A DNA stretch of 64,000 nucleotides, taken from the NCBI GenBank assembly GCA_031291995.1, contig JARLHZ010000039.1, positions 18,380 through 82,379 on the forward strand. Direction: 5' to 3'. The position numbers were made by a program, and so were the translations under genes. The DNA is from Candidatus Doudnabacteria bacterium (GTDB lineage Bacteria > Patescibacteriota > Doudnabacteria > UBA920). Under the pieces are notes generated by a model that had not been told where the DNA came from, made no database searches, and was given only the letters and a program-made list of their open reading frames with translations. Below, one piece after another: positions 1-64,000 of the stretch; position 1 is the first letter of the stretch; each line of letters starts with the position of its first letter.

Positions 1-366
1 TTCCCGTTAATGGGATCAGAAATTGTTCCTACAACAATAATATCTCCAACATTGACTTCCTGTAATTTAGCATCGGACAGAGTGTCCTGGTAATCAACTT
101 CCACGCTCTGACCCTTTTCCGCACCGTCAAGCAGGGTCACTTGCAAAGTCTCGGTAATTTGCGACAGATGTTTATTCTGTTCCTCATTCTTATCCTTGAC
201 CTCGGTGACTTTTCCTTTGGCCAGTTCATTAAAAGACGTGTTGCCAGCCTCAGCGGCATCGGCGGCAAAACTTTGAGTATTGGTAGTAGGCGACTTTTCT
301 ATTTTATACCAGCCAAAGGCTAGGGCGGCGGCAACCACCAGTATGAAAATTGTGAGATATCTTTTC
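1..366 (-). CDS. hypothetical secreted/membrane-anchored protein (3'-truncated by window start; start codon at 366)
   Basis: Reverse-complement of 1..366 opens with ATG and encodes MKRYLTIFILVVAAALAFGW... (N-terminal hydrophobic signal/anchor) and continues in frame to the window edge. Not in the ORF track because there is no stop inside the window. Confidence 0.5.
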
Positions 367-405
367 ATTCTGTAATTTTATCACCCTTTGGCCTAGCCGG
401 CCATT

Positions 406-1242
406 TTAAGTATGGTGATGGGTTAGCTCCGGCAACTTATGCGGCACTATCCTATGGACAAGGCCGACCGTGATAAAGTAAGTTAAACCAGCCAGGCTGG
501 CTATATAGAAGCTGATGGGAAAAAGGGTGGCCAAAGCGAGTAGCAAGCCGCCCCAGGTGAAAACCAATCCCAATACTACTGAAAACAAAATCCCGTAAAG
601 CGGCCGTTTGGTTAAATGCTGAGCCGTGGCCGCAGGTGCGATTAACAGGGCGAAGACTAAAAGCACTCCTATAACCTGAATTGATTCAGCGACTGTGACA
701 GCCAAGATTAACATAAAAATAATCCCGAGCAGTTTTACCGGCACACCCCGGGCTTCGGCGACTTCGGGGTCTATGGACATAAACAACAACGGCCGGAACA
801 AAAACGACAATATGGCTAAAATTACGGCACTAAAAATTAAAGTAAGCCAGACATCGACCCTGGTCACGCTTAAAATAGAACCAAATAAGACTCCAACAGC
901 CTCCGTGGCTCCTCTGGTATAAAGGCGCAAAAAAAGCACTCCTAGACCTAAAGCAAAAGACAACACCATGCCTATTTCCACGTCACGGCCTTTTAGCCTG
1001 CCCTCCAAAGCGCCTATGCCTAATGCCGCCAATACAGTAAACCCAACCATCCCCAGTAAAGAGCTGATACCTAATAAAGCCGCGCCCGTGGCTCCTGCAA
1101 AGCCGATACAAGACAGCGACTCTGCGGCAAATGCCTGCGCGCGCAAAACGACAAAATATCCAACCACGCCGGTAATAATGGCAATAACCGTACCAGCCAA
1201 GAATGCATTTTGAATAAAAGGCTGCTGAAATAATTCAATCAT
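406..1242 (-). CDS. metal (Zn/Mn) ABC transporter permease, ABC-3 family
   Basis: 278-aa polytopic membrane protein with ZnuB/MntD-like profile. 4-bp ATGA overlap with the second permease. C-terminal HHHT. Confidence 0.8.
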   Translation of the reverse strand: MIELFQQPFIQNAFLAGTVIAIITGVVGYFVVLRAQAFAAESLSCIGFAGATGAALLGISSLLGMVGFTVLAALGIGALEGRLKGRDVEIGMVLSFALGLGVLFLRLYTRGATEAVGVLFGSILSVTRVDVWLTLIFSAVILAILSFLFRPLLFMSIDPEVAEARGVPVKLLGIIFMLILAVTVAESIQVIGVLLVFALLIAPAATAQHLTKRPLYGILFSVVLGLVFTWGGLLLALATLFPISFYIASLAGLTYFITVGLVHRIVPHKLPELTHHHT

Positions 1243-2078
1243 ACAACAGCCCTTTCCGCCCGTTGTTTTTGGGTTGAAAATAATCTTACCGGCAAATAAA
1301 CCGCAAACGATAAAGCGGCAATATAAAAACTTACCGGCCAGCTTCCGTTGGCGGCCAATAGTATACCAAGCCAGCTATAAATTAAACCCAAAACGATGGC
1401 CACGGCGATGGCTTTTTTAGGATCCTGCGCCAGACGCATGGCGGTAGCGGCCGGACCAACCAATAAAGTAAAAATTAAGAGTACGCCAACTACCTGCACA
1501 GCCATAGAAACCGTGATAGCCACAAGAATTAGAAAAATCAAGCCTAGCGTACGTACCGGAACACCGCGCGCTTGTGCCACTTCAGGGTCGAAAGAAGAAA
1601 ATAATAACGGTCGGTAGATTGCAGTCATCCCTGCCAAGGTAATCGCACTAAATATGGCAGTAATAAGAATATCCATTCTGCTGATTCCCAAAATCGTGCC
1701 AAACAAAATACTGTAAGCGCGCTCCGCGTACCCTGTGTAAAGGGAAATGAATAAGGCCCCAAGCCCTAAAATAAAAGCTAAAAAAATACCAATAGTCACA
1801 TCCCGCTCATTAAGTCTGCGTCCAAAGATTGCAATTCCAACAGCGCCTAAAATTGTAAATACCAGAAGACCAAATACCGGATCTACACCCGTTACCAGAG
1901 CGGCGGCGGCTCCGGCGAAGCCGACGTGTGACAAGGCATGTCCGGCGAACGTTAAGCCCCGAGCCAGCAAGAAATAACCGACCACGGCGGCAACAATAGC
2001 CACTAACGAAGCGGCAAATAAAGCATTTTGTAAAAACTGATAATGGAATAACAGAAACATAGGTTTAAGTCTCCGCAC
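1239..2078 (-). CDS. metal ABC transporter permease, ABC-3 family (second permease)
   Basis: 279-aa paralogue of the downstream permease. Overlaps the ATPase gene end, so operonic. Confidence 0.8.
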   Translation of the reverse strand: MRRLKPMFLLFHYQFLQNALFAASLVAIVAAVVGYFLLARGLTFAGHALSHVGFAGAAAALVTGVDPVFGLLVFTILGAVGIAIFGRRLNERDVTIGIFLAFILGLGALFISLYTGYAERAYSILFGTILGISRMDILITAIFSAITLAGMTAIYRPLLFSSFDPEVAQARGVPVRTLGLIFLILVAITVSMAVQVVGVLLIFTLLVGPAATAMRLAQDPKKAIAVAIVLGLIYSWLGILLAANGSWPVSFYIAALSFAVYLPVRLFSTQKQRAERAVV

Positions 2079-2838
2079 CTACGATAAAGACTCTATTGCC
2101 GCTTTTAACTACTTCTACCGAAGTCCCATAGAGCTTGCTTAGTGATTCGTTAGTTATAACTTCATCGGGTTTGCCCATAGCGCCATGACCCCGCGCCAAA
2201 AACAGCACGCGGTCAATGAAAGGCAAGAGCGGGTTAACATCATGTGTCACCAGCAAGATGGTAATATGTTTTTCCCGCGTCAGCTTAACAGCCAGAGCCA
2301 CAATGTCTTGGCTGTGCTGAATATCCAGATTTGAAAGCGGTTCGTCTAAGAGTAGAATTTTAGGGTTGGTAATCATAGCCTGGGCTATAAGCAAGCGCTG
2401 TTGCTCGCCGCCTGATAGTTGGCCCATGGATGAATCGGCCAAATGTAAGGCGTCAACTTCTTTTAAGGCTTGATTGATAATCTCAGTTCGGCGCTGGCTT
2501 GGCCAGCCAACGCCCCACTTGTTGCCATCTAAACCAAAACCCACCACGTCCCTGGCGCGCAGGGCCACATCGGTTTCCAGCACCCGGTGCTGTGGCGCGT
2601 AGCCAATTTGCGAATTGCCGCGTCGCGGAACATTACCCAAGACTCTGACATCGCCACAATCGGGTTTGAGCAATCCTAATAAAATCTTAAATAAAGTGCT
2701 TTTGCCGGCTCCATTTGGGCCAAGGACTGCCACGAATTCTCCGTTATTAACCGAAACGTTTATGTCGTGCAAAATCGTGCGACCGCCCAGGCTGACGCAA
2801 ATATTATCTAATGAAATTACAGGTTCGTTTATATCCAT
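2065..2838 (-). CDS. metal ABC transporter ATP-binding protein
   Basis: Walker A GPNGAGKST, ABC signature LSGGEQQR, Walker B LLLDEP. Confidence 0.88.
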   Translation of the reverse strand: MDINEPVISLDNICVSLGGRTILHDINVSVNNGEFVAVLGPNGAGKSTLFKILLGLLKPDCGDVRVLGNVPRRGNSQIGYAPQHRVLETDVALRARDVVGFGLDGNKWGVGWPSQRRTEIINQALKEVDALHLADSSMGQLSGGEQQRLLIAQAMITNPKILLLDEPLSNLDIQHSQDIVALAVKLTREKHITILLVTHDVNPLLPFIDRVLFLARGHGAMGKPDEVITNESLSKLYGTSVEVVKSGNRVFIVGAET

Positions 2839-2842
2839 ATTG

Positions 2843-3787
2843 TTATTTTACCACTTGCTGTAAACTTTGTTCCAAGTCATTTAACTGCCCAAGCATCCAG
2901 CTTTGGTAAGTCTTGTCTTGCGGCATAGTTTCGGAAACCTGAACCACAGGAATACCCAACTGCTTGGCCATGTTTTGTAGGTTAGTGGTTATGGGAGTGA
3001 CAGTTTGGTTGTTATAGATCAAAACTTTAATCTGCTTATTTTGCACCTGCTGGTTGGTGGTTTTAACATCCGCCACGGATGGATCGTTGCCTTCGGCCAG
3101 AGCCTTTTCAAAGTTATAAGGGGTAAGTACATTTAAACTCATCGCTTGAGTCTGATAAAGATAGATGGTTTCCGTAAGCCCCACTGGCGTGTTTTGGTAT
3201 TTGGATTTTATTTCGTCTATTTTTTGCAATAATGGACTCAAGGAATTGTTAAATGTTTGGAGGTTGTTGTTAAAAGTTGACAAGTCGGCTGGATCAGCTT
3301 TCTTTAGCGCAGAGGTAATTGCATTGGCAATGCTGGCCATATTATCTATTCCATACCAAATGTGTGGGTTATCCGGCAAAGGATGAGCCGCGATTTGCCC
3401 TGCTATCAAGACCTGCCGGCTGCTGTTTGGCGAGGCTGACAATAATTTATCCATCCAAGTATCGTATTCAAGCCCGTTTTCCAGAACAATATCGGCCTGA
3501 CTGACTGCCACCGCGTCCGGCACGCTGGATTCATACTCATGTGGGTCAGCGTTCGGATCGGAGAGTATGCTGGTAACGGAAACATGCTCGCCGCCTAATT
3601 GTTTAACCACGTCACCGTAAAAGTTTTCAGCAGCTACGACTTTTACCACAGACGAACTTTTGGCTTGGTTATTAGCGTTAGTAGATTGCTGCGGAGTATT
3701 AGAATGTATATTAACTTTAATTATATAACCGAGAACCGCAATAAAAATTATGCCTAAAATGAAACCTAAAATCTTTTTATTATTCAT
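2843..3787 (-). CDS. metal-binding periplasmic-type substrate-binding protein (ZnuA/TroA cluster A-I), N-terminally membrane anchored
   Basis: N-terminal TM anchor. NPHIWY and DPHEYE His-containing motifs typical of the TroA/ZnuA family. 4-bp gap to the ATPase gene. Confidence 0.8.
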   Translation of the reverse strand: MNNKKILGFILGIIFIAVLGYIIKVNIHSNTPQQSTNANNQAKSSSVVKVVAAENFYGDVVKQLGGEHVSVTSILSDPNADPHEYESSVPDAVAVSQADIVLENGLEYDTWMDKLLSASPNSSRQVLIAGQIAAHPLPDNPHIWYGIDNMASIANAITSALKKADPADLSTFNNNLQTFNNSLSPLLQKIDEIKSKYQNTPVGLTETIYLYQTQAMSLNVLTPYNFEKALAEGNDPSVADVKTTNQQVQNKQIKVLIYNNQTVTPITTNLQNMAKQLGIPVVQVSETMPQDKTYQSWMLGQLNDLEQSLQQVVK

Positions 3788-3790
3788 ATT

Positions 3791-5089
3791 TTAATTGTTA
3801 ATTGTTAAATTATTTAAAGTTGATGAAGCACTGCTGGATGTGTCCGGAGTTATCGTTATCAAAGCAGGAGGCATTGTTGTGGGGTCGACTGCTGGCGGAG
3901 TAGAACTGGAAACATCTGATGCTGCGGGCAAATCTTCAACGGTTGTAGTGGAATTATTAGTTTGTGGTGTCTGAGCAGGAACGGTTGCTGGCTGTCTTTG
4001 GCTAACAGCCATTACATCGGGACACTTGCCGGGCTGCGACTGCAAAACATTGTTGGCCGAGAAAATACAAACCGGTAGCTTGGTTACGGTATCATAGATA
4101 GTGATACCTGCTGGCTGGTCAAGCGATCCAACCTCTAGCTGCTTAGTTTGAACCATATCGGCAATCAAACTCTCGACCTTTATAAAACCCTGCGCAATAC
4201 TTACTCCCAAACTTTTTAAGCCATCCAATATCCATGAAATATCGAGCATTGCGGATATTTTGGCATCCAGTCCCTGAATACCGGCCAGCGCCACACCAGC
4301 GGGGTCTATCGTAGAAATAGAACTACTACTGTTGCCAAGGCCGAAGGCTGTATAAAAATCTTCTGCAACCGGACCTATATGCACAATGTCCGAATTCTCT
4401 GTTTTATAATTCCAAGTATAGATGGGCAAACTATCAATCTTGGTTAAAATATTATCTGGGGTTATGGTGGCAAAATTTTCTTTTAATTCTTTACTGGAAG
4501 CATTCGTCCAGCTATAACCGTCAAAGTTTGCGATTGAAACCGGGGATTCTATGGTGGCAACGTTTAAGTTAGCCATAGTAGTGGAAGCGGTAAAATTTGC
4601 GTTGCCAGAAAATGATGCGCTGCCTTCGTTTGTAAATGCTCCGGTGCTGTCCAAGTCCCCGGTGTTAACGCTATTGACCGTGATGTTGTCGCCGGAAAGG
4701 TTGGTAGCAGCCAAAAAAGTTTGTTGGTTTGCGGCCGATACTGCTCCCGGAATGTAGACCTGCTGGAAGTCGGAAGAGTTGGGGTCGACTGAGGCCAGGG
4801 TTGGAAAAGAAGAAGTGTCTCCTTTGTCGCCCTTTTCTCCTTTTAGCAAACCCTGTGATACCATTTTATTTACCATATCTGTTACTAAGCTGGTAATGTA
4901 GGCATCGCTGACGGTGTAACTGCCTAAAACCTGTGGTTTTGTCAGACTGACTACCAGAGCCTTTTTATTACCATAAGCTAAGTAACGGTTGTTACTAAAA
5001 GCTAAGGCTCGGCTGGTATTTAGCGCAAAGATTAAAAACGCCAAAAAAACTGTAACTATTGGTATTTGCTTTGAAGGAGGCTTCGCCAT
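3791..5089 (-). CDS. membrane-anchored fibre-like protein with a short collagen-like Gly-X-Y stretch and a peptidase-S74 / intramolecular-chaperone (tail-fibre/endosialidase C-terminal) domain
   Basis: N-terminal TM. GEKGDKGDT triplets. SSKELKENF...DSLPIYTWNYKTE..DIVHIGPVAEDF...DPAGVALAGIQGL matches the SDxRLKxNI...auto-chaperone module of phage tail fibres. S/T/P-rich C-terminus. Stop is 3 bp from the SBP gene start. Confidence 0.7.
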   Translation of the reverse strand: MAKPPSKQIPIVTVFLAFLIFALNTSRALAFSNNRYLAYGNKKALVVSLTKPQVLGSYTVSDAYITSLVTDMVNKMVSQGLLKGEKGDKGDTSSFPTLASVDPNSSDFQQVYIPGAVSAANQQTFLAATNLSGDNITVNSVNTGDLDSTGAFTNEGSASFSGNANFTASTTMANLNVATIESPVSIANFDGYSWTNASSKELKENFATITPDNILTKIDSLPIYTWNYKTENSDIVHIGPVAEDFYTAFGLGNSSSSISTIDPAGVALAGIQGLDAKISAMLDISWILDGLKSLGVSIAQGFIKVESLIADMVQTKQLEVGSLDQPAGITIYDTVTKLPVCIFSANNVLQSQPGKCPDVMAVSQRQPATVPAQTPQTNNSTTTVEDLPAASDVSSSTPPAVDPTTMPPALITITPDTSSSASSTLNNLTINN

Positions 5090-5240
5090 GTTGTTAATAG
5101 TTAATTATCTGTTGAGTTTTAGGAAAGGCGTTTGGCCTGAAAGCAATAAGAACCAAACGCCTTATAACTGGATATTAATGCAAGTCGTTTGCGTTTGTCA
5201 AGTTATTGCAAATAGATTGCGTTTATGCTAATATGCGCTT

Positions 5241-5666
5241 ATGAATAAACCCTGTAACCAGCATATTGCCGAATCCAAAGAACAGCTAAAGGCCGGCAGT
5301 TTAAAAATAACCTCCGCTCGTTTAACTTTGCTCGATATACTAAAGCACGCCAAAAAACCTCTCAGCATAAAAGAGATCTCCCTACGTTTGGGGGAGGTAG
5401 ATTTAGTTACTTTATATAGGAATGTGGAGTCTCTTCAGAATTTAGGAATAGTAAAACAGATTAACTTAAAAGACCGCCAGGCTTATTACGAGCTGTCGGG
5501 CGGCGAGCACCATCACCACCTTATTTGCACCAACTGCGGCAAGCTGGAAGACGTGCAGGTGGAGGAAATAAAGTTAAACAAAACTTTTCTTAAAAACCAC
5601 GGCTTTGCCAAGGTCACGGATCATAGTTTGGAGTTTTTCGGTATCTGTAAAAATTGCGACCGATAA
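5241..5666 (+). CDS. zur: Fur-family metalloregulator (probably Zur)
   Basis: 141 aa with HHHHLICTNCG...CKNCD metal-binding motifs and an N-terminal winged helix. Divergent from the znu-like operon. Confidence 0.75.
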   Translation: MNKPCNQHIAESKEQLKAGSLKITSARLTLLDILKHAKKPLSIKEISLRLGEVDLVTLYRNVESLQNLGIVKQINLKDRQAYYELSGGEHHHHLICTNCGKLEDVQVEEIKLNKTFLKNHGFAKVTDHSLEFFGICKNCDR

Positions 5667-5690
5667 TTAACTTAGCTTTAGGAGTTAATT

Positions 5691-6179
5691 TTGAATAATC
5701 TGATCATTTTTTCTACTCAATACTTGTACTTGCTGGTGGTTGTTCTAGCCACAGCGTATTTTTTTACCATCCCGAAAGACCAAAAGAGAAACTTTGGACT
5801 TTTGCTGATTATCGCCCTGCCCTGCATTTACCTAGTTTCAAGGGTAGCGGCTAACTTCTATTTCGATCCCCGTCCGTTTGTGATGGGGCACTTCACTCCA
5901 TTGATTCCCCATGCACCTGATAACGGCTTCCCTTCTGATCACGCCTTGATTACAAGCGCCATAGCTTCAGTAGTTTTTGTGTACAACAAAAAAGTAAGCG
6001 CTGTGCTTTGGGTGCTCACAATTATTGTAGGTCTGGCCAGAGTCCTTGCCGGCGTTCATCATCTCATTGATATTGCCGGAGCAATCACTATTTCTATTCT
6101 GGCAACCGCCGTTATAGATTACGTCCTAAAAAAAGCAAAAAGTTTTTACTTACAGAGACAAAATCTTCAGGTAGAGTAG
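5691..6179 (+). CDS. PAP2-family membrane phosphatase
   Basis: Motifs FDPRPF, PSDHA and ARVLAGVHHLIDI match the KxxxxxxRP / PSGH / SRxxxxxHxxxD PAP2 signature. 24 bp downstream of zur. Confidence 0.75.
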   Translation: MNNLIIFSTQYLYLLVVVLATAYFFTIPKDQKRNFGLLLIIALPCIYLVSRVAANFYFDPRPFVMGHFTPLIPHAPDNGFPSDHALITSAIASVVFVYNKKVSAVLWVLTIIVGLARVLAGVHHLIDIAGAITISILATAVIDYVLKKAKSFYLQRQNLQVE

Positions 6180-6270
6180 AGTATACGCTAGATATAATAA
6201 GGAGCATGCTTAGGAATACCAGCTATATAGTTAAATTATTAACTAACCGTTTAGTTGAATAATAAAAAAT

Positions 6271-6579
6271 ATGCGTACCGATAAACAAATAATTCAAATT
6301 CGCAAAGAGCTTAAAGACGGTACTGAACAAAGAGTAATTTTTAAGATCCTCGCCGACACTAACCGTTACCGTATTTTTGAAATGTTGGGCAAACAGCCCC
6401 AACTTACCGTCAGCGACATGGCCAGAGTTCTTAAAATATCCCTACCCCTTGCCTCCCAGCACCTTAAGACTTTAGAGCGCGGTGGCCTCCTGCAAAAAGA
6501 AAAACGAGGCCAAAAAGTTTACTACGGACTCAGAACCGATAACCGGATTGCCCAGGCTATTACTAAAACCATTATATGA
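6271..6579 (+). CDS. ArsR/SmtB-family metal-responsive transcriptional regulator
   Basis: RIFEMLGKQPQLTVSDMARVLKISLPLASQHLKTLERGGLL is a canonical ArsR HTH. Confidence 0.8.
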   Translation: MRTDKQIIQIRKELKDGTEQRVIFKILADTNRYRIFEMLGKQPQLTVSDMARVLKISLPLASQHLKTLERGGLLQKEKRGQKVYYGLRTDNRIAQAITKTII

Positions 6580-7199
6580 AAAAAATCATTATTGTTTTAT
6601 CGGCAATATTCTCACTGGCCGCCGGCTGCCAGAGCGCTATTGTCACTCAAACTCCGCCGGCAAAACCAGGAGCCTGCACCCTGGAAGCCAAACAGTGCCC
6701 GGATGGCTCTTATGTTGGCCGCAGCGGCCCTAACTGCGAGTTTGCGGCCTGTCCTGAACCGAAAGCGACAACTACTCCTACTCAACCACCGTCTCCGGTA
6801 GTCTGCCCACAAATTGCCTTGGCCTGCCCGGACGGCAGCTATGTTAAACCGGAAGGACCAAATTGCAAAATCCCTGACTGCCCGACCCTAACCAGCGGCA
6901 TAGAGGGAAAAATTACCCTAGGCCCGACTTGCCCAGTAGAACGAATGCCGCCAGATCCTAACTGTGCAGACAAACCTTATCAGGCTATGGTAATAGTTAA
7001 AACCGCAGACGGGCAAAAAGAAATTACGCGCTTTACTTCCCAAACCGATGGTACGTTCAAACAAGCCTTAAAGCCAGGCACGTATTTGCTGGTGTCGGTA
7101 AGCGCTCAAGTCTATCCACGGGGCGTACAGCAAACCGTGATAGTGAACGCAAATACCTTCAGCCAGGTTACAATTAGCTATGATACTGGGATAAGGTAA
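6576..7199 (+). CDS. Cys-rich lipoprotein
   Basis: Lipobox LAAGC. Three repeats CPDGSYV..GPNC..(A/D)CP. 14 Cys in ~120 aa, then a beta-rich C-terminal domain. ATGA overlap with the ArsR gene. Confidence 0.7.
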   Translation: MKKIIIVLSAIFSLAAGCQSAIVTQTPPAKPGACTLEAKQCPDGSYVGRSGPNCEFAACPEPKATTTPTQPPSPVVCPQIALACPDGSYVKPEGPNCKIPDCPTLTSGIEGKITLGPTCPVERMPPDPNCADKPYQAMVIVKTADGQKEITRFTSQTDGTFKQALKPGTYLLVSVSAQVYPRGVQQTVIVNANTFSQVTISYDTGIR

Positions 7200-7200
7200 C

Positions 7201-7312
7201 CCCTACAAGCCGTTTCTTACAACAACCCTACAAGCTATTTCAAGCGTTTCCTGCCCGAGTCGACATCTGGAGCCATCGGCAAATTCACGCGGCGTTTTAC
7301 GTGTAGGGTAGG
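7201..7312. repeat. ~100-nt structured direct repeat, copy A (CCCTACA...TGTAGGG long imperfect hairpin)
   Basis: About 80% identical to 8761..8863. Outer arms CCCTACA/TGTAGGG and inner arms GCGTTTCC/GCAAATTCACGC are complementary. Confidence 0.75.
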
Positions 7313-7329
7313 CTAAGAAGGGAAGGAAG

Positions 7330-8694
7330 TTAAAATGGTATCCCGATTGTATCAGTAGCCTCGGCGATATCCGCCTTTTTCGGCTGTTTAACAAGCTCCT
7401 TTTGCATTTCAGTTTTTTGTTCGGCGCTTAGCTGATCAAACTCCTCTAAGTCCTGGCGGGACTTTACCTGTAAGTGTTTGTCCATTTTTATAACTTTTTC
7501 GCTAACCTTCAATGCCATTTCATTAAATCCAAGCAGTTTGATGCCTGCCAGGGAGCGGACGCGGGACAGGGCCACGTAGCCCATACCATATTCAAAGGTC
7601 TTGCTTAAATCGATTTCCGCACAGTCCAAGCTCATCCCTTGGCTTTTATGAACAGTAATGGCCCAAGCCAGTCGTAGCGGCACTTGGCTGATTGAGGCTA
7701 ATATTTTCCTGCCGTCTTCAATCTTCCATTTTTCAGGATAGGCGATAATCACCTTGCCGTGAACAGTTTTAATAATTGGGTAGCCGCTGTCTTTGTCAAA
7801 ACCTGTTACCGTACCCAGCGTACCGTTAACATAGCCCAAATCAAAATTATTCTTTACGAACATAACCACGGTACCGGTTTTTAATACCAGCCGTTCAGGT
7901 GCCAGGCAGCTTTCTCTCAGCGTTTCCACCAAGTGTGGAATGCCTTCAGAGTACATTTGGTAAACTGATTCCTTGCCTTTTAATTTAGCCAGCTCAAACT
8001 GGTTATAAGCGTCTACGTTGCTGTTGTGGGTATGCAACTTAGTGGGCTTAATCTTAAAACTTACCGGCTGATTGATCCGTTCAGCGAGTACGGCTTTGGT
8101 ATCCATTGTAGTTCCGTTACGGCGAATGTCGTTTAATACCCGTAAAAATCTTTTATCATCTTGGCGGTATTGCTCTTCCAGATAGCAAATTTTGATGTCC
8201 ATATTTTGCCAGATTCCAGACTCAGTCACAAATCTGCCGTCCTCCCTGGCAGTCCTTGTTACGGGCGGCAGTTGGAAAAAATCCCCGCATAGGATAGTCT
8301 GGATGCCGCCAAAGGGCGCGGCGCTTTCCTTAAATTCTTTGCAGATTCTGTCCACCAGATCCAGCCGACTGGCATTGAGCATGGAGATTTCGTCGATTAT
8401 TAAAACCTTGGCGTATTTTATCCGTTCCCACAGGTGCTCTTTTTCCGTCAGTCTCTCTATCTGCTCATCGGACAGGTTCTGCTCAATGCCCATGCCGCAC
8501 CAGGAATGAATGGTGCGACCGTTGATATGCGTTGCCGCGATGCCGGTAGAGGCCGTTATCCCCGGATCAACATCATTGTGTTTCAGGTAATTTATATATT
8601 GGTTCAGCAAAAAAGTCTTGCCGCAGCCGGCGGGGCCGGTGAGGAAGACGTTATATCCAGACTTTAACATTTCTAAGGCTTGGGGTTGGGTCAT
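7330..8694 (-). CDS. PIF1/RecD-like SF1 DNA helicase
   Basis: Walker A GPAGCGKTFLL, Walker B LIIDEISML, motif ITVHKSQGMSLD. Confidence 0.8.
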   Translation of the reverse strand: MTQPQALEMLKSGYNVFLTGPAGCGKTFLLNQYINYLKHNDVDPGITASTGIAATHINGRTIHSWCGMGIEQNLSDEQIERLTEKEHLWERIKYAKVLIIDEISMLNASRLDLVDRICKEFKESAAPFGGIQTILCGDFFQLPPVTRTAREDGRFVTESGIWQNMDIKICYLEEQYRQDDKRFLRVLNDIRRNGTTMDTKAVLAERINQPVSFKIKPTKLHTHNSNVDAYNQFELAKLKGKESVYQMYSEGIPHLVETLRESCLAPERLVLKTGTVVMFVKNNFDLGYVNGTLGTVTGFDKDSGYPIIKTVHGKVIIAYPEKWKIEDGRKILASISQVPLRLAWAITVHKSQGMSLDCAEIDLSKTFEYGMGYVALSRVRSLAGIKLLGFNEMALKVSEKVIKMDKHLQVKSRQDLEEFDQLSAEQKTEMQKELVKQPKKADIAEATDTIGIPF

Positions 8695-8760
8695 AAATTG
8701 GTTGTCTTTGTCTGTGTGGAATTAATTATATCGTTTTAAGGATGGAGGATTTTTATACTG

Positions 8761-8863
8761 GCCTACAAGCAATCACCCTACATAGGATTTCAAACGTTTC
8801 CTGCCCAGGCGATATATGGAGCCACCAGCAAATTCACGCAGCGATTTGTATGTAGGGTGGGAG
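8761..8863. repeat. ~100-nt structured direct repeat, copy B
   Basis: Same-orientation copy of 7201..7312. The two copies bracket the helicase gene. Confidence 0.75.
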
Positions 8864-8994
8864 TAAACAAGGTGTTAATATTACTTGGAAATTCCTACAA
8901 AGCGAGTCTTTGAAATTTTGGCTGGTTATGATAGTCTTATAGTATAGATTTTCGTCGAAGGCCCGTCCTTTTTGGCGGAGAAATGGTTTCAGAG

Positions 8995-9037
8995 CAATCT
9001 GAAATAGGCGAAAACGCGGACCCCTTAACAGGGGTCT
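8995..9037 (+). terminator. Rho-independent terminator module (ATAGGCGAAAACGC + GACCCCTTAACAGGGGTC + T-run)
   Basis: 9-bp GC stem followed by TGTTTTTTG. About 80% identical to the module at 10473..10517. Confidence 0.65.
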
Positions 9038-9245
9038 GTTTTTTGTGAGAGTGCTGGTGTTGGTGTCACTGAGTGAAGTATCCTACCCTGCTCATTACGG
9101 GCTACAATCGTCCGCTCATAGCGGGGAGGTGGTAATTCGATTACAAAATGGAAAGGAATCAGTTTTACAGGGGTGTCAGCGGAAAAATATCGGGTAGAGT
9201 CCTGGCTATGCCGATTGTCTGTTTTGTACCAGGCATAATTTAAAG

Positions 9246-10382
9246 TTAATGTTTTTTTTCCGGTTTCATGAACCCGGAGAAGTTTTGCGAGTTCACGCCA
9301 CCCAATTCTTTCCGGCCATTTAAATCTTTAACGAAAATATTTTTTATTTTATCGGTCAAAGAGCGTTCTTTCCATTTGAATTCAAACCCGTCCACAAGCC
9401 CATCGGAAACTTCAATAAGGTCTATTTCTTCGCCCTTGTAAGAGCGCCAGAAATAGTGTTCGGCAAAGGCTCCCAGCGCCTCATTTCGCTTCTTCCTTTC
9501 CACGACGCAGAAGTTTTCCCAGAGCTGGCCCAGGTCCTGACGTCTGTCCAACTGAGTGAAATCGTTTATAATGGCATTGCGGATGCCGAGATCGTAAAAA
9601 TAATATTTTTTTTGTTTGATAATGGATTTTCTTTTGTTGGTAAAGTAGGGCTTTAAGGAAAAAATGATGTACAGTTTTTCCAGAATATCTAAATAGCTGG
9701 TCACGGTTTTGGTGTCAAGTCCCACAATGGTTGCCAGCTCGTTCATAGATACCTGGCCGCCCAATTGCAGAGCCAGGGCTTTTAAGATATGTTCCAGCGA
9801 GCGGGGGTTCTTTATATATTCAATGTTCAGCACGTCTTTAAACAGGTAATTGGTTGCAATATTTTGGATGATATTTCGGCGCGTTTCATCGGTATGAGCC
9901 GTTACAACTTCCGGGTACGAACCATATACCATGAAGTTGTTTAATTCAAATAAGCCTACGGCCCCGGCTTCGCCAAACGAGATGGGGTACATATTATAAG
10001 AAAAGTACCTGCCGGTTAAAGGTTCGTTGACGGTATTGGAAAGTTCAAAAGCAGAAGAACCCGTGGCAATGATTTTCAGTTTGGGCAGCTCGTCAAAAAT
10101 TACTTTCAGCTTGATGCCGATGTCTTCTATTCTCTGGGCCTCGTCAACAACCAGCAAATCAATATCCGCAAATTGCTTAACCATGTCGCGGGAAGGCCGG
10201 TTAAGTTTTTCCTGGTCGTCGATAAAATCTCCGTTTATATAGGTGCTCTTGGCGAAGCGGTCTAAAAAGTGTTTGACTAAAGTTGTTTTCCCTACCTGCC
10301 TGGGCCCGTAAATTATTAAAATTTTGCGATCCCGAAGGTTTTGTGAAATTTTTTCCTCTAAATATCGCTTTATTTCAGGCAT
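9246..10382 (-). CDS. AAA+ ATPase of the DUF4143 (COG1373-like) family
   Basis: Walker A GPRQVGKTTL, Walker B LLVVDEAQRI. About 378 aa, the typical size for the family. Confidence 0.75.
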   Translation of the reverse strand: MPEIKRYLEEKISQNLRDRKILIIYGPRQVGKTTLVKHFLDRFAKSTYINGDFIDDQEKLNRPSRDMVKQFADIDLLVVDEAQRIEDIGIKLKVIFDELPKLKIIATGSSAFELSNTVNEPLTGRYFSYNMYPISFGEAGAVGLFELNNFMVYGSYPEVVTAHTDETRRNIIQNIATNYLFKDVLNIEYIKNPRSLEHILKALALQLGGQVSMNELATIVGLDTKTVTSYLDILEKLYIIFSLKPYFTNKRKSIIKQKKYYFYDLGIRNAIINDFTQLDRRQDLGQLWENFCVVERKKRNEALGAFAEHYFWRSYKGEEIDLIEVSDGLVDGFEFKWKERSLTDKIKNIFVKDLNGRKELGGVNSQNFSGFMKPEKKH

Positions 10383-10472
10383 ATTTTTAATAAAAGTAAA
10401 TTTTTGGAATACACCCCATATTTTATATTTAAATAGAATTTAAGTCAAATTGGGTTTTTGGGCCTAAACGGG

Positions 10473-10517
10473 ATAGGCGAGAACGCAAACCCCAAAATTT
10501 GGGGTTTGTTTTTTTAG
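10473..10517 (+). terminator. Rho-independent terminator module, second copy (ATAGGCGAGAACGC + AAACCCCAAAATTTGGGGTTT + T-run)
   Basis: Near-perfect palindrome followed by GTTTTTTT. Shares the ATAGGCGARAACGC leader with 8995..9037. Confidence 0.65.
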
Positions 10518-10915
10518 CCATCAAAAAAATCGGCCATGCCCTATAGGGGCTAACCGATTTTTCTGTCCTAAGCTGTCTTTATGACTTAGTGATCCAACAT
10601 TGCAATAAGAGGTTGGCTGTTCCTATTCCGCAGATACGCTACGGACACCAGCCATACGGTCAGTATTCGGACTGGCCTTCGGCTATTTTAGCAAGTCGGC
10701 ATGCCTTCTTGCTAAACCAATCTCTGCCAAAAAAGGGCAGGCCTTCGCCGAGACCTTGTGGAGCCGAAGGGCTGGTTATGCTCCGCCGTCGACTGTTTAC
10801 AAAACAGTTGCTCTGCTATTGAACTACTTCGGCATGGGGTGAGGGACGGGTAATGCTCCCGCTTCTCCCGATTCACAGTCGGGTATAATTACTTTTATAC
10901 GACCCTCAACATAAG

Positions 10916-10989
10916 TGGCGCCGGCTGAAGGAACTGAACCCTCACTAACGGGTTTGGAATCCGTCGTCTTACCGTTAGACGAAGCCGAC
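10916..10989 (-). tRNA. candidate tRNA-Trp (anticodon CCA)
   Basis: Hand-folded cloverleaf: 7-bp acceptor with one G-U, U8, 4-bp D-stem with A14 and G18G19, anticodon loop UUCCAAA with U33 and A37, 4-nt variable loop, T-arm GAGGG/UUCAGUU/CCUUC, discriminator G, encoded CCA. Weak points are an A-C closing the anticodon stem and G at position 58. Confidence 0.55.
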
Positions 10990-11177
10990 AAACAAAAAAG
11001 CACCCAGCTATGGTTGCAATCCAATTTATGTTTAAAAGTTTATCTTATGCAAAAACATAAAGCAAATTACCCATAGCAAAATCCGTGGAATCTTTCCACG
11101 TGGTGGTATGATGTGTTGTTTGGGTAACTATTTGCTTCATAATAAATAAGACGAAAGCACTTATAGTTTTGTTACAG

Positions 11178-11603
11178 TTATTTTCTTTCCTTTAGTTCAA
11201 TTGATTCTTTTGTTAGATCAAATTTAATTACAAAAATTTCAAAAAATCCTTTTTGCCCCAAGATGCCATAACTGTCCTCGGAAATCTCTTCGGAAAACCC
11301 GACTGTGGTGTTATATTTCCAGCCACCGATGACCAAAGTAATTTTGTGCAGGTATGCGGCCGCTGCTTCAGTTTTTTGAACTCCACCAAAGGTTAGCTTT
11401 TCACCGGCGGTAATGTCCAAGCCTAAGGCCTCGCCGACTTCGGTATGGAATATAGAAAAATCGGCACCGGAATCAACTAGCGCCCTGTATTGCAAAGACT
11501 TATCGCCGTTAGCAATCCTGATGTCAATAATTGGCTTTAAAATAGAACTGCCGAAAAAGTTAGACCTTTCTGGCAGAGTAATTTTGGAGTAGTCAAATTT
11601 CAT
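11178..11603 (-). CDS. retropepsin-like (clan AA) aspartic protease
   Basis: ALVDSGADFSIF matches the D-S/T-G-A active-site motif. Likely start is MKFDYSKI; the in-frame upstream extension overlaps the next gene. Confidence 0.7.
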   Translation of the reverse strand: MKFDYSKITLPERSNFFGSSILKPIIDIRIANGDKSLQYRALVDSGADFSIFHTEVGEALGLDITAGEKLTFGGVQKTEAAAAYLHKITLVIGGWKYNTTVGFSEEISEDSYGILGQKGFFEIFVIKFDLTKESIELKERK

Positions 11604-11622
11604 TTTGTTTTTGGGTCGAAGT

Positions 11623-11817
11623 TTAAATAGCTCCGATCTGGGGAATAATGCGGGTGGGGACTTTAAAGAGGATGGGGTCATTAAAACCTTTGGTATTGGC
11701 CTCGTTTAAAACCTCTTTTACTGTTTTGCCGGCAGCAACAACCGTGATCTTATCTTCTTTTAAGGCTACCCATAGACCCTTATATTTTTGATAGATTTTA
11801 GTTAAATCAATGGCCAT
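11623..11817 (-). CDS. small protein (DUF5678-like) paired with the retropepsin-like protease
   Basis: 64 aa, KGLWVAL..DKITVVAAGKTVKEVLNEANTKGF..PILFKVP. Same strand, immediately upstream of the protease. Confidence 0.55.
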   Translation of the reverse strand: MAIDLTKIYQKYKGLWVALKEDKITVVAAGKTVKEVLNEANTKGFNDPILFKVPTRIIPQIGAI

Positions 11818-12310
11818 AAAATGAAAGTTTAATGATAATTTATATAACGAATTAGCAAACCGTTTGATACACTAATTTTACCTCAAGCGACCTAGCCGGT
11901 CAAACAGGGGAGGGTTCGGGAACAGAGTGAACAATTTTGCCCCGACTGTCACGCTCTACAATTTTCCGCGCGTAATGGGGCGGGGGCATTTTTACGGTAA
12001 AGGAAAAGGGGATAAATTTTGCGTCATCCCGCAAAGACGTATGCCCTTCGACAGGCTCAGGACTATGGGCGGTTGCGCTCAAGCTATGCCGATTTGAAAT
12101 GAAATAAAATTGAATTATAAATTAGAAATTATGAATGTAGCGCAGGCCAGTGGCCTGCTTTTACAGTTCACCCAATAGTATAAGCCAGACGGGCGCTTTA
12201 GCCAAGAGATTGACGGAATTAAATATTTGGCATACCATATTTTCTGTAGAAGCACACCATGCTCGTCGTAGACAGGGTGTGCGTTTTTATTTGTAGGAGG
12301 ATTCCGTAAA

Positions 12311-12676
12311 ATGTCGGTTACGATAGTCAGCAGGCTGAGCAATCCGAGGCCCACCGTGCGTCATACGAAGTTGTTTCCGTTACAAGGCATCAGGCCCGTG
12401 TGCCAGGTAGCGAATGAAGAACACGAGGTGTCCTTCATGATTTTGGCGGCGCACGCCGTTAAAATGGGGATGACTCCGGAAATCAAGCTGGAATATGCAG
12501 TCATGCAACTGAATAGGGCGGCTATTAAACTGCCCGAAGACACGCAACTCATCCGGTGCAACCAGCACGCCGATGGCATCCGCCTGACGCTACAGCAGGG
12601 TGATGTTTTTTCCCGGTTTGAGGATACCGTCGAAGTTTTTCTCCAACGCTTCTACCACTTCGACAACGCAGCCTAG
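12311..12676 (+). CDS. hypothetical protein in GC-rich segment
   Basis: ORF followed by a Rho-independent terminator at 12691..12730. No recognisable domain. The flanking DNA is markedly more GC-rich. Confidence 0.4.
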   Translation: MSVTIVSRLSNPRPTVRHTKLFPLQGIRPVCQVANEEHEVSFMILAAHAVKMGMTPEIKLEYAVMQLNRAAIKLPEDTQLIRCNQHADGIRLTLQQGDVFSRFEDTVEVFLQRFYHFDNAA

Positions 12677-12690
12677 CTGACATTCACCCT

Positions 12691-12730
12691 CGCGGGCGGC
12701 CGCCTTCCAGTCGCCCGCGAATCCTTTTTG
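12691..12730 (+). terminator. Rho-independent terminator
   Basis: Stem CGCGGGCG...CGCCCGCG followed by AATCCTTTTTG. Confidence 0.6.
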
Positions 12731-12756
12731 GGAGGGTTTTTATTTTGGTAAAATTG

Positions 12757-12785
12757 TTGACATAGTTTAGTTCATGACGTAGTAT
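12757..12785 (+). promoter_or_regulatory. sigma-70-like promoter (TTGACA-17-TAGTAT)
   Basis: Consensus -35 hexamer, 17-nt spacer and near-consensus -10, about 70 nt upstream of the ORF at 12856. Confidence 0.55.
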
Positions 12786-12855
12786 ATGTCTTAAGATTCA
12801 GCGTTGCCGATGTAATCTCGGTGCGTTGTTTTCTTAAATCTAGATTGGGGGTTTC

Positions 12856-13338
12856 ATGAAGAGTTTTTCGTTGGTCGGGTACACGCCGATATTCCAGCGG
12901 CCTATTGCCGTTGGTTTGGCCAGCCAGAATGCTGGTGGTGTAAGATATATCGATGTTAAGCGGGAGCACTTAGGTCGCCAAGCCGCCGTATGCGAGATTC
13001 TCGCGAGGCAGAAGATTCAGCCCAAGCGGCTGAGGGACTCTGCCGAGCCGCCCGCGGCTCCCGTGGTGCTGCTTGCCAATAATAGGCATCGTATGCATTT
13101 TGCCATGTTGGCGAGTGTCTCTGGTATCACCAGGACAACTAGCCCGGAAAAGGCCGTAGGCTTGATTGCGGTTGTCTCATCGTGTCTGCCGAAAGGCATC
13201 GTTCTGCACCGGAGGACCTTCGGGCGTCACATCATTCGCCTGACGCTGGCTAGTACCGCCGGACATTCCCGCTTTGAGGGTACGCCAGGACAGTTGATCC
13301 AATCCTTCCTTACCTCTGATCCGCAGCGGTCATCCTAG
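12856..13338 (+). CDS. hypothetical protein in GC-rich segment
   Basis: 160-aa ORF downstream of a consensus promoter. No recognisable domain. Confidence 0.4.
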   Translation: MKSFSLVGYTPIFQRPIAVGLASQNAGGVRYIDVKREHLGRQAAVCEILARQKIQPKRLRDSAEPPAAPVVLLANNRHRMHFAMLASVSGITRTTSPEKAVGLIAVVSSCLPKGIVLHRRTFGRHIIRLTLASTAGHSRFEGTPGQLIQSFLTSDPQRSS

Positions 13339-13475
13339 TTTTATATTTCTGCTCCGCTCCCGCAAGCAGAACAAGGGCGCATCGCAGGCTTTTCTCCAAA
13401 GCTTCGGCGCCCTTTAATTTTGTGCTAAACTGAAACTAGCCGATAATTTTATCGATTTAGTAATTAGCAATCTTT

Positions 13476-14273
13476 ATGAAAATTACCAATCCAACTAAAA
13501 TCAAAAATAAGTCTTTAATTGTTTTTGACCTGGACGGTACGCTGGCGCCGAGCAAGACGCCTATGGATGGGGAGATGTGCGGGTTGATGGAAAAATTGCT
13601 GGAAGCCAAAAAGGTGGCGGTTATTGGCGGGGGAAAATATGATTTGTTTAAGGAACAGCTTTTGGCGCCGCTAAAAATTTCCAAAGATTTATTTAAAAGA
13701 CTTTATTTATTCCCCACAACTTCCACATCTTTTTATAAATACGAAAAATCCTGGAAAAACATTTATGCCCACCAGCTAAGCCAGGCCGAACGGGCAAAAA
13801 TAAAAAAGACTTTTGCCAAGGTGTTAAAGGAAATTAATTACCAGGCTCCGCCAAAAACATACGGAAGAGTTATAGAAGACCGCGGCACCCAGGTAACGTT
13901 TAGCGCGCTCGGGCAGGACGTGGTCAAAATTTTGGGCCGGGACAAGGGCGTGGCCATGAAAGACAAATGGCGCGACGAAAACACGCCGGTTAAACTGAAA
14001 ATCGCCAAATTAATGTCCAAGTATCTGCCCGATTTGGAAATCCGCGCGGCCGGGCACACCTCGGTGGACGTGACCAAGAAGGGGATAGACAAGGCCTACG
14101 GCTTAAAGCAGATAGAAAAATATTTGGGCGTAAAAATTAAAGACATGCTGTTTATAGGCGACGCCATTTTCCCCGGCGGCAACGACTACGCCATTACCAA
14201 AACCAAAGTCGACTACATGCCCGTTAAAGGACCGGAAGAGACAAAAAAAATTATCAAAGCAATATTAAACTAA
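13476..14273 (+). CDS. eukaryote-type phosphomannomutase (HAD-IIB, PMM family)
   Basis: LIVFDLDGTLAPSKTP (HAD motif I), VIGGGKYDLFKEQL and FIGDA...GGNDY align with PMM1/2-type enzymes. Terminator follows. Confidence 0.75.
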   Translation: MKITNPTKIKNKSLIVFDLDGTLAPSKTPMDGEMCGLMEKLLEAKKVAVIGGGKYDLFKEQLLAPLKISKDLFKRLYLFPTTSTSFYKYEKSWKNIYAHQLSQAERAKIKKTFAKVLKEINYQAPPKTYGRVIEDRGTQVTFSALGQDVVKILGRDKGVAMKDKWRDENTPVKLKIAKLMSKYLPDLEIRAAGHTSVDVTKKGIDKAYGLKQIEKYLGVKIKDMLFIGDAIFPGGNDYAITKTKVDYMPVKGPEETKKIIKAILN

Positions 14274-14276
14274 TAC

Positions 14277-14303
14277 AAACGCCCTTGACGGGCGTTTTTA
14301 TTT
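14277..14303 (+). terminator. Rho-independent terminator
   Basis: Stem AAACGCCCTTGACGGGCGTTT followed by TTTATT. Confidence 0.7.
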
Positions 14304-14359
14304 ACTTGGAAATAGTGGCGGCAGCGGACATCGGGTTGATGCGCGCTGCCGTGTGTGCT

Positions 14360-14596
14360 TCATGCGGTCGCTCCTTTTGAAAGCGGAACCAGGCGGATGG
14401 GTTTAATGGTTTTTACGCCATCAAGTCCTTGCGGAAGATCGTTCGCTTGGTGTTCATCAACAGCTGTGATGGTAATTACCAGGGTTTCCCGGTTGTATTC
14501 CATCGGCCATTTTGCCAGTGCTTTCCAAGCTGTGAAGTTGAACCAGGCTGTTCTCATCCTTGAAAGATCCTCAAAACAGTACTCTACTGATATCAC
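14360..14596 (-). CDS. hypothetical small protein
   Basis: 78-aa ORF co-directional with trpS and the upstream 122-aa ORF. The plus-strand alternative (14355..14600) looks low-complexity. Confidence 0.4.
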   Translation of the reverse strand: MISVEYCFEDLSRMRTAWFNFTAWKALAKWPMEYNRETLVITITAVDEHQANDLPQGLDGVKTIKPIRLVPLSKGATA

Positions 14597-14611
14597 ATAA
14601 CCCCCATGGGA

Positions 14612-14980
14612 TTAGACATTTGATAACATCCGATGAGACTTTTTTGCGATGTGGTGGTGCGACCTCCTTAAAAACAATACATTAGGGCCGTATAAACTTA
14701 GGATTTCGATTGCCTGCTCCAGCGGCAGACGGACAATGAACATCTTTTCTATCAGATCTTCATGGTCTTGAAAAGTACCCTGCTCGGGTGATCTAATTTC
14801 GATCAGCGCTGCGAAGGTGGTCTTGGACTCATGTTCGGCTCCTTTTATTTCATACGTATCATCCAGAACCGGCCGAAAACCAAACACGGACTTTTTATTC
14901 ACGGACGTAATAAATCCGCGTCCCAATGAGTTGAGATCTCTAAAATATATTACCAAGGTATAAGATATTGTGTCCTGCAT
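14612..14980 (-). CDS. hypothetical protein
   Basis: 122 aa. Strong SD AAGGAGG 6 nt upstream of the ATG. Lies downstream of trpS on the same strand. Confidence 0.6.
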   Translation of the reverse strand: MQDTISYTLVIYFRDLNSLGRGFITSVNKKSVFGFRPVLDDTYEIKGAEHESKTTFAALIEIRSPEQGTFQDHEDLIEKMFIVRLPLEQAIEILSLYGPNVLFLRRSHHHIAKKSHRMLSNV

Positions 14981-15022
14981 GGAAACCTCCTTGGGAATCC
15001 AACAAAAAATCGGACAGCTATG

Positions 15023-16066
15023 CTATAGCAGTCCGATTTTTTGTTTGACTTCCAAAAGTGTTTGACCGGCGACTTTACGGGCACGACTGGCACCGTCGCC
15101 GAGGATTTCGGCCAGGTAGTCCGGCTTGTTTAAGAGTTCTTTTTTCTTTTCGCGAAATTCGGCAAAGAAATTATAAATGTCGTCCGCCAGGGTTTGTTTG
15201 AGCTCGCTGTATTGTAATAATCCTTCGGTTTGTTTGTCCGCGAAATATTTTTTGGTCTTTTCCGGACTAAAGCTGTTCATCAAGAGGAATAAATTATCTA
15301 CCCCGGCGCTGGCTTTACCACTGGCATCCGAAGCCGTTACGGCTTTTTTGAGCTTACGCTGAATTTCTTCCCGGGTATCATCCAAAAGCAACGCTTCGTC
15401 GCCCGTCTTGCTCATTTTTTTGGTCGGGTCCTGCAGGCTCATTATACGCAAAGGCTTTCTAAGATAAGTTTGCGGCTCGGGGAAAATTTTTCCGAATTTG
15501 CCATTGAATTTTTTGGCAATCAACCGCGCCAATTCCACATGCTGGACCTGGTCTTCGCCCACCGGCACGGCCGAAGGTTTGTAGAGCAAAATATCCGCGG
15601 CCATGAGGCACGGGTAGGTGAGCAGGCCGGCATTGGCCACTTCCTTGTTTTGGCTAATCTGGATGCCGATTTTGCCGGCCATGGAAACTTTTTTCCCGCC
15701 GCCCGAGGTTTGTTGTTCCACTTTATCCTTAAACTGCGTCATCCGGTAGAGTTCGCCCAAAGGCGTAATGCAGTTAAATATCCAGGCCAACGTGGCGTGT
15801 TCCAAAACGTGATTTTGTAAAAAGAATGTGGTTTTGTTAGGGTCAATCCCCAAAGACAAATAGGTGGCGGCAATATCCAAAGTATTTTGTGAAAGTTCCT
15901 TGGATTCAAACGGCGTGGTAATCCCGTGCAAATCCGCAATAAAATAAAAGCAGCGGTTATTGGGATCGGCCTGGGTGTCCAATAGCTGTTTAATAAGCCC
16001 CAAATAATGCCCAATATGCAATTTCCCGCTGGCCCGTATCCCGGCTACCAATGTTTGCTGTGTCAT
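15023..16066 (-). CDS. trpS: tryptophanyl-tRNA synthetase
   Basis: HIGH motif (KLHIGHYLG) and KMSKT(GD). ITPFESKEL...GIDPNKTTFFLQNHV...MTQFKDK aligns with bacterial TrpRS. 347 aa. Confidence 0.85.
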   Translation of the reverse strand: MTQQTLVAGIRASGKLHIGHYLGLIKQLLDTQADPNNRCFYFIADLHGITTPFESKELSQNTLDIAATYLSLGIDPNKTTFFLQNHVLEHATLAWIFNCITPLGELYRMTQFKDKVEQQTSGGGKKVSMAGKIGIQISQNKEVANAGLLTYPCLMAADILLYKPSAVPVGEDQVQHVELARLIAKKFNGKFGKIFPEPQTYLRKPLRIMSLQDPTKKMSKTGDEALLLDDTREEIQRKLKKAVTASDASGKASAGVDNLFLLMNSFSPEKTKKYFADKQTEGLLQYSELKQTLADDIYNFFAEFREKKKELLNKPDYLAEILGDGASRARKVAGQTLLEVKQKIGLL

Positions 16067-16150
16067 AAAGAGATTATACCAAAAAACTCCCCAAAAGGGG
16101 AGGTGCTTGCGTAGTTGCCCGATTTATCGAGCCTGTAGCAACAATCACGG

Positions 16151-16411
16151 CTAACCGTAAAGTTCAGAGTGGGTATCAATATTAACAAATTTTACATAAT
16201 TTTCTTCTTGCTTAAAAATTGCCCGATAATCACCGCTTACGTTTATGCTTCGGCAGCCTGGGTAAGCTTTGTGAACATCATGATTATGAAGTATGGAGTT
16301 AAAGGGGTTTTCCAAAAATAAAATCAGCCGTTCTTTAAAAGCCATCTGAATGGTTTTTGGCATCTGCGAGTATTTTTTCTGGAAATGCTTGTGATAAAAA
16401 ACACTTGTCAT
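16151..16411 (-). CDS. RelE/ParE-family toxin (type II TA)
   Basis: 86 aa, ...HKAYPGCRSINVSGDYRAIF. 4-bp ATGA overlap with the upstream antitoxin gene. Confidence 0.7.
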   Translation of the reverse strand: MTSVFYHKHFQKKYSQMPKTIQMAFKERLILFLENPFNSILHNHDVHKAYPGCRSINVSGDYRAIFKQEENYVKFVNIDTHSELYG

Positions 16412-16689
16412 GTTAGAGTATCCAAGTACTCTATGGCATCTTTGGCGTTAGTAAAACCCGGGGACAGGTTTTTACCTTTCTTAATGTCTCTTAAGGCTTG
16501 TTTAACTTCTTTGTCAGTTTTGTAATTAAATTTAGGTTCCGCAACCACGGTCACATCCATTTTGCGGTTGGCATAGGCCTGTGTGGCCATCTTAAGCACA
16601 AAAGCCAAAGGCACACCCTCCTCTTTTGCCCGTTTCATGGCCTTTTGTTTTAAGGCTTTATCGATTTTAAAAATAACTTGGGAGTTCAT
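16408..16689 (-). CDS. antitoxin (RelB/DinJ or RHH-like) partner
   Basis: 93-aa charged protein immediately upstream of and overlapping the toxin gene. Confidence 0.6.
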   Translation of the reverse strand: MNSQVIFKIDKALKQKAMKRAKEEGVPLAFVLKMATQAYANRKMDVTVVAEPKFNYKTDKEVKQALRDIKKGKNLSPGFTNAKDAIEYLDTLT

Positions 16690-16728
16690 ACATAAATTTT
16701 AATAGTATAACCAAAGTATAGCTTATAG

Positions 16729-17004
16729 TTATATAAGTGTCAAAAAAAATGAGCGCCGCAGAGTGACAAGTGCGGCGCTCGGAGAGGTTACGATCTGTAG
16801 CCTTCCGCCGATTGATCTTCGGCCATAATCCGGGCCAAGTCGGGCGGGGGAACGACTTGTTCCCATAGCCGGTTGCGCCCAACGGCAATCCTCGCGCCAG
16901 TAGGTGTTAGGCGTGGGCTGCTTTTTGGGTGCAACCACTGTTGGCTGGAGTTCAGTGTTGTCTCGATAAGGTGAGCAGGAACCGATGCTACATTGCTTAG
17001 TCAT
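16729..17004 (-). CDS. questionable small ORF in a GC-rich, hairpin-rich segment
   Basis: AGGAGGA is 5 nt upstream of ATG(MTKQ...). The ORF reads through a strong hairpin followed by T-run at its 3' end. Odd composition. Could instead be a structured RNA. Confidence 0.3.
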   Translation of the reverse strand: MTKQCSIGSCSPYRDNTELQPTVVAPKKQPTPNTYWREDCRWAQPAMGTSRSPARLGPDYGRRSIGGRLQIVTSPSAALVTLRRSFFLTLI

Positions 17005-17158
17005 TATCCTCCTAAAAAAAGCCGCCAAGCGTTGCTCGGCGGCATTCGGGTATATTGTAGCGCATCTATGAAAACTGTCAAAAATTTGTTTTATTGCAAA
17101 GTTTGTACTTTTACTTCATAATTAAAGCGTTAATAAGAGAAATTCAATTTAAAAATAT

Positions 17159-17344
17159 TTGTTGTTTGTAAAATATATGGACGCTAAAAATATCGAGAAA
17201 AAGGTTAAAGAGCTACAGACTGTAATGGCCGGTTATAAGCATGAATTGAGTAGTTTGGAAAAAACTTTGTATAGGTCGATTTCGGATTATCAGAAAGCTA
17301 TAGACGAGGAAAAGCTTAAAGATATCAGAAGTAGTCTGTCTTAA
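17159..17344 (+). CDS. small coiled-coil protein, first gene of a 3-gene operon
   Basis: 61 aa. Promoter-like TTGCAA-17-CATAAT upstream. Stop is 1 nt from the next start. Confidence 0.5.
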   Translation: MLFVKYMDAKNIEKKVKELQTVMAGYKHELSSLEKTLYRSISDYQKAIDEEKLKDIRSSLS

Positions 17345-17345
17345 T

Positions 17346-20300
17346 ATGCCATCAACTTTGTTACAATCAGAAAGTTCTCTTGAGGGTCATAGGGAATCAG
17401 CTCAAATGCCGGAGGCGCAAAGTCCAGAAATATCGGACCACGACGAGGCAAGTTTGCGGAGAATGGTTGATCAGGCAACAGCAGAAATCTCCTCGGTCCA
17501 GGCAAGAATAGATGCTATCTCTGAGGATCGTTTGCAGAAAGCCTCATCGGGCCTGGCCCCGGAAAGGGCGGGCCGTATATTTTCGACCGGTGGTTTTGCT
17601 GACCGGATAAGTAAAGTCAAAAAGGAAATTTCGGATTTAATAAATCGTACAAAGAGCCAAATTGGTGTATTGCTTAAGCCTTCATCGGAAATTGAAACCC
17701 GACAATCAAAAAATGAACCAGACTCCGACTCTGAACATAAAGCCGCGTCTCCCCAAAGTTTGGAGCATTATATGGAAGCAAACAAGCTTGGCGGAATGGA
17801 AACGGTGAAGGAAAAAGCCCGTCTCGCGCAGTTGCGCTTACAAAGGATAAAGAATCCGGAAAAGGTTTTGGCTTTGGCTCATTATTTGGAACAATTCTCT
17901 GTAAACACGGAATTTAAAAATCTCAAGATTTCAAAGAATGAACGAAAAAAAATCGAAGAAGAGGAGGGGAAGTTAAAAAAACAAGGATTTAATATCAGGG
18001 GTCGGTATACTGATGATGAAGAAGAAGACAAGGTGAAACTATGGGCAACCAAGGAATCTCCATATTCATTTAACACCCACGATTCAAAATTTCTTGCCAA
18101 AGACCTTGCTGAAATGGTTAGCTCGCCAAACGATCCGGTTAGGATGTTTGAATCCTTGCGCAATCTCGGATACCACCTTGAGATTATTAAAAACTGGACG
18201 TTCCATGACAACGATAAGCTGAAAGAGTTTTTTAAAAATCCCGGTGCGTTGGCATTTTTGGAAAAGGTAAAAACGTTCGGGGGAGAGGGGCTTAAGAAGG
18301 ATCTTTTTAAGGGCTATGACCCAATACTCAGACTTTCGGAATTGGCTACTAAAGATTCTGCCGAGCATATTTTTACTCCGGAGTCGGAAAAAAATTTGGA
18401 GAAGGTCTCCGCAATATTGGGTAAGCCCGTGGAATTTGCCGATGTCGAAGATTGGATTGAACTCTCCCGGGGAGACACCCTAATGGAAATTTTTTCCACG
18501 TTGAAAAAGATGCCGGGCAGTGACATTTCCACTAGTGACTGGTTAAATAAACTGCACATAATTAAGGAGAGAGGTGTGGAAAATGAGGTTGTGGAGCTTT
18601 TGAAAAAAGGGTTTTCCGAACGAATGCTTGGGAAATTTTATGGCTATGGTCCGGTTGAAGGCGAAAAGGCCACCGAATCTCTAAAGCAAGCCCTAGAAGT
18701 TTTTAAATCCAACCCGCAATTACAAAAATTCGTGCTTGGGGCGGCAAAAATCTTTGGAATTGAAGATCCGTTAGGGAAAGAGAATCTGGAAAAATTTTGC
18801 AAATTGGAAGAACAAGTTCCGGAAGCCGGGCTGGCATTTGAGTTTTTGTTGGGGATTGGGTTAAAAGGCCAGCCATATGAGTTGCGTGAATTTTTTGGTG
18901 AGCCGGAAATTTTCTTCAGAAATAGGAAATTATTTCAGCGGATGGAGCAACCGCAGGTTAGGCAAGTTATTACTTTGCTGGCAGAATCCGGGCATGAGTT
19001 AAAAATGGATACCTTGTCAGCCGACTTTTATAAAGTGGATATTATTATCGCCGGTGGATTAACTGAGGCTGTGGCGCGATGTAAAGATTTTCCGGGAATG
19101 GCTGATTTTATTATCGGTCACGCGGAGCTTATTAAGGATATTACCAAAAAAGAACTTGCGGAATATCTAAATCAAATTTTATCAGGCAGTGAATCGAAAT
19201 CTATCAGGGACAGGCAGATGGTCCGCGGGGAAATGATGGGTACAGTTTTATCTCAAGGCAGATATGACGTGCTTGCTAAAGTCCTATCAGCCAAGGGAGA
19301 GCTTACCCCAGAGCATACGGAAATAGCTGAACGTGTGGAAAAATTTGTCGATACTTACAAAATTGGAAACAAAGGCCGTACCATAGTCACATTGCTGGCA
19401 ATGAGGGAATATCGCGAAGGTGAAAATTTGGGTGGTTTATTGGAAAGAATCGGTAAAACCTTGGTGGGTTATCAAAAATTATTGGAACAAAAATCGGCGC
19501 ATCATATTCCAGCGGGGCTTCGGGCCTCTATTGGAATGGAATATGAAATAACCAACAGCACAGCTCAAGCGTATTTAAACTCCAATAAGAATTTTTTGGA
19601 GAATGATATGCAGGATGTTTCCCGTTTTGCCGGCGTGGGAAAAGGCAAGGATGCGGTTTTTGAAATCGCAACAAAATCCACTGATAACCCCTACGCAATG
19701 CTTTTGGAGTTGCAGTTGTTGCAGGATTTGGAGTTTATTGATTTTAATTTTAGACGGGAAGGCTATGAAAAAGGTAGCCGCGGTTGTCATATAACAGTTG
19801 GAGGTGAACATGGGCTCAAAACAAATAATAATGCCAATTTTTTACAAAACACTTTAATGATGAGCGGCTGGGGCGGTATTAATGCTGGCCGAAAGGTAGA
19901 GCAGCTGAGCAAAGCGAGAAATGCAAATATTCGCCAGCGCGATACATACAGCACCCAAAAGGTATTTGAAAATTGCCGGCCAGCGGTGGAATTTAGGTCT
20001 TTATCCCTGGACACGTGGGAGCCCTTTGAGCGGACAGTGGAAACTTCCTATTACGGTGCGATAGCGGTTCAGGCTATGGATAAATATTTGTCGGGCTTAA
20101 AGCCGGCGGTGTTTTTCCAAAATTTTGAGACGCAATTTCCGAGGGGCGCGGAAGGCTTGGTCTCAATGCTAAAGGATGCAGGGATGGTTTCTCCCGATTT
20201 AAAGGACGAAAAAACGAAACAAATTATTTTTTTGTGGATGAAGCTGCAGGCAGGAGTATATGGCGCTTTGCAGGATCATAATGAGAATTTTTTGAACAAC

Positions 20301-20756
20301 GAAACGGGCGGTTATTTTGACGAAGATGGAAAATGGATAGATCCGAATGATTTTGGCGGTAATACGAATAAGGAGCGGTTTTTGGCGGTCAGCGGAGGCG
20401 AACAGGGGCTGCAGTCTTATAGTGAAAGTGTTAAAATTTCCCCCGCTGACCTTTTTGAGACCGCGACCGAGGGGCTGGCAAATCGTTGCACAGCCATAAC
20501 CAATCTTTTCATAAAACCGTCCTTAGAATCCGGCGGTGACGTAACAAATGCTACGGCTAGTTTTGATACGACTAAAATCGGTCGAACCATTGAAAGTAGT
20601 GACACTCGGGCCAAATACCAATCTGTTTTTGAGGCCAAAGGGCAGACGAGGGAAGGGTATTATTATATTCAAGGGGGGAGTCAGAAAATGCTCCTTCATC
20701 GAATTCAGATAGAACTTTTGGAGTTTAATAAAGCTATGCAAAAAATAATAGAATAA
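17346..20756 (+). CDS. large (1136 aa) cytoplasmic protein of unknown function; C-terminal third may have an amidoligase/GS-like fold
   Basis: No signal peptide and an acidic, coiled-coil N-terminus. Motifs SIGMEYEIT ... VFEIATKST ... RGCHITVGGEHG resemble the E-x-E / H-x-H-containing strands of COOH-NH2 ligases. This is weak and unverified. Confidence 0.6.
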   Translation: MPSTLLQSESSLEGHRESAQMPEAQSPEISDHDEASLRRMVDQATAEISSVQARIDAISEDRLQKASSGLAPERAGRIFSTGGFADRISKVKKEISDLINRTKSQIGVLLKPSSEIETRQSKNEPDSDSEHKAASPQSLEHYMEANKLGGMETVKEKARLAQLRLQRIKNPEKVLALAHYLEQFSVNTEFKNLKISKNERKKIEEEEGKLKKQGFNIRGRYTDDEEEDKVKLWATKESPYSFNTHDSKFLAKDLAEMVSSPNDPVRMFESLRNLGYHLEIIKNWTFHDNDKLKEFFKNPGALAFLEKVKTFGGEGLKKDLFKGYDPILRLSELATKDSAEHIFTPESEKNLEKVSAILGKPVEFADVEDWIELSRGDTLMEIFSTLKKMPGSDISTSDWLNKLHIIKERGVENEVVELLKKGFSERMLGKFYGYGPVEGEKATESLKQALEVFKSNPQLQKFVLGAAKIFGIEDPLGKENLEKFCKLEEQVPEAGLAFEFLLGIGLKGQPYELREFFGEPEIFFRNRKLFQRMEQPQVRQVITLLAESGHELKMDTLSADFYKVDIIIAGGLTEAVARCKDFPGMADFIIGHAELIKDITKKELAEYLNQILSGSESKSIRDRQMVRGEMMGTVLSQGRYDVLAKVLSAKGELTPEHTEIAERVEKFVDTYKIGNKGRTIVTLLAMREYREGENLGGLLERIGKTLVGYQKLLEQKSAHHIPAGLRASIGMEYEITNSTAQAYLNSNKNFLENDMQDVSRFAGVGKGKDAVFEIATKSTDNPYAMLLELQLLQDLEFIDFNFRREGYEKGSRGCHITVGGEHGLKTNNNANFLQNTLMMSGWGGINAGRKVEQLSKARNANIRQRDTYSTQKVFENCRPAVEFRSLSLDTWEPFERTVETSYYGAIAVQAMDKYLSGLKPAVFFQNFETQFPRGAEGLVSMLKDAGMVSPDLKDEKTKQIIFLWMKLQAGVYGALQDHNENFLNNETGGYFDEDGKWIDPNDFGGNTNKERFLAVSGGEQGLQSYSESVKISPADLFETATEGLANRCTAITNLFIKPSLESGGDVTNATASFDTTKIGRTIESSDTRAKYQSVFEAKGQTREGYYYIQGGSQKMLLHRIQIELLEFNKAMQKIIE

Positions 20757-20761
20757 ACTAT

Positions 20762-21196
20762 ATGGTAAACAATAATCCCGGACATCGATTATATGGAGAA
20801 ACGTTCACTCAGGAAGCGCCTAAGCCAAATGCCGCGGCCTATGAGGTTTTATTGCGCCATTTAAAAAAGCAAGATAGCTTTGAAGGTGAATCGCACGAAA
20901 TTTTAAATGATATTTATAAAGCCTTGTGGGATAGTGAAGCGGAAGCGGATGCTGCTTTAGTCACGATGGAACAAAAGGGGTTGGTTAGCCGCGAAGATAC
21001 TCTGATGTTAATTGTGTTACTCGCCATTTCCCGGACTTTGGGACCCGATTTGGATTTTTTACGGAGGGCAATTATAACTGGTAATTTTAGAGCATCTACC
21101 GTCAACGAAATGATTAAAGCTTCCGGGTTGGATGATTCCTTAGTGAGTTATTTGCAAACAATCACCGATAAGTTTACCGCAGAAATAAAAGAGTAA
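20762..21196 (+). CDS. hypothetical protein, third gene of the operon
   Basis: 144 aa, 5 nt downstream of the large ORF. Confidence 0.5.
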   Translation: MVNNNPGHRLYGETFTQEAPKPNAAAYEVLLRHLKKQDSFEGESHEILNDIYKALWDSEAEADAALVTMEQKGLVSREDTLMLIVLLAISRTLGPDLDFLRRAIITGNFRASTVNEMIKASGLDDSLVSYLQTITDKFTAEIKE

Positions 21197-21332
21197 GCAT
21201 ATAAAAACAGCCCATTAAATTTGGGCTGTAATTATATTTGGTTATACTTCTATGACTACCGGCAATACCATCCACCTTCGCCAAGGCTTCGGCGGACAAG
21301 TGGGCGCCTATGGTGGTGGAGTTATTATCGCC

Positions 21333-23174
21333 TTAAACTTCAATCACGACTGGTAATACCATGGGTCGGCGCTCTGTTTTTTGGTAGAGGTATTCGCCGA
21401 CTTCGTCGCGGACGATGTTGCGGAGGTAGGCGTAGTTGGGCTCGAGTTTTTCTTTGCCTTTGTTTTCCACCAGCTTGCGGACTTCGTGTTTGACTTCGCG
21501 GATGAGGTCGTCGTTGCCCTTCATGTAAATGAAACCGCGGGAAATAATGTCGGGCTGGTTGACCAGTTTGCCGCTGCGGCGGTCGAGAGTCAAAATTATG
21601 ACGAACATCCCGTCCTGGGCCATAACCTGGCGGTCGCGGATAACCACTTCGCCGACATCGCCGACGCCGAGTCCGTCAATAAAGACGTAGCCGGAAGTAA
21701 TTTTGCTGTCTTCCGTGGCGCGGGCTTCTTTGGCGGAATTGATTTCCAAAATTTGGCCGTTGTCGAGCGCGAAAATATTGGCTTCCGGAATACCCATGGT
21801 CCTGGCCAGTTCGGCGTGGGCCACAATCATGTGGTGCTCACCGTGAATAGGCATAAAGAACTTGGGCTTTGTTAGCGCCATCATCAACTTTAATTCTTCC
21901 TGGTGCGCGTGTCCCGAAGTGTGGATGTCCAGCGTTTTGTTGTAAATAACGTGGCTGCCTAAGCGGGTCAGGTTGGAAAGCATGGCGGAAATCGCCCGCT
22001 CATTGCCGGGAATAGGGGAGGCGGAGACAATGGTCGTATCGCCTTTTTTAATTTTTACGGTTTTGTGGTCGCCGCGGGCAATGCGGGCCAAACCAGCCGC
22101 GTCCTCGCCCTGGGCGCCGGTAGTCAGAATAAGAATTTGGTTGTCGGGATATTTTTTAGCCTGTTCGGATTTGATAATAATCTTGGGCTGGATTTTTAAG
22201 TAGCCCAAAGACAGGGCGATTTCTATGTTGTTGACCAGCGAGCGGCCGGTAACAATAACCTTGCGGTTAAATTTTGCCGAGCTGTCAAAGACCTGCTGGA
22301 TACGGGAAATGTTGGTGGAAAAGTTGGCAAAAATAATTCGGCCTTTAATATCCGCAAAAGCGCGGTCTATGGTCAGGCCGATTTCCCGTTCCGAGGCGCA
22401 ATAGCCGGGTTTGGTAGCGTTAGTGGAGTCGGACATCAGCAAAATGACGCCTTCGGCGCCGAACTTGGCGATTTTATCGAACTCCGTGGGCTTGCCGTCG
22501 GCGGGAGTGTGGTCGAATTTCCAGTCGGTGGCGTAAACAATCTGGCCGACCGGCGTGGTAATGCACAAGCCGGTGCTGTCCGGGATGCTGTGGTTAATTC
22601 GGAAAAATCGGACTTTAAAATTTCCCAACGACAATACGTCGTCTTTGGTTAACACGTTAATTTTGGAACGGCCAAGCAAACCGAATTCTTCCAAACGTTT
22701 TTTGATGAAGGCCGCGGTAAGCGCCATGGTGTAAACCGGCGGGTCGCCCAGTTTTGGTAAAATATATGGCACGGCGCCAATGTGGTCCAAATGGCCGTGG
22801 GTAATAATGACTCCGCGGATGCGGCGCTTATTTTCTTCCAGCCATTTGGTGTCGGGAATAATATAGTCTATGCCCGGCATGGTGTCGTCGGGGAAAGCCA
22901 AGCCCATGTCGATTATAATCAGATCATCACCGTATTCCAGTACGGTCATGTTTTCTCCGACTTCTTCCACGCCCCCCATGGGGATAATCCTTAAATTCTG
23001 CCGCGACTGGGTGTAGCGGCTGGTGGCCATTCCGGGAACGAGGGATGTGGCCTTGTTGATTAGCGCGTCTAGCCTGTCGGGCTGTTTTTGCGCTTGCGGC
23101 GCCTGTTGCGGCGCGCCAAAATTGCCGCTTCTGTGCTGTTGCGGGCGCTGATGTTGATGTCTTTTCTGCATCAT
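21333..23174 (-). CDS. rnj: ribonuclease J (metallo-beta-lactamase / beta-CASP)
   Basis: GGVEEVGENMTVLEYGD...IITHGHLDHIGAVPYIL (HxHxDH). Has a basic Gln-rich N-terminal extension. Confidence 0.85.
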   Translation of the reverse strand: MMQKRHQHQRPQQHRSGNFGAPQQAPQAQKQPDRLDALINKATSLVPGMATSRYTQSRQNLRIIPMGGVEEVGENMTVLEYGDDLIIIDMGLAFPDDTMPGIDYIIPDTKWLEENKRRIRGVIITHGHLDHIGAVPYILPKLGDPPVYTMALTAAFIKKRLEEFGLLGRSKINVLTKDDVLSLGNFKVRFFRINHSIPDSTGLCITTPVGQIVYATDWKFDHTPADGKPTEFDKIAKFGAEGVILLMSDSTNATKPGYCASEREIGLTIDRAFADIKGRIIFANFSTNISRIQQVFDSSAKFNRKVIVTGRSLVNNIEIALSLGYLKIQPKIIIKSEQAKKYPDNQILILTTGAQGEDAAGLARIARGDHKTVKIKKGDTTIVSASPIPGNERAISAMLSNLTRLGSHVIYNKTLDIHTSGHAHQEELKLMMALTKPKFFMPIHGEHHMIVAHAELARTMGIPEANIFALDNGQILEINSAKEARATEDSKITSGYVFIDGLGVGDVGEVVIRDRQVMAQDGMFVIILTLDRRSGKLVNQPDIISRGFIYMKGNDDLIREVKHEVRKLVENKGKEKLEPNYAYLRNIVRDEVGEYLYQKTERRPMVLPVVIEV

Positions 23175-23458
23175 TTTGTTAGTGTGTAGTGGTTAGTGTG
23201 TAGTGTGTAGGTGACTAAACCTAACCAAAGCTATTCTGTCCAGGCAAAATGCTTGGACTTATTTATTAAGTTTTGTTATTTAACCCGCTCCAAGTGGTTT
23301 GTAACCGACCCGGACCGGATTCCAAATTAACAAATGACAACCAAAAAGGGGATTTTTAACTGTCATCTGGCAATTGATTTTTGCTTTATTTCAGAGGGAT
23401 TTTTAACAAGTAGTTTAATTATATCACGTCGTGATTTTTTTGTCAATTTTTTTTGTAA

Positions 23459-24877
23459 GCATGTCATTTAAAATTCAAAAGTGCACTAGTTTAAAGCCCA
23501 AAACTGCACTTTTTTGCTAAATATGCCCCCGCAGGCTTAGGATATACGGTTAACCTTAATTAAAGAGAAAGGATAATCATATGCCCCAAGTCCACAAACG
23601 TTTGGAAGATGAAGCCGTCAGAAGAATTTTTAGCCAGTATGATTCTAAACAATTAACCCTGGAGCCTGCCTTAGCTCAACTTGGAATTAAGCGCCGCCGC
23701 TTTTTTGACTTACTAAAAGCCTACCGCGACAATCCTGCCGACTTTTCCGTGGCCTATGAACGTACCGCGCGGAAATTAATTTCAGACTCGGCCGAACAAA
23801 AAATTAAGGATGAATTGTTAAAAGAAAAAACTATGATCGACGACAAGTCTTTACCGATTAACTGGTACAACTATTCGGCCGTTCGAGATACGCTGAAAGA
23901 AAAACACAACATTACGGTATCAGTGCCAAGCATTATCAGCAGAGCCAAGGAACAAGGCTTTTACATACCTAAGCCGGAAAAGAAAAAACATAATCATGAA
24001 GTTATTACCAATTACCCCGGGGAGTTAGTCCAGCACGATGCTTCCCACCATCGCTGGAACCCCTATGTGCAGGCTACTTGGTCTGCCATTACCAGTATTG
24101 ACGACTATAGCCGCGTGCTTTTGTTCGGCGACCTGTTTGAACATGAAAGTAGCTGGGCGCATATTTCTTCAATGGAATCAATATGTTTAACCTATGGGGT
24201 TCCTTTAAAATACTACCTTGACCAACACCGGATATTTAGGTTTGTAAGGAACAGGGACATTAAGAGCAGATTTTTTAATTATCAGAAGTTTACCGATGAG
24301 GTTGACCCGCAGTTTAAACAGGTGCAGAAAGAATTAAATATTGATTCAACATACGCGCTCTCGCCTCAAGCTAAAGGAAAAATTGAGAGGCCATATCAGT
24401 GGTTGCAGGATAGAGTGGTTCGGCATTCTTCTAAAGACCACGTTACCAAGTTTACCGAGGTTCGGGATATTTTTAGAGACGAGGTTTTAAGGTACAACAA
24501 CCGACAAGTGCATTCCACCACCAAGGAAATTCCCATGATGAGACTGGAAGCGGCGCTTAACCAGAACAGGACAATGTTCAGGCCATTTAAAATTCCAAAA
24601 CCTTATGAGTCAACCAAGGACATTTTTTGTTTAAGAACTACCAGGACAGTTAATCATTACCAGAAAATAGCCTTACACAATTTAATGTTTGACGTCCCGG
24701 ATGTCAGACCAGGGCAGGAAGTTGATATACGTATCCGCCCGGAGCCGGAATCCGGCCAGGCTGAAATCAGAATTTGGCACAGCGGCAACCTTACGGCGAC
24801 CAAGACAATTCTGCTTAAAGATCTACCCGCAGTGCATCTTTGAATTTTAAAGAGTGCAGTTTTGAATTTTTCCTAAC
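23459..24877 (+). mobile_element. insertion sequence (~1.4 kb) with imperfect terminal inverted repeats and a 13-bp target-site duplication
   Basis: IRs AAAATTCAAAAGTGCACT (23470..) and AGTGCAGTTTTGAATTTT (..24869). Identical ATTTTTTTTGTAA at 23446..23458 and 24878..24890. Single transposase ORF inside. Confidence 0.75.
23581..24843 (+). CDS. DDE transposase (rve/integrase-core type; IS481/ISNCY-like)
   Basis: 420 aa. N-terminal HTH region, D (VQHDASHH), D (SIDDYSR) and E (AKGKIER) spaced as in the rve catalytic core. Confidence 0.7.
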   Translation: MPQVHKRLEDEAVRRIFSQYDSKQLTLEPALAQLGIKRRRFFDLLKAYRDNPADFSVAYERTARKLISDSAEQKIKDELLKEKTMIDDKSLPINWYNYSAVRDTLKEKHNITVSVPSIISRAKEQGFYIPKPEKKKHNHEVITNYPGELVQHDASHHRWNPYVQATWSAITSIDDYSRVLLFGDLFEHESSWAHISSMESICLTYGVPLKYYLDQHRIFRFVRNRDIKSRFFNYQKFTDEVDPQFKQVQKELNIDSTYALSPQAKGKIERPYQWLQDRVVRHSSKDHVTKFTEVRDIFRDEVLRYNNRQVHSTTKEIPMMRLEAALNQNRTMFRPFKIPKPYESTKDIFCLRTTRTVNHYQKIALHNLMFDVPDVRPGQEVDIRIRPEPESGQAEIRIWHSGNLTATKTILLKDLPAVHL

Positions 24878-24895
24878 ATTTTTTTTGTAAACAAT

Positions 24896-24982
24896 TGGTG
24901 GCCGAGGAGGGACTTGAACCCTCACGACCTTGCGGTCATACGCACCTGAAGCGTACGTGTATGCCAATTCCACCACTCGGCC
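24896..24982 (-). tRNA. tRNA-Leu (anticodon CAG), long variable arm
   Basis: GGCCGAG acceptor pairs with CTCGGCC. D-loop AATTGG. Anticodon stem TACGC/GCGTA with loop TTCAGGT. T-arm GAGGG/TTCAAGT/CCCTC. Closely resembles E. coli tRNA-Leu. Encoded CCA. Confidence 0.85.
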
Positions 24983-25108
24983 TTCAATTGTTTATAAAGC
25001 GTGCGTTTATTTTAGCATTGGAACATCTAAAGAATCAAATGAACAAATTTCATGAAAAAGGATGACCGTTCCGCGTCATCTGTATTTTAATCTGCGTATC
25101 CGCGGTAT

Positions 25109-26860
25109 CTATTTCCACACCCGCCTGGTGTCCATATACCAGCTTTCCACCCCGTCAAAGCGCTGGCTGGAATCGTAGAGAGAATTTATTGAGACATTCT
25201 TGACGTCCGCATCCTGGATATACTGGTATACGGCCTGGTCCAAAAATAATACCGGGGTTTTTGCTAAAATCAGGCCGCTGATTTGCTGGTAATCCTGGGC
25301 GCGCAGTTGGTAGTTGGTAGTGGTTTCGGCGTCTACAATCAGCTGGTCAACAGTCGGGTCGGAAAAACCGGTGAGGTTTAACCCCGGGTCTTTTATCTGG
25401 CTGCTGTGCCAAAAATGAAAAGGGTCGGGGTCGGCGCCGAATTTTTGCGGGTAAAGTAAAACGTCAAAATTTCGGGGTTTGATGGTATTATCGGTTAAAA
25501 GTTGGTTGGGCAAAATTGCCAGGGAAACTTTTATTCCCAGCTGGCTCCACTGGCTGGCCAGAAGCTGGGCGGTTGAGCTGTTTACCGAAGAATCGCTTGT
25601 CGACAGGGTTAAGCTGAGAGGCTGGCCTTTTTTGGCCCGCAGGCCGGTTTTGGGGTCAACTATCCAGCCGGCCTGGTCGAGCAGGCTTTTGGCCTGGCTG
25701 AGGTCGGTATCGGACGGCAAGACCTGGCGGCTCGACGGGTCGTTAAATACAAACGGCGATACCGGCAAAATGGCCTGTCCTTTAAAAATTTGATCGATAA
25801 TTGCTTTGCGGTCGGTAGCCAGTGCCAGAGCTTGACGGATAGTCTGGTCGGATAAGATTGCATTGTTCAAGTTAAAGAATACCGCCTGGTATTGCTGTAA
25901 GGGAATACTGAGGCTTTTGCTTTGCGGCAGGTTGTTTTGCGTATCCAGTCCGCTGGTTAAAGGACTGAAACCAAACCCCAAAATTTCCCGGCTATGGTAC
26001 GCATTGGGCAGGTCGGTATCGTTATCATAAAATTTAATGTCAATTTCATTAATGCCGGGACGGCCGCCGTAATAATCGCCGTATGCCTGGAGGCTGATTT
26101 GTTCCACTTTGCCGCTCGGTAGTTTTTTGATTTGCTTGACGCTGTAAGGGCCGCTGCCGACGGCTTCGAGATTGTATTTGGATTGCAGGAAGTTTTGGCC
26201 TTCAATGCCGCCCCAAATGCCTTTGGGCAGAATACCGACCGTCAGTTTTTGCAGGAAAGGGCCGGAAATATCCTGAGTTGTAAACTGAACCGAATAATCG
26301 GAAAGTTTGCTCACACTGTCCGATTGCCAGGCCGCGCGAAGAGGGCTTTTAAAATCGGGATCCTGCAAGGTCTGGATGGTAAATACGACATCGTCGGCAG
26401 TTACCGGCTTGCCATTTTGCCATTTGGCGTTATGTTTTAGGTTGATTGTATATTGTTTTTGGTCGGCTGAAATTACCGGCATGCCATCGGCCAGGTCCGG
26501 TACCAGCTGCCCGTTTGAATCATATTTATAGAGGCCGGAAAATATGAGATTGGTCAGCGACAGGTCGGGTTCCTGGCTGGCCAGGAGGGGATTTAAATAA
26601 GTTGGCTGTCCGAGTATTCCTTCGCTGTATGTTCCGCCCTGCGACGGTACGGAAACCGTGTGGCTGTAATAAAAATTAGCCGCCGAAATCCCCAGGCTGA
26701 CAATGGCCAGAGCGGCCAAGATTGCGAGGGTAATTTTTTCGCCTTTCCCCAATAAAGAAAAAACTTTCCTCAGTCGGGAAAGGCTTAAGTCGGGGAGCTC
26801 CTTAAAGCCTAACATCAGGCTTTTGGCAAAAGAGGTTTGGTTGTGGGGGAAACCGTTCAT
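25109..26860 (-). CDS. family-5 (OppA/DppA-like) ABC substrate-binding protein, membrane anchored, orphan (no permease or ATPase adjacent)
   Basis: 583 aa. N-terminal TM. DPDPFHFWHSSQ and overall SBP_bac_5 architecture. Confidence 0.75.
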   Translation of the reverse strand: MNGFPHNQTSFAKSLMLGFKELPDLSLSRLRKVFSLLGKGEKITLAILAALAIVSLGISAANFYYSHTVSVPSQGGTYSEGILGQPTYLNPLLASQEPDLSLTNLIFSGLYKYDSNGQLVPDLADGMPVISADQKQYTINLKHNAKWQNGKPVTADDVVFTIQTLQDPDFKSPLRAAWQSDSVSKLSDYSVQFTTQDISGPFLQKLTVGILPKGIWGGIEGQNFLQSKYNLEAVGSGPYSVKQIKKLPSGKVEQISLQAYGDYYGGRPGINEIDIKFYDNDTDLPNAYHSREILGFGFSPLTSGLDTQNNLPQSKSLSIPLQQYQAVFFNLNNAILSDQTIRQALALATDRKAIIDQIFKGQAILPVSPFVFNDPSSRQVLPSDTDLSQAKSLLDQAGWIVDPKTGLRAKKGQPLSLTLSTSDSSVNSSTAQLLASQWSQLGIKVSLAILPNQLLTDNTIKPRNFDVLLYPQKFGADPDPFHFWHSSQIKDPGLNLTGFSDPTVDQLIVDAETTTNYQLRAQDYQQISGLILAKTPVLFLDQAVYQYIQDADVKNVSINSLYDSSQRFDGVESWYMDTRRVWK

Positions 26861-26865
26861 GGGGT

Positions 26866-26940
26866 CATTAAGTAAAATTAAATATGATTGACCAAAATTA
26901 AGTAAAATTTTACTTAATTTTATTTAATTTTACTTAATTA
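26866..26940. promoter_or_regulatory. nested palindromic operator candidate (four TTAAGTAAAAT half-sites, including a perfect 24-bp palindrome at 26896..26919)
   Basis: Half-site occurs twice forward and twice reverse in the 90 bp upstream of the SBP start codon. Confidence 0.5.
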
Positions 26941-26951
26941 TGTCAATGAAG

Positions 26952-27176
26952 TTATTTGGTAAACAGGAAACCGATGTTAATTAAAATAAATAAAATTCCC
27001 AAGACAATGGTGGCGTAAAATAGCCATTTTTCAAAGCCGCGGCGGGTCTGGACAATGTTGCCGGCGCCGCCGAAGACGTTGGACAGTCCGGAAGACTTGT
27101 TTTGCAGGGCGACGACAATGACCAGCAATAACATGACTAAAATGTTCAAAAACTTAAAAATCGGGCTGGAAAACAT
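26952..27176 (-). CDS. secG: preprotein translocase subunit SecG
   Basis: Two TM helices flanking GLSNVFGGAG...QTRRGFEK, the SecG signature loop. Confidence 0.75.
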   Translation of the reverse strand: MFSSPIFKFLNILVMLLLVIVVALQNKSSGLSNVFGGAGNIVQTRRGFEKWLFYATIVLGILFILINIGFLFTK

Positions 27177-27400
27177 AAGGTTTATGTATTTGGCTGTTAA
27201 AATAAATTGCCCGCTTATTATACTAAGAAAGGGGTATGGGTGTCAATGTCGCGCGGGGGTAGGCAATAGTTGTAGGTTATGGAAGTTAGACTAGGCATAA
27301 GGTGTAGAAAGTAGGCCGTTAGCGCTCATAGCCCTACAACCAACAACCTTTTTCCTTACCACTTTCTATAACTGACAACCATAACCATAGTCATAACCCA

Positions 27401-29386
27401 CTATAAGTATTTTTTGATTCTCTCAGCGGCGGCTTTGCCGACAGCGGCGGTCAGCTCCTCCAAAGACGCCTGACGAATGACGGCAACGGTGCCGAATTTT
27501 GCTTTAAGAATTTTTTTGGTTTTGGGACCGATGCCGGGGATTTCGTCGAGCGCCGATTTTACCGCCTGCTTGCTGCGCAGGTCGCGGTGGAAGGTAATGC
27601 CAAAACGATGGGCTTCGTCGCGCAACCTTTGGAGCATTTGGAGCGCCGGATCATCATGCGATAAAATAATCGGCTCGGGTTTGTCGGGCAGGAATATTTC
27701 CTCAATGCGTTTTGCAAGCCCGATAACGTTAATTGATAATTGTGAATTGTGAATTGTTTCCAGCGCAGCGCTGAGCTGGCCTTTGCCGCCATCAATCACT
27801 ATTAAATCAGGAAGCGGCCAACCGCGGAGCCTCTCTTCCTGCAATGGGAGAGTGCCCCGAGCGTTGTCGAGGGGGGGAGGGTTTGGAGTTTTATCGATGC
27901 TTTCTCCAACCACCCCGTTGCCTGACGGCGACACCCCTCCTTGCCAGGAGGGGAGGCTCCGCGCCAAGCGCCTGCTAAGCATTTCTTTCATCATGGCAAA
28001 ATCGTCGGGCGTGGATTTGCCGCGGATTTTAAATTTGCGGTATTGGCTTTTGGCGGGCAGGCCGTTTGTAAACACCACCATACTGCCAACCGGGTTGGTC
28101 CCCTGGATATTGGAAATGTCGTAACATTCAATGCGCCGCGGAATATCGGCAAGCTTTACCGTATCCCTTAACCTTTCCAAAGCCTTATTAATTTTGTCCA
28201 AATGTCCGGCCTGGTCCGACAGCCACTTGCTCAAATATTCCCGGGCATTGACCGAACCCAGGTTGGTTAGCTCCCTGGCTTTACCTTTTTGGGGAGAGAT
28301 GATTGTAATGCCGCGACCGATGCGCGACTTAACCAATTTTATGATCAAGTTAGCATCAGCCGCCGCGTATTGGGTATAAATAATTTTTGGCACACTTGAC
28401 GTCTCAGCATAGTACTGTTCCAAAAATTTTTGCACAATCTCCGTTCCGTAGTTTTCCGTAGTTCCGGATAGGTTCCGTAGTTCCGCATTGGAGATTTCGT
28501 ATACAAAATTTTCCTTGTCCTGCAATTTCCCCCCGCGGACTTTAAATAAGTTTACGCAGGTATAGCCGTCGGAAGACGCCAGGGACACAATATCCCAGTC
28601 CACTTTTTTGGCCAAAATTACGGTTTGCCGCTCATCCAAAAGTTTGATGGAGTTAAGCTGGTCGCGAAGTCGGGCGGCTTTTTCGAATAACTTATGGGCC
28701 GCGGCCAATTTCATTTCGCTTTGCAGCTGGCGGCTGATTTTCCCGGTATTGCCGGCCAGAAAATCTTCGATTTTTTTTAGGTATAACCGGTAATCATCGA
28801 GGCTGATTTTTCCAATGCACACGCCAGGACAGCGGTGCAGGTGGTAATGGAAACAGGGTTTGCCCGAGACTTTTTCGGCCGAGCAATAAGGAAAAATTTT
28901 GCGCATTAAGTGAAGGGTGTTGCGGATTTTGTAGGCGGCTGTGTAGGGGCCGAAGTACTTAGGGGGCAGGGGTGAGGGGTGAGGGGTGAGGGGAGATTTC
29001 TGTACCCTGTACCCTGTACCCTCAACCCTTCTTGAATAGCCGATTTGCGGAATTTCGGTGGAATAATCGATTTTAATGAAGGCGTAATTTTTGTCGTCGC
29101 GCAGTAAAATATTGTATTTGGGCAAATACTGTTTAATAACGGTATTTTCCAAAAACAGGCTTTCCAGTTCGTTATTAACCACGGTATAACTAAAATCCGC
29201 CGCCTCTTTCATCAGATGCGGAATTTGCGGCCGTTCGTCGTGCCCGGAAAAATACTGCCCCACCCGGCTCCTCAAATTTTTGGCTTTCCCAACATACAAA
29301 ACCTTCCCATCTTTATCCAAAAACTGGTAAACACCGGGCGATTTGGGAACATCTTTAAGTTTTTCACGAAGTGGATTCATCGGCAT
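27401..29386 (-). CDS. uvrC: excinuclease ABC subunit C (UvrC) with in-frame low-complexity insertions
   Basis: N-terminal GIY-YIG (GVYQFLDKDGKVLYVGKAKNLRSRV), UvrBC-interacting region, C-terminal (HhH)2 (IPGIGPKTKKIL). Also contains tandem-repeat-encoded segments. Confidence 0.9.
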   Translation of the reverse strand: MPMNPLREKLKDVPKSPGVYQFLDKDGKVLYVGKAKNLRSRVGQYFSGHDERPQIPHLMKEAADFSYTVVNNELESLFLENTVIKQYLPKYNILLRDDKNYAFIKIDYSTEIPQIGYSRRVEGTGYRVQKSPLTPHPSPLPPKYFGPYTAAYKIRNTLHLMRKIFPYCSAEKVSGKPCFHYHLHRCPGVCIGKISLDDYRLYLKKIEDFLAGNTGKISRQLQSEMKLAAAHKLFEKAARLRDQLNSIKLLDERQTVILAKKVDWDIVSLASSDGYTCVNLFKVRGGKLQDKENFVYEISNAELRNLSGTTENYGTEIVQKFLEQYYAETSSVPKIIYTQYAAADANLIIKLVKSRIGRGITIISPQKGKARELTNLGSVNAREYLSKWLSDQAGHLDKINKALERLRDTVKLADIPRRIECYDISNIQGTNPVGSMVVFTNGLPAKSQYRKFKIRGKSTPDDFAMMKEMLSRRLARSLPSWQGGVSPSGNGVVGESIDKTPNPPPLDNARGTLPLQEERLRGWPLPDLIVIDGGKGQLSAALETIHNSQLSINVIGLAKRIEEIFLPDKPEPIILSHDDPALQMLQRLRDEAHRFGITFHRDLRSKQAVKSALDEIPGIGPKTKKILKAKFGTVAVIRQASLEELTAAVGKAAAERIKKYL

Positions 29387-29449
29387 TTATTATATCGCGG
29401 GCTGGACAGAGTGTCGAGGATTTAATAAGATTTGTCCTAAGGAGGCAGT

Positions 29450-29818
29450 ATGTATTTTACGGGTCCCGAAGAGCCGACTCATCTGTGGCTACAGATTTTA
29501 CTCGCTTTGATTATCTGGACGGTTTTTTTGTTGAGCGTCGCGTGTTATTTGTGGTATAGACGTACGCATATCAGGTCGGGCAAAGTCCGCGTGCGTCTCA
29601 CGGAGGAGGAAGTGGAAACGGAATATCGGATGCTTTCGTGGAATAAAACCGGTCAAACTTTTGTCGAACCGATTCAGTTGAAGCTTCTCATCCTGTACCG
29701 AAAAAGCATCGGCGCTTGGTTAAAAAATCGGGCTCGGAGAAAAAAGGTGCTCGGCAGAGTCCGATCGCTCCGGATGCTGGCTAGTTCCGACGAGCCTAAG
29801 GAGGACGGATACCGATGA
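29450..29818 (+). CDS. small membrane protein
   Basis: SD AAGGAGG before the ATG. One TM. 122 aa. Confidence 0.6.
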   Translation: MYFTGPEEPTHLWLQILLALIIWTVFLLSVACYLWYRRTHIRSGKVRVRLTEEEVETEYRMLSWNKTGQTFVEPIQLKLLILYRKSIGAWLKNRARRKKVLGRVRSLRMLASSDEPKEDGYR

Positions 29819-29957
29819 TAATCATTCATTGGCAAAAGGGCAAATGGAACGGACGACAGCTCCATATTTACCAAGCGCTCTCAACCGTGATTTATCTTTT
29901 GGCCTTGTGCGGCCTGGTCAGTGTGGCTTTATTTTTTTACAGGCTACTTGGTTAACC
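29817..29957 (+). CDS. 46-aa membrane peptide (translationally coupled, ATGA overlap)
   Basis: Read manually: MIIIHWQKGKWNGRQLHIYQALSTVIYLLALCGLVSVALFFYRLLG. Below the ORF-track size cut-off. Confidence 0.4.
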
Positions 29958-30051
29958 CGCCGCCGACGTTGTTTGTTCGGCCGCGGGTTTTTGTTTTGTC
30001 TTGACAGTGGTACGTATTTCGGGCAATATTTATCCACCTCGGGAGGAATAA

Positions 30052-30240
30052 ATGAAATTGTCGCAGAACTTTCCACAAATGACCATACACGAGTTCTTGA
30101 TTGAATTTTTGGTGGCCATAATGATCATCGTGGTGCCGGTGCCCGTTATCATCGTCGGATGGATTTGGGATCGCCTTGGCGATCTGATAAGTTTAATCCC
30201 GGCTGAACTGCGTGAGAGGGCAAATCGCAGTAACCAATAA
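30052..30240 (+). CDS. small membrane protein
   Basis: SD GGGAGGA before the ATG. One TM. Terminator follows at 30241..30274. Confidence 0.55.
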   Translation: MKLSQNFPQMTIHEFLIEFLVAIMIIVVPVPVIIVGWIWDRLGDLISLIPAELRERANRSNQ

Positions 30241-30274
30241 CCCGGACCGTCGCGATTGACAGGCCGGGTTTTTT
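30241..30274 (+). terminator. Rho-independent terminator
   Basis: Stem CCCGGACC...GGCCGGG followed by TTTTTTATTT. Confidence 0.6.
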
Positions 30275-30458
30275 ATTTCTTGAAGAAAAATGCAATTATC
30301 GGAATATTATCTCTATTGAACAAATTTTCTAATAAACAGCCCATAAATGGGCTAACTACGTAAAGTTAAGGTTTAAGAATATCCAGCCCTTAGTCCCTTG
30401 CCATCTCTTGACTTAGGTGGTAGAATTGTTACTAGTTTGTGGCTACGGATATTAGAAG

Positions 30459-30566
30459 AATACACTGCAGAAAACTACGGAATTTACGGAATTTGATAAA
30501 CCGTACTTCTGAATTCTGTAGTTCCGCAGTTTTCCGTAGTGAGATTAATTTAAATTCCGCAGTTGT
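30459..30566 (+). promoter_or_regulatory. uvrA upstream region with multiple TTCCG(T/C)AG(T) half-sites in direct and inverted arrangement (candidate operator, possibly DNA-damage regulon)
   Basis: AAAACTACGGAA...TTCCGTAGT inverted pair plus ACGGAATTT x2 and TTCCGCAG x2 directly before the uvrA ATG. The same motif is repeated inside uvrC. Confidence 0.45.
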
Positions 30567-33449
30567 ATGCAAGACAAAATAAGTGTCCGGGGAGCCCGGA
30601 TGCACAATTTAAAAAATCTGGACGTGGATTTGCCAAGGAATAAGCTGGTGGTACTAACCGGCTTGTCCGGAAGCGGCAAGTCGTCTTTGGCGTTTGATAC
30701 AATTTACGCCGAAGGCCAGCGCAGGTACGTGGAATCGCTTTCGGCTTATGCCCGACAGTTCATTGGCCTAATGGATAAGCCGGATGTGGACAAAATAGAA
30801 GGGCTGAGCCCGGCCATATCCATCGACCAAAAATCAGCTTCCCATAACCCGCGCTCGACCGTGGGCACGGTTACGGAAATTTACGACTATTTGCGCTTGC
30901 TGTACGCGCGTATTGGCATTCCCCACTGTCCGGTTTGCGGTAAAAAAATTACCGGACAGACTTTGCAGGCTATGGTGGAGCAATTGTTGAATTTGCCAGA
31001 GGGAACCAAGCTGATGCTTTTGGCGCCTTTTGTGCGCGACCAAAAAGGGGAACACAAACATATTTTTGAACAGGTAAAAAAAGCCGGTTTTGCACGCGTT
31101 CGCGTTGACGGCACGGTTATGGATTTAAACGAAGCGCAATCGCTAAACCTCGACAAGCAGAAAAAACATTATATTGACGTAGTGGTAGACCGCATTGCCG
31201 TATCTAAAAACGACCGTTCCCGGATATCGGAAAGTTTGGAAAAAGCTTTGGACTTGGGAGACGGCTTAGTCGTGGTATTGCGGGCTGACGCGGAATCACG
31301 CGGAAATACTGCAACGCGGAACCACGCGGAAAATAATCAAAAAGAAATTACCATGTCGCAGAACTTTGCCTGTCCCGACGGGCATATGTCCTTAAACCAA
31401 CTGGATCCGAGGGATTTTAGTTTTAACAGTCCGCACGGCGCCTGCCCGGAATGCAAGGGCCTGGGCACCAAACTGACAGTGGAGCCCGACCTGGTAATAC
31501 CCAACCAAAGGCTGACTTTGGCCGAAGGAGCCGTGCGCCCCTGGAGCAAAACCACTTCGCGGCTGTCGTGGTATTCCCGCATTATGGAGGCCGTGGCCAA
31601 AGAATACGGTTTTTCCACCAATACCCCGGTTAAAGACCTGCCCAAAAAATTTGTCGATATAATTTTATATGGCACCGGCGACAAAAAAGTCCGCGTCTCG
31701 GGCGAGTTTCGCGGCGGCGAAGGCGAATTTGAAATGAATACCGCATTTGAAGGCGTTATCCCGAACCTCCAGCGCCGCTACCGCGAAACCGATTCCGAAT
31801 ATATGCGCAGTGAAATAGAAAATTACATGCGTGTCCGCCAATGCCAGGTCTGTCTGGGCAAGCGGCTAAAGCCCGAAGTTTTGGCCGTAACCGTGGGCGG
31901 CCGGGGGATTGTGGACGTATCCAACATGCCCATAGATTTAACCGCGGAATTTTTTAAAAATCTGCCCAAAGAGTTGAACGCCAGGGACACGGCCATTGCC
32001 CGGCAAATTTTAAAGGAAATTAACGCGCGCCTGTCGTTTTTATTAAATGTGGGATTGGCTTATTTATCGCTCGACCGTACGGCCGACACGCTTAGCGGCG
32101 GGGAAGCGCAGCGTATCCGACTGGCCACGCAAATCGGGTCCGGTTTGACCGGAGTCCTCTATATATTAGACGAGCCGTCCATTGGCCTACACCAGCGCGA
32201 CAACCGCAAACTCCTCCAGACGCTTAAGGATTTGCGCGATTTGGGCAATACGGTAATTGTGGTGGAGCACGACGAGGAAACCATCCGCGAAGCCGACTGG
32301 GTGGTGGATATTGGCCCGGGCGCGGGCAAGCACGGCGGCGAACTGGTGGCCGAAGGCACTCCCAAAGACATCGAAAAAAATCCCAAGAGCATAACCGGGC
32401 AATATTTGGCCGGCAAGGAATTTATAGAGGTTAGCAAGCGCCGCCGCCCGGGCAACGGGCGCAAGCTGACCATTGTGGGCGCCGAGGAATTTAATTTAAA
32501 AGATATTACTGTGGACATTCCGCTCGGGAAGTTTGTCTGCGTTACCGGCGTGTCGGGCAGCGGTAAATCCACTTTGCTTAACGAAATTCTGGCCAAAGCC
32601 CTGAATCATTATTTTTTTAACAGCAAAGACGAACCGGGCAAGCATAAAAAAATTCTAGGACTGGAACATTTGGACAAAATTATCAACATTGACCAATCGC
32701 CAATCGGGCGGACGCCCCGCAGCAATCCGGCCACTTACACCGGATTGTTTACCCCGATTCGCGATTTGTTTGCCGATACCAAAGAGGCCCGCATGCGCGG
32801 CTATAAATCCGGACGGTTCAGTTTTAACGTTAAAGGCGGCCGGTGCGAAAAATGTTCGGGCGACGGCGTTATTCAGGTGGAAATGAATTTTTTGCCGGAT
32901 GTCTATATTACCTGCGACGAATGCCACGGCAAGCGCTACAACCAGCAGGCGCTGGAAATCCACTATAAAGACAAAACCATTTCCGATGTTTTGGAAATGA
33001 CCGTGGACGAAGCCAAAATCTTTTTTGCCAACTTGCCGCAAATCCACAAAAAACTGGAAACGCTTTCGCAGGTCGGTTTGGGCTATATGAGGCTCGGCCA
33101 AAACGCCACCACTTTGAGCGGCGGGGAAGCGCAACGGATTAAACTGGCTACGGAATTGTCGCGCGCGTCCACCGGGCGGACTTTATATTTGCTGGATGAG
33201 CCGACTACGGGATTGCACTTTGCCGATATTAAACGGCTAGTCCAGGTACTGAATAAATTGGTGGACAAAGGCAATACGGTGGTGGTCATTGAACATAATT
33301 TGGACATGATTAAAACCGCGGACTGGCTAATAGACTTAGGCCCCGAAGGCGGCAACAAAGGCGGCACGCTGGTAGCCGCGGGCACGCCGGAAGATGTGGT
33401 TAAAGTAAAAGCCAGTTACACCGGGCAGTATTTAAAAAAAATGCTGTAA
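30567..33449 (+). CDS. uvrA: excinuclease ABC subunit A (UvrA)
   Basis: 960 aa. Two ABC ATPase modules ([23 protein letters not shown]; [10 protein letters not shown]), Zn-finger cysteines and LSGGEAQRI signatures. Confidence 0.95.
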
Positions 33450-33460
33450 AGATTTACAAA

Positions 33461-33486
33461 AAAATCCCATGTTGGGATTTTTTTGT
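33461..33486 (+). terminator. Rho-independent terminator of uvrA
   Basis: Stem AATCCCA TGT TGGGATT followed by TTTTTG. Confidence 0.7.
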
Positions 33487-34242
33487 TTGCTTCAACTTAT
33501 TATCCTCAGTTTATTCACCATCGATCCACTTTTTTGCCAGAAATAAGCTTATTCGCGTGCAATATGAGGGTATTGCGTAAATTTTACTGAGTGATATAAT
33601 TTCTTTACCTATTGATTTGCCGGATTTTTGAAACACTTGCTCAATTTGGAGCGATTACAATGCTGAGCCCGATTAATTCCTGAAATTAAATTACAATTTA
33701 ATCAACAAGAGCCTGCGGCCGTAATAGCCGCTAAGATGTACGAAGATGCACAAAGGCCACTTTAAAAGCGCGGTACAAAAAGTCTGTTTTTGTATTCCGG
33801 AGTACCGCAATAAGAGGGAAACAGAAGCCCAGAGCTAAAGCAATTTAGCTATGGGCTTTTGTTTTTGTATAAAAGGTCGACCCCTCGCCAAAAAAGGGAA
33901 TACAAAATACAAAGCCCTGTTTTTGAGAACAGGGCGCGAGCCAAAACAGTAAATTTTACGGACTCACTCTTTAGCTGCTTTTGTATTGGAAAGCGAGGCT
34001 TTCCATTAATTTATACGCAAAAAGCGGTCATAAAGATTCAGTTTTGGCCGGTAATTCCGCCAAAAATTCTTCCCGAATTTTTGGCATAAATCCGCGCTAA
34101 GCCCCCAGCAAGGGGCCGGAAAAAGTTCTTGCTCCTGATTGGGGGCGTATAAAAACGTCCCCTAACCAATTCCGCAATTTTAAGGCGGAATTGAAATAAT
34201 CAAATAACCTTGATTATGGAGGGAGGCTAAAAGCGGGTTTAA

Positions 34243-34372
34243 CATCATTGTCATTGCGAGACACGTACCGGACGGTACTGTGGCAAGGGAGTGTCCGCCG
34301 GAGGCGCATCTGCCTCAGGCACGACACCAGACGAAGCAATCTATCGATTGAAGATTTAATAAGATTGCTTCC
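34243..34372. repeat. dispersed palindromic repeat (CATTGCGAG...CGAAGCAATCT / AGATTGCTTCC family), copy 1
   Basis: Shares the GTCATTGCGAG and GAAGCAATCT modules with copies at 37615.., 43020.. and an intragenic fragment at 40795... Terminal hairpin GAAGCAATCT...AGATTGCTTC. Confidence 0.65.
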
Positions 34373-34494
34373 AATTATGCCGAAACTGCGGCGGTCCGGT
34401 CGGATGTTCCTACAACGACAAAAAATCAGTAAATTAGCATAAACCGCACAGGATAAATCTAAACCTTTTTGGTTTATGTTAGAGAAAGTAATAT

Positions 34495-36579
34495 ATGATA
34501 AAAAAATTATTAACCAGACTTGGCATAGCGGGCGGAACTTTGGCGATTATTATTGCCGGGGCCGCGGCCTTTAGCGCGTTTGAGGCGCACGTAGTCAATG
34601 TGACGGCGTCCATCAACAACGCTTTAACGGTGCCGCAGGAGGCAAGCGGTATAAGCTTTGGGGCAATTTTTCCCGAAGAAGTCGCGCACCAGCCGCTGAA
34701 CGTCTCTTTGAGCACTTCGTTTTTGAACGAGTCGCGCGTGGACGACGTTTCGTACATGATTCGCCAAAAGCCGAAATGCGTGAGCGACACCGACCCGAGC
34801 GTGCATCCGCAGGTTACCGAACAAGGGGTGACTTTTGTTTGTCCGGCCGGCTCGCACCAAATGCCCCTGCTCTGCCCGTATTTGTCCAAGCATTTGGTAA
34901 CGGGAAATTGTAATCCCGACCTGCCGGTGGGCACCGAAGGCTCCTGCACCGGCATAGACGCGTTCCATGGCACGGCCAGCTCCACTTTGTGGACGGAAAC
35001 CGTAACCGAAGCCACCCAGGTAAACGGCCACCTTGTAAAAGGAGGCAATACCACCGACAACTGGGACATAGATTTGCACGCGCCCTGCTTTAAAGGAATG
35101 TGCGCCCAGGACAACGTAATTCCTGCCGACTTCCAACCCGACCCCAGCTTAGAAGGCCAAACCTTCGGCTGTGACCTTTGGGTGGAAGTTAACGGCATTA
35201 GCACAACAACGGAAACCGGGACCGGAACTTTAACCGTTACTAAAGTGGTTGTCGGCGGAACCAAAGTAGTTTCCGATTTTCCGCTGTTTGTTGACGGCGC
35301 ATCGGTGACATCCGGAGTTACCGCTACCACAACCGCGACTACCCATCAGGTCTCGGAAACTTCCGACCCCGATTACGTAGGCACCTTTAGCGGCGACTGC
35401 GGCTCAACCGGTCTAGTCACCGTCCCCCCCAACGGAAGTGCCTCGTGTACATTAACCAACACCTTTGACCCACGACCGGGAACTTTGACTATCGTCAAAA
35501 ATACAACCGGTGGCAACGGCACGTTTGACTTTACCGTCACGGGTGCTTCCTCATCGTCTCCAAGCATTACTACGGTAGGCGGTACCGGCACGACGGGTTC
35601 CATGACAGTTGGTTCCGGCACTTATACCGTATCGGAAACTGTACCGGACGGCTGGGCACTGGGCACGGCTACTTGTGATGATGGTACATCCTCATTAACG
35701 GATAATACCATCTCAAACATCAAGATTGCTCCAGCCAGCAATGTTACTTGTACGTTTAACGATAGTAAAAATACGGGAACTATTACAGTTTATAAAGTTG
35801 TAAACAACAATGGCTTAGGTACTTCCACGCCAGCGGATTTCCAGATGCAAATCGACGGTTCCAGTGTGGCGCAAGGAGCAACTACAACCGAAGCCACCGG
35901 CCTGCATACTGTTTCAGAAGCCAATGCCGGTCCCTACGTTACTTCCTTTAGTGGTGACTGTAACACCAGCGGCCAAATAACTTTGGCCACTAAGCAAGCC
36001 GCGGTTTGTGTTGTTACGAATACGTTTCCCATAGCAAGTTTAAAGATCGTTAAAACGGTGAATAATATTCACGGTGGCACCGCAGCCATTTCAAGCTTTA
36101 CCTATTTTGTAGGTTCAACCCAAGTACAAAATAATACAGTAACGAACTTCATCCCTGGAACTTATAATATTTCCGAAGGTGGGGTAAGGGGTTATAGTGC
36201 CACATTTAGTGGGGCGTGTAATGGTGTTAATTCCGTAACTTTGCACGCCGGAGATAACGTCGAATGTGACATAACAAATACCGATATTGCGCCGGTAATC
36301 AGTTTGAATCTCAATATAACCGGTACTGGAACAGCCACAACCAGTGACTTTAATATGTTCATTGATGGGACTTTCGTTCCGCAGAATAGTTCACAATCGG
36401 TGACTTCTAATGCCAGTCACTCTATTACTATTACCGGCAATAACCATACATCAGGCTATACAAATTCCGGAGTCACTGGTACATCAGCATTTGGCGTAAG
36501 TTGTCCCGCATCTCTGCCAGGTAATGTAACTTTGACTCCTGGTGATTCAATCTCGTGTACTATAACGGAAACCCATTAG
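34495..36579 (+). CDS. secreted surface protein, paralogue 1 of the SAFEAHVVNVTA family; conserved Cys-containing N-domain plus prealbumin-like/Cna-B-type repeats
   Basis: N-terminal K-rich start, hydrophobic core and AAAFSAFEAHVVNVTA junction resembling SipW-cognate signals. Conserved blocks FGxxFP(E/Q)E, CPAG..MPLLCPYLSK, WDIDLH.PCFKG.CAQD, GCDLW.EV.GI. C-terminal repeats with GxYTVSE..P.GW.L...C. Confidence 0.8.
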   Translation: MIKKLLTRLGIAGGTLAIIIAGAAAFSAFEAHVVNVTASINNALTVPQEASGISFGAIFPEEVAHQPLNVSLSTSFLNESRVDDVSYMIRQKPKCVSDTDPSVHPQVTEQGVTFVCPAGSHQMPLLCPYLSKHLVTGNCNPDLPVGTEGSCTGIDAFHGTASSTLWTETVTEATQVNGHLVKGGNTTDNWDIDLHAPCFKGMCAQDNVIPADFQPDPSLEGQTFGCDLWVEVNGISTTTETGTGTLTVTKVVVGGTKVVSDFPLFVDGASVTSGVTATTTATTHQVSETSDPDYVGTFSGDCGSTGLVTVPPNGSASCTLTNTFDPRPGTLTIVKNTTGGNGTFDFTVTGASSSSPSITTVGGTGTTGSMTVGSGTYTVSETVPDGWALGTATCDDGTSSLTDNTISNIKIAPASNVTCTFNDSKNTGTITVYKVVNNNGLGTSTPADFQMQIDGSSVAQGATTTEATGLHTVSEANAGPYVTSFSGDCNTSGQITLATKQAAVCVVTNTFPIASLKIVKTVNNIHGGTAAISSFTYFVGSTQVQNNTVTNFIPGTYNISEGGVRGYSATFSGACNGVNSVTLHAGDNVECDITNTDIAPVISLNLNITGTGTATTSDFNMFIDGTFVPQNSSQSVTSNASHSITITGNNHTSGYTNSGVTGTSAFGVSCPASLPGNVTLTPGDSISCTITETH

Positions 36580-36643
36580 AAATAAACCAAAATAGTTTCC
36601 GCTTTAATCGGAAACCAATAAATAAAAGTAATTAAGTAATCCT

Positions 36644-37393
36644 ATGAAAAAATTATTTATGCGCGCGGGGTTGGCGGCTGGGACTTTGGGGCTGATTATT
36701 GCCGGCGCCGCGGCGTTCAGCGCTTTTGAAGCGCATGTGGTCAACGTGACCGCGACCATCAGCAATGCCACGGATATTTCCACCTCGGAAATAACTTTTG
36801 GCAATGTATTCCCGCAGGAAATCCTGCACAATCCCATAACCCTTTCCTTGTCCTCGTCATTCTTGAGCGCTTCCAATACCAGGGCTTCGATTGTAGACTA
36901 CGTTCTTAAACAGAAGCCGAAGTGTATGGCTACCGATCCTGCTAACGCGGTTCAGTTCGCCCAGGTTGTTGATGTTCCCGGCGCAGAAGGCGGTCCGGTA
37001 ACCTTTACCTGCCCCGCAGGCTATACGGAAATGCCCCTGCTTTGCCCGTACTTATCTAAAACCAGCCCGACCCAGGGAGACACCAGCGTGCCATCCTTTC
37101 ACGGAACGACCGATTTAGCTTCCTGGACCGACGCGGTTAGCATGGCCACGGAAGCCAGCGGACAGTTAAGCACAACCGGCGCCACCAGCACCACCTGGGA
37201 TATAGATTTGCACACGCCATGCTTTAAAGGTGAATGTGCCCAGGACTGGGACAGCTTTGTAACTACGGCCAATCCGGCTGTAAACGAGAACGCCTCCATT
37301 ACCCCGGAGTACTACGAGGCAGACCCGGCCGACCAGAATGTGCCAATGGGCTGCGACTTATGGTATGAAGTCAGCGGAATTGGCCAACCATAA
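36644..37393 (+). CDS. secreted surface protein, paralogue 2 (N-domain only)
   Basis: Same signal and all conserved blocks as paralogue 1. 249 aa. Confidence 0.8.
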   Translation: MKKLFMRAGLAAGTLGLIIAGAAAFSAFEAHVVNVTATISNATDISTSEITFGNVFPQEILHNPITLSLSSSFLSASNTRASIVDYVLKQKPKCMATDPANAVQFAQVVDVPGAEGGPVTFTCPAGYTEMPLLCPYLSKTSPTQGDTSVPSFHGTTDLASWTDAVSMATEASGQLSTTGATSTTWDIDLHTPCFKGECAQDWDSFVTTANPAVNENASITPEYYEADPADQNVPMGCDLWYEVSGIGQP

Positions 37394-37484
37394 TTATAAA
37401 CTGATAAATTTTAATTAAGCAGTTTCAACTAAATTCCCCCCTGCTCTTTACCCGGTTCATTATGGGATGAACCGAAAAAGGGCG

Positions 37485-37531
37485 GGGGAGGGTCTGCTTG
37501 TTAATTAATTTTAATGAGCAGGCCCTCCCCC
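37485..37531. terminator. strong GC hairpin (GGGGGAGGGTCTGCT...AGCAGGCCCTCCCCC), terminator-like on the minus strand
   Basis: 15-bp near-perfect stem with an A-run upstream and none downstream on plus. Confidence 0.4.
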
Positions 37532-37614
37532 AAAGGATATAAACCACAATAGACAAAATTGACCCCTCCTTCGCTAAAGCTACGGAGGGTAAGCAAAAAT
37601 TAACGAACAAACTG

Positions 37615-37692
37615 TGCCATTGCGAGGGAGTGCATCCGACCGAAGCAATCTTTATCCTCGATAAGATCGCTTCGGCTGCACTCGCGATGACA
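37615..37692. repeat. dispersed palindromic repeat, copy 2 (complete ~80-nt hairpin)
   Basis: 5' arm CATTGCGAGGGAGTGCATCCGACCGAAGCAATCT is complementary to 3' arm AGATCGCTTCGGCTGCACTCGCGATG. Sits in the 5' leader of paralogue 3. Confidence 0.7.
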
Positions 37693-37712
37693 CCCAGGAA
37701 GGAAAATAAATT

Positions 37713-39143
37713 ATGAAAAAATTATTTATGCGCGCGGGATTGGCGACTGGGACTTTGGGGTTGATTATCGCTGGCGCCGCGGCGTTCAGCGCGTTTGAAG
37801 CGCATGTGGTCAATGTGACCGCGACTATAAGTAATGCCACGGATATTACTACATCGGCAATAACTTTTGGCAACGTGTTCCCGCAGGAAATTCTGCATAA
37901 CCCCGTGACGCTTGCCCTCTCCAGCTCATTTTTGAGCCAAAGCAATACCCGGGCCACCAGCGTGGACTATGTAATCAAACAAAAGCCAAAGTGCGCGTTA
38001 ATCCCCGGGATAACCGGAGACTTGCCGCCATACGCCGAAGTTGCCGATAACTCGGACGGGACTTTTGTCTGCCCCACTGGATACCAAGCTATGCCTCTGC
38101 TTTGCCCGTATCTTTCCAAGACTAGCCCGACAGAAGGCGACACCAGCGTCCCGTCTTTCCATGGCCCGACCGATTTAGCTTCGTGGACCGACGCGGTTAG
38201 CGTCGCGACAGAAGCTACCGGCCATTTGACCGCGGCAAACCCCAGCACCACTTGGGATATTGACTTGCACACCCCCTGTTTTTCCGGAGAATGCGCCCAG
38301 GACTGGAACAGCTTTGTAACCGGCGCTAACCCGGCGGTAACAACTACTTCGCAGCCTTATAACACGGCTTATTACCAGGCCTCCTCTACATATCAGGGTC
38401 TGCCCATGGGCTGCGACCTGTGGTACGAAGTCAGCGGAATTGGTACATCCACGGCTCCGAGCCAAAATATTGTTATGGTCGGCGCGGGGGATCTTGCGAC
38501 GAGCACTGTCGACGCCATCGCAAATCCTACAAAGTGGTTTATGTATAATGATGACAATAACACCATAGACAACACAATCGGATCCTTTGTCTCAGGACCG
38601 GCAACGCCGCCATACGGGACCGGAAGCGTCGAGTTTACATTAGGCGCAAATCCGCTTTCCCGCAAAAATATTGCGACCTATCAGTTCTCCGGTACTTCGC
38701 TTTCCGCCATCACGCAAATGTCTTTTGGGGCTTACTCGCATAGCGGAGTGGCCAGCTCAACCGAATCGCCGTTCTTTAATTTTAACGTCGATTTAGTCAA
38801 TTCAAATACTTTCCAGGGTCGATTGGTTTATGTGCCAAGCACCAATAGCGTAACTGTGCCTCAAGACGCATGGAACAGTTTCGATACCATTAACGGCGGC
38901 AACGCACTGTGGACCTGGTCGCATTTTGCCAGCAATGGCAACAAATGGCCCGATAACAATACCAACCAGTACCGCACATGGAATGATATTAAGACCGCAT
39001 TCCCAACCGCAAAGGTTTTGGTTTCAGATCCTTGGTTAGGCGTTCGCGTAGGCGAACCGGGACCGACAAACTATACCGGCGATGTCAATTTCTTTAGCAT
39101 CGCTACCGGCGGAACGCCGACGGTTTATGAATTCCACAATTAG
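37713..39143 (+). CDS. secreted surface protein, paralogue 3
   Basis: Nearly identical N-terminal 60 aa to paralogue 2, the same conserved Cys blocks, and a 250-aa unique C-terminal domain. Confidence 0.8.
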   Translation: MKKLFMRAGLATGTLGLIIAGAAAFSAFEAHVVNVTATISNATDITTSAITFGNVFPQEILHNPVTLALSSSFLSQSNTRATSVDYVIKQKPKCALIPGITGDLPPYAEVADNSDGTFVCPTGYQAMPLLCPYLSKTSPTEGDTSVPSFHGPTDLASWTDAVSVATEATGHLTAANPSTTWDIDLHTPCFSGECAQDWNSFVTGANPAVTTTSQPYNTAYYQASSTYQGLPMGCDLWYEVSGIGTSTAPSQNIVMVGAGDLATSTVDAIANPTKWFMYNDDNNTIDNTIGSFVSGPATPPYGTGSVEFTLGANPLSRKNIATYQFSGTSLSAITQMSFGAYSHSGVASSTESPFFNFNVDLVNSNTFQGRLVYVPSTNSVTVPQDAWNSFDTINGGNALWTWSHFASNGNKWPDNNTNQYRTWNDIKTAFPTAKVLVSDPWLGVRVGEPGPTNYTGDVNFFSIATGGTPTVYEFHN

Positions 39144-39249
39144 AAGACTCTGTAAAGTGGGCATTTACCGGCCCGTTTTACCGGGGTCAATCTTTCACGA
39201 ATCCTTCGTCTCCGAGAGGGGAGGCGGGGGAGGGTGAGGGATAAATTGT

Positions 39250-39330
39250 GAAAATAAATTGCAAATTAAAAATATCAAATTTCAAACCAAACCAAAATTT
39301 CAAAAGTGATTTTATAAGACTATTAAATAT
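39250..39330. repeat. AT-rich intergenic module R1 (AAATTAAAAAT..TCAAAT..CAAAAT family)
   Basis: Partial copy of the modules at 39876..39960 and 40490..40590. Confidence 0.5.
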
Positions 39331-39336
39331 AAAAGT

Positions 39337-39867
39337 ATGACCGAGCCAATGCCGAATTTTATAAATAAGATGCCTCCGGATTTAAGGCCGGGGATTCAAC
39401 CGAATATAAAGCCCAAACAAAGCCTGGGTATTCAGATGCAGGTTATGGAACCGGTAAAAAAGAGATCCGTGGGCAAAATTATTGCCTGGATAATAATTTT
39501 AATAATTGCCATTATCGCGCTTGTCCAATATCTTAACGCCGCCAAATATCCGGCTTTGGTCCAGGTAATAGACCAGGACCGCATTGGCGTAAACCCCACC
39601 GGTAATGCTTTGGACTTTGGCGATTTGCCACGGGACAAAAGCGCCGTGCGCACCGTAAATTTGGTCAGCAAAGGCAATACCGGCAGTTATATAATTGTCC
39701 TAAAAACGGGCGCTGTGGCGGACCTGCTTACCGTAGATAAAAATTATTTTACCCTAAAGCCCCACACTACTGAGCAACTGCAATTTACCGCCTACATCCC
39801 GAACTCGGCCGCTTATAAATATTATCGGGGAGAAGTATTGATATTCCAGATACCGAAGATATGGTAA
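39337..39867 (+). CDS. membrane-anchored protein of unknown function within the sipW cluster
   Basis: 176 aa with one TM (IIAWIIILIIAIIALV) and a beta-rich extracytoplasmic domain. Confidence 0.6.
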   Translation: MTEPMPNFINKMPPDLRPGIQPNIKPKQSLGIQMQVMEPVKKRSVGKIIAWIIILIIAIIALVQYLNAAKYPALVQVIDQDRIGVNPTGNALDFGDLPRDKSAVRTVNLVSKGNTGSYIIVLKTGAVADLLTVDKNYFTLKPHTTEQLQFTAYIPNSAAYKYYRGEVLIFQIPKIW

Positions 39868-39875
39868 AAGTAATG

Positions 39876-39960
39876 ACAAATTAAAAATTTTAAATATCAA
39901 ATCAAAATCAAATTTTAAAATTAAAACTTTGACTTGATTTGTAATTTGATATTTGATATT
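39876..39960. repeat. AT-rich palindromic intergenic module R2
   Basis: Arms AAATATCAAATCAAAATCAAA and TTTGATTTGTAATTTGATATTT are complementary. About 85% identical to R3. Confidence 0.65.
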
Positions 39961-39969
39961 CAGCAACTT

Positions 39970-40482
39970 ATGCCCACAATTGAATCTAAAATAATGTATA
40001 TGGAGCCGAAAGTAACGCCAAGGCCGGTGGCTATGCGGGTGTTTATTGGCATTGCAAAAGTTGCTTTGTATATCGCTTTTGTCGCGGCCGCGGTTTACTA
40101 CACCCCAAAAATTTTATCGCGAACCCTGCATACCCAGTACCCGCTGGCCACCATTACCTCCGGTTCCATGTGGCCGGTTCTAAAAGTTAACGATTTGATA
40201 TTAATGAAAGGCATAACCGCGGACCAGGCGCAAATTGGCCAGATTATTGTTTACCAAAGCGGCAAGGGCTATGTTATTCACCGGCTAATTCGCTTGCAGG
40301 ACGGAAAATTAATTACCCAGGGAGATGCCAACGACGTGGAAGACGCGCCGGTCAGCCCGAGCCAGGTGGTGGGACGGATTGTCTATGTTTTTGGCAGCCA
40401 TCCGTTCAGGATTCCATATTTGGGAATTGTGGCCCGGAGTTTGGGTCCGACGGTGCAGGAATTGGAGAAGGGGAGGAGTTAA
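39970..40482 (+). CDS. sipW: SipW-type (S26B, Ser/His) signal peptidase I
   Basis: N-terminal TM, catalytic-Ser box SGSMWPVL, then GDLILM and His box YVIHRLI. The ORF-track start at 39934 lies inside the palindromic repeat, so ATG 39970 (MPTIESK) is preferred; the start is uncertain. Confidence 0.8.
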   Translation: MPTIESKIMYMEPKVTPRPVAMRVFIGIAKVALYIAFVAAAVYYTPKILSRTLHTQYPLATITSGSMWPVLKVNDLILMKGITADQAQIGQIIVYQSGKGYVIHRLIRLQDGKLITQGDANDVEDAPVSPSQVVGRIVYVFGSHPFRIPYLGIVARSLGPTVQELEKGRS

Positions 40483-40489
40483 AATTACA

Positions 40490-40590
40490 AATTAAAAATT
40501 TTAAATTTCAAGTCAAAATCCAATTCCAAATTTTTAAATTCAAAACTTTGGCATTGATTTGAAATTTGACATTTGACATTTAGCGCCGGG
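40490..40590. repeat. AT-rich palindromic intergenic module R3
   Basis: Arms AAATTTCAAGTCAAAATCCAA and TTGATTTGAAATTTGACATTTGACATTT are complementary. Paralogue of R2. Confidence 0.65.
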
Positions 40591-40612
40591 TCTTTAGCAA
40601 ATCCACTTTATA

Positions 40613-43009
40613 ATGAACCAAAAACACCCGAAAATTAAAAAAGGATTGGATATCGGGGAGCCGAAAATCGGACGGTTGGTTTTAGCCGTGCCGAAACCTA
40701 AATCTAAGGCCAAAAAATTTGTGGCCATGGAAGACATCAGGGCTTCATTTTTAAACTCAGATAGAGATAAAAAGAAAATAGTAAAAATTACTGGTGTCAT
40801 TCCGAGCGCGGCCGGGGAATCCCTTATACCAAAAAAATTATCAAGCGTCGCGAAAACCCCCGAATTAATTCCGGAAATTGACACGGTAAAACCGGAAACT
40901 AAGCCATTAGTTACGACCCAGCCGTTTATTAGCAGTCTGATTATCCGGCAGAAATCGCGGATTAAACTTTTGCCAAAAACATTTACGGCTTTTAAGCTGG
41001 CCGCCTTGACTGTGTTATGCCTAATTGTGAGCATCCCGGCCATGTCGGCTTTTGAAGCGCATGTGGTAAACGTTACCGCCCAGTTAAAAGAAATTACCCC
41101 GCCAACATTAACGCCGCCCGGGAGTTCCGTGGCCTGGGACGACCATAACGGCGGCACTAATTTGTCCGGAAATATTAATGTGGTAATGAGTGATGGTTAC
41201 ATAGACGCGTCGGATATTTATTATACTTTCGGCACCGGCACCATTGACCCGGGCACAGTGCCCAATCCCGTTTGCGGCCAGACCGGGCCAAACGGCGGCG
41301 GGGGAGACAAAACCCTGCCCCAGCAATTAAGCATAAATGCCGATACCGTAATAAAAGCCATTGCCTGCGATGGGATAACCGGTACTGCTCACAGCAGTTA
41401 CGTAAACACCAAAATTTATTCCTTCGGCCAGCCGGTGCAAAATCTGGTCATTAATGAATTCCTGCCAAATCCGACCGGAACCGCGGCGGGCAACCAGGGC
41501 GTATCGGGCGGGCATAATACCGGCAACGGCGGCGAGTGGGTGGAACTCTACAACAACGGCACCTCCACCATAGATACCGACGGCTTCGTGCTGTATGACG
41601 ATTTTGTTCCCACAACCACTCCAGCCAGCCAAACCTGGACCACCAACAGCGATTTTAATTCCGTGCCTCCGCCCATAGAGGGCAGTACAACCGTAAGCGG
41701 AGGCAGTGTGTTATTGACTGCCGGTTCTTTGAGCGGGACATTTGAAAAAGTTTTTGACATCGGCACCAATAAAAAAGCTTCCTGGGGCAATGTTACTATG
41801 GCCAATACCATTACCGATCCGGCCGCTTTGGTTTGCCTGTCCGCGGCTACGTCCGACGACGGCGTTAATTTTACGCCTTACGTCAGCTTGGGCTTGAATT
41901 CGTGCGCCACTGCTTCCTCAACCTCCATCTCCTTGTCCCTGGCCTCCCTGCCCCAGTCGCGCTTTATTAAATGGCAGGCCGCTTTTAGCCGAAACGATGC
42001 GACCAAGGCGCTAAGTTTGAATTCATTGAGCATCAATTACAGTTTTGTTGATTACAATACTTATCACGAATTGGTTATTACGACCGACAACACCAATAAC
42101 ACGTTGGCGCCGGGGACAACTATTATGGATCCGGGCGACTTTTTGGTGGTGTACCGCGACGGCAATCCCAATTTTGATTTGGACTCGCAGGTTAATGCGG
42201 CATCTTTGTATGACGGCCATTTGTATTTGGGCGCGGGACTAATAGACAGCCATGCCTATGACCTGGGCGGGTCCGTGCCGGTTGGTAATTCCATAGCCCG
42301 CATTCCGAACGGCAGCAGCAACTGGGTCGACCCATGCCCCACGCCCGGCGCGCCCAATACGGCGGACTGTTTAATTCCGGCTAATGTTTCCACCACCACG
42401 CCGGACAGCCTGGCAGACGCCACCTCAACGCCCGATTCAACCTCAACGATTATCAGCGATACCGGCGCGACTTCAACTCCGGACACCGCAACTTCCACGG
42501 ATATTAGTGCTGGCGGCAGCAGCGTCACGGCAACTTCAACTGATGCCACCTCGACGCCCGAAGCTGACGGTGCGTCCGATACTACCATTTCCACTTCCAC
42601 GGACGCATCCGCACAAATCCCGCCGCCGGATAATTCCACAACCACGACTGTTTCAACTACTTCTCCCGATTTATCTACAATTACCACTCCGACGCCAACA
42701 CCAGGGACAACGGTACCCGGCAATAATATAGATCAGGCTCCGGCTGATAATTCTTCCGGTGTTTCCACGCCGCCTGTTTCTCCGCCGCCTGTTTCTCCGC
42801 CGCCTTCATCGGATCAAAGCGCACCGGCCAATCCGCCGGTTGACAATTCCGACTCCTCCAAACAGCCCGATGCCATAACCCCGCCGCAGCAAAACCAACA
42901 GCCCGCGGTTACCCCCGCCCCCACCTCCTCCGGCGGCGATGGCTCGCCTCCGCCTCCTCCGCCTGCCGATCCGACACCAGCCACCGCGGATTCATCTTCA
43001 GGCAGTTAA
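40613..43009 (+). CDS. surface protein, paralogue 4: cytoplasmic N-extension, TM with SAFEAHVVNVTA motif, lamin-tail-like domain, P/T/S-rich tail
   Basis: MSAFEAHVVNVTAQLKEI follows a 120-aa N-region that contains a repeat-derived segment (GVIPSAAGESLIP). LVINEFLPNP...EWVELYNNG matches the LTD fold. Confidence 0.75.
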   Translation: MNQKHPKIKKGLDIGEPKIGRLVLAVPKPKSKAKKFVAMEDIRASFLNSDRDKKKIVKITGVIPSAAGESLIPKKLSSVAKTPELIPEIDTVKPETKPLVTTQPFISSLIIRQKSRIKLLPKTFTAFKLAALTVLCLIVSIPAMSAFEAHVVNVTAQLKEITPPTLTPPGSSVAWDDHNGGTNLSGNINVVMSDGYIDASDIYYTFGTGTIDPGTVPNPVCGQTGPNGGGGDKTLPQQLSINADTVIKAIACDGITGTAHSSYVNTKIYSFGQPVQNLVINEFLPNPTGTAAGNQGVSGGHNTGNGGEWVELYNNGTSTIDTDGFVLYDDFVPTTTPASQTWTTNSDFNSVPPPIEGSTTVSGGSVLLTAGSLSGTFEKVFDIGTNKKASWGNVTMANTITDPAALVCLSAATSDDGVNFTPYVSLGLNSCATASSTSISLSLASLPQSRFIKWQAAFSRNDATKALSLNSLSINYSFVDYNTYHELVITTDNTNNTLAPGTTIMDPGDFLVVYRDGNPNFDLDSQVNAASLYDGHLYLGAGLIDSHAYDLGGSVPVGNSIARIPNGSSNWVDPCPTPGAPNTADCLIPANVSTTTPDSLADATSTPDSTSTIISDTGATSTPDTATSTDISAGGSSVTATSTDATSTPEADGASDTTISTSTDASAQIPPPDNSTTTTVSTTSPDLSTITTPTPTPGTTVPGNNIDQAPADNSSGVSTPPVSPPPVSPPPSSDQSAPANPPVDNSDSSKQPDAITPPQQNQQPAVTPAPTSSGGDGSPPPPPPADPTPATADSSSGS

Positions 43010-43019
43010 CAAACCAGTA

Positions 43020-43125
43020 TCATTCCGAGCGACCCTGAGGGAGCCGCCATCGGCGGCGAGCCGAAGGGGAGCCGAGGAATCCCTTAACTCTGATAATAAG
43101 TTTAATGTTAAGGGATCCCTCCGCT
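43020..43125. repeat. dispersed palindromic repeat, copy 3 (CATTCCGAGCG...GAGGAATCCCTTAAC / GTTAAGGGATCCCTC)
   Basis: Variant of the CATTGCGAG family with a 15-bp terminal hairpin. Confidence 0.6.
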
Positions 43126-44616
43126 CCTCAACAATTCCACTACAGAAGGAATTGTCTCGTCGGTCGGGATGACAGAGAATATAATCAAATGATACCTTTG
43201 TTCAAACATCATCAATTGCTAAAAAAAATCGGCCTGACCGCCCTTACAATTTTGCTCGTGGCCGGCGGCAGTATTTGGCAGCAGCGGGTCTTGCAGGTCA
43301 ACGCCGCGGTTCAGGTTTTGCTGGTCAGCCGCACGGCCATTGCGTTTGGTAATGTCTTTCCGGGGCAGGATCCTTCGGAAACCTACACCGTGCAGCTGGA
43401 TACGTCGAGCAATGGCGCAACATATACAACCGGCCTGACGCCGTTGCCCGGTTTGCAAAATTTATGTCCGTTTTTAAACATCAGCAGTATAGATTCGCCG
43501 GCCGAACCGGACACTTTGGGAGCAGCCACGCTCAAACGTCCCGGTGACACTGTAGACAATTGGCAGGTCCAGTTAAGCGTTCCTGGCATAAAAGGCGAAC
43601 TGTCGCAGGACCACGCCGGCGGCATAATTGTCCAGGGCGGAAATTTCGGCTGTAAAATTACCATTACCACAACTACCGATCCGGGAACGATTATAATTTG
43701 CAAAAACAGCGTGGGCGGCACCGGTACTTTTAACTTTACCGGCGATTTGGGAAAATTTTCCATCCAGACTTCTTTGCCGGCTAAAAATAACGGAGTCAGT
43801 TCAAATGGCCAGCAAACCGACCCCTGCAGCCAACCTCCCTGCCCGGCATCCGATGACCATACCACGGGGAGTAACAGCGGCATTGATGATAAAACCAAAT
43901 GCATTACTAATACCACCGTCACCAACTACAACAGCTCAACAATCATAAACGTGCAAAATACCGGCGCTGGCAGCGGCGGCAATGTTATTGGCACCAATTC
44001 CGGCGACGTCAACGGCGGCAAAAATACCAGCGGCAGCGCCACCAGCAACAGCTCGGTGACCACTTACGGAAATTCCATTAATTCCTCGGTGACAACCGGC
44101 GGCAGTAACGGCAGCGGCAACCAAATTTTTGCCAATCTCCAGTCCGGCAGTTATACCGTTTCGGAAAGCTCAAGTACAAATTGGAGCCTGTCTTCATTGA
44201 CCTGCAAAGATCCGGCCAACAATTCCATGGTGTCAGCCAGTTCCGCGAAAATACAGCTGGATTCCGGCGAAACGGTAATTTGTACTTTTGTAAACGAGCA
44301 AAATACCGGAAAAATTATTATCCGAAAAAAAACTGACGGGGGCAACGGCAGTTTTGGATTTACCGGCAATTTGGGTCAGTTTAATATTACGACCGCCTCC
44401 GGCCTGGGCAGCAAGACCTTTTCCGGACTAACACCCGGCGTTTATACCGTTACCGAACCGGCCGACCAAAAAGGCTGGAGTTTGACTGGTTTGACCTGCA
44501 GCGATCCGGGCGGAAACAGCCAAGCCAACAACCGCAGCGCCATTATCCGCCTGGCGCCGGGGGAGACCGTGACTTGCACGTTTACCAATTCAAAAAAAGG
44601 TAAATTGGGCTCGTAA
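43105..44616 (+). CDS. secreted surface protein, paralogue 5 (degenerate N-domain, SGGN-GDVN-TSG module, prealbumin-like repeats)
   Basis: Retains AIAFGNVFPGQDP and CPFLNIS...DNWQVQLSVPGIKGE blocks. C-terminal repeats GVYTVTEPADQKGWSLTGLTCSD. Confidence 0.7.
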   Translation: MLRDPSAPQQFHYRRNCLVGRDDREYNQMIPLFKHHQLLKKIGLTALTILLVAGGSIWQQRVLQVNAAVQVLLVSRTAIAFGNVFPGQDPSETYTVQLDTSSNGATYTTGLTPLPGLQNLCPFLNISSIDSPAEPDTLGAATLKRPGDTVDNWQVQLSVPGIKGELSQDHAGGIIVQGGNFGCKITITTTTDPGTIIICKNSVGGTGTFNFTGDLGKFSIQTSLPAKNNGVSSNGQQTDPCSQPPCPASDDHTTGSNSGIDDKTKCITNTTVTNYNSSTIINVQNTGAGSGGNVIGTNSGDVNGGKNTSGSATSNSSVTTYGNSINSSVTTGGSNGSGNQIFANLQSGSYTVSESSSTNWSLSSLTCKDPANNSMVSASSAKIQLDSGETVICTFVNEQNTGKIIIRKKTDGGNGSFGFTGNLGQFNITTASGLGSKTFSGLTPGVYTVTEPADQKGWSLTGLTCSDPGGNSQANNRSAIIRLAPGETVTCTFTNSKKGKLGS

Positions 44617-44692
44617 AACAGCTCTTTTTTCGCATTTATGGCCTGTTTTTGGGAATTGTAAAAAAATTATTTGAAAATATGGGAAAAATTGC

Positions 44693-44720
44693 TTGACAAA
44701 GGACGCAATAGGACTAGAAT
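44693..44720 (+). promoter_or_regulatory. sigma-70-like promoter (TTGACA-16-TAGAAT)
   Basis: Consensus hexamers about 210 nt upstream of the adhesin ATG, followed by a terminator-like hairpin. Confidence 0.5.
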
Positions 44721-44842
44721 GAAGAAAAGAAAAAATAGAAAAAAGTCATCTTGGTGCGTGTGAGGGGATGGCTTTTTACTTTTGATTGTCCCGGTAAATA
44801 ATCCCGGGAAAATATTTCGCCATTACTATAGTGCACGTGAGG

Positions 44843-44880
44843 CCCCAAAAGAGACCCAGCGTCTTTTTTGGGTTTTTTTA
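44843..44880 (+). terminator. terminator or attenuator hairpin in the adhesin leader
   Basis: Stem CCAAAAGAGAC...GTCTTTTTTGG followed by GTTTTTTTA, 50 nt before the ATG at 44930. Confidence 0.5.
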
Positions 44881-44929
44881 TTTATTAACAATTTAATTAA
44901 CGCGTAAGAAATTACGCAAGAAAAAATAT

Positions 44930-47900
44930 ATGAGAAAAAAAATTAAATCAATGAAGGCCAGTCTCTTCTTTTCCCTCGCCCTCTCCGCCGTCCTGGCGGC
45001 GGGAAGTTTGTTTGTCCCGGTTTCTCGGGCAATTGCCGCAATTCCGGTTGATGCGGTGCTGGGTGTAACGCAAATTACCGCGGTGCAAACTTACGCAACC
45101 GCGGACGGGAGTTATCAGGACGGATGGAGATGGGTTTTTGATGTCACTGTTCCGGACAGCCAGACGATTTTAAAAATGAAGTTTGCCGATTGGGTAAATG
45201 GCGCAAATACCATTCCTGCCGCCGGCAATATTCGTTTTTATTCAGAACAATCTACAAATGCCTTCGCTTCAACCAGTGCTATTTCCATTAGCGGCGCCGG
45301 TGTGTATAGCGATCTTATGTATTTGAATGGAGGTACAGATCTGAATGTAAATTTGGGTGGGAGACAGATCCAAATTACAGTGGAAGCCCGTATCCCGACA
45401 GGCTCAGCCGGCGGATCTTATTCCACTAGCTACGGTATAAACACTACGGCTCCAGCCACGGTTGTTATAGATACAAATAGCTTGGCGCAAACTTACGACT
45501 CCACGGCAAAAATTGTCAGTGCAACGACCAATCCGTTCGGCCTTGCTACAAGTATTACTTATAACGGATCATTAACGCCGCCAACTCATGTAGGCAGTTA
45601 TGCGGTTTTGGCAACCGTTACTGACCCCGGTTATACAGGTTCTTCACTGGCCACTTTGGTTGTCAGCCCCGCCTCGGTATCGGTCACAGCGGATCCCAAA
45701 ACTAAAGTCTACGACGGATTAACAGCGACAGACCCCACATTGACTTACACGGTCCTCCCGCCTTTGTTTGGCAGTGATACCTTTACCGGCGCGTTAACGA
45801 GGATCTCAGGTGAAATTGTCGGGGTATATCCGATAACACAAGGTACACTCTCTTTGAGCGTGGATTATAATTTTAATTTTATCCCCTCGACTTTTGTTAT
45901 TACCCAAGCTTCAGCTTCGGTTACTTTAAACGAAAGTGACTTGAACCAAACTTATGACAAGACAGGCAAAGTAGTAAGGGTTACGACCAATCCACCCGGT
46001 TTGCCCGTAACTGTCACATATAACGGTTCTGCCGACTTGCCGATTAATGCCGGTACATATGCTGTTGTGGCAACTATCGCGGATCCGAACTATACCGGAT
46101 CAGCGAGCGGCAGTTTGATAATTAATCCGGTGCCTCTGACTGTTACAGCCGTTATCGCCACCAAAGCTTACGACGGGACGACGGACTCCGCTGGGCTGGC
46201 TTCTATAACATCCGGAGCGCTTATTAATGAGGACACCGCGACTTGGACGCAGACATTTGGCGGTAAAGACGTAGGGAGTAATATAACCATAACTCCTTCA
46301 GGAACCATAATTGATGGCAATAGTGGAAAGAACTATATTGTAACCTTTGATAATGCGACCGGTTCAATTACCCCAGCGTCAGCGACAGTTTCAGCTGTCG
46401 GCCACGACAAAGTTTATGATGGCACCACTTCGGCGACAGCTAAGCTAAATGTTACCGGTTCGGTTGGTAACGATGTATTAACAGCATCCGGCACTGCTGT
46501 TTTTGACACTAAGGATGTTGGCAGCAATAAGGTAGTCACTGTTACAGGAATAACTCTTTCGGGAGCGACCGTTGGTGATTATACTTTTAATACGACAGCT
46601 AATACGACTGCCTCTATAAATCCTGCCACTCTGGCCATTACTGCAAACGATGCCGACAAGATCTATGGCGACATTAAGACATTCTTGGGGACTGAATTTA
46701 CAACAAGTGGATTGGTAAACGGAGACGGCGTTACGGCGGTCACATTAATAAGCGCCGGCGCGGCCACAACGGCTCAAGTTACGGGGTCGCCTTATGACAT
46801 TGTGCCAAGCAACGCGCAAGGGATCGGATTAAATAATTACACCATTAATTACACAAAAGGCAACCTGACTGTAACCAAGAAAAATTTGACAGCCACCATC
46901 ACCGCAGACGATAAGCCATACGATGGCAACAATACAGCAAGCATCAGCAATTGTTCTCTCAACAGCCTGGTAAACGGGGACGGGGTAACCTGCGCCGCTT
47001 CCGGCGGGACATTTATTAACGGAAATGCCGGCACCGGCATAATTGTCAGTGCTAGCGTGGATCTGGTCGGCGATAGTGGAAATTATACCGTTACTTCTCC
47101 GGTAACAACGGCAGCCAACATAACCGCGTTGCCGATTACGGTAACTGCCGTAACCGATACCAAAGTTTACGATGGTACAACCGCAGCCTCGGCGGCAACA
47201 GTCGTGCCGACGATAACAGGGTCGCTTGTTGATGGAGACGTTGCGAATTTTACCCAATCTTTTGCTGATAGGAATGTCGGAACTACAAAGACTTTAATTC
47301 CCGCTGGTACGGTGAATGATAAAAATGGTGGTAATAATTATGCGGTGACATTTGTTAACAATACAAACGGCGTAATTAAAGCCAAAGACTTAACAGTAAG
47401 TGCTACAGGTGTGGACAAACCTTATGACGGTACAATGGCCGCCACGGTTACTCTTACCGACAATAGAATCTCAGGGGATGTCTTTACCGATATTTATACC
47501 GGCGCAGTTTTCAGTGATTCTGGCGTAGGTGATGGTAAAACGGTTAGCGTATCAGGCATTTCTATTAGCGGCACCGATGCCGGAAACTACAATTTTACTA
47601 ATACTTCTGCAGCCACAACTGCTAATATTACCCCGGCTACTTTAACCATTACGGCAAATAGTACATCTAAGGTTTATGGCGTTCTGGCAACATTTGGTGG
47701 GAGTGAATTCACTCACAGCGCTTTGTTCGGAAGTGACGACGTTACATCCGTAACTTTAACAAGCGCCGGTATGGATGCCACAGCACCAGTTTTAGGATCA
47801 CCATATACGATTGCCGCAAGCAATGCAGTCGGTACGGGATTAAGCAATTATACAATAACGTATAAAAACGGAAATCTGACAGTGAATCCAAAAGTACTTC

Positions 47901-49138
47901 TAGGGACAATTTCCATGCCAGGCAAGGTATATGACGGAACCTTGACCGCCAATGGAACCGTTTGTTCAGTAACTGATGGCGGCGTTATTAATGGCGATAA
48001 AGTAAATTGTGATGTTTCTAATGCGAATTTTAATACCAAAAATGCCGGTAATGATTTGGTTACCGCCAGTTTGGTATTGTCCGGTGAGAACGCCAGCAAT
48101 TACTCAATTAATCCAACGGCAACAGTAAGCGCAGCTATTAGCCAGTTAGCCATTACTGTCACAGCCCAGCCAAACATCAAAATTTACGACGGAACAACGA
48201 ATGCGTCCGCAGTCCCAACAGTTTCTCCGAACGTCGCGCCGGGAGATACCGCCAATTTTATAGAAACCTATGACAACGCAAACGTCGGTATTGCAAAAAC
48301 TTTACTGGCGAGCGGCAGTGTGAGTGATGGCAACAGCGGACACAATTACGATTACAACTTTATAAGCGACACAACAGGGGTTATTACTAAAGCCAACCAG
48401 TCGGTTTCGTTTGTGACATATCCGAACGGACCAGTGACGGGAAACTCCTTTAGTGTAACCGCAAGTTCAACATCCGGACTTACCGTAACCTTTACCGGAG
48501 GCGCGCCAGGCATTTGTTCGGTTGAAGTAAATGGCACGGTTGATATTCAGGGTTCGGGCCAATGTCCGGTAACGGCAACGCAGGCCGGCGACAATAACTA
48601 CAATGCGGCACAAAACGTCACCAAAACTTTCACAGTGGTATACAATGTTACGGCAAATTTGCTGACTTCCACCAGTATCACCAGCAACGGTGTAGTTATT
48701 GGTCCGCTTGGAGGAGCTACGCTGACAGTTACCAATTCCGGTTCTTGTGATGGTCTGAATAGCGGCAGCTCCGATTGCCACACATTGAATGTTTCCGAAG
48801 TACAAACAACAAATGGTTTTTTGCCTGCGGAATCAGATGCATTTGTCCTTGTGCAAAGTACGGCTGATTTAACAGGATACTTTGCCGGTAAGACAGGCTG
48901 GGATCCTTCAATGTTAGCCCAAATTGATGCAGAAATTTCCCGTAGCGCACCGTTCTTTTTCTTTGTCTCTGATGGTAAAGGTGGTTACAGTCTGGCTGAC
49001 GGATTCACATACGGAATAAGTTCGGGAAAAATCAATAACGCTCCTGTTGTTATTGACGACAATTACCCCGCTGGCACTTACACCTTCTCGGGCAATGTTA
49101 ACGGAAGTCCGGTTACCGTGACTTTGACAGTCCAATAA
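44930..49138 (+). CDS. giant secreted adhesin-like protein with >=10 MBG (YDG-motif) repeats
   Basis: Signal peptide. Repeated KVYDGTT...NYxxxYxxGxLTIxxA units (e.g. NYTINYTKGNLTVTKKNLTAT). 1402 aa. Confidence 0.85.
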   Translation: MRKKIKSMKASLFFSLALSAVLAAGSLFVPVSRAIAAIPVDAVLGVTQITAVQTYATADGSYQDGWRWVFDVTVPDSQTILKMKFADWVNGANTIPAAGNIRFYSEQSTNAFASTSAISISGAGVYSDLMYLNGGTDLNVNLGGRQIQITVEARIPTGSAGGSYSTSYGINTTAPATVVIDTNSLAQTYDSTAKIVSATTNPFGLATSITYNGSLTPPTHVGSYAVLATVTDPGYTGSSLATLVVSPASVSVTADPKTKVYDGLTATDPTLTYTVLPPLFGSDTFTGALTRISGEIVGVYPITQGTLSLSVDYNFNFIPSTFVITQASASVTLNESDLNQTYDKTGKVVRVTTNPPGLPVTVTYNGSADLPINAGTYAVVATIADPNYTGSASGSLIINPVPLTVTAVIATKAYDGTTDSAGLASITSGALINEDTATWTQTFGGKDVGSNITITPSGTIIDGNSGKNYIVTFDNATGSITPASATVSAVGHDKVYDGTTSATAKLNVTGSVGNDVLTASGTAVFDTKDVGSNKVVTVTGITLSGATVGDYTFNTTANTTASINPATLAITANDADKIYGDIKTFLGTEFTTSGLVNGDGVTAVTLISAGAATTAQVTGSPYDIVPSNAQGIGLNNYTINYTKGNLTVTKKNLTATITADDKPYDGNNTASISNCSLNSLVNGDGVTCAASGGTFINGNAGTGIIVSASVDLVGDSGNYTVTSPVTTAANITALPITVTAVTDTKVYDGTTAASAATVVPTITGSLVDGDVANFTQSFADRNVGTTKTLIPAGTVNDKNGGNNYAVTFVNNTNGVIKAKDLTVSATGVDKPYDGTMAATVTLTDNRISGDVFTDIYTGAVFSDSGVGDGKTVSVSGISISGTDAGNYNFTNTSAATTANITPATLTITANSTSKVYGVLATFGGSEFTHSALFGSDDVTSVTLTSAGMDATAPVLGSPYTIAASNAVGTGLSNYTITYKNGNLTVNPKVLLGTISMPGKVYDGTLTANGTVCSVTDGGVINGDKVNCDVSNANFNTKNAGNDLVTASLVLSGENASNYSINPTATVSAAISQLAITVTAQPNIKIYDGTTNASAVPTVSPNVAPGDTANFIETYDNANVGIAKTLLASGSVSDGNSGHNYDYNFISDTTGVITKANQSVSFVTYPNGPVTGNSFSVTASSTSGLTVTFTGGAPGICSVEVNGTVDIQGSGQCPVTATQAGDNNYNAAQNVTKTFTVVYNVTANLLTSTSITSNGVVIGPLGGATLTVTNSGSCDGLNSGSSDCHTLNVSEVQTTNGFLPAESDAFVLVQSTADLTGYFAGKTGWDPSMLAQIDAEISRSAPFFFFVSDGKGGYSLADGFTYGISSGKINNAPVVIDDNYPAGTYTFSGNVNGSPVTVTLTVQ

Positions 49139-49158
49139 TTATTAACCCCCGAACGATT

Positions 49159-50577
49159 ATGAAAATTTTCAGAATAAAATTATTGCTTGCGACGGCGTTC
49201 CTGTTTTTGGGAATGGGAATTAAGGCGGTATTGGCTGACGAGGTGACGGGAAATTTATCTACCGGGCTCAATAGTACTGTCGGGACCACGGTTAACGGTG
49301 TTGTTATTTCCCCGCCTACGGCAAATCCCGCGGCCGGTACTTATAAAGGAACTCAGACTGTCACTTTGACCGCGGACGGATCTACGAGCATCTACTACAC
49401 TACCGACAACAGCGCGCCGACATGTTCAGCCGGCTTACCATATAACGGTGCTATATCTGTAACAGCATCAGTGACTATTCAGGCTATATCCTGTTATCCG
49501 GGTAGCGTATCATCGACCGTGGCTTCTTACGGTTATACAATCAACTCGTCTCAGTCACTTGCAACATCTGGCGGCGGCGGCGGGGGAGGGGCTTATTACA
49601 GTGTAATTATAGCCAAAAGCGGCGACGGAACAGGCAATGTAACCGCAAATGGTTCTTTGTGCAGCGGTTCCTGCGCTTTTATTGCGGGGACTTCTGTAAC
49701 TTTAACAGCCGCCTCGGAATCCGGTTCAAGTTTTGGCGGCTGGACAGGTGACTGTACCGGTTCAACAAAAACGTGCGCCCTGGTTTTAAACGGTAACAAA
49801 AATGTTGAGACGTCTTTTATTAAAGGGCAGGTCTTGGGGGAAAGCATTAGTACAGCTCACCCCAACGGTACCTTGGTAATAGATGGTAAGACGGTGTCCT
49901 TAATTGCCGGCGGGCAAATCCATGGTTTCCGCGATCCGCAGGAGTTTGCTTCTTACGGATATAAGTTCAGCCAAACGGTACCAATTAACGAGGCCGATAA
50001 ATTATTGCCCGCGGGCGATATTATGAAGGCTATGACCGGCACGCTGGCTCTGGACACTTCCGACAACCGTACCATTTATATGGTGGGCCAACAGTACAGC
50101 AAGCGGGGATTTGTTTCTATGCAGGTTTTTGCCGACTTGGGATATACCAAAGTCTCATCCTTAGTCCGCGGAATGTTTAAAATAAACCTGAGCGACTACC
50201 CGGCAGGGGATCCGGTGGCTTCGTCCACCGCGGCCCATCCGGAAGGCGCTTTGGTTTTGGATGGAACGGGAACGGTCTGGTGGGTTTTAGACGGCCAAAG
50301 AAGCGGCTTTGAATCGCTAACGGTGTTTAATACCTACGGTTTTACTTTTGACCGCGTGGTACCTGCCAACTCCGCCGACATGGCATTGCCTGTAGGACCA
50401 ACCGTTAAACTGCGTGACGGTACCCTTGTTTCAGACGGTGTCATAACTTACATAATTTCCGACGGCCAAAAATTGCCGTTTGCCGACTCTGCCGCAATGG
50501 TAAGCCGGGGTTACGATGTGAAGAACGCGGTTTCGGCCGACCTTGCCGGATACACCGCCGGACCAAATCTCAATTAA
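49159..50577 (+). CDS. secreted protein with CHB_HEX_C-like domain, divergent InlB B-repeat, Gly8 linker and three ~80-aa C-terminal repeats
   Basis: Signal peptide. ADGSTSIYYTTDNSAPT. GWTGDC...C...NGNKNVETSF. Repeated AHPNGTLVIDGKTV / AHPEGALVLDGTGTV units. Confidence 0.7.
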   Translation: MKIFRIKLLLATAFLFLGMGIKAVLADEVTGNLSTGLNSTVGTTVNGVVISPPTANPAAGTYKGTQTVTLTADGSTSIYYTTDNSAPTCSAGLPYNGAISVTASVTIQAISCYPGSVSSTVASYGYTINSSQSLATSGGGGGGGAYYSVIIAKSGDGTGNVTANGSLCSGSCAFIAGTSVTLTAASESGSSFGGWTGDCTGSTKTCALVLNGNKNVETSFIKGQVLGESISTAHPNGTLVIDGKTVSLIAGGQIHGFRDPQEFASYGYKFSQTVPINEADKLLPAGDIMKAMTGTLALDTSDNRTIYMVGQQYSKRGFVSMQVFADLGYTKVSSLVRGMFKINLSDYPAGDPVASSTAAHPEGALVLDGTGTVWWVLDGQRSGFESLTVFNTYGFTFDRVVPANSADMALPVGPTVKLRDGTLVSDGVITYIISDGQKLPFADSAAMVSRGYDVKNAVSADLAGYTAGPNLN

Positions 50578-50631
50578 ATTTATCAAAATAAGTAAAGCCA
50601 GGACGTCTCTCGTGGTCGTCCTGGCTTTTGT

Positions 50632-51462
50632 TTAAATGCCTGCTTTAAGCGCTTTCTTTTTGGCGATGCCGAGTAAGAGCAGCGCCGTGCCGCCGAGTCC
50701 CCAGGTTGCCGGCTCCGGGGTTGACCCGAGTGTGCTCGCATTGAGATTATCAATGTTGAGCGTCGGTGCGCCGTTCTGGGCGACCGCGAACCACACAAAT
50801 CCCGTGCCGCTAAGGTTTGCGCTGGTCAGGGTTTCTCCGTCGGAGTTGCCCAGTACCGCAGCGGTGCCAATCAGATTTGTTCCAGACAGGATATTCATGT
50901 TGGTCTGAACCAGGTCACCTGGATGGCTTCCTTTGGCGAAAGTCGCCTGGAAGGTATACCATCCCGGATTGTTGAGCACGGACATTGTGCCGCCCCCGTC
51001 AACCGCGACGCTTACCGAACTTCCATCATACGCCAGGCGGAAATTGTGCTCGTCGCCACAGGCGCTGTTGCCGCAACCGACGCCGTCCGGAATAGAGGTT
51101 CCGGGTGTGAAGTCAATCCAATAGTTGGTTCCGGCGCTGCTGGGATCAATATAGACGCTGATTGACTCGCTAAACGCACTGCCGGGGTAAACAGTCGGGT
51201 CGCCGCCGGCGCCAAAATAGGAAAATCCGTAATCGCCATACCCGCTCATGTAATCGTTAGGGGAGTTGGTGATTTGCGCGTAGAATCCACCGCTGGCAGC
51301 AGTGATTCCACCCGTTCCGGAGGCGACGCGGGTGATTGTCCCAACGGGAGACCCGCCATTTGACGGCGTCCAACCGCTGGTATTGGATTCGAACCCTTGA
51401 TTGAATATGGTTCCAGCCTGAGAAAGGCCGGCGAACATCAGGAAACATACAAACGTTTTCAT
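50632..51462 (-). CDS. secreted protein with C-terminal PEP-CTERM-type sorting signal
   Basis: Signal peptide MKTFVCFLMFAGLSQA. C-terminus ...TPEPATWGLGGTALLLLGIAKKKALKAGI (PEP + TM + basic tail). GAGAGG 6 nt upstream of ATG(MKTF). Confidence 0.7.
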   Translation of the reverse strand: MKTFVCFLMFAGLSQAGTIFNQGFESNTSGWTPSNGGSPVGTITRVASGTGGITAASGGFYAQITNSPNDYMSGYGDYGFSYFGAGGDPTVYPGSAFSESISVYIDPSSAGTNYWIDFTPGTSIPDGVGCGNSACGDEHNFRLAYDGSSVSVAVDGGGTMSVLNNPGWYTFQATFAKGSHPGDLVQTNMNILSGTNLIGTAAVLGNSDGETLTSANLSGTGFVWFAVAQNGAPTLNIDNLNASTLGSTPEPATWGLGGTALLLLGIAKKKALKAGI

Positions 51463-51804
51463 TCTGCCTCTCGATTTTTTGTAAACAACTCTTCGGTTTA
51501 GGCTCCGCTTAAAGTTCAAACGAAACCAAAAAAGCAGGCTTCAATATTCCTCCTGCCAAGTGTACATTTTACCAATAACATCGGGTTTTGGCAAGACTGC
51601 CTAACTAACCATTACAACCGGACATAAAAAAGTTGTGACAGAGCGCACAGGTCATAAGGCGAGACACTCTGAATGATAGTTAAAGTTGGAATAATATACT
51701 TTTATTATGTCCAAGCCGCGACGTGGAAGAATTTTTCAGTCAGCAGTTCCCTTACTTGCAAAAAATCCCCGGGGGTGTATATTATTCGTGAAAGGATTTT
51801 ACCT

Positions 51805-52110
51805 ATGTCACAAGCATATTTTGACGAGGGGACCAAAATCCAAACAAAAAAGTGCGTGGCGAATTTATTTAAAGTTTTGACAAAATTGCCGCCCCGGGCG
51901 GCCATGAGTTTGTACGGGGATTTGCTGACCGAAAGCGAAGCGGTCATGCTGGCCAAGCGTTTGGAAATCGCGGTCAGTCTGCTTTCGGGACAAACTTACC
52001 GAAACATCCAGCTTCGGCTGAACGTTACTCCTGGTACAGTGGCGCAAATAGCCAGAGTATTAAAAATTTCGGGCGAAGGTTTTAAAACGGCCCAGCAATT
52101 ATTTTTATAG
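51805..52110 (+). CDS. TrpR-like (YerC/YecD family) DNA-binding protein
   Basis: LYGDLLTESEAVMLAKRLEIAVSLLSGQTYRNIQLRLNVTPGTVAQIAR. RBS GAAAGGA before ATG(MSQAY). Confidence 0.65.
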   Translation: MSQAYFDEGTKIQTKKCVANLFKVLTKLPPRAAMSLYGDLLTESEAVMLAKRLEIAVSLLSGQTYRNIQLRLNVTPGTVAQIARVLKISGEGFKTAQQLFL

Positions 52111-52462
52111 GCCGTGTCGCTGCCTTCGGGAGAATCGGTACAACAGGAAACTTACGGTAAATTATAGATTGCTATCATTCGACGTAGCATTAAATATTCA
52201 TTGTCATCGGGTATTATTCGGAGAGATTGTCTACAGGTTGTCCACAGAAAGAAACTTAAATGGTTAAATTCCCAATGAATCGCGGGTTATCTCCCGGTCT
52301 TAAAATTTGCATTTTTTTTGGTTTCCTTTTACAATTGCTATACGTTGAGTTTTAATCACGCTTCCATTCGCAGGGTTTAATGGTTAAGTAAATATTAAAA
52401 CTGACCGGGAATTTTGAAACTATAGTTCTTTTTCCGGACAGAAAGCCCTTGAGCTTCGCCAT

Positions 52463-52792
52463 ATGTTCGAAAATAAAATGACACATTGCCCCAAGTGCCA
52501 CAAGCCGGTATTAAACGCCGGACAATTTTGGGGCTGCGCGCAATTTACCATTAAGTGTCCGTGGTGCCAGGCGGTTTTGACCCTGAGCGTTCAGCAGCAG
52601 GTTTCCGCCAAACTCAAAATTCCGGAGCAACCCGGCGGCTATCAGCAACAGCCGGAGTATGCCGCGGCGGCTCACGACGATTCGGGTTTTGAAACCCCGA
52701 TGCCATCGTCTTCGCGCAACGCCGGCTCCGACCAGGACGGCTTTAAAGTTGTCGGTTATATTTACCCCCAGGGGGACAAGCCCCCGGGTTAA
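52463..52792 (+). CDS. small zinc-ribbon protein
   Basis: CPKCHK...CPWCQ pair of CxxC motifs, then a low-complexity tail. Confidence 0.5.
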   Translation: MFENKMTHCPKCHKPVLNAGQFWGCAQFTIKCPWCQAVLTLSVQQQVSAKLKIPEQPGGYQQQPEYAAAAHDDSGFETPMPSSSRNAGSDQDGFKVVGYIYPQGDKPPG

Positions 52793-52971
52793 AAAAGATT
52801 AAAATTTAGTGCGGACTAAGTGAGCCGCGGGACTATGAGCGCCCACCTTGAACAGTTTCGATATTTATCGAAGCTAAGCAAGGTGGGCTCTTATTTTTTA
52901 AACAGAGCCGTGTAATATAAAGGTCGAACACAACAGAAAAAATAATTAAAGTTAGATAAGGAAATAAATTT

Positions 52972-53565
52972 ATGAAAAAAGTTATAGCATCTTTAGGCGC
53001 CGCCGCTATGGTCCTGACCTTTGCCGGAACAGCGTTTGCTTCTTCCAGCACCGGCAGCCACAGCCCGGTAAAGACAAAGGTCATTACCATCACCGGCACC
53101 ACCGTCACCAACACCAATGAACTGTCCATTGAAAATATGCAGAGCTCCGCTGCCTTTACCGGCGGCAACGTGATTGCCACCCACACCGGCGACGTTAACG
53201 GCGGCAGCAACACCAGCGGTAACGCCACTGCCACCGCCGCCGTCAATAACAGCGGCAACGGCATTCAGAGCACCGTGACCACGAACAGCAGCGAAGCCAC
53301 TCCGGCATCGCCCAGCGATTCGTCCAACGGCAGCAACAGCAAAGTAACCAGCACCGTTGTCACCAAGGACGGCGCGACCGTTACCAACGGCAACTTAGCC
53401 GAAGTCTCAAATGGCCAGTCGGCCATTTCCGGCACCGGTCTGAACGCGGTTACCAGCTGGACCGGCGACCTTAACGGCGCCAGCAACGCGTCCGGCACAG
53501 CCATGGGAGCCACATCGGTTGTTAATATGTTCAATCCGATAGTTTCCGTCGTGACCCGCAACTAG
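52972..53565 (+). CDS. secreted protein carrying the SGGN-GDVN-TSG repeat module
   Basis: Signal peptide. FTGGNVIATHTGDVNGGSNTSGNATATAAV and TSWTGDLNGASNASGTAMGA repeats. Terminator-like hairpin downstream. Confidence 0.7.
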   Translation: MKKVIASLGAAAMVLTFAGTAFASSSTGSHSPVKTKVITITGTTVTNTNELSIENMQSSAAFTGGNVIATHTGDVNGGSNTSGNATATAAVNNSGNGIQSTVTTNSSEATPASPSDSSNGSNSKVTSTVVTKDGATVTNGNLAEVSNGQSAISGTGLNAVTSWTGDLNGASNASGTAMGATSVVNMFNPIVSVVTRN

Positions 53566-53789
53566 TTTTAACCGATTTTGCCGAAACGTTTTTGGCGAGC
53601 CGGTTAAAAAAACGCGGCGGACATTACGATATACCGTAGTGTCCGCCGCGGACAGCATTTTTCCAACTAAACTCAAGACTACTTTTATCCGCAACTTATG
53701 GCGGCTAAAAGCGGTTTTAGGTTTAACCCGCGGTTTTTTCGGGATTAAAACCAAGGCCGTTAATCTAGTAATCTTAAAATAATAATTTT

Positions 53790-56700
53790 ATGTTTAATTT
53801 ATTTAAAAAAACTTCAGCCAATAAGAGGTCATCATGTTTTGGTATCGGCATGTTGCGGGTTTTCGCGATTGTGGTTTTAACTGTCTTGGTTATCCAGCCA
53901 TTAGCGGTTTTGGCCGATAGCCCCACGACCACTACTATTACTGACGCTAACAATAACCAAAATCCTGCCCAGCAGCAGGTGACCGGCGGCAGTCCGGACG
54001 CCTCAACCACGCCCGTCACCCAGGTAATATACACGGTCACGACCAGCACGCCGGACCAAATCGCGCCGGTGAATTCCACCACCACCCCGGCAGACGCGGG
54101 AACCGCGGCCAGCTCCACGGACCCGAGCCTGCAAAATGCTACCTCCACTCCCGATACATCCACCACCACGCCGGATACCTCCGCTACCACCACCCCGGAC
54201 TCAACTTCTACCACGACTCCGGGCGGCACGATTGCGCCCTGCACGGATACCGGCGCTTCAACTTCCACTCCGGACACAACCAGCACCACCACGCCGGACT
54301 CCCAAACTGCGTCCGGCTCCAACCAGCCCTGCGGCCAGACCGCGACCACCACCGACAGCTCCGCTCTGTCCGATCCCAACGCGGCGACCACCACTTTGGA
54401 TTCGACCACCACTTTGGATCTTTTAAATTCCAATAATTTGGACGCCACCACCACGGCAACCACCACGGCCAACAGCGGTTTAAACGATACCGTGTCCAAT
54501 AACGGCGATATAAATTACGCGACCACCACCACCGGAGACGTTAACGTTTACGCCAATGTTTTGACAGTCGCGAACATTAATTTGGTGAATTCCCAGATTG
54601 TGCAGATGAATGACAGTTTTAACAACCTGGCCGCTGACTTGTATTTAAACCAGCAGGAGCTTTCGCCGGGTCAGCGCACCCAGGATTTGGTTAATCCGAT
54701 TTGCAGCAGCGGAGGAGTGAGCTGCCAGAGCATTACCACTTTTAAGCTGACAAACCAGAATTCGGCTAACGTGAGCAATAACATCGCCGCCTCGGGCAAC
54801 AGCGGCGGCAACGCGATTGCCGCGAGCGGCGACGTAAACCACAGTTCCATAACTACCGGTAACGTTAACGCGGTGGTCAACATTCTTAACATTGTCAATG
54901 CCAATGCCGTAAATTCCACCTGGACGATTGTAACCTTTAACGTGTTCGGCAACTGGACCGGCGATTTGGTTATGCCTTCGGAATTATATTTTACCGATGC
55001 CATGTCCGTGGGTGCCAACAGCAACAGCGACATTTCCCAGGTGCAAAAAGTTATATTAGACGTCAACAACAGCAATTCATCCAAAATTACCAATAATGTT
55101 TCGGTTCAGACCGATACCGGAAATAATACGGTTCAGGGGATTTCCGACATTAAGGGGAACTCCGGGGATATTAATGACGCCCAGGTCAGCACCGGAACCA
55201 GTACCGCGACTTCCGCCGTCACCAACTTAAGCAACCTGACCGCGTATAACAGTTCCTGGTTTTTAGGCTTGATTAATATTTTAGGGCAGTGGTCGGGAAA
55301 AGTATATTCATTGCCCAGTAACGTGCAGGCCAATTATAATCCCACCGGCTTTACTTTTGTTTCCGCTTCAAATCCGCCATCCGCGGGAATTCCCAGCCAA
55401 TTATTGGCGCAGTTATCCGAGCCTAACGCGACCACCACCACGGCCCAGGACAACAGTTCGCTCCAGCCCACCGGTACCAGCACGCTGGACAGTACCGCTA
55501 CCGTACAAATGGATAACAGCAACCAGGCGACAATAAATAACAATGTGACCGTGGATGCTACCACCGGCCAAAACGCCATCGCCGCCGGCGGGGACAGCAA
55601 TCATACCGCCATTACCACCGGCAATGCCACGGCGCTGGCCAATATTTTAAATTTTGCCAACGCCAACCTTATAAATTCCGATTTATATGTTGGCCTGGTG
55701 AATATTTTTGGAAATTGGCAGGGCAATATAGTGTTCGGTTATCCCGATTTGTCCGTTAGCCAGAGCTCCGTTCAAAACCAGATTGCGGGCGGCGCTGGCG
55801 CTCCGTTAACGGTTAACGCCGCGTTTGCCAACCAGGGTAACGGTTCCATGGCCGATACCCAATTGGAGTGGAAGTTTGACCCGACGCTGTTTACGCTGGC
55901 AAATGTTCAGGCTTCCTCTACCGACCCGAATAACGGGGCGGTACAAGCGACTTCAACATACCAAACTATCGCCCCGGGTGATATTCGAGTCGATTTGGGC
56001 GGGCTGGAACCGAACCAAAATGGCAACGCGGTATTCCAGCTGCAAAGCCTGGGGGATCAGACCAACGATCCGGCCGACAATTTTTTTGCCAACATTTTTG
56101 GAAACGGCCCGGAAATTAATTTGACCAACAACCAGAATAATTTAAGCGTCTTGCCGGCAACCGGCACGCCTGTTTCCGTTACTACAAATAATTCGTCAGA
56201 CTCGGGTACGCAAAACACCCAAACCAATTCAAACAACAGCTCCGCTCCGTCTGGTGGTGGTGGCGGCGGTGGTGGTGGTGGCGGCGGGGGCGGGGGATTT
56301 GTATCCAATAGTTCTTCCGGCCAAATTGGGGTCTACCCGGATGTCCTGAATATTTATAAGACTAATTCCGCTACCGGACCGGTCAATCCGGGCATGACGA
56401 TTAATTTTGTCATTACCGTTGACAACGACGGCAATAATTCCTTAAGTAACCTGGTCGTTTACGATACCATGACCGGGCCGGACGGCAGTACCATCAGTTC
56501 GAAAAATTTTAGCGTTCCGGATATGGCTACCCGCCAGGAGGCTTACGTTAAATATTCCCTGGCAATTTCCCCGAACGCTCCGGCTGGGAATTATACCAAC
56601 TCGGCTTATGTTCAGGGCTTGGACGGTAACTTAATAACGGTGCGCAGCAAAACCACGGCATTAAGCACCTTTACCATTGCCGGGCCGGCCGTTATCAACT

Positions 56701-57368
56701 CCCAAAATCCCGATGGCACCTTGAATTCCTCCACTTCTCCCCTGACTTTGATAAATCCGGACAAATCACCGGACAGCAGTTCAACAACCCCGATTTCCGC
56801 CACGTGGCCTTTGGGATTCTTGAAGATGGAATATGGGCAGGTTTTGGGGGCATCCTGCGTACAGCCAAGTTTTGCCGCAGATTTGCGCTATGGTTTTCAC
56901 TCTAACGATGTAAAAGCTTTGCAGACTTATTTGAATAATAACGGTTATACCCTGGCCGCCAGCGGTCCCGGTTCACCAGGGCACGAAACTTTTTATTTCG
57001 GCCCCCTGCTCAAAGCCGCGCTGTCCCGCTTCCAAAAAAATAACGACATTACAGAGCTTGGGTTTTTTGGCTCCGCCACCCGCTCATTCCTTAACGGTTT
57101 GTTAAATACCACCGGCGCGGCTTTTTGTCCGGCTCCAGTGGCCCCGCCGGCAACGCCAAAAAAGCCGATAGCGGCCGCAAAGCCACATGTGCTTGCTTCA
57201 AAGGGCGGGAAGGCTTCCCCGGTGGTAAAAACCAAGCCGGCCCCAAACGCCAATTTAGGCGCGGCAAAAGTCGAACATAATGCGGGGTTGTCCGGAAAGC
57301 CCGTTGTCAACACTCCCGCAGTAACCGGCATCTGGTCAGGACTGGCGAAATTATTCAGTTTTCAATAG
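53790..57368 (+). CDS. giant secreted T/S/P-rich protein with GDVN modules, DUF11 domain, Gly15 tract and C-terminal peptidoglycan-binding domain
   Basis: Signal/TM. Repeated GDxN-containing units. VYPDVLNIYKTN...MTINFVITVDNDGNNSLSNLVVYD (DUF11). LRYGFHSNDVKALQTYLNNNGY...PLLKAALSRFQKNN (PG_binding_1). Confidence 0.8.
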   Translation: MFNLFKKTSANKRSSCFGIGMLRVFAIVVLTVLVIQPLAVLADSPTTTTITDANNNQNPAQQQVTGGSPDASTTPVTQVIYTVTTSTPDQIAPVNSTTTPADAGTAASSTDPSLQNATSTPDTSTTTPDTSATTTPDSTSTTTPGGTIAPCTDTGASTSTPDTTSTTTPDSQTASGSNQPCGQTATTTDSSALSDPNAATTTLDSTTTLDLLNSNNLDATTTATTTANSGLNDTVSNNGDINYATTTTGDVNVYANVLTVANINLVNSQIVQMNDSFNNLAADLYLNQQELSPGQRTQDLVNPICSSGGVSCQSITTFKLTNQNSANVSNNIAASGNSGGNAIAASGDVNHSSITTGNVNAVVNILNIVNANAVNSTWTIVTFNVFGNWTGDLVMPSELYFTDAMSVGANSNSDISQVQKVILDVNNSNSSKITNNVSVQTDTGNNTVQGISDIKGNSGDINDAQVSTGTSTATSAVTNLSNLTAYNSSWFLGLINILGQWSGKVYSLPSNVQANYNPTGFTFVSASNPPSAGIPSQLLAQLSEPNATTTTAQDNSSLQPTGTSTLDSTATVQMDNSNQATINNNVTVDATTGQNAIAAGGDSNHTAITTGNATALANILNFANANLINSDLYVGLVNIFGNWQGNIVFGYPDLSVSQSSVQNQIAGGAGAPLTVNAAFANQGNGSMADTQLEWKFDPTLFTLANVQASSTDPNNGAVQATSTYQTIAPGDIRVDLGGLEPNQNGNAVFQLQSLGDQTNDPADNFFANIFGNGPEINLTNNQNNLSVLPATGTPVSVTTNNSSDSGTQNTQTNSNNSSAPSGGGGGGGGGGGGGGGFVSNSSSGQIGVYPDVLNIYKTNSATGPVNPGMTINFVITVDNDGNNSLSNLVVYDTMTGPDGSTISSKNFSVPDMATRQEAYVKYSLAISPNAPAGNYTNSAYVQGLDGNLITVRSKTTALSTFTIAGPAVINSQNPDGTLNSSTSPLTLINPDKSPDSSSTTPISATWPLGFLKMEYGQVLGASCVQPSFAADLRYGFHSNDVKALQTYLNNNGYTLAASGPGSPGHETFYFGPLLKAALSRFQKNNDITELGFFGSATRSFLNGLLNTTGAAFCPAPVAPPATPKKPIAAAKPHVLASKGGKASPVVKTKPAPNANLGAAKVEHNAGLSGKPVVNTPAVTGIWSGLAKLFSFQ

Positions 57369-57401
57369 AGATTAATTCGCAGAAAAGTTAAGCATACGGC
57401 C

Positions 57402-58010
57402 ATGGCTATTAAGAGGGCACAGAATTTTTATCGAACTGCCACAGTTTCGGCGGCTGTCACGCTGCTGGCAGTTTGGCTGTTACCGGCTTTGGCTTTTGCC
57501 GATTCGTATGTTAGCGTCTCAACCGGCAACAGCAGCAGCGAGTCGGTAATAAACAATTCGGAGAGCAATTCTTCGTCGCGGACTTATATTTCCGCCACGG
57601 CCAACGGCCAAAACCGGACGGTAATTATTAACGGCGACGGAACTTCCACGGATAATTCGGTTTTTGTCCGCTTAAGATCGCAAAATGGTATCGCGACCAG
57701 CACAATAAGGATTAAAACCCCGGCCGGGAATTACTACCAGTTGATTCCGAACCGAACCCGTAACTCCACTACTACCATCCAAATAAAACCGGACCGGCCG
57801 ATATTTGCCAGTTCAACCGCTCCGGGCCTTAACACCACCAGCCAGGTTTACCTTCCCTGCGCCCCGGAATCGGGTTCCGTCTTTTACCGATTATTCCCGT
57901 TTTTATTCGGACGCCATTGTCCCATGGCCGCCTCGACTTCCGCGGTTTCGGCAGGCGTCCCGGCCAACACCGGCTGGACCGGAAAATTGTTTGGTTGGTT
58001 TAACTGGTAA
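57402..58010 (+). CDS. small secreted protein
   Basis: Signal peptide with ALAFADS. S/N-rich. 202 aa. Confidence 0.55.
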   Translation: MAIKRAQNFYRTATVSAAVTLLAVWLLPALAFADSYVSVSTGNSSSESVINNSESNSSSRTYISATANGQNRTVIINGDGTSTDNSVFVRLRSQNGIATSTIRIKTPAGNYYQLIPNRTRNSTTTIQIKPDRPIFASSTAPGLNTTSQVYLPCAPESGSVFYRLFPFLFGRHCPMAASTSAVSAGVPANTGWTGKLFGWFNW

Positions 58011-58036
58011 GGAGCTTAAAATTAAATTTTGAATTT

Positions 58037-60730
58037 ATGGGTATTCGCGCTACAAAAAAATCAGGGCAATCGGCAACGGTTTTTGGATTGTCTGCGGCGG
58101 CCATAATAGCCGCGCTGTGGCTAAATTTTATCCCCCAGCCGATACAGGCGGCGGGAGCGGCGCTGGCACCGAGCGGTATTGGTAACTATGATCAATGGCA
58201 GGCAAATACCGGAAATAAAATCAGCGCCGTGGCCTCCAACGACGGCGACAGCTCATTTATAACTTCTTCCAGCACTTCGGCCGCCGAGACTTATAGTTTT
58301 CCGGGAGCCGGTTTGCCGGCCGGCGCCACGGTTAATTCCATAACTTTGACCGCGCAGGTAAAAAATGGCGGTTCGATTTTTGTTTGGCCGGCTGTACAGC
58401 TGCTTTTGGAAAACGGCGCGAATTCCGCCAATGACGGTGCCGCGGGACATATTGTAATTGATAATTCGGCATATACGCCGATTTCCTGGACAATGGCCGA
58501 TAATCCCTTAACGAGCGCGCCGTGGACGCTAAGCGATGTTAATGCCTGGACGGTTAATTTTGGCGTCGGCGTGGCCGCGGCAAGCGCCGGTACGGCCATG
58601 GTAACCCAAATTTCCTTAAGCGTTGATTATAATCCGCCGCCGGCGGCCAATCCGCCCCTGCCGGCCCGGACTTGCGGGTTGGATATCGCCCTGGTCCTGG
58701 ATAACTCCGGCAGTATTAACGGCAGTCTGCCGCAAATGAAGAGCGCGGTTAATAATTTTATTTCATCGTTGCTCCCCGGCACACCCACGGATTTTTCCGT
58801 AACATATTTTAACACCGCCGGACATGTCCAGCAGGTATTCACAAACAGCACCACCAGCCTGGCGAGCGCCATAAATAACATTCCGGCTTCCGGCGGAGAC
58901 ACCAACTGGGAAGACGGACTGCTCAAAGCCGCGGGTACATTTGACCCCCGGCCCGGCAGCCTCCATCCAAATTTGATAATTTTTGCCTCTGACGGCGTAC
59001 CGAATAAATATAACGTTTACGGCTCGGGCGGCAGCGTGACCGGCACGCAGGGCAATGGCAGCAACGGCGGCGACCCGCTGGCGCTGTCCGCGGCCGTCAC
59101 GGAAGCCAACGCCATTAAAACTTCCGGCACCAGAATTGTGACGTTGGGCATAGGCAGCAGCATTAATCAAGCCAATATGGTAGCCATTTCCAGCTCGGAC
59201 GCTTACAACAGCGTTTCCGATTTCAGCCATTTGGCTCCGGTTTTGCAATCTTTGGCCGCCGGCATGTGCGGCGGAACAATCACCATAAATAAAAAAATCG
59301 ACGCCGACGGAAATTTGGCGACGACAAACGACCAGACGAACGGCGGTGCGGGCTTTACTTTTGACATTACTCCGGGCTACGGCGGCCAGATTACCGACGC
59401 AAACGGACAGACTCCGGCCGTGGCCGTAACCGCCGGCAGTTACAGCGTGGCCGAAAGCTCCATCCCGGGCGGTTACGCTCCCTTGGGCGGCAGTTGCAGC
59501 GGCGCGACCAATAACGGTTCCCCGAGCGGCACCGCGGTTAGCGGCCTGCAGATTGGGTTAAACGATATTGTCGCCTGTATCTTTTACAATTCGCCAATCG
59601 GCGGGGGCGGGGGCGGTCCGGGTACCACCACCCCGACGAGTACGGATATCAGTATTTTAAAATCCGTTGATAAGCCCGCGGTTAATGCGGGTAATAAGGT
59701 TAATTTTACTTTAGCGGTTACCAATTACGGGCCGGCCAACGCGACCGGAGTTATGGCTTCCGATACGCTGCCTTCCGGCCTGGTGTTTGTCTCGTCCACC
59801 TCCACTTTAGGCAGTTATAATGCCACTACCAGCCTGTGGAATATTGGCAACCTCGCCGTGGGAGCCTGGGTCACGACTACCATAACCGCCGCGGTTACCG
59901 CCAGTTCCAGCGGACAAAGTTTAACCAATACCGCCGCGGTCAGTTCTGTCACCCCGGATTTTAATCCCGCCAACAATTCCTCCAGCATTTCGGTTTCAGT
60001 CGGCGGCGGCGGGGGAGGGGGGTGCACCTCAAATTGCGGCGGCGGCACATCCACTCTGCAATCGGATTTGTCGATAACCAAAACCGTGGACCATTCCTCG
60101 CCCAATCCCAATGATGCCATAAATTATATTTTGGTCGTTAAAAATTTGGGACCGGACGGCGCCACCGGCGTTGTTGCCACCGACACGTTGCCTTCCACGG
60201 TGACGTTTGTGTCGTCAACCTCCACCTTGGGCAGTTTTGACTCTACCACCAGTTTGTGGACGATTGGCAATTTGGCTAACGGCGCATCGGCCACTACCAC
60301 CATTACTGCTTCTGTTAACAGTTCCGCGGCCGGGCAAAGTATTGCCAACACCGCTTCAGTAACTTCCGCTATCCAAGATCCAAATTTATCCAACAACAGC
60401 TCTTCCGCCGGCGGCACCGTTGCCGGTTCGGGGTCGGGCGGCGGCACCACCAACGGGGGATGCTCGGGCAGCTGCGGCGGCGGCTCCCCATCCGGCGGCG
60501 GGGGAGGCGGGGGAGGCGGCGGGGCGCCTGGAGCCGGGCTGACATTTGGCGGCGGCCAGGTGTTGAGTACTTCCACCGGGCTATCTATGATATTGCCCGC
60601 GACGGCGCCACAGGTTTTGGGAGCCTCGACATTATTGCCGCGCACCGGCGAGCCGGTAACCGAACTTGGCCTGCTGTTTTTACTTAGCATTGCGGGCGGC
60701 CAGATTCTGTTAAAAAGGCGGAAAATTTAA
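58037..60730 (+). CDS. LPXTG-anchored surface protein with vWA domain and two DUF11 repeats
   Basis: N-terminal signal. MIDAS motif DIALVLDNSGSI. DUF11 units (LAVTNYGPANATGVMASDTLPSGLVFVSSTSTLGSY; LVVKNLGPDGATGVVATDTLPSTVTFVSSTSTLGSF). C-terminal LLPRTGEP + TM + KRRKI. Confidence 0.85.
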   Translation: MGIRATKKSGQSATVFGLSAAAIIAALWLNFIPQPIQAAGAALAPSGIGNYDQWQANTGNKISAVASNDGDSSFITSSSTSAAETYSFPGAGLPAGATVNSITLTAQVKNGGSIFVWPAVQLLLENGANSANDGAAGHIVIDNSAYTPISWTMADNPLTSAPWTLSDVNAWTVNFGVGVAAASAGTAMVTQISLSVDYNPPPAANPPLPARTCGLDIALVLDNSGSINGSLPQMKSAVNNFISSLLPGTPTDFSVTYFNTAGHVQQVFTNSTTSLASAINNIPASGGDTNWEDGLLKAAGTFDPRPGSLHPNLIIFASDGVPNKYNVYGSGGSVTGTQGNGSNGGDPLALSAAVTEANAIKTSGTRIVTLGIGSSINQANMVAISSSDAYNSVSDFSHLAPVLQSLAAGMCGGTITINKKIDADGNLATTNDQTNGGAGFTFDITPGYGGQITDANGQTPAVAVTAGSYSVAESSIPGGYAPLGGSCSGATNNGSPSGTAVSGLQIGLNDIVACIFYNSPIGGGGGGPGTTTPTSTDISILKSVDKPAVNAGNKVNFTLAVTNYGPANATGVMASDTLPSGLVFVSSTSTLGSYNATTSLWNIGNLAVGAWVTTTITAAVTASSSGQSLTNTAAVSSVTPDFNPANNSSSISVSVGGGGGGGCTSNCGGGTSTLQSDLSITKTVDHSSPNPNDAINYILVVKNLGPDGATGVVATDTLPSTVTFVSSTSTLGSFDSTTSLWTIGNLANGASATTTITASVNSSAAGQSIANTASVTSAIQDPNLSNNSSSAGGTVAGSGSGGGTTNGGCSGSCGGGSPSGGGGGGGGGGAPGAGLTFGGGQVLSTSTGLSMILPATAPQVLGASTLLPRTGEPVTELGLLFLLSIAGGQILLKRRKI

Positions 60731-60810
60731 AGACGGCCTGAAAAATTTCGCGGTTTCAGGCCGGGCGTTTTCCTTTGCCCTAAACCCGCAAGCCCCACTA
60801 TAATAAAGGC

Positions 60811-61416
60811 ATGGACAGCAAACAGGCCATAAAAATTTTAAAAACCCTGGCTTTGACCGCCATAATTTTCGCGGGGCTGTTGGTAATATTTAACTATAAT
60901 TATTTTTGGCAGAATATCCGTTATGATTTGTACGGGGTAAAGCAGGCGGCATTCCCCGCGGCGCCGGTACCTTCCGCCGCCGGGGCGCATTCTTATATTT
61001 TAGCCGTTCCGTCCCTGGGAATTTCCGCCCCGGTTATTTACGCCACCGCGACCGGGGAAACGGCCTTTCAGGCCGCCCTGAAAAACGGCGTCGCGCACTA
61101 TCCGGGTACGGCCGATCCCGGCCAGACGGGAAATTGTTATATTTTCGGGCACTCTTCCGATTATATCTGGAGCAGCGGGCATTATAAAAACGTTTTTGCG
61201 ATTTTGCCTAAAATAAAAAAAGGGGCGGATATAATTATCAGCGGCCGGCAAAACCAGTATACCTATACCGTAACGGACAGTCGGATGGTTTCTCCGGGCG
61301 ATTTGTCCGTCTTAAGCCAGCAGACCGGCCAAAAGAAAATTTTAACTTTGCAAACCTCCTATCCCATAGGTACCGCCTTGGCCAGGTGGATTGTTGTCGC
61401 CGAAGTGAGCAGATAA
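60811..61416 (+). CDS. sortase-fold protein with catalytic Cys replaced by Ser
   Basis: N-terminal TM. Aligns with SrtA across the His (YIFGHSS vs LAGHTF), the Cys strand (KILTLQTSYP vs KQLTLITCDD) and the Arg (ARWIVVAEV vs EKRKIFVATEV). The codon at the Cys position is TCC. Confidence 0.7.
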   Translation: MDSKQAIKILKTLALTAIIFAGLLVIFNYNYFWQNIRYDLYGVKQAAFPAAPVPSAAGAHSYILAVPSLGISAPVIYATATGETAFQAALKNGVAHYPGTADPGQTGNCYIFGHSSDYIWSSGHYKNVFAILPKIKKGADIIISGRQNQYTYTVTDSRMVSPGDLSVLSQQTGQKKILTLQTSYPIGTALARWIVVAEVSR

Positions 61417-61535
61417 AATTATTGCTTCGCATGTTGATAACAGATTTTTAAATAGCTCTATTTTAATAGGCAAAATCACAAAATATCCTTTAAATATTGG
61501 CCTTTTATATATTTATTCCTGAATTATAAGTTTTT

Positions 61536-61563
61536 TTGACACCAGGCTTATAGATGATATTAT
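61536..61563 (+). promoter_or_regulatory. sigma-70-like promoter (TTGACA-16-TATTAT)
   Basis: Consensus hexamers, followed about 80 nt later by a terminator-like hairpin and then the pilB-like ATG. Confidence 0.5.
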
Positions 61564-61644
61564 GACTATAAGATTCGGGGCGCGGTGCAGACATATATAT
61601 AGATAGAAATACAAACAAATAATATAACTAACGGAAGCTCGGGA

Positions 61645-61675
61645 AGCTCGCTGTACGGCGAGTTTTTTGTTTTTG
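61645..61675 (+). terminator. terminator or attenuator hairpin in the pilB-like leader
   Basis: Stem CTCGC TGTACG GCGAG followed by TTTTTTGTTTTT, 30 nt before ATG 61704. Confidence 0.5.
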
Positions 61676-61703
61676 CCAGCCGCTGTTTGGCCAGATTGTA
61701 TTT

Positions 61704-62927
61704 ATGATGATTCCACTAAAGGATAAAATCGAAACAGAGCTGGCCAAAGCATCCGGCATTTCCATTATCAGCTTAGTGCACGATTTGATTATTTACGCTC
61801 ATAGCATCCGCTCTTCCGATATACATTTGGACCCCGCGGAGAAGTCGTTGAGATCCCGGTTTCGGGTCGACGGCGTCCTGCGCGATACTTTCAGTTTTCC
61901 CAAACATATCCATTCTGAAATTATTTCCCGGATTAAAATTCTGTCCGGACTGCGGACGGACGAACACCAGGCCGCCCAGGATGGTCGGTTCCGTTTGAAT
62001 GTGGAAGGTCAAAGCCCGCTGGACATCCGCGTGTCCATTGCCCCGACCTATTACGGAGAAAACGCGGTGCTAAGGCTGTTGGCCGACCGGGCGGAAAATT
62101 TTACTTTGGAAACCCTGGGTTTTAGTGAACAAAACCGCAGCATCATCGCTAAAGCCGTCAACAGGCCTTACGGGATGATTTTGGTTACCGGCCCCACGGG
62201 CAGCGGCAAGACCACCACGCTCTATACCATTTTAAAAATGCTGAATACGCCGCAGGTTTCGATTGTGACCATAGAAGACCCGGTGGAATACGCGGTGGAA
62301 GGCGTGGAGCAGATTGGCGTGAACCCGCGCACCGGCCTGACTTTTGCCCATGGCTTGCGCAGCATTTTAAGGCAGGATCCCAACATTATTATGGTCGGGG
62401 AAATCCGCGACGCGGAGACCGCCGGAATCGCCATAAATGTGGCGCTGACCGGGCATCTGCTGTTGTCCACCCTGCACACCAACGACCCGGCCACGACTTT
62501 GCCGAGATTGCTTGACATGAAAATAGAAAGTTATTTGGTGGCGTCCACGGTTAACGTGGCTGTCGGCCAGCGGCTGGTCCGAAAAATTTGCCCGAACTGC
62601 AGGCGGCAGGAAAAAATTACCGCCGCCCAATCCAAAAATCTGGCGGAAATTTTTGGTTTGCAGCCACCGCACGACCGCGCCATGCTTTATTCCGGCAAAG
62701 GCTGTGCCGACTGCAATTATTCGGGCTACCGCGGCCGGATTGCCCTGCACGAAATTATTGAAATTTCAGAACCGATTCGCGAAGCGATTTTGCGAAAAGC
62801 CACGGCGCGCGAAATCAACAGTATTGCCATTGCGCAGGGAATGATAACTATGATGGAGGACGGACTGGAAAAGGCACTGGCGGGCATTACGACTATTGAA
62901 GAGGTACTCAGGGTTGGGCATGAATGA
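61704..62927 (+). CDS. type II secretion / type IV pilus assembly ATPase (GspE/PilB family, short form)
   Basis: Walker A GPTGSGKTTTLYT, Asp box IIMVGEIRD, His box TGHLLLSTLHTND, tetracysteine CPNC...CADC. Confidence 0.85.
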   Translation: MMIPLKDKIETELAKASGISIISLVHDLIIYAHSIRSSDIHLDPAEKSLRSRFRVDGVLRDTFSFPKHIHSEIISRIKILSGLRTDEHQAAQDGRFRLNVEGQSPLDIRVSIAPTYYGENAVLRLLADRAENFTLETLGFSEQNRSIIAKAVNRPYGMILVTGPTGSGKTTTLYTILKMLNTPQVSIVTIEDPVEYAVEGVEQIGVNPRTGLTFAHGLRSILRQDPNIIMVGEIRDAETAGIAINVALTGHLLLSTLHTNDPATTLPRLLDMKIESYLVASTVNVAVGQRLVRKICPNCRRQEKITAAQSKNLAEIFGLQPPHDRAMLYSGKGCADCNYSGYRGRIALHEIIEISEPIREAILRKATAREINSIAIAQGMITMMEDGLEKALAGITTIEEVLRVGHE

Positions 62928-63059
62928 AATTAATTGATATTGATAGATATTTGTTGATATTAAGATATTAGTAGATATTGGGATATTAATTGATATTAAG
63001 AGGTTAGTGCCGCAACGAGTAGGTCCAATTTATTTTTTGCGAATATCGATTTTAATTGT

Positions 63060-64000
63060 ATGTCCAAATTTTCAAGTAAGGAACAAATTTTGTTTGCCAA
63101 GCGCCTGGGTTTTTTGATGCGGGCCGGCGTGCCGGTTTTGGAAAGCTTGGAATTGTTAAAAAGCCAGACGAAGTCCAATTCGAGCCGGCTAATTTTTTCC
63201 AGGATAATTTTTGACGTATCGAATGGGCGGGCTTTATCCTCGGCGCTGGCCGCGCGCAATAATATTTTTGGCGATTTTGCCGTTAATATTATCCGGGTGG
63301 GGGAGCAGAACGGAATTTTATGCGATAACCTGAATTATTTGGCCGAAGAGCTTAGAAAGAAACAGCAAATGAAGCGAAAAATTTTAAGCGCCATGTTTTA
63401 TCCGGCGTTCATAATCTGCGCCACTCTGCTGCTGACGGTCGGCCTGACGATATTTGTTTTTCCCAAAGTCCTGCCGATTTTTTCCAGCGTTAATTTAAGT
63501 TTGCCCTTAAGTACCAAGATACTGATTTTTGCCAGCAATTTCTTAATTAACCGCGGTTTATACTTAACGATTTGTTTAATTGCGGCGGCGGCGGCCGTAA
63601 TTTTTTTATTGAAGCGTCCGAAGTTCAAAATGGCCGCCGAACAAATAGCGTTAAAAACTCCATTAGCCGGAAATATTTCGCAAAATTATTATCTTTCCAA
63701 CTTTTGCCGTACTCTGGGACTTTTACTGAAAGGGGATAGCCGTCTGGATGAAGCTATAAAAATTACCGCGGCTACCACCGAGAATCTTGTTTATCGCCGG
63801 GAGCTTGAGGGCGTTGGCCGGTTTGTGGACAAAGGCGGCAAGATTTCCGTTTACCTGCTCGAACGTCCGGGACTATTTCCCGATATGCTCGGCCATATGG
63901 TGGCTGTTGGCGAAACCGCCGGCAACCTCAGCGAAACTTTTTTATATTTGGCGGATTTGTACGAAGCCGAAGTTGATGATTTAACCAAAAATCTTTCGGG
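63060..64000 (+). CDS. GspF/PilC-like inner-membrane platform protein (3'-truncated by window end)
   Basis: Manual translation from ATG 63060: MSKFSSKEQILFAKRLGFLMRAGVPVLESLELLKSQ... with TM segments and a second GspF-like repeat (TLGLLLKGDSRLDEAIKI). No stop before position 64000. Confidence 0.7.
   Translation, partial: MSKFSSKEQILFAKRLGFLMRAGVPVLESLELLKSQTKSNSSRLIFSRIIFDVSNGRALSSALAARNNIFGDFAVNIIRVGEQNGILCDNLNYLAEELRKKQQMKRKILSAMFYPAFIICATLLLTVGLTIFVFPKVLPIFSSVNLSLPLSTKILIFASNFLINRGLYLTICLIAAAAAVIFLLKRPKFKMAAEQIALKTPLAGNISQNYYLSNFCRTLGLLLKGDSRLDEAIKITAATTENLVYRRELEGVGRFVDKGGKISVYLLERPGLFPDMLGHMVAVGETAGNLSETFLYLADLYEAEVDDLTKNLS

Follow-up and report, generated by a model that had tools for sequence, protein, structure and literature searches.

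A tail-fibre-like S74 protein is linked to zinc importers and a Fur-family regulator in Doudnabacteria and their relatives

Why does a cellular bacterium encode a protein that resembles a phage tail fibre directly ahead of the genes for a metal transporter? The question is raised by a gene in a 64-kb stretch of DNA from a member of the Doudnabacteria, referred to here as the window (Table 1). The gene product, here called the fibre protein, is identical to the NCBI entry MDR3643384.1, which is labelled only ‘tail fiber domain-containing protein’, and NCBIfam contains no model for it. The initial annotation had placed the gene in a metal ABC uptake operon of a cellular genome, and both the operon and the setting are borne out. 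Pfam searches identify a ZnuA-family substrate-binding protein (SBP), an ATPase and two ABC-3 permeases downstream of the fibre gene. The DNA itself reads TAA (the fibre stop codon, 3793..3791), AAT, and then ATG (the SBP start codon, 3787), which gives the 3-bp gap on a shared strand that had been noted before. The window is cellular, because it also encodes RNase J, UvrA, UvrC and four tRNAs; a set of large surface proteins is present as well. The GC content of the fibre gene (0.443) is similar to that of the adjoining genes. Pfam searches around the fibre gene revealed no phage genes, the neighbours being devoted to metal transport, regulation and housekeeping, and the window contains no second S74 open reading frame.

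Table 1. Features of the fibre locus, with positions in the 64-kb window, residue numbers of the fibre protein, and mean pairwise identity among 22 family members.
Feature	Residues	Positions	Strand	Evidence or remark	Mean pairwise identity
YibE/F-family membrane protein gene, 5' part		1..368	-	tblastn; gene crosses window edge	
ABC-3 permease 2 gene		406..1242	-	Pfam ABC-3, E 1.3e-48	
ABC-3 permease 1 gene		1239..2078	-	Pfam ABC-3, E 1.3e-53	
ABC transporter ATPase gene		2065..2838	-	Pfam ABC_tran, E 3.7e-32	
ZnuA-family SBP gene		2843..3787	-	Pfam ZnuA, E 9e-48	
Fibre gene	432 in total	3791..5089	-	ORF list, Pfam	
Putative signal peptide	1-30	5000-5089			
Helix and three G-X-Y triplets	58-90	4820-4918			
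Family-specific stalk	91-197	4499-4819			0.35
Predicted cleavage site, between A197 and S198	197/198	4496-4498 (Ser codon)			
S74/ICA domain	198-~317	4139-4498			0.66
Two-Cys beta module	318-357	4019-4138			0.56
P/T/S tail	358-432	3794-4018		non-conserved	0.15
Leader hairpin		5125..5163	-	5' UTR; 11-bp perfect inverted repeat, 17-nt loop; dG -17.9 kcal/mol, z -3.6	
Sigma-70-like promoter, TTGACA-18-TAATAT		5172..5201	-	10/12 consensus match; -35 TTGACA 5201-5196, -10 TAATAT 5177-5172	
Operator box 1, AATGCAAGTCGTTTGCGTT		5177..5195		between -35 and -10; 1 mismatch to consensus	
Operator box 2, ATTGCAAATAGATTGCGTT		5205..5223		just upstream of -35; 2 mismatches to consensus	
Fur-family (Zur-like) transcriptional regulator gene		5241..5666	+	Pfam FUR, E 6e-24; divergent from fibre operon	

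From the spacing and from the absence of a predicted minus-strand terminator between the fibre and SBP genes, we infer that the two are probably co-transcribed. The SBP gene could still be transcribed separately, given a weak, AT-rich sequence at 3808..3779 that resembles a promoter. The SBP has an N-terminal transmembrane or signal segment and lacks a lipobox cysteine. Alignment to AztC (5kzj) places His, His, Glu and Val at its ligand positions; the Glu at the third position is Mn/Fe-like, and Val replaces the usual Asp at the fourth. At the far end of the operon, the partial YibE/F gene, with its ATG at 368, is 48% identical (tblastn) to residues 1-119 of the YibE_F protein of a related locus, L012.

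The assignment of a tail-fibre chaperone module to the protein is upheld by profile search. The Peptidase_S74 profile (PF13884, positions 1-53) matches residues 198-249 with an E-value of 3.7e-10 (40.4 bits, gathering cutoff 22), and the precomputed family-wide annotation is likewise PF13884. The motifs SSKELKENF, IYTWNYK and IGPVAEDF, which had been singled out in the initial annotation, all occur in the protein and hardly vary among 22 homologues. In the alignment of the 22 family members, A197, S198, L202 and K203 are all invariant, and S198 and K203, a Ser-x4-Lys pair, are also invariant in 70 other cellular S74 domains. The spacing of the pair equals that of the Ser-Lys dyads in the intramolecular chaperone autocleavage (ICA) domains of endoNF (S911/K916) and MyRF (S587/K592), where cleavage occurs N-terminal to the serine (PMC8326128). 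In its predicted fold, the domain agrees with each of the four solved ICA structures, those of endoNF, the T5 L-shaped tail fibre, the GA-1 neck appendage and K5 lyase. Only the fold comparison made this match; PDB sequences, when searched with profiles of the family alignment or of the S74 sub-alignment, yielded no ICA structure. Tail-fibre families of the PHROG collection align to residues 92-280. By profile, catalytic residues and fold, the protein is a member of the S74/ICA family, and its autocleavage and trimerization are predicted.

The alignment of 22 family members also defines the order of segments: a signal peptide, a poorly conserved linker, an amphipathic helix, 0-5 G-X-Y triplets, a stalk of ~100 residues rich in Ser, Thr, Asn and Gly, the S74 domain followed by helices, a beta module with two near-invariant cysteines (C341 and C356), and the tail. 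An AF2 monomer model of the full protein from this alignment places the amphipathic helix at residues 62-78 and a single hydrophobic helix at residues 11-22, with a pLDDT of 44 that makes the model as a whole unusable. By inspection, the N-terminus has a K-rich n-region, a 15-residue h-region and an A-L-A site followed by F, and in nearly all homologues the hydrophobic segment is succeeded by an AxA-type site. The segment therefore looks like a cleavable Sec signal peptide rather than the N-terminal membrane anchor first proposed, which was overstated. The same applies to the ‘collagen repeat’. The window protein has three G-X-Y triplets only (GEKGDKGDT), and the Pfam Collagen profile (PF01391) does not match it at E ≤ 0.01; weak sub-threshold matches were found only in P0047 and in an unrelated protein of locus L017. 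We therefore rejected a collagen triple-helix repeat protein, since both a long uninterrupted G-X-Y run and a profile match are absent. Neither an LPXTG motif nor a C-terminal transmembrane segment that could serve as surface anchor is present. A search with residues 31-197 returned 15 matches (E ≤ 1e-3) among 1.84 billion representative sequences, nearly all of them S74 proteins of 330-440 residues; judged by this search, the N-terminal stalk is rare and family-specific.

The genomic neighbourhood of the family carries the main finding. Family loci were collected from the contigs of nine homologues and from a scan of GTDB species genomes with the family alignment, and all loci were searched with the transporter and regulator proteins of the window, using Pfam where needed. 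The fibre family defined in this way comprises proteins of ~350-445 residues (31-79% identity) at 16 distinct loci, the window and 15 others, and was found in a small clade of Patescibacteria, the Doudnabacteria and relatives. A zinc importer is encoded at all 16 loci: ZnuABC at 11, and the unrelated ZIP transporter (PF02535, E down to 1e-40) at five (L013, L014, L015, L092 and L094), where ZnuABC is absent and the ZIP gene is adjacent to the fibre gene or one gene off. At the 11 ZnuABC loci, the ZnuA gene adjoins the fibre gene, mostly directly downstream and on the same strand (it is divergent in L007), and in most loci 1-22 bp separate the fibre gene from the importer gene. An orthologous Fur-family gene is encoded at 14 of the 16 loci, and YibE/F at 11. 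As a control, we inspected 75 loci that share the S74 domain only, from other CPR lineages, Bacteroidota, Zixibacteria, Lysobacterales and Planctomycetota, and none had ZnuA, Fur, ZIP or YibE/F within ~6 kb. The linkage of the fibre gene to a Fur-family regulator and a zinc importer is conserved and specific to the family.

The linkage persists through considerable rearrangement of the operon. The Fur gene lies before or after the operon, the ZnuA gene may be divergent, ZIP may replace the ABC transporter, and genes may be inserted. Between the window and locus L002, the fibre proteins are 49% and the Fur proteins 48% identical, whereas the ZnuA proteins share only 25% identity. The stronger conservation of fibre and regulator than of transporter indicates that these two form the stable core of the system, with the importer being exchanged.

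A metal-regulated connection, as initially proposed, with a Zur box to be sought in the spacer 5090..5240, is supported by this linkage and by what lies between the fibre and Fur genes. Here, a conserved palindromic operator is present twice, over a sigma-70-like promoter. The box, common to the upstream regions of the family, is a 19-bp palindrome, AATGCAA-N5-TTGCATT, with a 7-1-7 core, TGCAAAT-n-ATTTGCA. Of 13 family loci scanned, 12 have the box ahead of the operon, and the layout TTGACA...box...TAAnAT recurs in L001, L002 and L006. With up to two mismatches allowed, 22 boxes, nine of them perfect, were found at operon starts in 192 kb of family loci, compared to three, none perfect, in 754 kb of controls. 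The leader hairpin is less widely shared, with similar ones only in the closest loci, L001 and L002, and an Rfam search of the leader gave no riboswitch or other match. The Fur-family regulator, a protein of 141 residues, scores below every NCBIfam equivalog cutoff, and its metal is left unassigned by sequence (Zur versus Fur versus Mur).

Further indications on the metal come from other genomes that carry the box. Scanning of metagenome contigs for the perfect box AATGCAAATSATTTGCATT yielded at least 120 loci unrelated to the family loci. Among the 120 box loci listed, 75 have ZnuA, ABC, Fur, ZIP or YibE/F-like genes within 5 kb. Genes adjacent to the box in the rest of the listed loci include three for ZnuA (one with a long His-rich loop), one for ZIP, two for CobW/COG0523 GTPases, one for a TonB-dependent receptor, two for ArsP_2 permeases, two for Nramp and one for an IucA/IucC enzyme. 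Zur regulons are typified by ZnuABC, ZIP and COG0523, whose presence beside the box makes it best read as a widespread Zur-type operator, and the fibre protein, on this sequence evidence, as a member of the Zur regulon. In some lineages the metal could be Mn or Fe, considering the Nramp neighbours, the Glu and the missing fourth Asp in the SBP, and the regulator scores below the cutoffs. None of the 120 listed metagenome loci has an S74 gene, which indicates that the addition of the fibre to the regulon is clade-specific. The operon of the window thus resembles Zur-regulated ZnuABC/AdcABC operons in its ZnuA, ATPase, ABC-3 permeases, Fur-family regulator and 7-1-7-type box over the promoter, and differs from them in that the fibre gene is the first cistron, permeases are encoded by two genes, and YibE/F follows at the end. 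The box sequence itself we take to differ from the Fur, PerR and Zur boxes of Bacillus.

The explanation that we favour, and that we consider probable, is that the fibre protein is a Sec-exported, phage-fibre-like protein, encoded promoter-proximally in a zinc-acquisition operon under Zur-type repression, and acts extracellularly as a starvation-induced fibre. When zinc is scarce, the repressor would leave the two boxes and the operon would be transcribed. The protein would be exported and its signal peptide removed. The ICA domain would then drive trimerization of the coiled-coil, short collagen-like and beta-stalk region (residues ~58-197), and self-cleavage between Ala197 and Ser198 would leave the fibre as a stable trimer of ~17-kDa chains and release a C-terminal fragment. 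The fibre, surface-bound or secreted, would act outside the cell and upstream of import, either in attachment to a metal-supplying host cell or substrate, or as an envelope structure; we propose this last step with low confidence.

Two observations point to a site of action upstream of import. The importer is interchangeable (ZnuABC of two types, or ZIP), and the fibre protein is therefore unlikely to belong to one particular transporter as a subunit. In addition, it contains only one histidine and two cysteines in 432 residues, and the polar residues conserved in it are common to S74 domains in general, which makes direct zinc capture unlikely. A role as transporter subunit or as zinc-binding shuttle is thus unlikely, and extracellular action most likely.

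The zinc-binding alternative nevertheless deserves consideration, since the accessory proteins of zinc-import operons controlled by Zur or AdcR are usually zinc scavengers or metallochaperones. Known extracellular proteins of zinc loci include the streptococcal Pht proteins with AdcAII/Lmb, ZinT, AztD, and the fungal Pra1 encoded beside the ZIP transporter Zrt1. As in these systems, the fibre is a putative secreted or surface protein whose gene adjoins that of a zinc importer and is probably regulated together with it, and, like Pra1 with Zrt1, it can be paired with a ZIP transporter. In this reading, the fibre or its C-terminal fragment would bind zinc and pass it to the importer; the linkage to two unrelated importers would suit a general supplier, and C341 and C356 are conserved in a putatively secreted protein. 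However, the metal-binding motifs of a Pht/ZinT/AztD/Pra1-type accessory protein, for which we looked, are absent: in contrast to those proteins, the fibre has no His-triad, no His-rich stretch and no other conserved metal-ligand motif, and its predicted fold class is that of a trimeric fibre with a self-cleaving chaperone. In the 22-member alignment, neither a His, a Cys nor a cluster of acidic residues is conserved along the mature stalk (residues 31-197). A family-specific metal site formed by H237, E243, D244 and D262 was rejected, because these residues are invariant in 70 S74 domains of unrelated, non-metal-linked context. The Cys module is also found in CPR S74 proteins without metal linkage, with matches reaching query position ~360 in L010 and L021-L034. 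We regard a zinc scavenger as unlikely, while giving this reading some weight.

A membrane-tethered form of the protein is suggested by the membrane anchor of the initial annotation and by the single hydrophobic helix of the AF2 model. An uncleaved signal anchor would hold the stalk trimer next to the transporter, and the C-terminal half would be shed, possibly as an active or signalling species. There is a precedent in MyRF, where ICA cleavage separates a membrane-bound part from a free part (PMC8326128). MyRF is a eukaryotic protein with a co-opted ICA domain, a transcription factor of the ER membrane from which cleavage frees a DNA-binding trimer; along with four phage families, it is the only context given for ICA domains (PMC8326128). 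The fibre protein, in contrast, has no DNA-binding domain and no C-terminal transmembrane segment, and is probably extracellular. Against a permanent anchor stand the AxA-type cleavage sites in nearly all homologues and the low conservation of the first 57 residues, the least conserved ordered part of the protein (21-29% identity). Tethering thus appears rather improbable.

Zur regulons classically also hold zinc-independent paralogues, such as zinc-free ribosomal proteins. By analogy, a fibre nearly devoid of His and Cys might be a metal-free substitute for a zinc-requiring surface structure under zinc limitation, and CPR genomes may well contain many S74 fibre paralogues, as at least eight loci in one Minisyncoccia MAG suggest. 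The zinc-dependent counterpart that such a substitution calls for was not found, with one S74 open reading frame in the 64-kb window, and Doudnabacteria genomes each appear once among the best 80 S74 loci of the GTDB species scan. We give zinc sparing little credence.

The relation to phage proteins can be stated with more precision. With the phage ICA proteins (endoNF, T5 L-shaped tail fibre, GA-1 neck appendage and K5 lyase), the fibre protein shares the S74 profile, the Ser-x4-Lys pair, the predicted fold, and a preceding fibre-like stalk that matches tail-fibre PHROGs. Unlike them, it is encoded by a cell without phage genes nearby, and it has a Sec signal peptide, by its appearance, and a Zur-type operator. 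Its stalk is very short (~140 residues) and carries no enzymatic or receptor-binding head, and the ICA domain is not C-terminal, being followed by the conserved two-Cys beta module and the low-complexity tail. The best matches in phage databases are limited to residues 186-300 (34-40% identity, 19-27% of the protein covered), and cellular genomes often encode S74 domains, with GTDB species representatives contributing 395 relatives; a recent domestication from phage is therefore not supported. A prophage origin or an actual phage tail fibre was rejected on gene context, GC content and weak phage similarity. That the gene is a tail-fibre relic riding in the operon without a role in metal homeostasis, as the phage character of S74 domains and the PHROG and phage-database matches might suggest, is highly improbable, because the linkage survives operon rearrangements at 16 of 16 loci down to 31% identity, the GC content is native and the phage similarity partial, with the catalytic dyad and the stalk conserved as well.

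What is new here is the conserved linkage of the fibre to a zinc importer and a Fur-family regulator; the gene itself had already been annotated generically by NCBI. In our search of the literature, no account of S74/ICA proteins came up either for zinc regulons or for CPR bacteria, nor did anything relevant on Zur regulons in the Candidate Phyla Radiation or on YibE in connection with zinc. What is understood of S74/ICA domains comes from phage fibres and from a single eukaryotic transcription factor, and their many homologues in cellular bacteria are without assigned biology. The fibre family provides one of these with a clear regulatory and genomic context, in which the fibre is obligately associated with a Zur-type regulator and with a zinc importer that belongs to one of two unrelated types. 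The work also defines a widespread Zur-type box, AATGCAAAT-S-ATTTGCATT, and nominates YibE/F and a secreted protein of ~180 residues as candidate new members of the zinc regulon.

Surface biology and nutrient piracy are poorly known in CPR/Patescibacteria, and the fibre is nominated as a starvation-induced surface structure of these organisms. We speculate, tentatively, that the self-cleaving trimeric fibre represents a new class of metal-acquisition accessory factor in episymbiotic CPR bacteria, for example an attachment device, triggered by zinc starvation, with which the cell would dock to a host or particle and gain zinc, or a protein scaffold that would feed any importer at hand. If so, YibE/F would be a further, unrecognized component of the fibre system. 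The comparative data point to an undescribed extracellular helper of metal acquisition in the ultra-small CPR/Patescibacteria.

The 19-bp palindrome AATGCAAATSATTTGCATT, the perfect form of the operator box of the fibre operon, is widespread; among the matches listed from metagenomes (loci L095-L214), it occurs in organisms with GC contents of 0.24-0.70. Its neighbours in these matches are mostly ZnuABC, ZIP, Fur-family and COG0523 genes, a context that points to a Zur-type box in broad use. A few of the listed copies adjoin Nramp, ArsP_2 permeases or an IucA/IucC siderophore enzyme.

The fibre operon has, in its 5’ leader, an inverted repeat whose 11-bp arms match perfectly around a 17-nt loop (dG -17.9 kcal/mol, z -3.6), with a counterpart only in L001 and L002, the two closest loci. 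Because this hairpin has no match in Rfam and is not followed by a T-tract, it is not an obvious terminator. A promoter-like match (TTAACA-18-AATAAT, 10/12) lies across the boundary between the two genes, covering the last bases of the fibre gene and the first of the SBP gene. The match is AT-rich and possibly due to chance, but it could allow transcription of the SBP gene independently of the fibre gene.

The ZnuA-family SBP is devoid of a lipobox Cys, so its N-terminal helix probably tethers it. When the protein is aligned to AztC, its third ligand position is occupied by Glu, which is Mn/Fe-like, and Val replaces the Asp expected as the fourth ligand. An ArsR-family regulator gene overlaps the start of a gene, two genes away from the Fur gene, whose 207-aa lipoprotein-like product carries Cys motifs in several copies (CPDGSYV...GPNC...C) and matches CarboxypepD_reg weakly; the two may constitute a further metal-related pair.

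Features of the window and of related loci
Locus	Positions	Strand	Feature
Window	1-368	-	YibE/F gene
Window	2843-3787	-	ZnuA-family SBP gene
Window	3779-3808	-	Promoter-like match
Window	5125-5163	-	Leader hairpin
Window	6271-7199	+	ArsR-family regulator and lipoprotein-like genes
Window	17346-20756		1136-aa ORF
Window	34495-60730	+	Surface-protein run
L006	5267-5833		Secreted protein gene
L012	4539-5081		Secreted protein gene
L013	4637-5164		Secreted protein gene
L014	4560-5189		Secreted protein gene
L094	3871-4353		Secreted protein gene

A longer relative is P0044 (954 aa), in which residues 81-216 resemble the N-terminal stalk of the family and residues 747-800 form the S74 domain. Elsewhere in the window, very large predicted surface proteins are encoded in a single-strand run (a SpaA-like prealbumin fold, a Lamin-tail domain, a 1402-aa YDG/MBG-repeat protein, a PG_binding_1 protein and a DUF11+VWA protein), and a 1136-aa ORF has no match in Pfam.

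In L006, L012, L013, L014 and L094, a gene for a secreted protein of ~160-210 aa, which belongs to no Pfam family, is located directly after an operator box, between the Fur and fibre genes. Two members terminate in GCHxDGAxIHC, which may be a metal site. The secreted-protein gene is followed, within one box-controlled unit, by a gene for a class I SAM methyltransferase in L012, L013, L014 and L015; the window contains neither gene.

A gene for a YibE/F-family membrane protein (PF07907) is present in 11 of the 16 Zur-type family clusters (the window, L002, L003, L006, L008, L012, L014, L015, L019, L092 and L094), where it adjoins either type of importer, ZnuABC or ZIP, and in none of the 75 control loci, which share the S74 domain alone. 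YibE/F is a candidate for a part of zinc or metal homeostasis that has gone unrecognised.

Follow-up and report, generated by a model that had tools for sequence, protein, structure and literature searches.

The attC sites of integron cassettes carry boxes of the form RYYYAAC ... GTTRRRY with a conserved AAC/GTT triplet. Integrons use an IntI-type integrase with an extra domain specific to IntI; attC hairpins are kept by covariation while their sequence is little conserved, and most cassettes have no promoter and depend on the common promoter Pc. In IMEX/pdif systems, genes lie between repeated sites for a Xer-family tyrosine recombinase, and successive insertions build arrays. Palindromes of the MITE, REP and BIME types include the Correia elements of Neisseria and the Rickettsia palindromic elements. 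The DUF1874 motif is a conserved non-coding sequence that occurs in consecutive intergenic regions with intervening ORFs; its authors suggested that it may be an atypical, attC-like site in single-stranded DNA, and no integrase was seen with it (Weinberg et al. 2017, PMC5737381). For CPR bacteria, our literature search turned up nothing relevant on integrons, on MITEs or on islands that target the 16S gene. Here we compare with these systems a repeat of Candidatus Doudnabacteria, which we call E; for attC, we include sedentary chromosomal integrons, whose attC repeats are homogeneous, and the integrase-less clusters (CALIN).

The window, by which we mean the whole 64-kb stretch analysed, contains a PIF1-family helicase gene bracketed by two copies of E (Table 1). 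A sequence-only reading had described a pair of repeats at these positions. The pair proved to be real, with both copies in the same orientation and about 80% identical; the positions stood as given, but comparison with other copies showed the elements to be somewhat longer than that reading had them. Copies A and B align in two blocks with a one-base offset between them (7220-7256 against 8770-8806, 81% identity; 7255-7312 against 8804-8861, 79% identity). Diagnostic sub-patterns are found exactly 2 times over the 64 kb, where shuffled sequence would give 0.00-0.08, and a search with the family HMM revealed no third copy there even at an E-value of up to 10. The closing arms and inner complementary arms (GCGT/ACGC and TGCC/GGCA) that had been pointed out are present as sequence, the closing arms of copy B lying at 8775-8782 and 8851-8858. 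Copy A abuts PIF1: read on the minus strand, it starts with TAA, which is the PIF1 stop codon, and at its other end the plus-strand sequence ATAAGGTAA completes the convergent 207-aa gene, contributing the final codons and the stop. Copy B is found upstream of PIF1, 50 nt from the start codon and just past the TATAAT box.

Table 1. Features at and around the two E copies of the window
Feature	Positions	Strand	Remarks
207-aa gene, weak carboxypeptidase-regulatory-like domain	6576-7199	plus	convergent with PIF1; stop in the end of copy A
Co-travelling unit of promoter, PIF1 and copy A, 1.55 kb	7191-8743	minus	88.6% identity with L022
Repeat copy A (E element, class I flank)	7200-7333	minus	extent by homology with L018, L020 and L022, in other contexts
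Imperfect palindromic core, copy A	7225-7309	not assigned	arms ACCCTACA 7225-7232 and TGTAGGGT 7302-7309
Central 40-nt conserved asymmetric block, copy A	7246-7285		GTTTCCTGCCCGAGTCGACATCTGGAGCCATCGGCAAATT; invariant columns of the family
PIF1-family SF1B helicase gene, 454 aa	7330-8694	minus	Pfam PIF1 131 bits, 5e-38, plus Pif1_2B
TATAAT box of PIF1	8725-8730	minus	30 nt upstream of start; consensus match only
Repeat copy B (class II flank)	8744-8874	minus	
Central conserved block, copy B	8796-8834		one base shorter than that of copy A
AAA_14/DUF4143 ATPase gene	9246-10382	minus	full-length match to PADLOC candidate defence protein PDC-S01; beyond copy B

Further copies were found elsewhere, as the sequence-only reading had proposed to check, and the pair is not unique. 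The family comprises 17 copies (15 distinct) from at least 7 assemblies, all of Candidatus Doudnabacteria, at low number per genome. A scan of a genome collection gave true matches only in two Doudnabacteria MAGs: in one, the search pattern (sensitivity about 12/14) matched within just one 5-kb locus of a 949-kb contig, and in the second MAG it matched one site. All metagenome matches came from one peat sample, and a phage or viral origin was rejected after three pattern scans of viral contigs returned 0 matches. Over the parts of genomes covered, only about 2-5 clustered copies were seen per genome. On these sequences, E elements are lineage-specific non-coding elements of about 130 bp, found only in a few genomes of this CPR lineage. 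The orientation of E is uniform within each locus (4/4 copies in L023, 3/3 in L028 and 2/2 in the window); all multi-copy loci represent one ancestral array, so that this uniformity amounts to about one observation.

The best-conserved part of E is an asymmetric 40-nt centre, which holds a 20-bp partial dyad, CCGAnnnCTnnAGnnnTCGG; several CCCTACA/TGTAGG half-sites occur in the element. The share of variable columns among positionally orthologous copies is 10% for the centre, against 31% for the arms and 47% for the outer flanks. For scale, codon positions 1/2/3 of PIF1 vary at 8/4/31% in a genome trio that is similar, not identical, to the one used for E. By these values, the in-place constraint on the centre is comparable with that on non-synonymous PIF1 sites. 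Indels are present in the centre. Conserved sequence reaches at least 25 nt outside both arms, and the outer ends are not mutual inverted repeats. Copies in unrelated contexts can be 90-92% identical (L018 and copy A; the fourth L023 copy and L021), which indicates recent copying, whereas copies inside one array are only 58-80% identical. No fixed crossover point was found in E, the left and right halves assorting freely, and right-half variants showed no linkage to either neighbour.

E lies at gene ends and at breakpoints of synteny. Its minus-strand start (TAA followed by CTTCC...) is the stop codon of 3 unrelated genes, namely PIF1, the recombinase gene described below and a gene of L018. 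At the other side, the far end of class I copies gives ATAAGGTAA to two unrelated genes; the 208-aa gene of L022 is unrelated to the 207-aa gene of the window, and the two have only the last 9 nt in common. The unit of PIF1 and E occurs in several contexts. Window positions 7191-8743 correspond to L022 8428-9979, and both flanks in L022, including the encoded proteins, are unrelated to those of the window; the 108-aa gene beside E in L022, for instance, is unrelated to the ArsR-type HTH regulator encoded at 6271-6579 of the window. At the position of copy B, L003, L023 and L011 have an E copy, and L022 and L028 have none. In L011 the order is the 207-aa gene, a phage-like 136-aa gene, a copy-B-like E and the same downstream region, and PIF1 is absent.

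The array in L023 reads 16S rRNA gene, recombinase, E, PIF1, E, ArsR-type HTH gene (opposite strand), E, LOOT RNA with a 682-aa gene, and E, so that four E copies in the same orientation occupy consecutive intergenic regions. The block from PIF1 through the HTH and LOOT/682-aa modules to the last E is 98.7% identical between L023 and L028 and sits at different chromosomal sites, and the gene that follows the recombinase differs three ways (L021/L029, L023 and L026). Some modules have a single E: this is the case for PIF1 in two genomes (L022, L028) and for the 136-aa gene of L011. A TTGACA...TATAGT motif, by consensus match only, accompanies the LOOT/682-aa modules, and a terminator-like U-tract sequence shared by L003/L028 and L020 lies about 50 nt after E. 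A 354-aa reverse transcriptase was noted near one E copy in L020. Motifs resembling AAGG(A/T) occur near both ends of E and are possibly part of the element itself; the same may hold for the perfect TAAGGT on both sides of the 1.55-kb PIF1+E unit in L022. L031 cannot be used as the empty counterpart of copy A because the flanking gene there is unrelated.

The PIF1 protein also matched the PHROG Dda-like helicase (1e-69). Homologues with 92-94% identity are encoded in L003, L022, L023 and L028, and in relatives the box reads TGaTATAAT, again a consensus match only. The sequence-only reading had noted that helicases of this class are frequent in defence and mobile contexts; the helicase gene is indeed in a variable, accessory setting, with the ATPase gene that matches PDC-S01 as a neighbour. 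A link of the repeat to the helicase in particular is not supported: E also stands behind the recombinase gene, the 682-aa secreted-protein gene and other genes, and PIF1 homologues of 72-77% identity in other CPR lineages lack E.

Each window copy can be drawn as an imperfect hairpin, and the 88-nt palindromic core of the family folds moderately better than dinucleotide shuffles, with mean z scores of -1.9 (plus strand) and -2.2 (minus strand) over 15 copies. In 4/15 copies z exceeded -0.7, and for the window copies with their flanks z ranged from -0.4 to -1.8. Pairing is retained in 86.6% of the cells of the proposed pairs, and column shuffles retain it in 87.5% (two structure versions counted); covariation lies below the shuffle mean with one pair showing a double change, and pair 44-90 is broken in 8/14 copies. 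RNAalifold gave only -6.6 and -12 kcal/mol on the two strands, with a positive covariation term. The outer stem is missing in two copies. At the gathering threshold, Rfam 15 gave no match to E for the plus or the minus strand, and permissive searches found none at E-values of up to 10 (L003) or up to 5 (window 7150-9300). The earlier suggestion of a family of small structured RNAs is not supported by these data, since pairing is no better than in shuffles, compensatory changes are almost lacking and Rfam gives no match. On the pair counts and the RNAalifold results for both strands, a structured RNA and a single-stranded DNA hairpin were likewise rejected; E most likely acts as a DNA site and not as a folded RNA.

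Three further candidates were tried and rejected. A small-protein gene would need the frame PY..F.AFPARTDIWSHRQI.. with its final stop, which is found in about 10/17 copies and is broken in the others by 1-2-nt indels or stops; a start codon is absent in most copies, and the variable columns have no codon-phase bias (23/29/24). An intrinsic terminator is contradicted by the lack of a hairpin with U-tract in E and by separate terminators nearby. As for a promoter, a TATAAT-like box stands at one end of many copies, with no consistent -35 and with no box in class I, and a promoter scan revealed nothing at copy A or copy B.

The only recombinase associated with E (L021 575-1543) is most similar to XerA, XerD and XerC (169-176 bits), and it scored 89.9 bits against the integron integrase model TIGR02249 (cut-off 265) and 65 bits against PRK15417 (cut-off 435). 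This gene adjoins the 16S rRNA gene, and E follows it directly in L023. The Xer-like tyrosine recombinase resembles an island integrase whose target is the 16S rRNA gene at its 3' end. In the genome of the window itself (L026), the recombinase gene has no E alongside. In L032 the island carries direct repeats of its own, 147 nt long and unrelated to E, and no similarity was found between E and the 16S-proximal att repeat or spacer (local alignments z<3). GC skew was uninformative for locating the terminus or dif at the scale of the window.

Among the known systems, integron attC sites resemble E in being imperfect palindromes of about 60-140 bp that occupy successive intergenic regions, all with the same orientation, and that abut or overlap the stop codon upstream, with single-gene modules that move with their 3' site; a tyrosine recombinase gene also stands at the end of the E array in two genomes, and ACCCTAC/GTAGGGT of E has some likeness to the attC boxes. 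The orientation and 3'-end position of attC are reproduced by E, effectively in one array as the loci share ancestry. Other features of attC are not: the E-associated enzyme is Xer-like and lacks an IntI-level score; the boxes of E read ACCCTAC ... GTAGGGT in 13/15 distinct copies, with TAC/GTA in place of AAC/GTT, the 3' box (GTAGGGT) being absent in two copies; E keeps sequence rather than structure, its pairs showing no covariation; and its unpaired spacer is about 11 nt against 5-6. E modules may moreover differ from integron cassettes in carrying promoters of their own, to judge from the consensus matches, and some have one site only. Like the DUF1874 motif, E is non-coding and lies between ORFs in consecutive intergenic regions, but it belongs to another sequence and structure family and lacks the covariation-backed multistem fold of that motif. 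IMEX/pdif modules share with E the bracketing of genes by repeated sites and the building of arrays; E is, however, about 4 times longer, and its copies are direct whereas pdif sites alternate in orientation. By eye, no dif-like core of 28-31 bp (two arms of about 11 bp around a 6-8-bp spacer) is evident in E, the centre offering only 5-6-bp arms (GCCGAC / ATCGGC) around a 10-12-bp spacer. A template and variable repeat pair of a DGR was rejected, as at most 48% of mismatches fall on one base type in any ordered copy pair, with no adenine bias.

We tentatively favour the explanation that E is a DNA-level, oriented module-boundary or recombination site at exchangeable accessory-gene modules in this clade of Doudnabacteria. 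Of the three readings offered earlier, att-like boundaries of a mini-cassette fit best, given the recurring 1.55-kb unit and the presence or absence of copy B; E resembles an attC site in logic but does not qualify as one. E would work as double-stranded DNA, with its asymmetric 40-bp centre and its recurrent CCCTACA/TGTAGG motifs recognised by a protein. For that protein, a tyrosine recombinase would be the leading candidate, for example the Xer-like enzyme whose gene adjoins the 16S rRNA gene. Crossing over at E, or from one E copy to another, would then insert, delete or swap the neighbouring gene, which would tend to move with the E copy abutting its stop codon (PIF1 with copy A in the window), in a logic resembling that of an integron cassette, an ORF with its attC. 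What the comparisons show is that E forms a family of set orientation, that it lies at gene ends and synteny breakpoints, that PIF1 with E recurs in several contexts and that RNA or hairpin covariation is lacking; that the exchange takes place at E itself and not just close by, its site specificity and the identity of the enzyme are steps that we infer. Against a boundary site stand the lack of any recombinase or transposase gene in the 64-kb window, the bare recombinase gene of L026 and the separate repeats of the 16S-island recombinase in L032. Modules with one E, the missing fixed crossover and the low identity within the array also argue against it, as does the single ancestral array behind the uniform orientation; the rearrangements could be by-products of homologous recombination between repeats, or could come from a variable region that attracts insertions. 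A more elaborate version is doubtful: an integron-like, IntI-independent cassette system, in which single accessory genes (for the PIF1 helicase, surface proteins with LOOT RNA, and regulators), each with an oriented 3' site of about 130 bp, would be exchanged by a Xer-family recombinase anchored in the 16S 3'-end island.

The main rival, which we consider somewhat unlikely, is a selfish nature of E: it would be a palindromic repeat of low copy number, akin to a MITE, REP or RPE, spread by a trans-acting enzyme and surviving only at gene ends of a compact genome with no host function, the rearrangements being by-products. A long imperfect palindrome of moderate extra stability, with uncompensated mutations in its arms as expected of decaying copies, would be explained in this way, and so would the sub-families that are 90-92% identical in unrelated contexts and the position of non-coding copies at stop codons and between convergent genes; palindromes of this kind are also able to contribute stop codons or terminators. 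A classical MITE, as proposed from the window, fits poorly, however, for the inverted repeat is internal instead of terminal, conservation continues at least 25 nt past the arms, no convincing target-site duplication was found, and the few clustered copies share one orientation within loci where many dispersed copies in both orientations would be expected. REP/BIME palindromes measure 20-40 nt and occur in hundreds, against about 130 nt and few copies for E, and no RAYT (IS200/IS605-like) transposase was found in the window or the fetched loci; no transposase of any kind was seen in the window or in most loci. The constraint on the centre, close to that on non-synonymous sites, likewise speaks against a selfish repeat.

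Two other readings are less probable. That E acts as RNA on the helicase strand, either as a 3'-UTR element protecting or processing the upstream mRNA like REP or as a small RNA, is distinctly unlikely: E mostly stands right behind a co-directional gene (PIF1, the recombinase, the 682-aa gene or the L018 gene), the U-tract further on makes it probable that E is transcribed in L003/L028 and L020, and the minus strand folds slightly better with G-U pairs allowed, but the absent covariation, the weak consensus energy and the empty Rfam searches argue against a conserved fold, as do the lost outer stem and the indels in the centre, and copy B and the third L023 copy do not follow a co-directional gene. 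Less probable still is a composite operator or binding platform, not itself recombinogenic, for a DNA-binding protein such as the adjacent ArsR/SmtB-type HTH regulator. The conserved centre with its dyad and half-sites would suit such a platform, and an ArsR/SmtB-type HTH gene lies less than 1 kb from E in the window, L003, L023 and L028. These four co-occurrences represent the same ancestral locus, however, the L022 neighbour is a different protein, and E in L020, L021 and L029 has no HTH gene nearby. Two copies lie between convergent gene ends, where there is no promoter to control, and an operator would leave the breakpoints and the stop codons supplied by E unexplained.

CPR bacteria have tiny genomes, and their routes of gene exchange are little understood. 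The position of E is where accessory genes come, go or get replaced, among them the helicase, the neighbouring candidate defence ATPase, the phage-like gene and the surface-protein modules. Even if E is a selfish palindrome, it would still mark variable regions of Doudnabacteria genomes. An integron-like cassette system, if true, would give CPR bacteria their first described platform for cassette capture. If E is a recombination site, as we tentatively favour, it would extend cassette-type gene capture past IntI integrons and would provide a testable handle on gene flux in uncultivated Doudnabacteria.

The two repeats on either side of the window's helicase gene belong to a ~130-bp non-coding family, here called E, and their coordinates and those of associated features are listed in the table. 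The sequence-only reading had described a PIF1/RecD-like helicase gene within a direct-repeat pair, and both the gene assignment and the pair are real: the two copies, A and B, lie on the same strand with ~80% identity, and the diagnostic 19- and 23-nt patterns (chance expectation ≤0.08) were seen solely at these two copies in the 64-kb window. The repeat pair is more than chance, and a family HMM search found no third E copy in the 64 kb. Copy A abuts the stop codon of the PIF1 ORF, which PHROGs classes as a Dda-like helicase, and copy B lies directly upstream of the PIF1 TATAAT box.

Features of the window and of comparison loci from other assemblies or contigs (L numbers)
Feature	Position	Strand	Remark
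Copy A vs copy B, aligned block 1	window 7220-7256 / 8770-8806	same strand	
Copy A vs copy B, aligned block 2	window 7255-7312 / 8804-8861	same strand	one-base offset from block 1
Copy A	window 7200-7333	-	extent widened by comparison with other copies
Copy B	window 8744-8874	-	extent widened by comparison with other copies
PIF1-family SF1B helicase ORF, 454 aa	window 7330-8694	-	Pfam PIF1 and Pif1_2B domains
AAA_14/DUF4143 ATPase	window 9246-10382	-	beyond copy B; full-length match to PADLOC candidate single-gene defence protein PDC-S01, E-value ~1e-127
Candidate small RNA gene	window 8908-9049	+	directly past copy B; TTGAAA motif, then ~100-nt stretch ending in strong intrinsic terminator (9016-9049)
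Region like candidate small RNA	L011 6005-6140		~97% identical; flanking genes just ~85%
Three tandem tRNA genes (Rfam)	window 10762-10989	-	34-50 bits; ARAGORN gives one (tRNA-Trp)
SpaA-like (prealbumin-fold) surface-protein genes	window 34490-38450	+	three tandem paralogues, segments 71-83% identical
LOOT RNA (Rfam RF03000, 64-80 bits)	L003 3020-3136; L020 2659-2780; L028 14732-14846	+	
LOOT RNA (same model)	L032 7875-7990	-	no E
GC-rich, structured-looking region	L020 1900-2260		between transglutaminase-like gene and E copy
Reverse transcriptase, 354 aa	L020 2922-3986	-	near E copy; best match group II intron RT (152 bits, below cut-off)
Perfect TAAGGT hexamers	L022 8430-8435; 9981-9986		either side of 1.55-kb copy A + PIF1 + promoter unit
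Perfect 147-nt direct repeat	L032 5816-5962; 10918-11064		opens with last 12 nt of 16S rRNA gene
One-base frameshift (long-read MAG)	L023 9180-9260		splits recombinase gene into 117-aa and 177-aa ORFs

The element has an outer inverted repeat, ACCCTACA...TGTAGGGT, spaced by ~70 nt, with extra TGTAGG-like half-sites outside one arm, and a conserved, asymmetric 40-nt centre (GTTTCCT ... CGAC ATCTGGAGCCA ... AATT). Its outer ends are also conserved. On the helicase strand E starts with TAA|CTTCCTTTTT, and this TAA serves as stop codon for PIF1, for the L021 and L023 recombinase gene and for a further, unrelated gene in L018. At the opposite end, copies with the flank type of copy A (class I) carry ATAAGGTAA, which gives the last codons and stop codon to two genes, the 207-aa one of the window and a 208-aa one in L022 that is unrelated to it. 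AAGG(A/T)-like motifs, found again at both ends of most copies, could, like the TAAGGT hexamers, be a recombination core, a target duplication or chance.

The family extends beyond the window, with few copies per genome, in Doudnabacteria; in total 17 copies were aligned, 15 of them distinct. Three lie in L003, whose helicase is the closest relative of the window's (94% identity). When 185,579 species genomes were scanned with a pattern able to detect 12 of 14 known copies, true matches were confined to two Doudnabacteria MAGs, and the remaining five matches were rejected by the family HMM. One metagenome scan gave six contigs, all from one sample, and three scans of viral contigs gave none. 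On a 949-kb contig the pattern matches were confined to one 5-kb locus, where the HMM counts four copies.

Comparison with related genomes revealed varied layouts. L023 runs from 16S rRNA through a Xer-like tyrosine recombinase, E, PIF1, E, an ArsR-type HTH gene on the opposite strand, E, and LOOT RNA with a 682-aa secreted protein to a last E, all four copies in the same orientation. A specific link of the repeats to the helicase is not supported, E also lying beside the recombinase, HTH and 682-aa genes. L028 carries the stretch from PIF1 through the fourth E copy at 98.7% identity; there it adjoins housekeeping genes and one GIY-YIG gene, no recombinase is present, and no E lies upstream of PIF1. 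Window 7191-8743 (copy A, PIF1 and promoter) is shared with L022 at 88.6% identity, while the genes to its left there encode unrelated proteins and copy B is lacking to its right. L011 still has the 207-aa gene, together with an E like copy B and the conserved stretch to the right of that E, and a phage-like 136-aa gene takes the slot of copy A and PIF1. The recombinase gene is followed by PIF1 in L023, by an 865-aa gene in L021/L029, and by a PLD/SNF2 helicase without E in L026, from the window's own genome. Copies in unrelated contexts reach 90-92% identity. These layouts place E at synteny breakpoints and show PIF1 moving with its 3' copy.

Several other features were observed near these loci. 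LOOT RNA lies 160-260 nt past E copies in three relatives, each time preceding a variable gene or lying next to one, and is absent from the window. The L020 reverse transcriptase may belong to a diversity-generating retroelement (DGR) or another retroelement. The order 16S to recombinase is kept in four Doudnabacteria assemblies (L021, L023, L026, L032), and the following genes differ every time. In L032 the 147-nt repeats bracket a 5.1-kb segment beginning with the recombinase gene, which appears to be an integrative island at the 3' end of the 16S gene with the recombinase as its integrase. The split of the L023 recombinase reflects an assembly error or else a pseudogene, which bears on whether that array remains active. 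Outside the repeat region the window has the make-up of an ordinary CPR chromosome and encodes a ZnuABC transporter, Fur, tRNAs, RNase J, UvrA, UvrC, surface proteins and a PilB-like ATPase; the two Rfam-only tRNA calls may be atypical CPR tRNAs. The 207-aa protein, encoded beside the helicase, is MDR3643388 (NCBI; Candidatus Doudnabacteria MAG), and MDR3643389, a helicase of that MAG, falls in the 90% cluster of the window helicase. The AAA_14/DUF4143 gene is missing from the otherwise syntenic L011. The candidate small RNA gene has no Rfam match.

The best-supported reading, which we hold tentatively and at somewhat less than an even chance, is that E is a DNA-level, oriented element marking the exchange of accessory-gene modules; it would probably mediate this exchange as well. 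Among the proposals of the sequence-only reading, att-like boundaries of a mini-cassette come closest, since PIF1 and its 3' copy shift together. Our caution reflects five serious caveats: no recombinase or transposase gene was found in the 64-kb window, the recombinase gene of the window's genome (L026) has no neighbouring E, the L032 recombinase appears to be the integrase of an island whose own repeats are unrelated to E, some modules carry a single E, and no fixed crossover point is definable from the compared copies. In layout, E resembles integron cassettes, which combine an ORF with a 3' site in consecutive intergenic regions, in one orientation and with a tyrosine recombinase at one end, and Weinberg et al. 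(PMC5737381) discussed such an arrangement for the DUF1874 motif. By the tests applied, E is nevertheless not an integron attC site: the neighbouring recombinase is Xer-like, not IntI, the structure is without covariation, and E has TAC/GTA where attC has the triplet AAC/GTT. A DGR repeat was also rejected, and frame-breaking indels and an absent codon-phase bias ruled out coding sequence.

The main rival, a low-copy selfish palindromic repeat in a rearrangement-prone neighbourhood, seems to us only a little less likely. Among same-locus copies in three genomes, variable columns made up 10% of the centre, 31% of the arms and 47% of the outer flanks (p ~0.03, small numbers); for scale, PIF1 codon positions 1/2/3 vary at 8%/4%/31% in a similar, non-identical trio. 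This pattern suggests that selection acts in situ on the centre and not on the hairpin arms, which speaks against both pure junk and a function based on structure. A role as an RNA 3'-UTR is improbable, and the proposed family of small structured RNAs found no support. Folding of the 88-nt core is moderately more stable than that of dinucleotide-shuffled sequences (mean z ~-2; z > -0.7 in 4 of 15 copies), as expected of an imperfect palindrome. Pairing is not preserved by variation: RNAalifold consensus energies were -6.6 kcal/mol on the plus strand and -12.0 kcal/mol on the minus strand, the covariation term being positive on both; the proposed structure pairs 86.6% of cells vs 87.5% in column shuffles, its covariation score falls short of the shuffle mean, and an inner pair is disrupted in 8 of 14 copies. 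Two copies are without the outer stem, and Rfam gave no match for E at any threshold applied. An operator role is the least probable of these alternatives. E is a narrowly distributed, new variant among known kinds of intergenic repeat or recombination site.

Follow-up and report, generated by a model that had tools for sequence, protein, structure and literature searches.

The interval at 7.2-17 kb of the window (the whole stretch of 64,000 nucleotides analysed here, from a Doudnabacteria-like chromosome of the candidate phyla radiation) is probably a junction and not an element, in which a segment of chromosome backbone has been placed by rearrangement beside a patchwork of small modules. 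Segment A (about 12.3-16.75 kb) comprises a paralogous pair of rare-family genes, a PMM-like hydrolase, a small ORF, trpS and, next to the latter, a RelE/RelB-type pair. Segment B (about 7.2-11.85 kb) consists of four self-contained units of already described kinds: a PIF1 helicase, belonging to a type found very frequently in Patescibacteria and lying between two copies of a 95-nt repeat specific to this lineage; a single-gene AAA_14-DUF4143 protein, i.e. an ATPase with a predicted PD-(D/E)XK nuclease, which corresponds to the candidate defence gene PDC-S01; a Trp-His-Thr tRNA operon; and a DUF5678 plus retropepsin cassette of toxin-antitoxin-like architecture, found in unrelated contexts in other genomes. 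We infer a chromosomal rearrangement whose breakpoint would fall where small mobile or defence-type modules accumulate, instead of the insertion of one island.

The 12.3-16.75 kb block is vertically inherited chromosome backbone. The order EFP-SSB-S6-YchF-PMM-TrpRS-RNaseJ is found, whole or in part, in more than 15 related loci, and UvrA-UvrC-SBP-RNaseJ-TrpRS is common to the window and loci L003-L005. L001 and L174 have TrpRS-RelE-RelB in the same arrangement as the window (three lineages in all), with 67-79% nucleotide identity, and the closest genomes that retain the backbone show only 64-80% identity in PMM and TrpRS. Two core genes, trpS (15023..16066, minus strand; TIGR00233, 285 bits, cutoff 176.75; product 70% identical to the L001 copy) and a HAD-IIB hydrolase resembling eukaryotic PMM (13476..14273, plus strand; PF03332 and TIGR01484), were absent from the first-pass annotation, which had taken 7201-17028 as a single island; the conserved synteny of 12.3-16.75 kb in related Doudnabacteria-like genomes contradicts this. 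The hydrolase gene adjoins TrpRS in many relatives, and in several the two genes are separated by a small uncharacterized ORF. Here ORF122 (14612..14980, minus strand) matches no family but shows a weak N-terminal match to its positional counterpart in L002.

The same annotation had described a GC-rich insert with its own consensus promoter at 11850-13450. What lies there is a pair of paralogues from a rare family of small proteins: ORF160 (12856..13338, plus strand), with no assigned function and just 8 cluster representatives among 1.84 billion, and the shorter ORF121 (12311..12676, plus strand; 33% identical to ORF160 across 90 aa, at E 3e-8), which aligns with the family motif IRLTL..SRFE.T and has a GC3 of 0.67. 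In L174 and L175 the ORF160 homologue occupies the same chromosomal position, with YchF on one side and the PMM-type gene on the other. The segment has a GC of 0.504, compared with a mean of 0.476 (sd 0.038) for the window. As 25% of all windows of 1.6 kb reach this value or more, the rise is only local and corresponds to about the 75th percentile. A promoter-like site precedes ORF160 (12757-12785), but such sites are not enriched (23 found, 16.8 +/- 3.8 expected). The k-mer profile likewise gave no sign of foreign DNA, the tetranucleotide distance being at or below the window mean throughout 7-17 kb (z-scores of -1.1 to +0.8).

The RelE/RelB-like pair had been recognised correctly. A RelE/StbE (YafQ-like) toxin of 86 aa (16151..16411, minus strand; TIGR02385, 28.3 bits for a cutoff of 27.9, and 27.4 bits against PF15738, under the cutoff of 30) follows a 93-aa gene in the antitoxin position (16408..16689, minus strand), RelB-like by position, with a promoter-like site at 16743-16715. 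As in type II RelE/RelB systems of the YafQ/DinJ kind, the small upstream gene overlaps the toxin gene by 4 nt; unlike them, the pair keeps its place next to trpS in three lineages, and the 93-aa protein matched no described family in the profile scans. In L001 and L174 the toxin gene occupies the corresponding position and the 93-aa protein is 90-91% identical. Therefore the pair behaves as a long-term resident and not as a recently mobile module. Further along, ORF99 (16729..17028, minus strand) has no family match and no homologue in the fetched loci; its TTG start lies within a terminator hairpin (17043-17021), its product is R/P/S/T-rich and of low complexity, and it is probably not a gene.

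The conserved order is interrupted at 11.85-12.3 kb, in a non-coding breakpoint interval of about 460 bp (11850..12310); relatives carry YchF-S6-SSB-EFP on that side. Neither a YchF gene nor a remnant was found within the window, and the left 4.7 kb (7.2-11.85 kb) is missing at the syntenic position in all relatives. In relatives, the components of this left segment frequently have restriction-modification, PrimPol-helicase and PDC genes as neighbours; in L164, for example, PIF1 adjoins restriction-modification and GajB-like genes. As these neighbours are often of defence type, the defence flavour of the earlier reading is partly supported, also by the PADLOC match given below, while the claim of one island is not.

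The helicase called as PIF1-like is indeed a PIF1-family SF1B DNA helicase of 454 aa (7330..8694, minus strand; PF05970 at 131 bits and a Pif1_2B domain). It has more than 8000 homologues. The 120 best show 57-94% identity and lengths of about 420-475 aa; nearly all named ones among these 120 come from Patescibacteria, and their neighbours vary from locus to locus. Like other bacterial PIF1 helicases it has the PIF1 core and 2B domain in about 450 aa, with helicase domains only. It differs from them in the very high frequency of this clade among Patescibacteria, where identities are unusually high, and in the bracketing by a 95-nt repeat, which is limited to this lineage. Several repeat families had been reported, of which this one is real, with copies downstream (7220..7312) and upstream (8770..8865) of the gene that are about 80% identical (nhmmer E 1e-29), while the other short ones are at chance level. 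The repeat ends in CCCTACA...TGTAGGG; it matches no Rfam family at E<=5, and covariation gives no support for a conserved fold. Three further copies are present in the relative L163 (87% nucleotide identity), and the five known are confined to these two close relatives. In L163 the repeat-PIF1-repeat arrangement is kept with different neighbours, in the order repeat-PIF1-repeat-ArsR-repeat with a gene indel beside a repeat.

The DUF4143 ATPase call was also right: AAA_14 and DUF4143 domains are found at 9246..10382 on the minus strand (PF13173 and PF13635), and the PADLOC profile search returned a full-length match to PDC-S01 (PDLC04789, E 1e-127, profile positions 1-373 of 375). DUF4143 has been placed in the PD-(D/E)XK superfamily (PMC3424549). 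The gene shares with PDC-S01 the two-domain architecture and the single-gene organization; PDC-S01 itself is a defence candidate only, and an antiviral role of this gene is a prediction from its sequence. One PDC-S01 representative gave no protection against T4, T5 and T7 in E. coli B (bioRxiv 10.1101/2024.09.26.614923). The gene is flanked by two copies of a 22-nt motif, GATAGGCGARAACGCRRACCCC, each with a hairpin and T-run, one downstream (9003..9045, plus strand; terminator-like hairpin at 9016-9039) and one upstream (10472..10515, plus strand); the window has two matches to the motif, where chance would give 0.01. Since PIF1 and the DUF4143 gene each lie between direct repeats, a shared cassette-type mobility could be indicated.

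The retropepsin-like protease with a DUF5678-like partner is likewise borne out. The protease (11178..11603, minus strand; PF13650; 141 aa) has an intact catalytic DSGA motif and a weak PDC-M52B match (3e-7); its start is placed at 11603 instead of 11681 because its homologues are about 141 aa long. These are 55-93% identical, and the few named ones are Patescibacteria. The small DUF5678 protein (11623..11817, minus strand; PF18929) is its conserved upstream partner: the pair stays together in three other contexts (L171, L172 and L173), DNA homology to other contexts is confined to 11180-11849, and a fused DUF5678-protease form also exists (P0131). The cassette may have a defence or addiction role.

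It may be noted that a single tRNA-associated integrated or defence island, with PIF1 and the DUF4143 gene as an undescribed two-gene defence module, has some evidence on its side. The two genes are adjacent on the same strand, one of them is a defence candidate, PIF1 has defence-type neighbours in L164, and in L176 consecutive genes encode a PDC-S01 paralogue, a PrimPol-helicase and PIF1. As in tRNA-integrated islands, tRNA genes adjoin helicase, ATPase and toxin-antitoxin-type genes, and the left part is missing from the syntenic site of relatives. Unlike in such islands, no integrase, duplicated tRNA end or compositional deviation is present, and conserved core makes up half of what was proposed as an island. 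The ORFs scanned over 0.4-33 kb, and a phage-family scan of ten of these, gave no match to an integrase or transposase, nor was any match to phage structural genes counted in these scans; close relatives of PIF1 and of the DUF4143 ATPase were absent from viral contigs. The direct-repeat search speaks against tRNA-targeted integration, as none of the four tRNA genes in the window has either of its ends repeated elsewhere in it. As for the module, 4 of 5 other PIF1 contexts lack a DUF4143 gene in the 5-10 kb fetched, and the fifth (L176) has a paralogue that is only 24% identical and not adjacent to PIF1, another gene lying in between. Here the genes are 550 bp apart, with repeats and a hairpin in the gap. 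PDC-S01 is by definition a one-gene system, and as it is very abundant (PMC12988326), a location near PIF1 is to be expected by chance. We therefore regard the island-with-module reading as highly unlikely, though a linkage of the two families in this lineage is possible from L176.

A better contender, yet still an unlikely one, is that a single large accessory insertion of at least 15 kb separates YchF from the ORF160-family genes; it would take in the whole left side, from beyond the window start up to about 12.3 kb, with the patch of helicase, ATPase, cassette and tRNAs as its right end. Neither the window nor the 3 kb beyond it contains YchF-S6-SSB-EFP; an insertion of more than 15 kb is possible because a same-strain contig (L081) extends 3 kb past the window start and still does not reach YchF. 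Also, no gene of 0.4-12.3 kb was found adjoining PMM/TrpRS in about 160 related loci, and a Peptidase_S74/tail-fibre-like protein is encoded at 3791-5089. But the cargo would include tRNA-Trp, ZnuABC and Fur, which islands do not typically carry, as well as PAP2, all in window-typical composition, integrase and att repeats are lacking, and PIF1-ArsR with yet other neighbours in L163 suits piecemeal shuffling better. Rearrangement seems the preferable reading. Shuffling itself could be taken further, with the repeat-bracketed genes as cassettes of a repeat-mediated array (the 95-nt repeat around PIF1, motif and hairpin around the DUF4143 gene), since each is flanked by a repeat pair and L163 shows the gene indel adjoining a repeat. 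Repeats of similar length with inverted termini separate single genes there, as in integron cassette arrays and REP/BIME repeats. Unlike in chromosomal integrons, however, no integron integrase or other recombinase is nearby, the repeat interior is not palindromic and only five copies are known, in two close relatives. The attC consensus boxes are GTTRRRY/RYYYAAC, unlike the termini CCCTACA/TGTAGGG; the repeat is at most a candidate member. With no covariation support for its fold and no such repeats flanking PIF1 in five other lineages, an array of this kind is very improbable.

The one tRNA reported before is tRNA-Trp (CCA; 10916..10989, minus strand), which is canonical and the sole Trp anticodon in the window, but it is the first of three tandem tRNA genes, the other two being non-canonical with encoded CCA. 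The second (10835..10909, minus strand; anticodon GUG, His-like; Rfam tRNA 33.7 bits) has G at position -1 (10910), a T-loop AGCAUUA and a U1.C72 mismatch, and ARAGORN detects it at the 90% threshold only. The third (10759..10833, minus strand; anticodon UGU, Thr-like) has a T-loop AGCAUAA and a D-loop without GG. ARAGORN does not detect it even at the 80% threshold, but it scores 43.1 bits against Rfam tRNA (gathering score 29) and its minimum-free-energy fold is a clean cloverleaf.

The window is bacterial chromosome of a candidate-phyla-radiation organism, and beyond the interval under study it carries UvrA, UvrC, RNase J, ABC transporters, and pilus and large surface proteins; identical sequence is present in two Logan contigs. 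The interval at 7.2-17 kb, which the first-pass annotation had read as one tRNA-associated island, is a junction between a conserved block and a short zone of accumulated small modules that are individually mobile or of defence type. Most of the individual gene calls were borne out by Pfam (the PIF1 helicase, the AAA_14 and DUF4143 ATPase, the retropepsin-like protease with its DUF5678 partner and the YafQ/RelE-like toxin), and two genes inside the interval had been overlooked, namely trpS for tryptophan-tRNA ligase (TrpRS; 15023-16066(-); TIGR00233, 285 bits) and a HAD-IIB/PMM-like hydrolase recognized by family profiles (13476-14273(+)). TrpRS and the PMM-like gene were used as synteny anchors and searched in GTDB genomes and JGI metagenomes. 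The window TrpRS shares 70% identity with the copy in a MAG of an uncultured bacterium (locus L001) and 55-64% with those of Candidatus Doudnabacteria MAGs (L002-L004). We found a clade-wide gene order EFP-SSB-S6-YchF-PMM-TrpRS-RNaseJ, running on into SBP-UvrC-UvrA, which is whole or partial in the homologous loci L001, L002, L083, L084, L092, L093, L096, L112, L115 and L139 and in remoter ones. The RNaseJ...TrpRS-PMM portion is retained in the window, and 12.3-16.75 kb is syntenic in L001, L002, L084, L174 and others. Because the positions of TrpRS-RelE/RelB, of PMM and of the ORF160 family recur in relatives, 12.3-16.75 kb is inherited backbone. The interval as a unit is not missing from relatives; only what lies left of about 12.3 kb is missing there at the syntenic position.

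Other signatures of an island are also missing. No recombinase, transposase or integrase was matched by Pfam among the ORFs scanned across 0.4-33 kb, and in ten ORFs of 3.8-21.2 kb there is no PHROG integration match beyond a weak P-loop match of PIF1. Across the 64 kb of the window, 24-mers (4 mismatches allowed) and 18-mers (2 allowed) drawn from both ends of the four tRNA genes recovered nothing but their own sites, so that tRNA-end direct repeats do not mark a boundary. GC of 7-17 kb is 0.451 against 0.476 for the window, and the tetranucleotide distance to the window profile is average or below throughout (z -1.1 to +0.8); foreign DNA by composition was rejected. A prophage or phage origin was likewise rejected, as the interval has no PHROG structural or integration matches, and the viral contigs of IMG/VR hold no close relatives of PIF1 or of the DUF4143 ATPase. 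PADLOC profiles across the interval gave one strong match, to PDC-S01, and a weak one to PDC-M52B (3e-7). The "defence island" suggested by gene names alone appears mainly an over-reading; the stretch splits at a synteny breakpoint into a housekeeping block and a zone of small modules of known kinds.

The stretch at 11850-13450 had been described as a GC-rich insert with its own consensus promoter. Its GC of 0.504 compares with a mean of 0.476 (sd 0.038) for 1.6-kb windows, 25% of which are at least as high, and promoter-like sites are without enrichment. Both of its ORFs have GC3 of 0.63-0.67, much as in RNase J and a number of other window genes. These ORFs, ORF121 (12311-12676) and ORF160 (12856-13338), are paralogous (33% identity, E 3e-8) and belong to a very rare family (8 cluster representatives in 1.84 billion) with the common motif IIRLTL..AG.SRFEGTPAQ. 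A member of the ORF160 family lies between YchF and the PMM-type gene in L174/L175, which is the same chromosomal position as in the window and argues against an insert. For structured RNA in this stretch and in intergenic regions, Rfam matched only tRNAs in 10300-13600, 6900-9300 and 16600-17400. At the syntenic position of window 13476-14273, L174/L175 have a 472-aa PGM_PMM-type phosphomutase (L174 8983-10401), where the window and most relatives have a 265-aa HAD-type (eukaryotic-PMM-like) enzyme; this swap is possibly a non-orthologous displacement.

The RelE/RelB-like pair called earlier is upheld as one operon and is located in the backbone, not in the left module zone, so that the housekeeping block includes it as a fixed member. 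Its toxin (16151-16411(-)) belongs marginally to the RelE/ParE superfamily, with 28.3 bits to the NCBIfam RelE/StbE model TIGR02385 (cutoff 27.9) and 27.4 bits to Pfam YafQ_toxin, under the cutoff of 30. The small upstream gene in the antitoxin position (16408-16689(-), 93 aa) overlaps the toxin start by 4 nt, has a promoter-like site at 16743-16715 and matches no Pfam or NCBIfam family. The pair directly adjoins trpS also in L001 and L174/L175, with 72-79% nucleotide identity and 90-91% identity of the antitoxin protein. The antitoxin keeps this identity between lineages whose TrpRS proteins share no more than about 70% (70% with L001); such conservation is unusually strong for an antitoxin. 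A second variable spot lies between RelB and RNase J: most relatives have less than 1 kb there, and the window has 4.6 kb, taken up by ORF99 and by proteins of 1136 and 144 aa, all three lacking a family match. The latter two (17346-21196(+)) have no Pfam, PADLOC or PHROG match, and nowhere else in the first 25 kb does the tetranucleotide profile deviate as much as in their region (z about 2). L174, a locus that stops short of RNase J, has just past RelB a type III methyltransferase, a PD-T7-4-like gene and a ResIII/SWI2_SNF2 helicase-like gene. A LOOT RNA (Rfam RF03000, 57-77 bits) was seen just upstream of a long ORF in each of L174 (12732-12859(+)), L163 (3020-3136(+)) and L001 (9009-9126(-)), and in two of these three it lies just past the RelB gene; the equivalent window position gave no match.

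On the left, 7.2-11.85 kb resolves into independent units, namely PIF1, the DUF4143 protein, the DUF5678-retropepsin pair and a tRNA operon, and in relatives the neighbours of these left-part modules are defence-type genes. The PIF1 helicase (7330-8694(-)) has both the helicase core and the 2B/SH3 domain (PF05970, 131 bits; PF21530, 36 bits; each above cutoff), and PADLOC matched it only to the helicase cores of its models. It has at least 8000 homologues, of which the best 120 are 57-94% identical, about 420-475 aa long and, where the source is named, nearly all from Patescibacteria; by these best 120 its conservation exceeds that of TrpRS (42-46% identity to Magasanikbacteria copies). Some of its contexts look like housekeeping (DnaA-DnaN in L169; DnaG-RpoD with a PDDEXK_1 partner in L167) and others are defence-like (a GajB-like UvrD and a type IIG restriction-modification gene in L164; PDC-S01 and a PrimPol-helicase in L176). 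We found nothing relevant in the literature on PIF1 in the candidate phyla radiation. The AAA_14 and DUF4143 ATPase (9246-10382(-); PF13173 and PF13635) matches PADLOC profile PDLC04789 with E 9.8e-128, residues 1-372 on positions 1-373 of 375, and is thus a full-length match to the candidate defence gene PDC-S01. DUF4143 has been assigned to the PD-(D/E)XK superfamily (PMC3424549), and PDC-S01 is described as ranking fourth in frequency among the defence candidates of prokaryotes, with validation pending (PMC12988326); one representative gave no protection in E. coli against T4, T5 and T7 (bioRxiv 10.1101/2024.09.26.614923). The locus adds one placed example of this very common, unvalidated gene.

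The helicase and the ATPase had been proposed to form an undescribed defence module, for which we looked for conserved adjacency. A DUF4143 gene was seen in only one of five other PIF1 contexts (L176), and none in L164, L167, L169 or L179; L163 ends before the position where it would be visible. The L176 gene is non-orthologous, being 24% identical to that of the window with its best match to a different PDC-S01 sub-model, and lies two genes from PIF1, with the PrimPol-helicase gene between. In the window itself 550 bp holding repeats and a hairpin separate the two genes. As PDC-S01 is so abundant, chance proximity in defence-rich neighbourhoods is expected; for these reasons a dedicated two-gene PIF1 and DUF4143 module is unlikely.

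In the DUF5678-retropepsin cassette (11178-11817(-), by Pfam) the protease has an intact catalytic motif DSGA, and it starts at 11603 rather than 11681 because its homologues are about 141 aa long. The two genes stay paired in L171, L172 and L173, and a fused form also exists. DNA homology to these loci ends at 11180 and 11849, therefore the unit is the two genes with about 30 nt upstream. The L171 cassette adjoins an IS1595 fragment, and that of L173 (82% nucleotide identity) lies behind a restriction-enzyme-like ATPase, a PDC-S61-like gene and a PrimPol-helicase; the protease is what gave the weak PDC-M52B match. A search of the literature on DUF5678 and on retropepsin toxin-antitoxin pairs returned nothing relevant. 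The conserved pair is documented here in candidate-phyla-radiation bacteria, whose defence repertoires are poorly described.

The synteny break falls within a 460-bp non-coding interval (11850-12310), in which no YchF remnant or pseudogene is detectable. YchF-S6-SSB-EFP is absent from all 64 kb of the window, and about 160 related loci have none of the protein genes of 7.2-11.85 kb in the vicinity of PMM or TrpRS. A rearrangement is the probable cause of the break, since the left side has tRNA-Trp, ZnuABC and Fur with ordinary composition and since neighbours vary piecemeal among close relatives. Thus L163, with 87% DNA identity across PIF1, has the order repeat-PIF1-repeat-ArsR-repeat followed by the LOOT RNA and a large surface-protein gene, and is without the 207-aa gene and PAP2-Fur neighbours of the window. 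An insertion of more than 15 kb at the break is a possible alternative to rearrangement, as a same-strain contig reaches just 3 kb past the window start and leaves room for it. L001 has a reverse-transcriptase gene (RVT_1; 16217-17212(+)) inserted between YchF and S6, and in L002 an IS200-like Y1 transposase separates RNase J from TrpRS; therefore the same backbone junctions gather mobile genes in other lineages. In the window, ZnuA and Fur are separated, in otherwise cellular surroundings, by a protein of 432 aa (3791-5089(-)) that has a Peptidase_S74 (endosialidase chaperone) domain and weakly matches tail-fibre families of PHROG.

Two genes of the module zone are bracketed by repeats. Around PIF1 lies a direct repeat of 95 nt (7220-7312 and 8770-8865, about 80% identical), and its copies in L163 (541-637, 2077-2172 and 2761-2857) bracket PIF1 and also ArsR. 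The repeat has termini CCCTACA...TGTAGGG and a conserved core of GTTTCCT, CTGGAGCCA and AATTCACGC; by eye, most copies have a CCTACAAGC motif 5-15 nt ahead of the first terminus. It has no Rfam family, its core matched no viral contig in IMG/VR, and a search around PIF1 in other lineages gave no copy. Fold z-scores are weak (-1.2 to -2.3), with at most 2 pairs showing compensatory change, and a conserved RNA fold was rejected because the energy was weak and covariation nearly absent when five copies were folded with RNAalifold on both strands. The repeat also differs from an integron attC or cassette array, as no integron integrase is nearby and its termini and weak fold do not correspond to the R/L boxes and hairpin of attC. 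The DUF4143 gene is bracketed on the opposite strand by two copies of the 22-nt motif GATAGGCGARAACGCRRACCCC followed by a hairpin and T-run (9003-9045 and 10472-10515, (+)), against a chance expectation of 0.01 matches in the window; these may act as terminators in both directions, form the 3′ ends of small RNAs or bound cassettes. That both repeat pairs mark a repeat-mediated, integrase-independent shuffling of single-gene cassettes we consider highly improbable; if true, it would explain why gene neighbours differ even between genomes 87% identical in DNA. The gene-bracketing 95-nt repeat is a lead that could matter beyond this locus.

A second such lead is the tRNA operon, in which Rfam finds three tandem tRNA genes where one had been called. 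The two extra genes (10759-10909(-)) follow tRNA-Trp directly on its 3′ side, spaced by 6 and 1 nt, have the anticodons GUG (His-like) and UGU (Thr-like) and score 33.7 and 43.1 bits respectively against RF00005, above the gathering score of 29. CCA is encoded in both immediately 3′ of the discriminator base. Their T-loops and D-loops are non-canonical, with AGCAUUA and AGCAUAA (AGCAUWA) in place of UUCRANN, and D-loops AAAAGUAA and AAUAGCA without G18G19. The His-like tRNA has G at -1 but a U1.C72 mismatch, and the Thr-like tRNA has a bulged A in the T-stem. ARAGORN overlooks both at default, and at relaxed thresholds gives too many false positives to be usable. Among 175 loci the sole other match to the AGCAUWA T-loop (L008) was rejected as a plain palindrome. 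Should the genome have no other tRNA-His or tRNA-Thr(UGU), the two genes are functional structural outliers. About 200 nt (10560-10760(-)) separate the last tRNA from a strong bidirectional hairpin terminator (10522-10565); this segment, which has no Rfam match and is well paired but not significantly (z -1.7), is possibly a processed 3′ trailer RNA of the operon.

Follow-up and report, generated by a model that had tools for sequence, protein, structure and literature searches.

The interval described here is best read as a patch of accessory DNA that combines a minus-strand tRNA operon, a single-gene defence candidate and a repeated RNA-like element of ~75 nt, a reading to which we assign a probability of roughly 0.7. 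The interval is part of a 64,000-nt stretch of DNA that was analysed as a whole (hereafter the window; Table 1), and the TrpRS encoded in this window is 100% identical to a protein of a Ca. Doudnabacteria MAG. Two of the three genes of the operon, tRNA-His(GUG) and tRNA-Thr(UGU), have an unusual elbow, next to which the ATPase and the terminator module of the interval are ordinary.

Table 1. Coordinates of the features in the analysed interval and the basis on which they were assigned.
Feature	Position in window	Strand	Basis or remark
Analysed stretch	8864-11177 of 64,000 nt		Candidatus Doudnabacteria (CPR/Patescibacteria) chromosome
Element copy A	8947-9016	+	Repeat search, alignment, pattern; terminator directly 3'
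Module copy 1	9004-9045	+	Copy A P1 3' strand GGCGAAAA, hairpin (9016-9039), T-run terminator
AAA_14 and DUF4143 ATPase, 378 aa	9246-10382	-	Pfam; PADLOC
Predicted ATPase promoter and 5' UTR box	10406-10448	-	Promoter scan 10/12
Module copy 2	10473-10517	+	Element 3' fragment AUAGGCGAGAACGC, hairpin, T-run terminator; back to back with operon terminator
Predicted intrinsic terminator of operon	10523-10559	-	Inverted repeat; closing hairpin in whole-transcript fold; sequence
tRNA-transcript tail, ~108 nt	10566-10673	-	Matches no family
Element copy B'	10674-10757	-	Inverted repeats I1, I16 and I17; alignment with copy A; begins 1 nt past tRNA-Thr CCA
tRNA-Thr(UGU), alternative-elbow class	10759-10833	-	Rfam tRNA 43.1 bits
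tRNA-His(GUG), alternative-elbow class	10835-10910	-	Rfam tRNA 33.7 bits
tRNA-Trp(CCA)	10916-10989	-	ARAGORN; Rfam RF00005 49.9 bits at 10919-10989; first operon gene
Terminator-like hairpin	11084-11100	-	3' of aspartyl-protease gene, separating that gene from the tRNA operon

The tRNA operon

On the minus strand the operon comprises, in this order, tRNA-Trp(CCA), tRNA-His(GUG), tRNA-Thr(UGU), a three-way-junction element of ~84 nt, a tail of ~108 nt and a predicted intrinsic terminator. The gaps between neighbouring tRNA genes measure 2-6 nt, and CCA is encoded in all three. A preliminary description of this DNA had already recognised the tRNA-Trp cloverleaf with its anticodon CCA, which both ARAGORN and Rfam recover, but placed it in an 800-bp gene-free stretch that turns out to contain all three tRNA genes (Rfam; ARAGORN). 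Its proposal that the adjoining sequence specifies a stable structured RNA was right in that the sequence is RNA-coding, but the products are two more tRNAs and not tmRNA, RNase P, SRP or 6S RNA. The CTTCGG/CCGAAGG strings that had been interpreted as UUCG tetraloop hairpins have other origins: two of them make up the acceptor stem of tRNA-Thr (GCCGAAG/CUUCGGC), and the remaining two are the segments CGAAGGCC and GCCGAAGG of the repeated element. It is exceedingly improbable that this region encodes one of the housekeeping structured RNAs (tmRNA, RNase P, SRP or 6S RNA). The only hint of one was the GC-rich stems seen at first reading, whereas a cmscan search of 8700-11300 on both strands with all 4227 Rfam families (E <= 10) returned tRNA and chance terminator-like matches only and no tmRNA, RNase P, SRP, 6S RNA or riboswitch. 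Moreover, ARAGORN found no tmRNA, and the residue that is left when the tRNAs are subtracted is not significantly structured, folding hardly more stably than sequence that had been shuffled (10566-10758, z = -1.55).

All three tRNAs score above the Rfam tRNA gathering score of 29 bits, each spanning model positions 1-71. ARAGORN at default settings detects neither tRNA-His nor tRNA-Thr; the former is recovered with -ps80 or -mt, the latter with -mt only. The elbow of tRNA-Trp is canonical (D-loop with GG, T-loop UUCAGUU), and its discriminator is G. When the three genes were compared with the canonical elbow (G18-G19; T54-psi55-C56-R57-A58), tRNA-Trp conformed to it, and tRNA-His and tRNA-Thr departed from it, retaining only G19 and C56 of the canonical bases. 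tRNA-His has the D-loop AAAAGUA, the T-loop AGCAUUA and a G-1 (10910) that faces C73. In tRNA-Thr the corresponding loops are AAUAGCA and AGCAUAA, and the gene has G1-C72, C2-G71, G35-U36 and a discriminator U. The G-1:C73 pair and the anticodon GUG are identity elements for HisRS, as G1-C72, C2-G71 and G35-U36 are for ThrRS. Both unusual tRNAs also have an anticodon loop of 7 nt in which position 33 is U and position 37 a purine, and their CCA ends are intact (sequence and cmscan alignments). The precursor would be cut into the individual tRNAs, HisRS and ThrRS would charge the two unusual ones, and these would then take part in normal decoding.

At the end of the operon, a hairpin (10530-10559) is followed by U7 (10523-10529, minus strand). 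This predicted terminator may be bidirectional, as a T-run follows the hairpin on the plus strand, too. No convincing sigma-70 promoter was found 5' of tRNA-Trp in a promoter scan.

An alternative tRNA elbow

tRNA-His and tRNA-Thr fall into a class that was defined in this analysis from phage-type arrays. The body of its members measures ~70 nt, with a variable loop of 4 nt and a D-loop of 7 nt that reads A14-A15-W16-A18-G19-Y20-A21. GG/CC closes the T-stem, and the sequence of the T-loop is A54-G55-C56-A57-U58-W59-A60 (AGCAUWA, not UUCRANY). The class D-loop is AAWAGYA without GG; the criterion applied was A-R-W-A-G-Y-A. Compared to canonical tRNAs, G18/U55 is thus exchanged for A18/G55 and T54:A58 for A54:U58, and G19:C56 is retained. 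Both window genes have the D-loop, variable loop, T-stem closure and T-loop of the class. Model R1, built on a seed that includes both of them, gives 66.6 bits for tRNA-His and 67.3 bits for tRNA-Thr, scores that are inflated because the two genes were seed members. Run over the whole window with filters off, R1 revealed no further tRNAs at 10566-10758 or 8947-9016; its sole other match is weak (52276-52343), and Rfam finds nothing there. The tail of the operon transcript (10566-10673) has no Rfam match (E <= 10), no R1 match and no significant structure (z = -0.8), and small proteins are implausible in it, with ORFs of <=20 aa or overlapping the tRNAs.

Standard pairs occupy 96.3% of the cells in a 22-sequence alignment, and all four stems contain changes on both sides. 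Positions 16 and 59 are complementary in 22/22 seed sequences (A:U, n = 12; U:A, n = 10) and in 37 of the 38 sequences of a larger set, and related T-loop variants combine C16 with C59. The window genes follow this rule with A16:U59 in tRNA-His (AAAAG with UUA) and U16:A59 in tRNA-Thr (AAUAG with UAA). Because base 16 covaries with base 59, the two loops look like a coherent alternative elbow, of which a 16:59 pair would be part, and not like the outcome of decay. For the other tertiary contacts of the class, we infer the arrangement by analogy to canonical tRNA.

Nevertheless, the tRNA-His and tRNA-Thr genes could be decaying, non-functional remnants of a phage array that has left tRNA-Trp as its sole working gene. 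We consider this unlikely. The flaws of the two genes would be in line with decay: tRNA-His has a U1.C72 mismatch and a weak, slipped, AU-rich D-stem, and tRNA-Thr has a single bulged A in the T-stem. So would the absence of the cluster from relatives, its location among accessory and defence-type genes, and a small ORF nearby that has lost its start codon. However, all class-defining bases have been kept, including the covarying 16:59 pair, and the identity elements, anticodon loops and CCA ends are intact. The minimum-energy fold of tRNA-Thr is the cloverleaf (z = -2.6), and the genes form a tight operon with a terminator. As only 64 kb of the genome are visible, the remainder may encode canonical tRNAs for His and Thr(UGU), in which case the unusual ones may be redundant or decaying.

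If the alternative elbow is functional, it has consequences for modification and recognition. U54, U55 and A58 are absent, so m5U54, pseudouridine-55 and m1A58 are impossible in these tRNA-His and tRNA-Thr, which would therefore not depend on these modifications. They may also go unrecognised by factors that read the T-psi-C loop. Few features in biology are as conserved as this loop and the G18-G19 motif, which RNase P, the ribosome, modification enzymes and some tRNA-targeting toxins read. With a recurring natural alternative that is supported by covariation and spans many anticodons, one can therefore test directly which of these interactions depend on the canonical bases, and also whether phages use redesigned tRNAs against tRNA-directed immunity. 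In practical terms, real tRNA genes can escape the standard tRNA finders, so that the tRNA sets of CPR bacteria and phages look incomplete and "empty" structured intergenic regions are left unexplained.

The class shares with canonical tRNAs (RF00005; phage and prokaryotic arrays) the cloverleaf stems of 7/4/5/5 bp, the 7-nt anticodon loop, G19:C56, the encoded CCA and the identity elements for aminoacylation, and its genes likewise lie in tight arrays. It differs from them in having A18, A54, G55 and U58 in place of G18, T54, pseudouridine-55 and A58, and in being shorter (body ~70 nt), with a fixed D-loop of 7 nt and a variable loop of 4 nt. Several features of the class are shared by compact tRNAs from large phages in culture, for example tRNA-Ile(GAU) of Stenotrophomonas phage DLP_6 and tRNA-Met of phAPEC8 (81% identity to a class member, 70-71 nt, 7-nt D-loop, A54, location in arrays). 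However, with D-loops AAAGGUA and AAUGGGA and T-loops AUCGUUC and AUCGAAA they keep G18-G19 and U55, and their elbow is thus essentially canonical. Mitochondrial type II tRNAs and tRNA-Pyl likewise lack G18-G19 and the T-psi-C consensus, and the unusual window genes are detected by the mitochondrial mode of ARAGORN. In those tRNAs, however, the loops are variable and non-conserved or G19:C56 is lost, whereas the class has a strictly conserved pair of alternative loops, keeps G19:C56 and resides in phage-like and bacterial DNA. A direct 16:59 contact, at the same position as the covarying pair of the class, exists in tRNA-Sec, namely C16:C59 in E. coli and U16:U59 in eukaryotes (PMC7609411). 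In contrast to the class, whose helices are normal, tRNA-Sec has canonical contacts between D-loop and T-loop, a variable arm that is long, and acceptor/T helices of 8/5 or 9/4.

A literature search, limited in extent and no proof of novelty, retrieved no description of a tRNA class with the AGCAUWA T-loop. We tentatively propose, as a possibility with the odds still against it, that the AGCAUWA/AAWAGYA tRNAs represent an undescribed structural class of elongator tRNAs, in which G18, T54, psi55 and A58, four of the bases that tRNAs conserve most, were replaced together and a covarying 16:59 pair re-stitches the elbow. Phages might have spread such tRNAs because these evade tRNA nucleases or toxins directed at the T-loop, or do without modification by TrmA, TruB and TrmI. 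The genes in Doudnabacteria, surrounded by defence-type genes, would then have been captured as a set that sustains the decoding of His and Thr during an attack on canonical tRNAs.

Occurrence of the class and probable acquisition of the cluster

The class recurs mainly in phage tRNA arrays, on IMG/VR viral contigs and in a few MAGs. The pattern GGAGCATWACC..GGAGCATWACC matched tRNA arrays on six IMG/VR contigs, two MAG contigs and two metagenome contigs, and a pattern combining D-arm and T-loop matched 16 IMG/VR contigs. Within the arrays, members of the class bring anticodons that are missing among the canonical members. The tRNA cluster is absent from the syntenic loci of relatives (TrpRS identity 81% and 70%), which suggests horizontal acquisition, most likely from a phage-type tRNA array. 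The phage origin is proposed because of where the class occurs, and not from a matching donor. The adjacent UUA-UAA pair of such tRNAs was found in only 2 of 185,579 GTDB species representatives. IMG/VR contained no exact match to segments of either the tail or tRNA-His, and a three-T-loop pattern had none in GTDB genomes. A two-T-loop pattern retrieved four genome and five metagenome stretches, none of them related to the window. When the array was compared by BLAST to cultured phages, matches (75-87%) were confined to the tRNA-Trp part.

The repeated element and the ATPase gene

As the preliminary description had noted, the same module of ~40 nt occurs on both flanks of the ATPase gene on the plus strand. 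It consists of ATAGGCGARAACGC, a GC-rich hairpin and a T-run, and was also picked up as a 41-nt direct repeat (D1). The 14-mer of the module with <=2 mismatches is not rare by itself, but its combination with a CCCC..GGGG hairpin was observed twice against an expectation of 0.00. Both copies score as predicted intrinsic terminators with hairpins at 9016-9039 and 10485-10509 (+). The module turned out to form the 3' end of an element of ~75 nt, of which the interval has two full, inverted copies, A and B'; in module copy 2, similarity to the element stops at the 14-mer, with none upstream (alignment). A pattern for the element core was found twice in the window (expected, 0), and this core pattern yielded no additional copy there, in the retrieved loci or in IMG/VR. 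Copies of the module are absent from relatives and other loci. Three IMG/VR matches to the 14-mer were rejected, as they lie in coding sequence and have no hairpin, and can thus be attributed to chance. In a near relative (L032), the sequence corresponding to 8856-9051 of the window is replaced and copy A is missing.

Copy A is predicted to fold into the helices P1 (UUUUCGUC/GGCGAAAA), P2 (CCGUC-CUUUUU-GGCGG) and P3 (UUUCAGA(G)-GCAA loop). The predicted fold of copy B' comprises P1, J1/2 (GAAGGC), a P2 of 5 bp with the loop CUUUUUU, J2/3 (AGAUUGG) and a P3 of 9 bp. This three-way junction is the minimum-energy fold of both copies and, in copy A, the centroid fold as well. The folding z-scores of the lone copies are modest (-1.7, and -2.4 for B'), and copy A together with its terminator reaches z = -4.2. 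Between the copies, P2 differs by one C-G to U-A change and P3 by three changes on both sides (a MAFFT alignment of the two mis-registers P2), and the junction sequences GAAGGCC, AGAWWUGG and AAAUAG are kept. The element therefore looks as if it were selected at the RNA level, a view that is based on predicted folds of two full copies.

The earlier notion of paralogous short transcripts finds partial support in the fact that the module terminates a longer element whose two full copies fold alike. One of these, B', is on the minus strand within the tRNA transcript and had escaped the preliminary description. In an extended form of this idea, the copies act via the exposed U-rich loop of P2, either as paralogous small RNAs or as modules processed from transcript ends. 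Copy A would stem from its own short plus-strand transcript ending at 9045, and B' would be excised from the precursor of the tRNAs. The common junction with its conserved sequences and the strongly structured unit of copy A and terminator are consistent with such a function, and B' is placed where processing of the RNase P or RNase Z type would release it. However, no promoter was predicted for copy A, the element has only two copies and no homologs were found, and the third copy is merely a 3' fragment. We regard small RNAs as conceivable but the less probable interpretation.

Alternatively, the inverted copies might be the ends of a mobile cassette that imported the ATPase; this would be an element with terminal inverted repeats that had entered the DNA where tRNA-Thr ends (3'). 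Copies A (+) and B' (-) indeed face each other and bracket 8947-10757, with B' adjoining the tRNA-Thr CCA, copy A is missing from the near relative, and the ATPase is scattered over CPR lineages at ~80% identity. Nevertheless, this scenario is rather improbable. In three loci with homologous ATPases (L025, L026 and L027), the promoter and 5' UTR are shared and such repeats are absent, and neither a transposase nor an integrase was found within or beside the interval (ORFs, domain search). The changes between the copies preserve the hairpins, as would be expected from selection on RNA or ssDNA and not for a protein-binding end, and the two copies have no counterparts in the rest of the window, the retrieved loci or IMG/VR. 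The interval also lacks the marks of a repeat-bounded gene cassette or transposon (integron attC, terminal-inverted-repeat element): the neighbouring ORFs encode no integrase or transposase domain, and the homologous ATPase loci are devoid of the repeats. The suggestion that the modules mark cassette boundaries of the ATPase fares no better, since homologs in other CPR genomes (79-81% identity) have the promoter and 5' UTR in common but unrelated flanks. The module was also rejected as a part of the ATPase unit, because it is lacking in the same three loci.

The annotation of the minus-strand gene as a DUF4143 AAA ATPase was confirmed by Pfam, which assigns AAA_14 (PF13173, 3.6e-29) and DUF4143 (PF13635, 6.7e-37). 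The protein also matches PADLOC PDC-S01 (PDLC04789) over its full length (E = 9.8e-128, residues 1-372). It resembles this system further in being a single gene with its own promoter that is scattered across lineages, and nothing distinctive sets the two apart. The gene is thus a candidate for a single-gene defence system, the function being a database prediction. Its predicted promoter (TTGACT, 17 nt, TAAAAT at 10448-10420) is followed by a near-palindromic, operator-like box in the 5' UTR, GGGGTGTATTCC (10417-10406), and both promoter and box are conserved in the three homologous loci.

A tRNA operon beside the ATPase gene

The tRNA-Trp(CCA) gene proposed in the preliminary description was recovered by both ARAGORN and Rfam (see table), but the stretch beside it, which had been taken to be gene-free and to contain an unknown structured RNA, carries two further tRNA genes. 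These encode tRNA-His and tRNA-Thr and lie directly downstream of tRNA-Trp on the same strand. The preliminary reading thus holds in part: structured RNA was correctly anticipated, and it consists of two more tRNAs. ARAGORN found neither gene with default settings, tRNA-His with the option -ps80, and both in mitochondrial mode; the gathering score of the Rfam tRNA model is 29 bits. CCA is encoded at the 3' end of all three genes, which are spaced by 2-6 nt. In tRNA-His G-1 faces C73, and tRNA-Thr has G1-C72 and C2-G71. HisRS and ThrRS, respectively, classically use these as identity elements. Of the CTTCGG/CCGAAGG strings formerly read as UUCG hairpins, some form the two sides of the tRNA-Thr acceptor stem and the others belong to a repeated element; none is a UUCG tetraloop. 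The proposed Infernal/Rfam search also excluded tmRNA, RNase P, SRP RNA, and 6S RNA, because no family besides tRNA matched positions 8700-11300 at E ≤ 10. In the 108-nt tail (10566-10673) no family match, plausible ORF, or significant structure (z = -0.8) was detected.

Features of the ATPase and tRNA region
Feature	Position	Strand	Basis	Details
Element copy A	8947-9016	+		terminator immediately after
Module copy 1	9004-9045	+	sequence pattern, repeat search	ATAGGCGARAACGC + GC hairpin + T-run
AAA_14 + DUF4143 ATPase	9246-10382	-	domain search	
Module copy 2	10473-10517	+	sequence pattern, repeat search	ATAGGCGARAACGC + GC hairpin + T-run
Operon-closing hairpin, then U7	10523-10559	-	sequence, fold, inverted repeat	
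Element copy B'	10674-10757	-		starts 1 nt past tRNA-Thr CCA
tRNA-Thr (UGU)	10762-10833 (Rfam match)	-	Rfam tRNA model, 43.1 bits	D-loop AAUAGCA, T-loop AGCAUAA
tRNA-His (GUG)	10838-10909 (Rfam match)	-	Rfam tRNA model, 33.7 bits	D-loop AAAAGUA, T-loop AGCAUUA
tRNA-Trp (CCA)	10916-10989	-	ARAGORN; Rfam, 49.9 bits	
DUF5678 (64 aa) and retropepsin-like aspartyl protease (167 aa) genes	11178-11817	-		overlapping pair directly upstream of tRNA operon

The alternative elbow of the His and Thr tRNAs

The result of main interest is the class membership of the two additional tRNAs, next to which ATPase and terminators are unremarkable. Both tRNAs lack the G18-G19 and T-psi-C consensus, and they belong to a recurrent class, supported by covariation, with an alternative elbow (7-nt AAWAGYA-like D-loop, AGCAUWA T-loop). 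Because they carry one common unusual T-loop, public collections were searched for T-loop pairs. This pattern retrieved tRNA arrays on six viral contigs in IMG/VR (the other four matches are repeats in coding sequences), four stretches among the 185,579 species representatives of GTDB (two of these hold tRNA arrays and come from Verrucomicrobiota-type MAGs, the others are free of tRNA), and five stretches in a metagenome collection, two of them with arrays. A pattern combining D-arm and T-loop identified 16 IMG/VR contigs.

In an alignment (A1) of 22 alternative-elbow tRNAs, including those from the window, standard pairs occupy 96.3% of the cells, and each of the four stems contains two-sided changes. 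Base 16, the third of the D-loop, and T-loop base 59 are complementary in 22/22 sequences (A:U 12, U:A 10), with column 59 limited to A/U by selection and column 16 unselected. The rule is kept in 37 of 38 sequences of a larger set collected with R1, the covariance model of the class, and in the sister T-loop variants GGCAGCA and AGCGUCA C16 occurs together with C59. The class resembles tRNA-Sec in this respect, where a contact between the same positions is known as C16:C59 and U16:U59 (PMC7609411). G19 and C56 are invariant, and we infer that A54:U58 stands in for T54:A58 and A18/G55 for G18/psi55. In phage-type arrays the anticodons of class members are missing among the canonical members of the same arrays, which argues that the former are working decoders. 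The closest matches in a cultured-phage BLAST, for which one alternative-elbow tRNA-Ile was the query and which bears on the class T-loop only indirectly, are compact like the class but retain GG and U55 (e.g. DLP_6 tRNA-Ile, 81% identity). The literature searched held no description of an AGCAUWA-type class, although this does not prove novelty.

Phage-type arrays (loci L002, L003, L005, L008, L009, L011, L012, L015, L018, L019, and L038-L052; e.g. L003 7200-8620) mix canonical with several non-canonical T-loop designs, namely AGCAUWA, AGCGUAA, GGCAGYA, GGCGGCA, UGCAAUU, and AUCGUUA. Each non-canonical T-loop comes with a 7-nt D-loop that is altered or lacks GG; D16 and T59 are A:U, U:A, or C:C, and tRNA-Ile(GAU) is the most frequent member. 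At L012 1734-1867 (+) the anticodon region of an alternative-elbow tRNA is split by ~75 nt, which an intron-like insertion or the overlap of two genes may explain. A weak R1 match in the window (52276-52343, minus strand, 19.6 bits, ..CGGGAG-AUAACCC..), inside a 720-bp intergenic region without Rfam matches, is either due to chance or a badly decayed class copy.

Regarding function, the sequences of the window's His and Thr tRNAs point in both directions. Every class-defining base is present, 16:59 included, as are the full identity elements and the CCA ends; the genes lie within a terminator-bearing operon, and the cloverleaf is the minimum-energy structure of tRNA-Thr. However, U1.C72 is mismatched and the AU-rich D-stem slipped in tRNA-His, an A bulges out of the tRNA-Thr T-stem, a promoter scan upstream of tRNA-Trp gave no clear promoter for the operon, and the view is limited to the window's part of the genome.

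With genes for UvrA, UvrC, RNase J, TrpRS, a type IV pilus ATPase, and several large surface proteins, the window belongs to a cellular chromosome. A Candidatus Doudnabacteria MAG (CPR/Patescibacteria) has a protein 100% identical to the window's TrpRS, and Logan assemblies contain the contig too. The tRNA cluster is absent from the TrpRS-syntenic loci of relatives (81% and 70% TrpRS identity), with which synteny ends beyond the gene for the HAD hydrolase. Among the genes around the cluster, several are of accessory or defence type: DUF5678, the retropepsin-like protease (a weak match to the PADLOC phage-defence candidate PDC-M52B), the PDC-S01 ATPase, and a PIF1/Dda-like helicase. From this absence and these surroundings we conclude that the cluster was most likely acquired horizontally, its source probably being a phage-type array; no donor was found by cultured-phage BLAST of the array or among IMG/VR sequences using exact window segments. 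Upstream of the TrpRS region of a related genome (L023 9009-9126, minus strand) lies a LOOT RNA (RF03000, 57.1 bits), of which no window counterpart was found.

The repeated element and its terminators

The ~40-nt plus-strand module reported to flank the ATPase gene is indeed repeated (two matches of the 14-mer and hairpin pattern versus 0.00 expected), and terminator prediction likens both copies to intrinsic terminators. Their hairpins differ by one both-side G-C to A-U change and one G.U to A-U change, the 14-mers by one base. The 14-mer is J3/1 plus the P1 3' strand of a three-way-junction element of ~75 nt. Positions 8952-8981 (+) are the reverse complement of 10721-10751 (repeat search), and extension of this repeat yielded two full copies with 46 identical columns (MAFFT alignment); the core pattern has two matches versus 0 expected. 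Folded alone, both adopt one common three-way junction as minimum-energy structure (P1, 8-9 bp; J1/2, GAAGGC; P2, 5 bp with U-rich loop; J2/3, AGAWWUGG; P3, 8-9 bp), and they differ by one C-G to U-A change in P2 and three both-side changes in P3. Further copies of the module, or of the element beyond the two full ones, were found neither in the window nor in the fetched loci or IMG/VR. The suggestion that the module ends short paralogous transcripts is in part borne out by its position at the 3' end of a commonly folded element. The copy at 10473-10517 is solely the element's 3' part and terminator. In a near relative (L032, PIF1 94% identical), 338 unrelated bases replace 8856-9051, which indicates that copy A is recent or dispensable. 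We favor the element as a small RNA or transcript-end module; mobile-element ends are a less likely identity for its copies, as there is no recombinase and the repeats are missing around ATPase homologs in other genomes.

A small coding frame (..YFSADTPVKLIPFHFVIELPPPRYERTIVARNEQGRILHS..) is conserved, with synonymous changes, between window 9026-9216 (-) and L032 44-260. It is a 50-aa ORF in L032; the window copy is without its ATG and ends within the terminator-hairpin loop. Neither the frame nor its 60-aa paralog at 11900-12082 (-) matched a Pfam family.

The ATPase and its neighborhood

The ORF between the module copies carries AAA_14 and DUF4143 domains, as expected, and matches PDC-S01, a further PADLOC phage-defence candidate (E = 9.8e-128). 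Other CPR lineages have homologs of 79-81% identity whose genomic surroundings are unrelated. The closest (81%) adjoins phage portal-like and SU10-type major capsid genes in what is probably a CPR prophage (L025 6001-12974). Common to the homolog loci are a promoter (TTGACT, 17 nt, TAAAAT) and a near-palindromic 5' UTR box, GGRGTGTAYTCC, without the module. This speaks against the module as a cassette boundary of the ATPase; the mobile unit appears to be promoter plus gene, and the window's repeats are a local feature. Promoter and box, the latter immediately past the -10 element, are conserved ahead of PDC-S01-type DUF4143 ATPase genes in three CPR lineages (window 10406-10448; homolog loci L025 ~5925-5990 and L026 ~5930-5990), and the box may be an autoregulatory operator. 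In another relative (L033 930-5781, PIF1 76% identical), the helicase is clustered with another AAA_14/DUF4143 ATPase, an AEP-type primase, and a split DEAD/ResIII helicase, and the ATPase-PIF1 pairing may therefore be part of a mobile or defence module.
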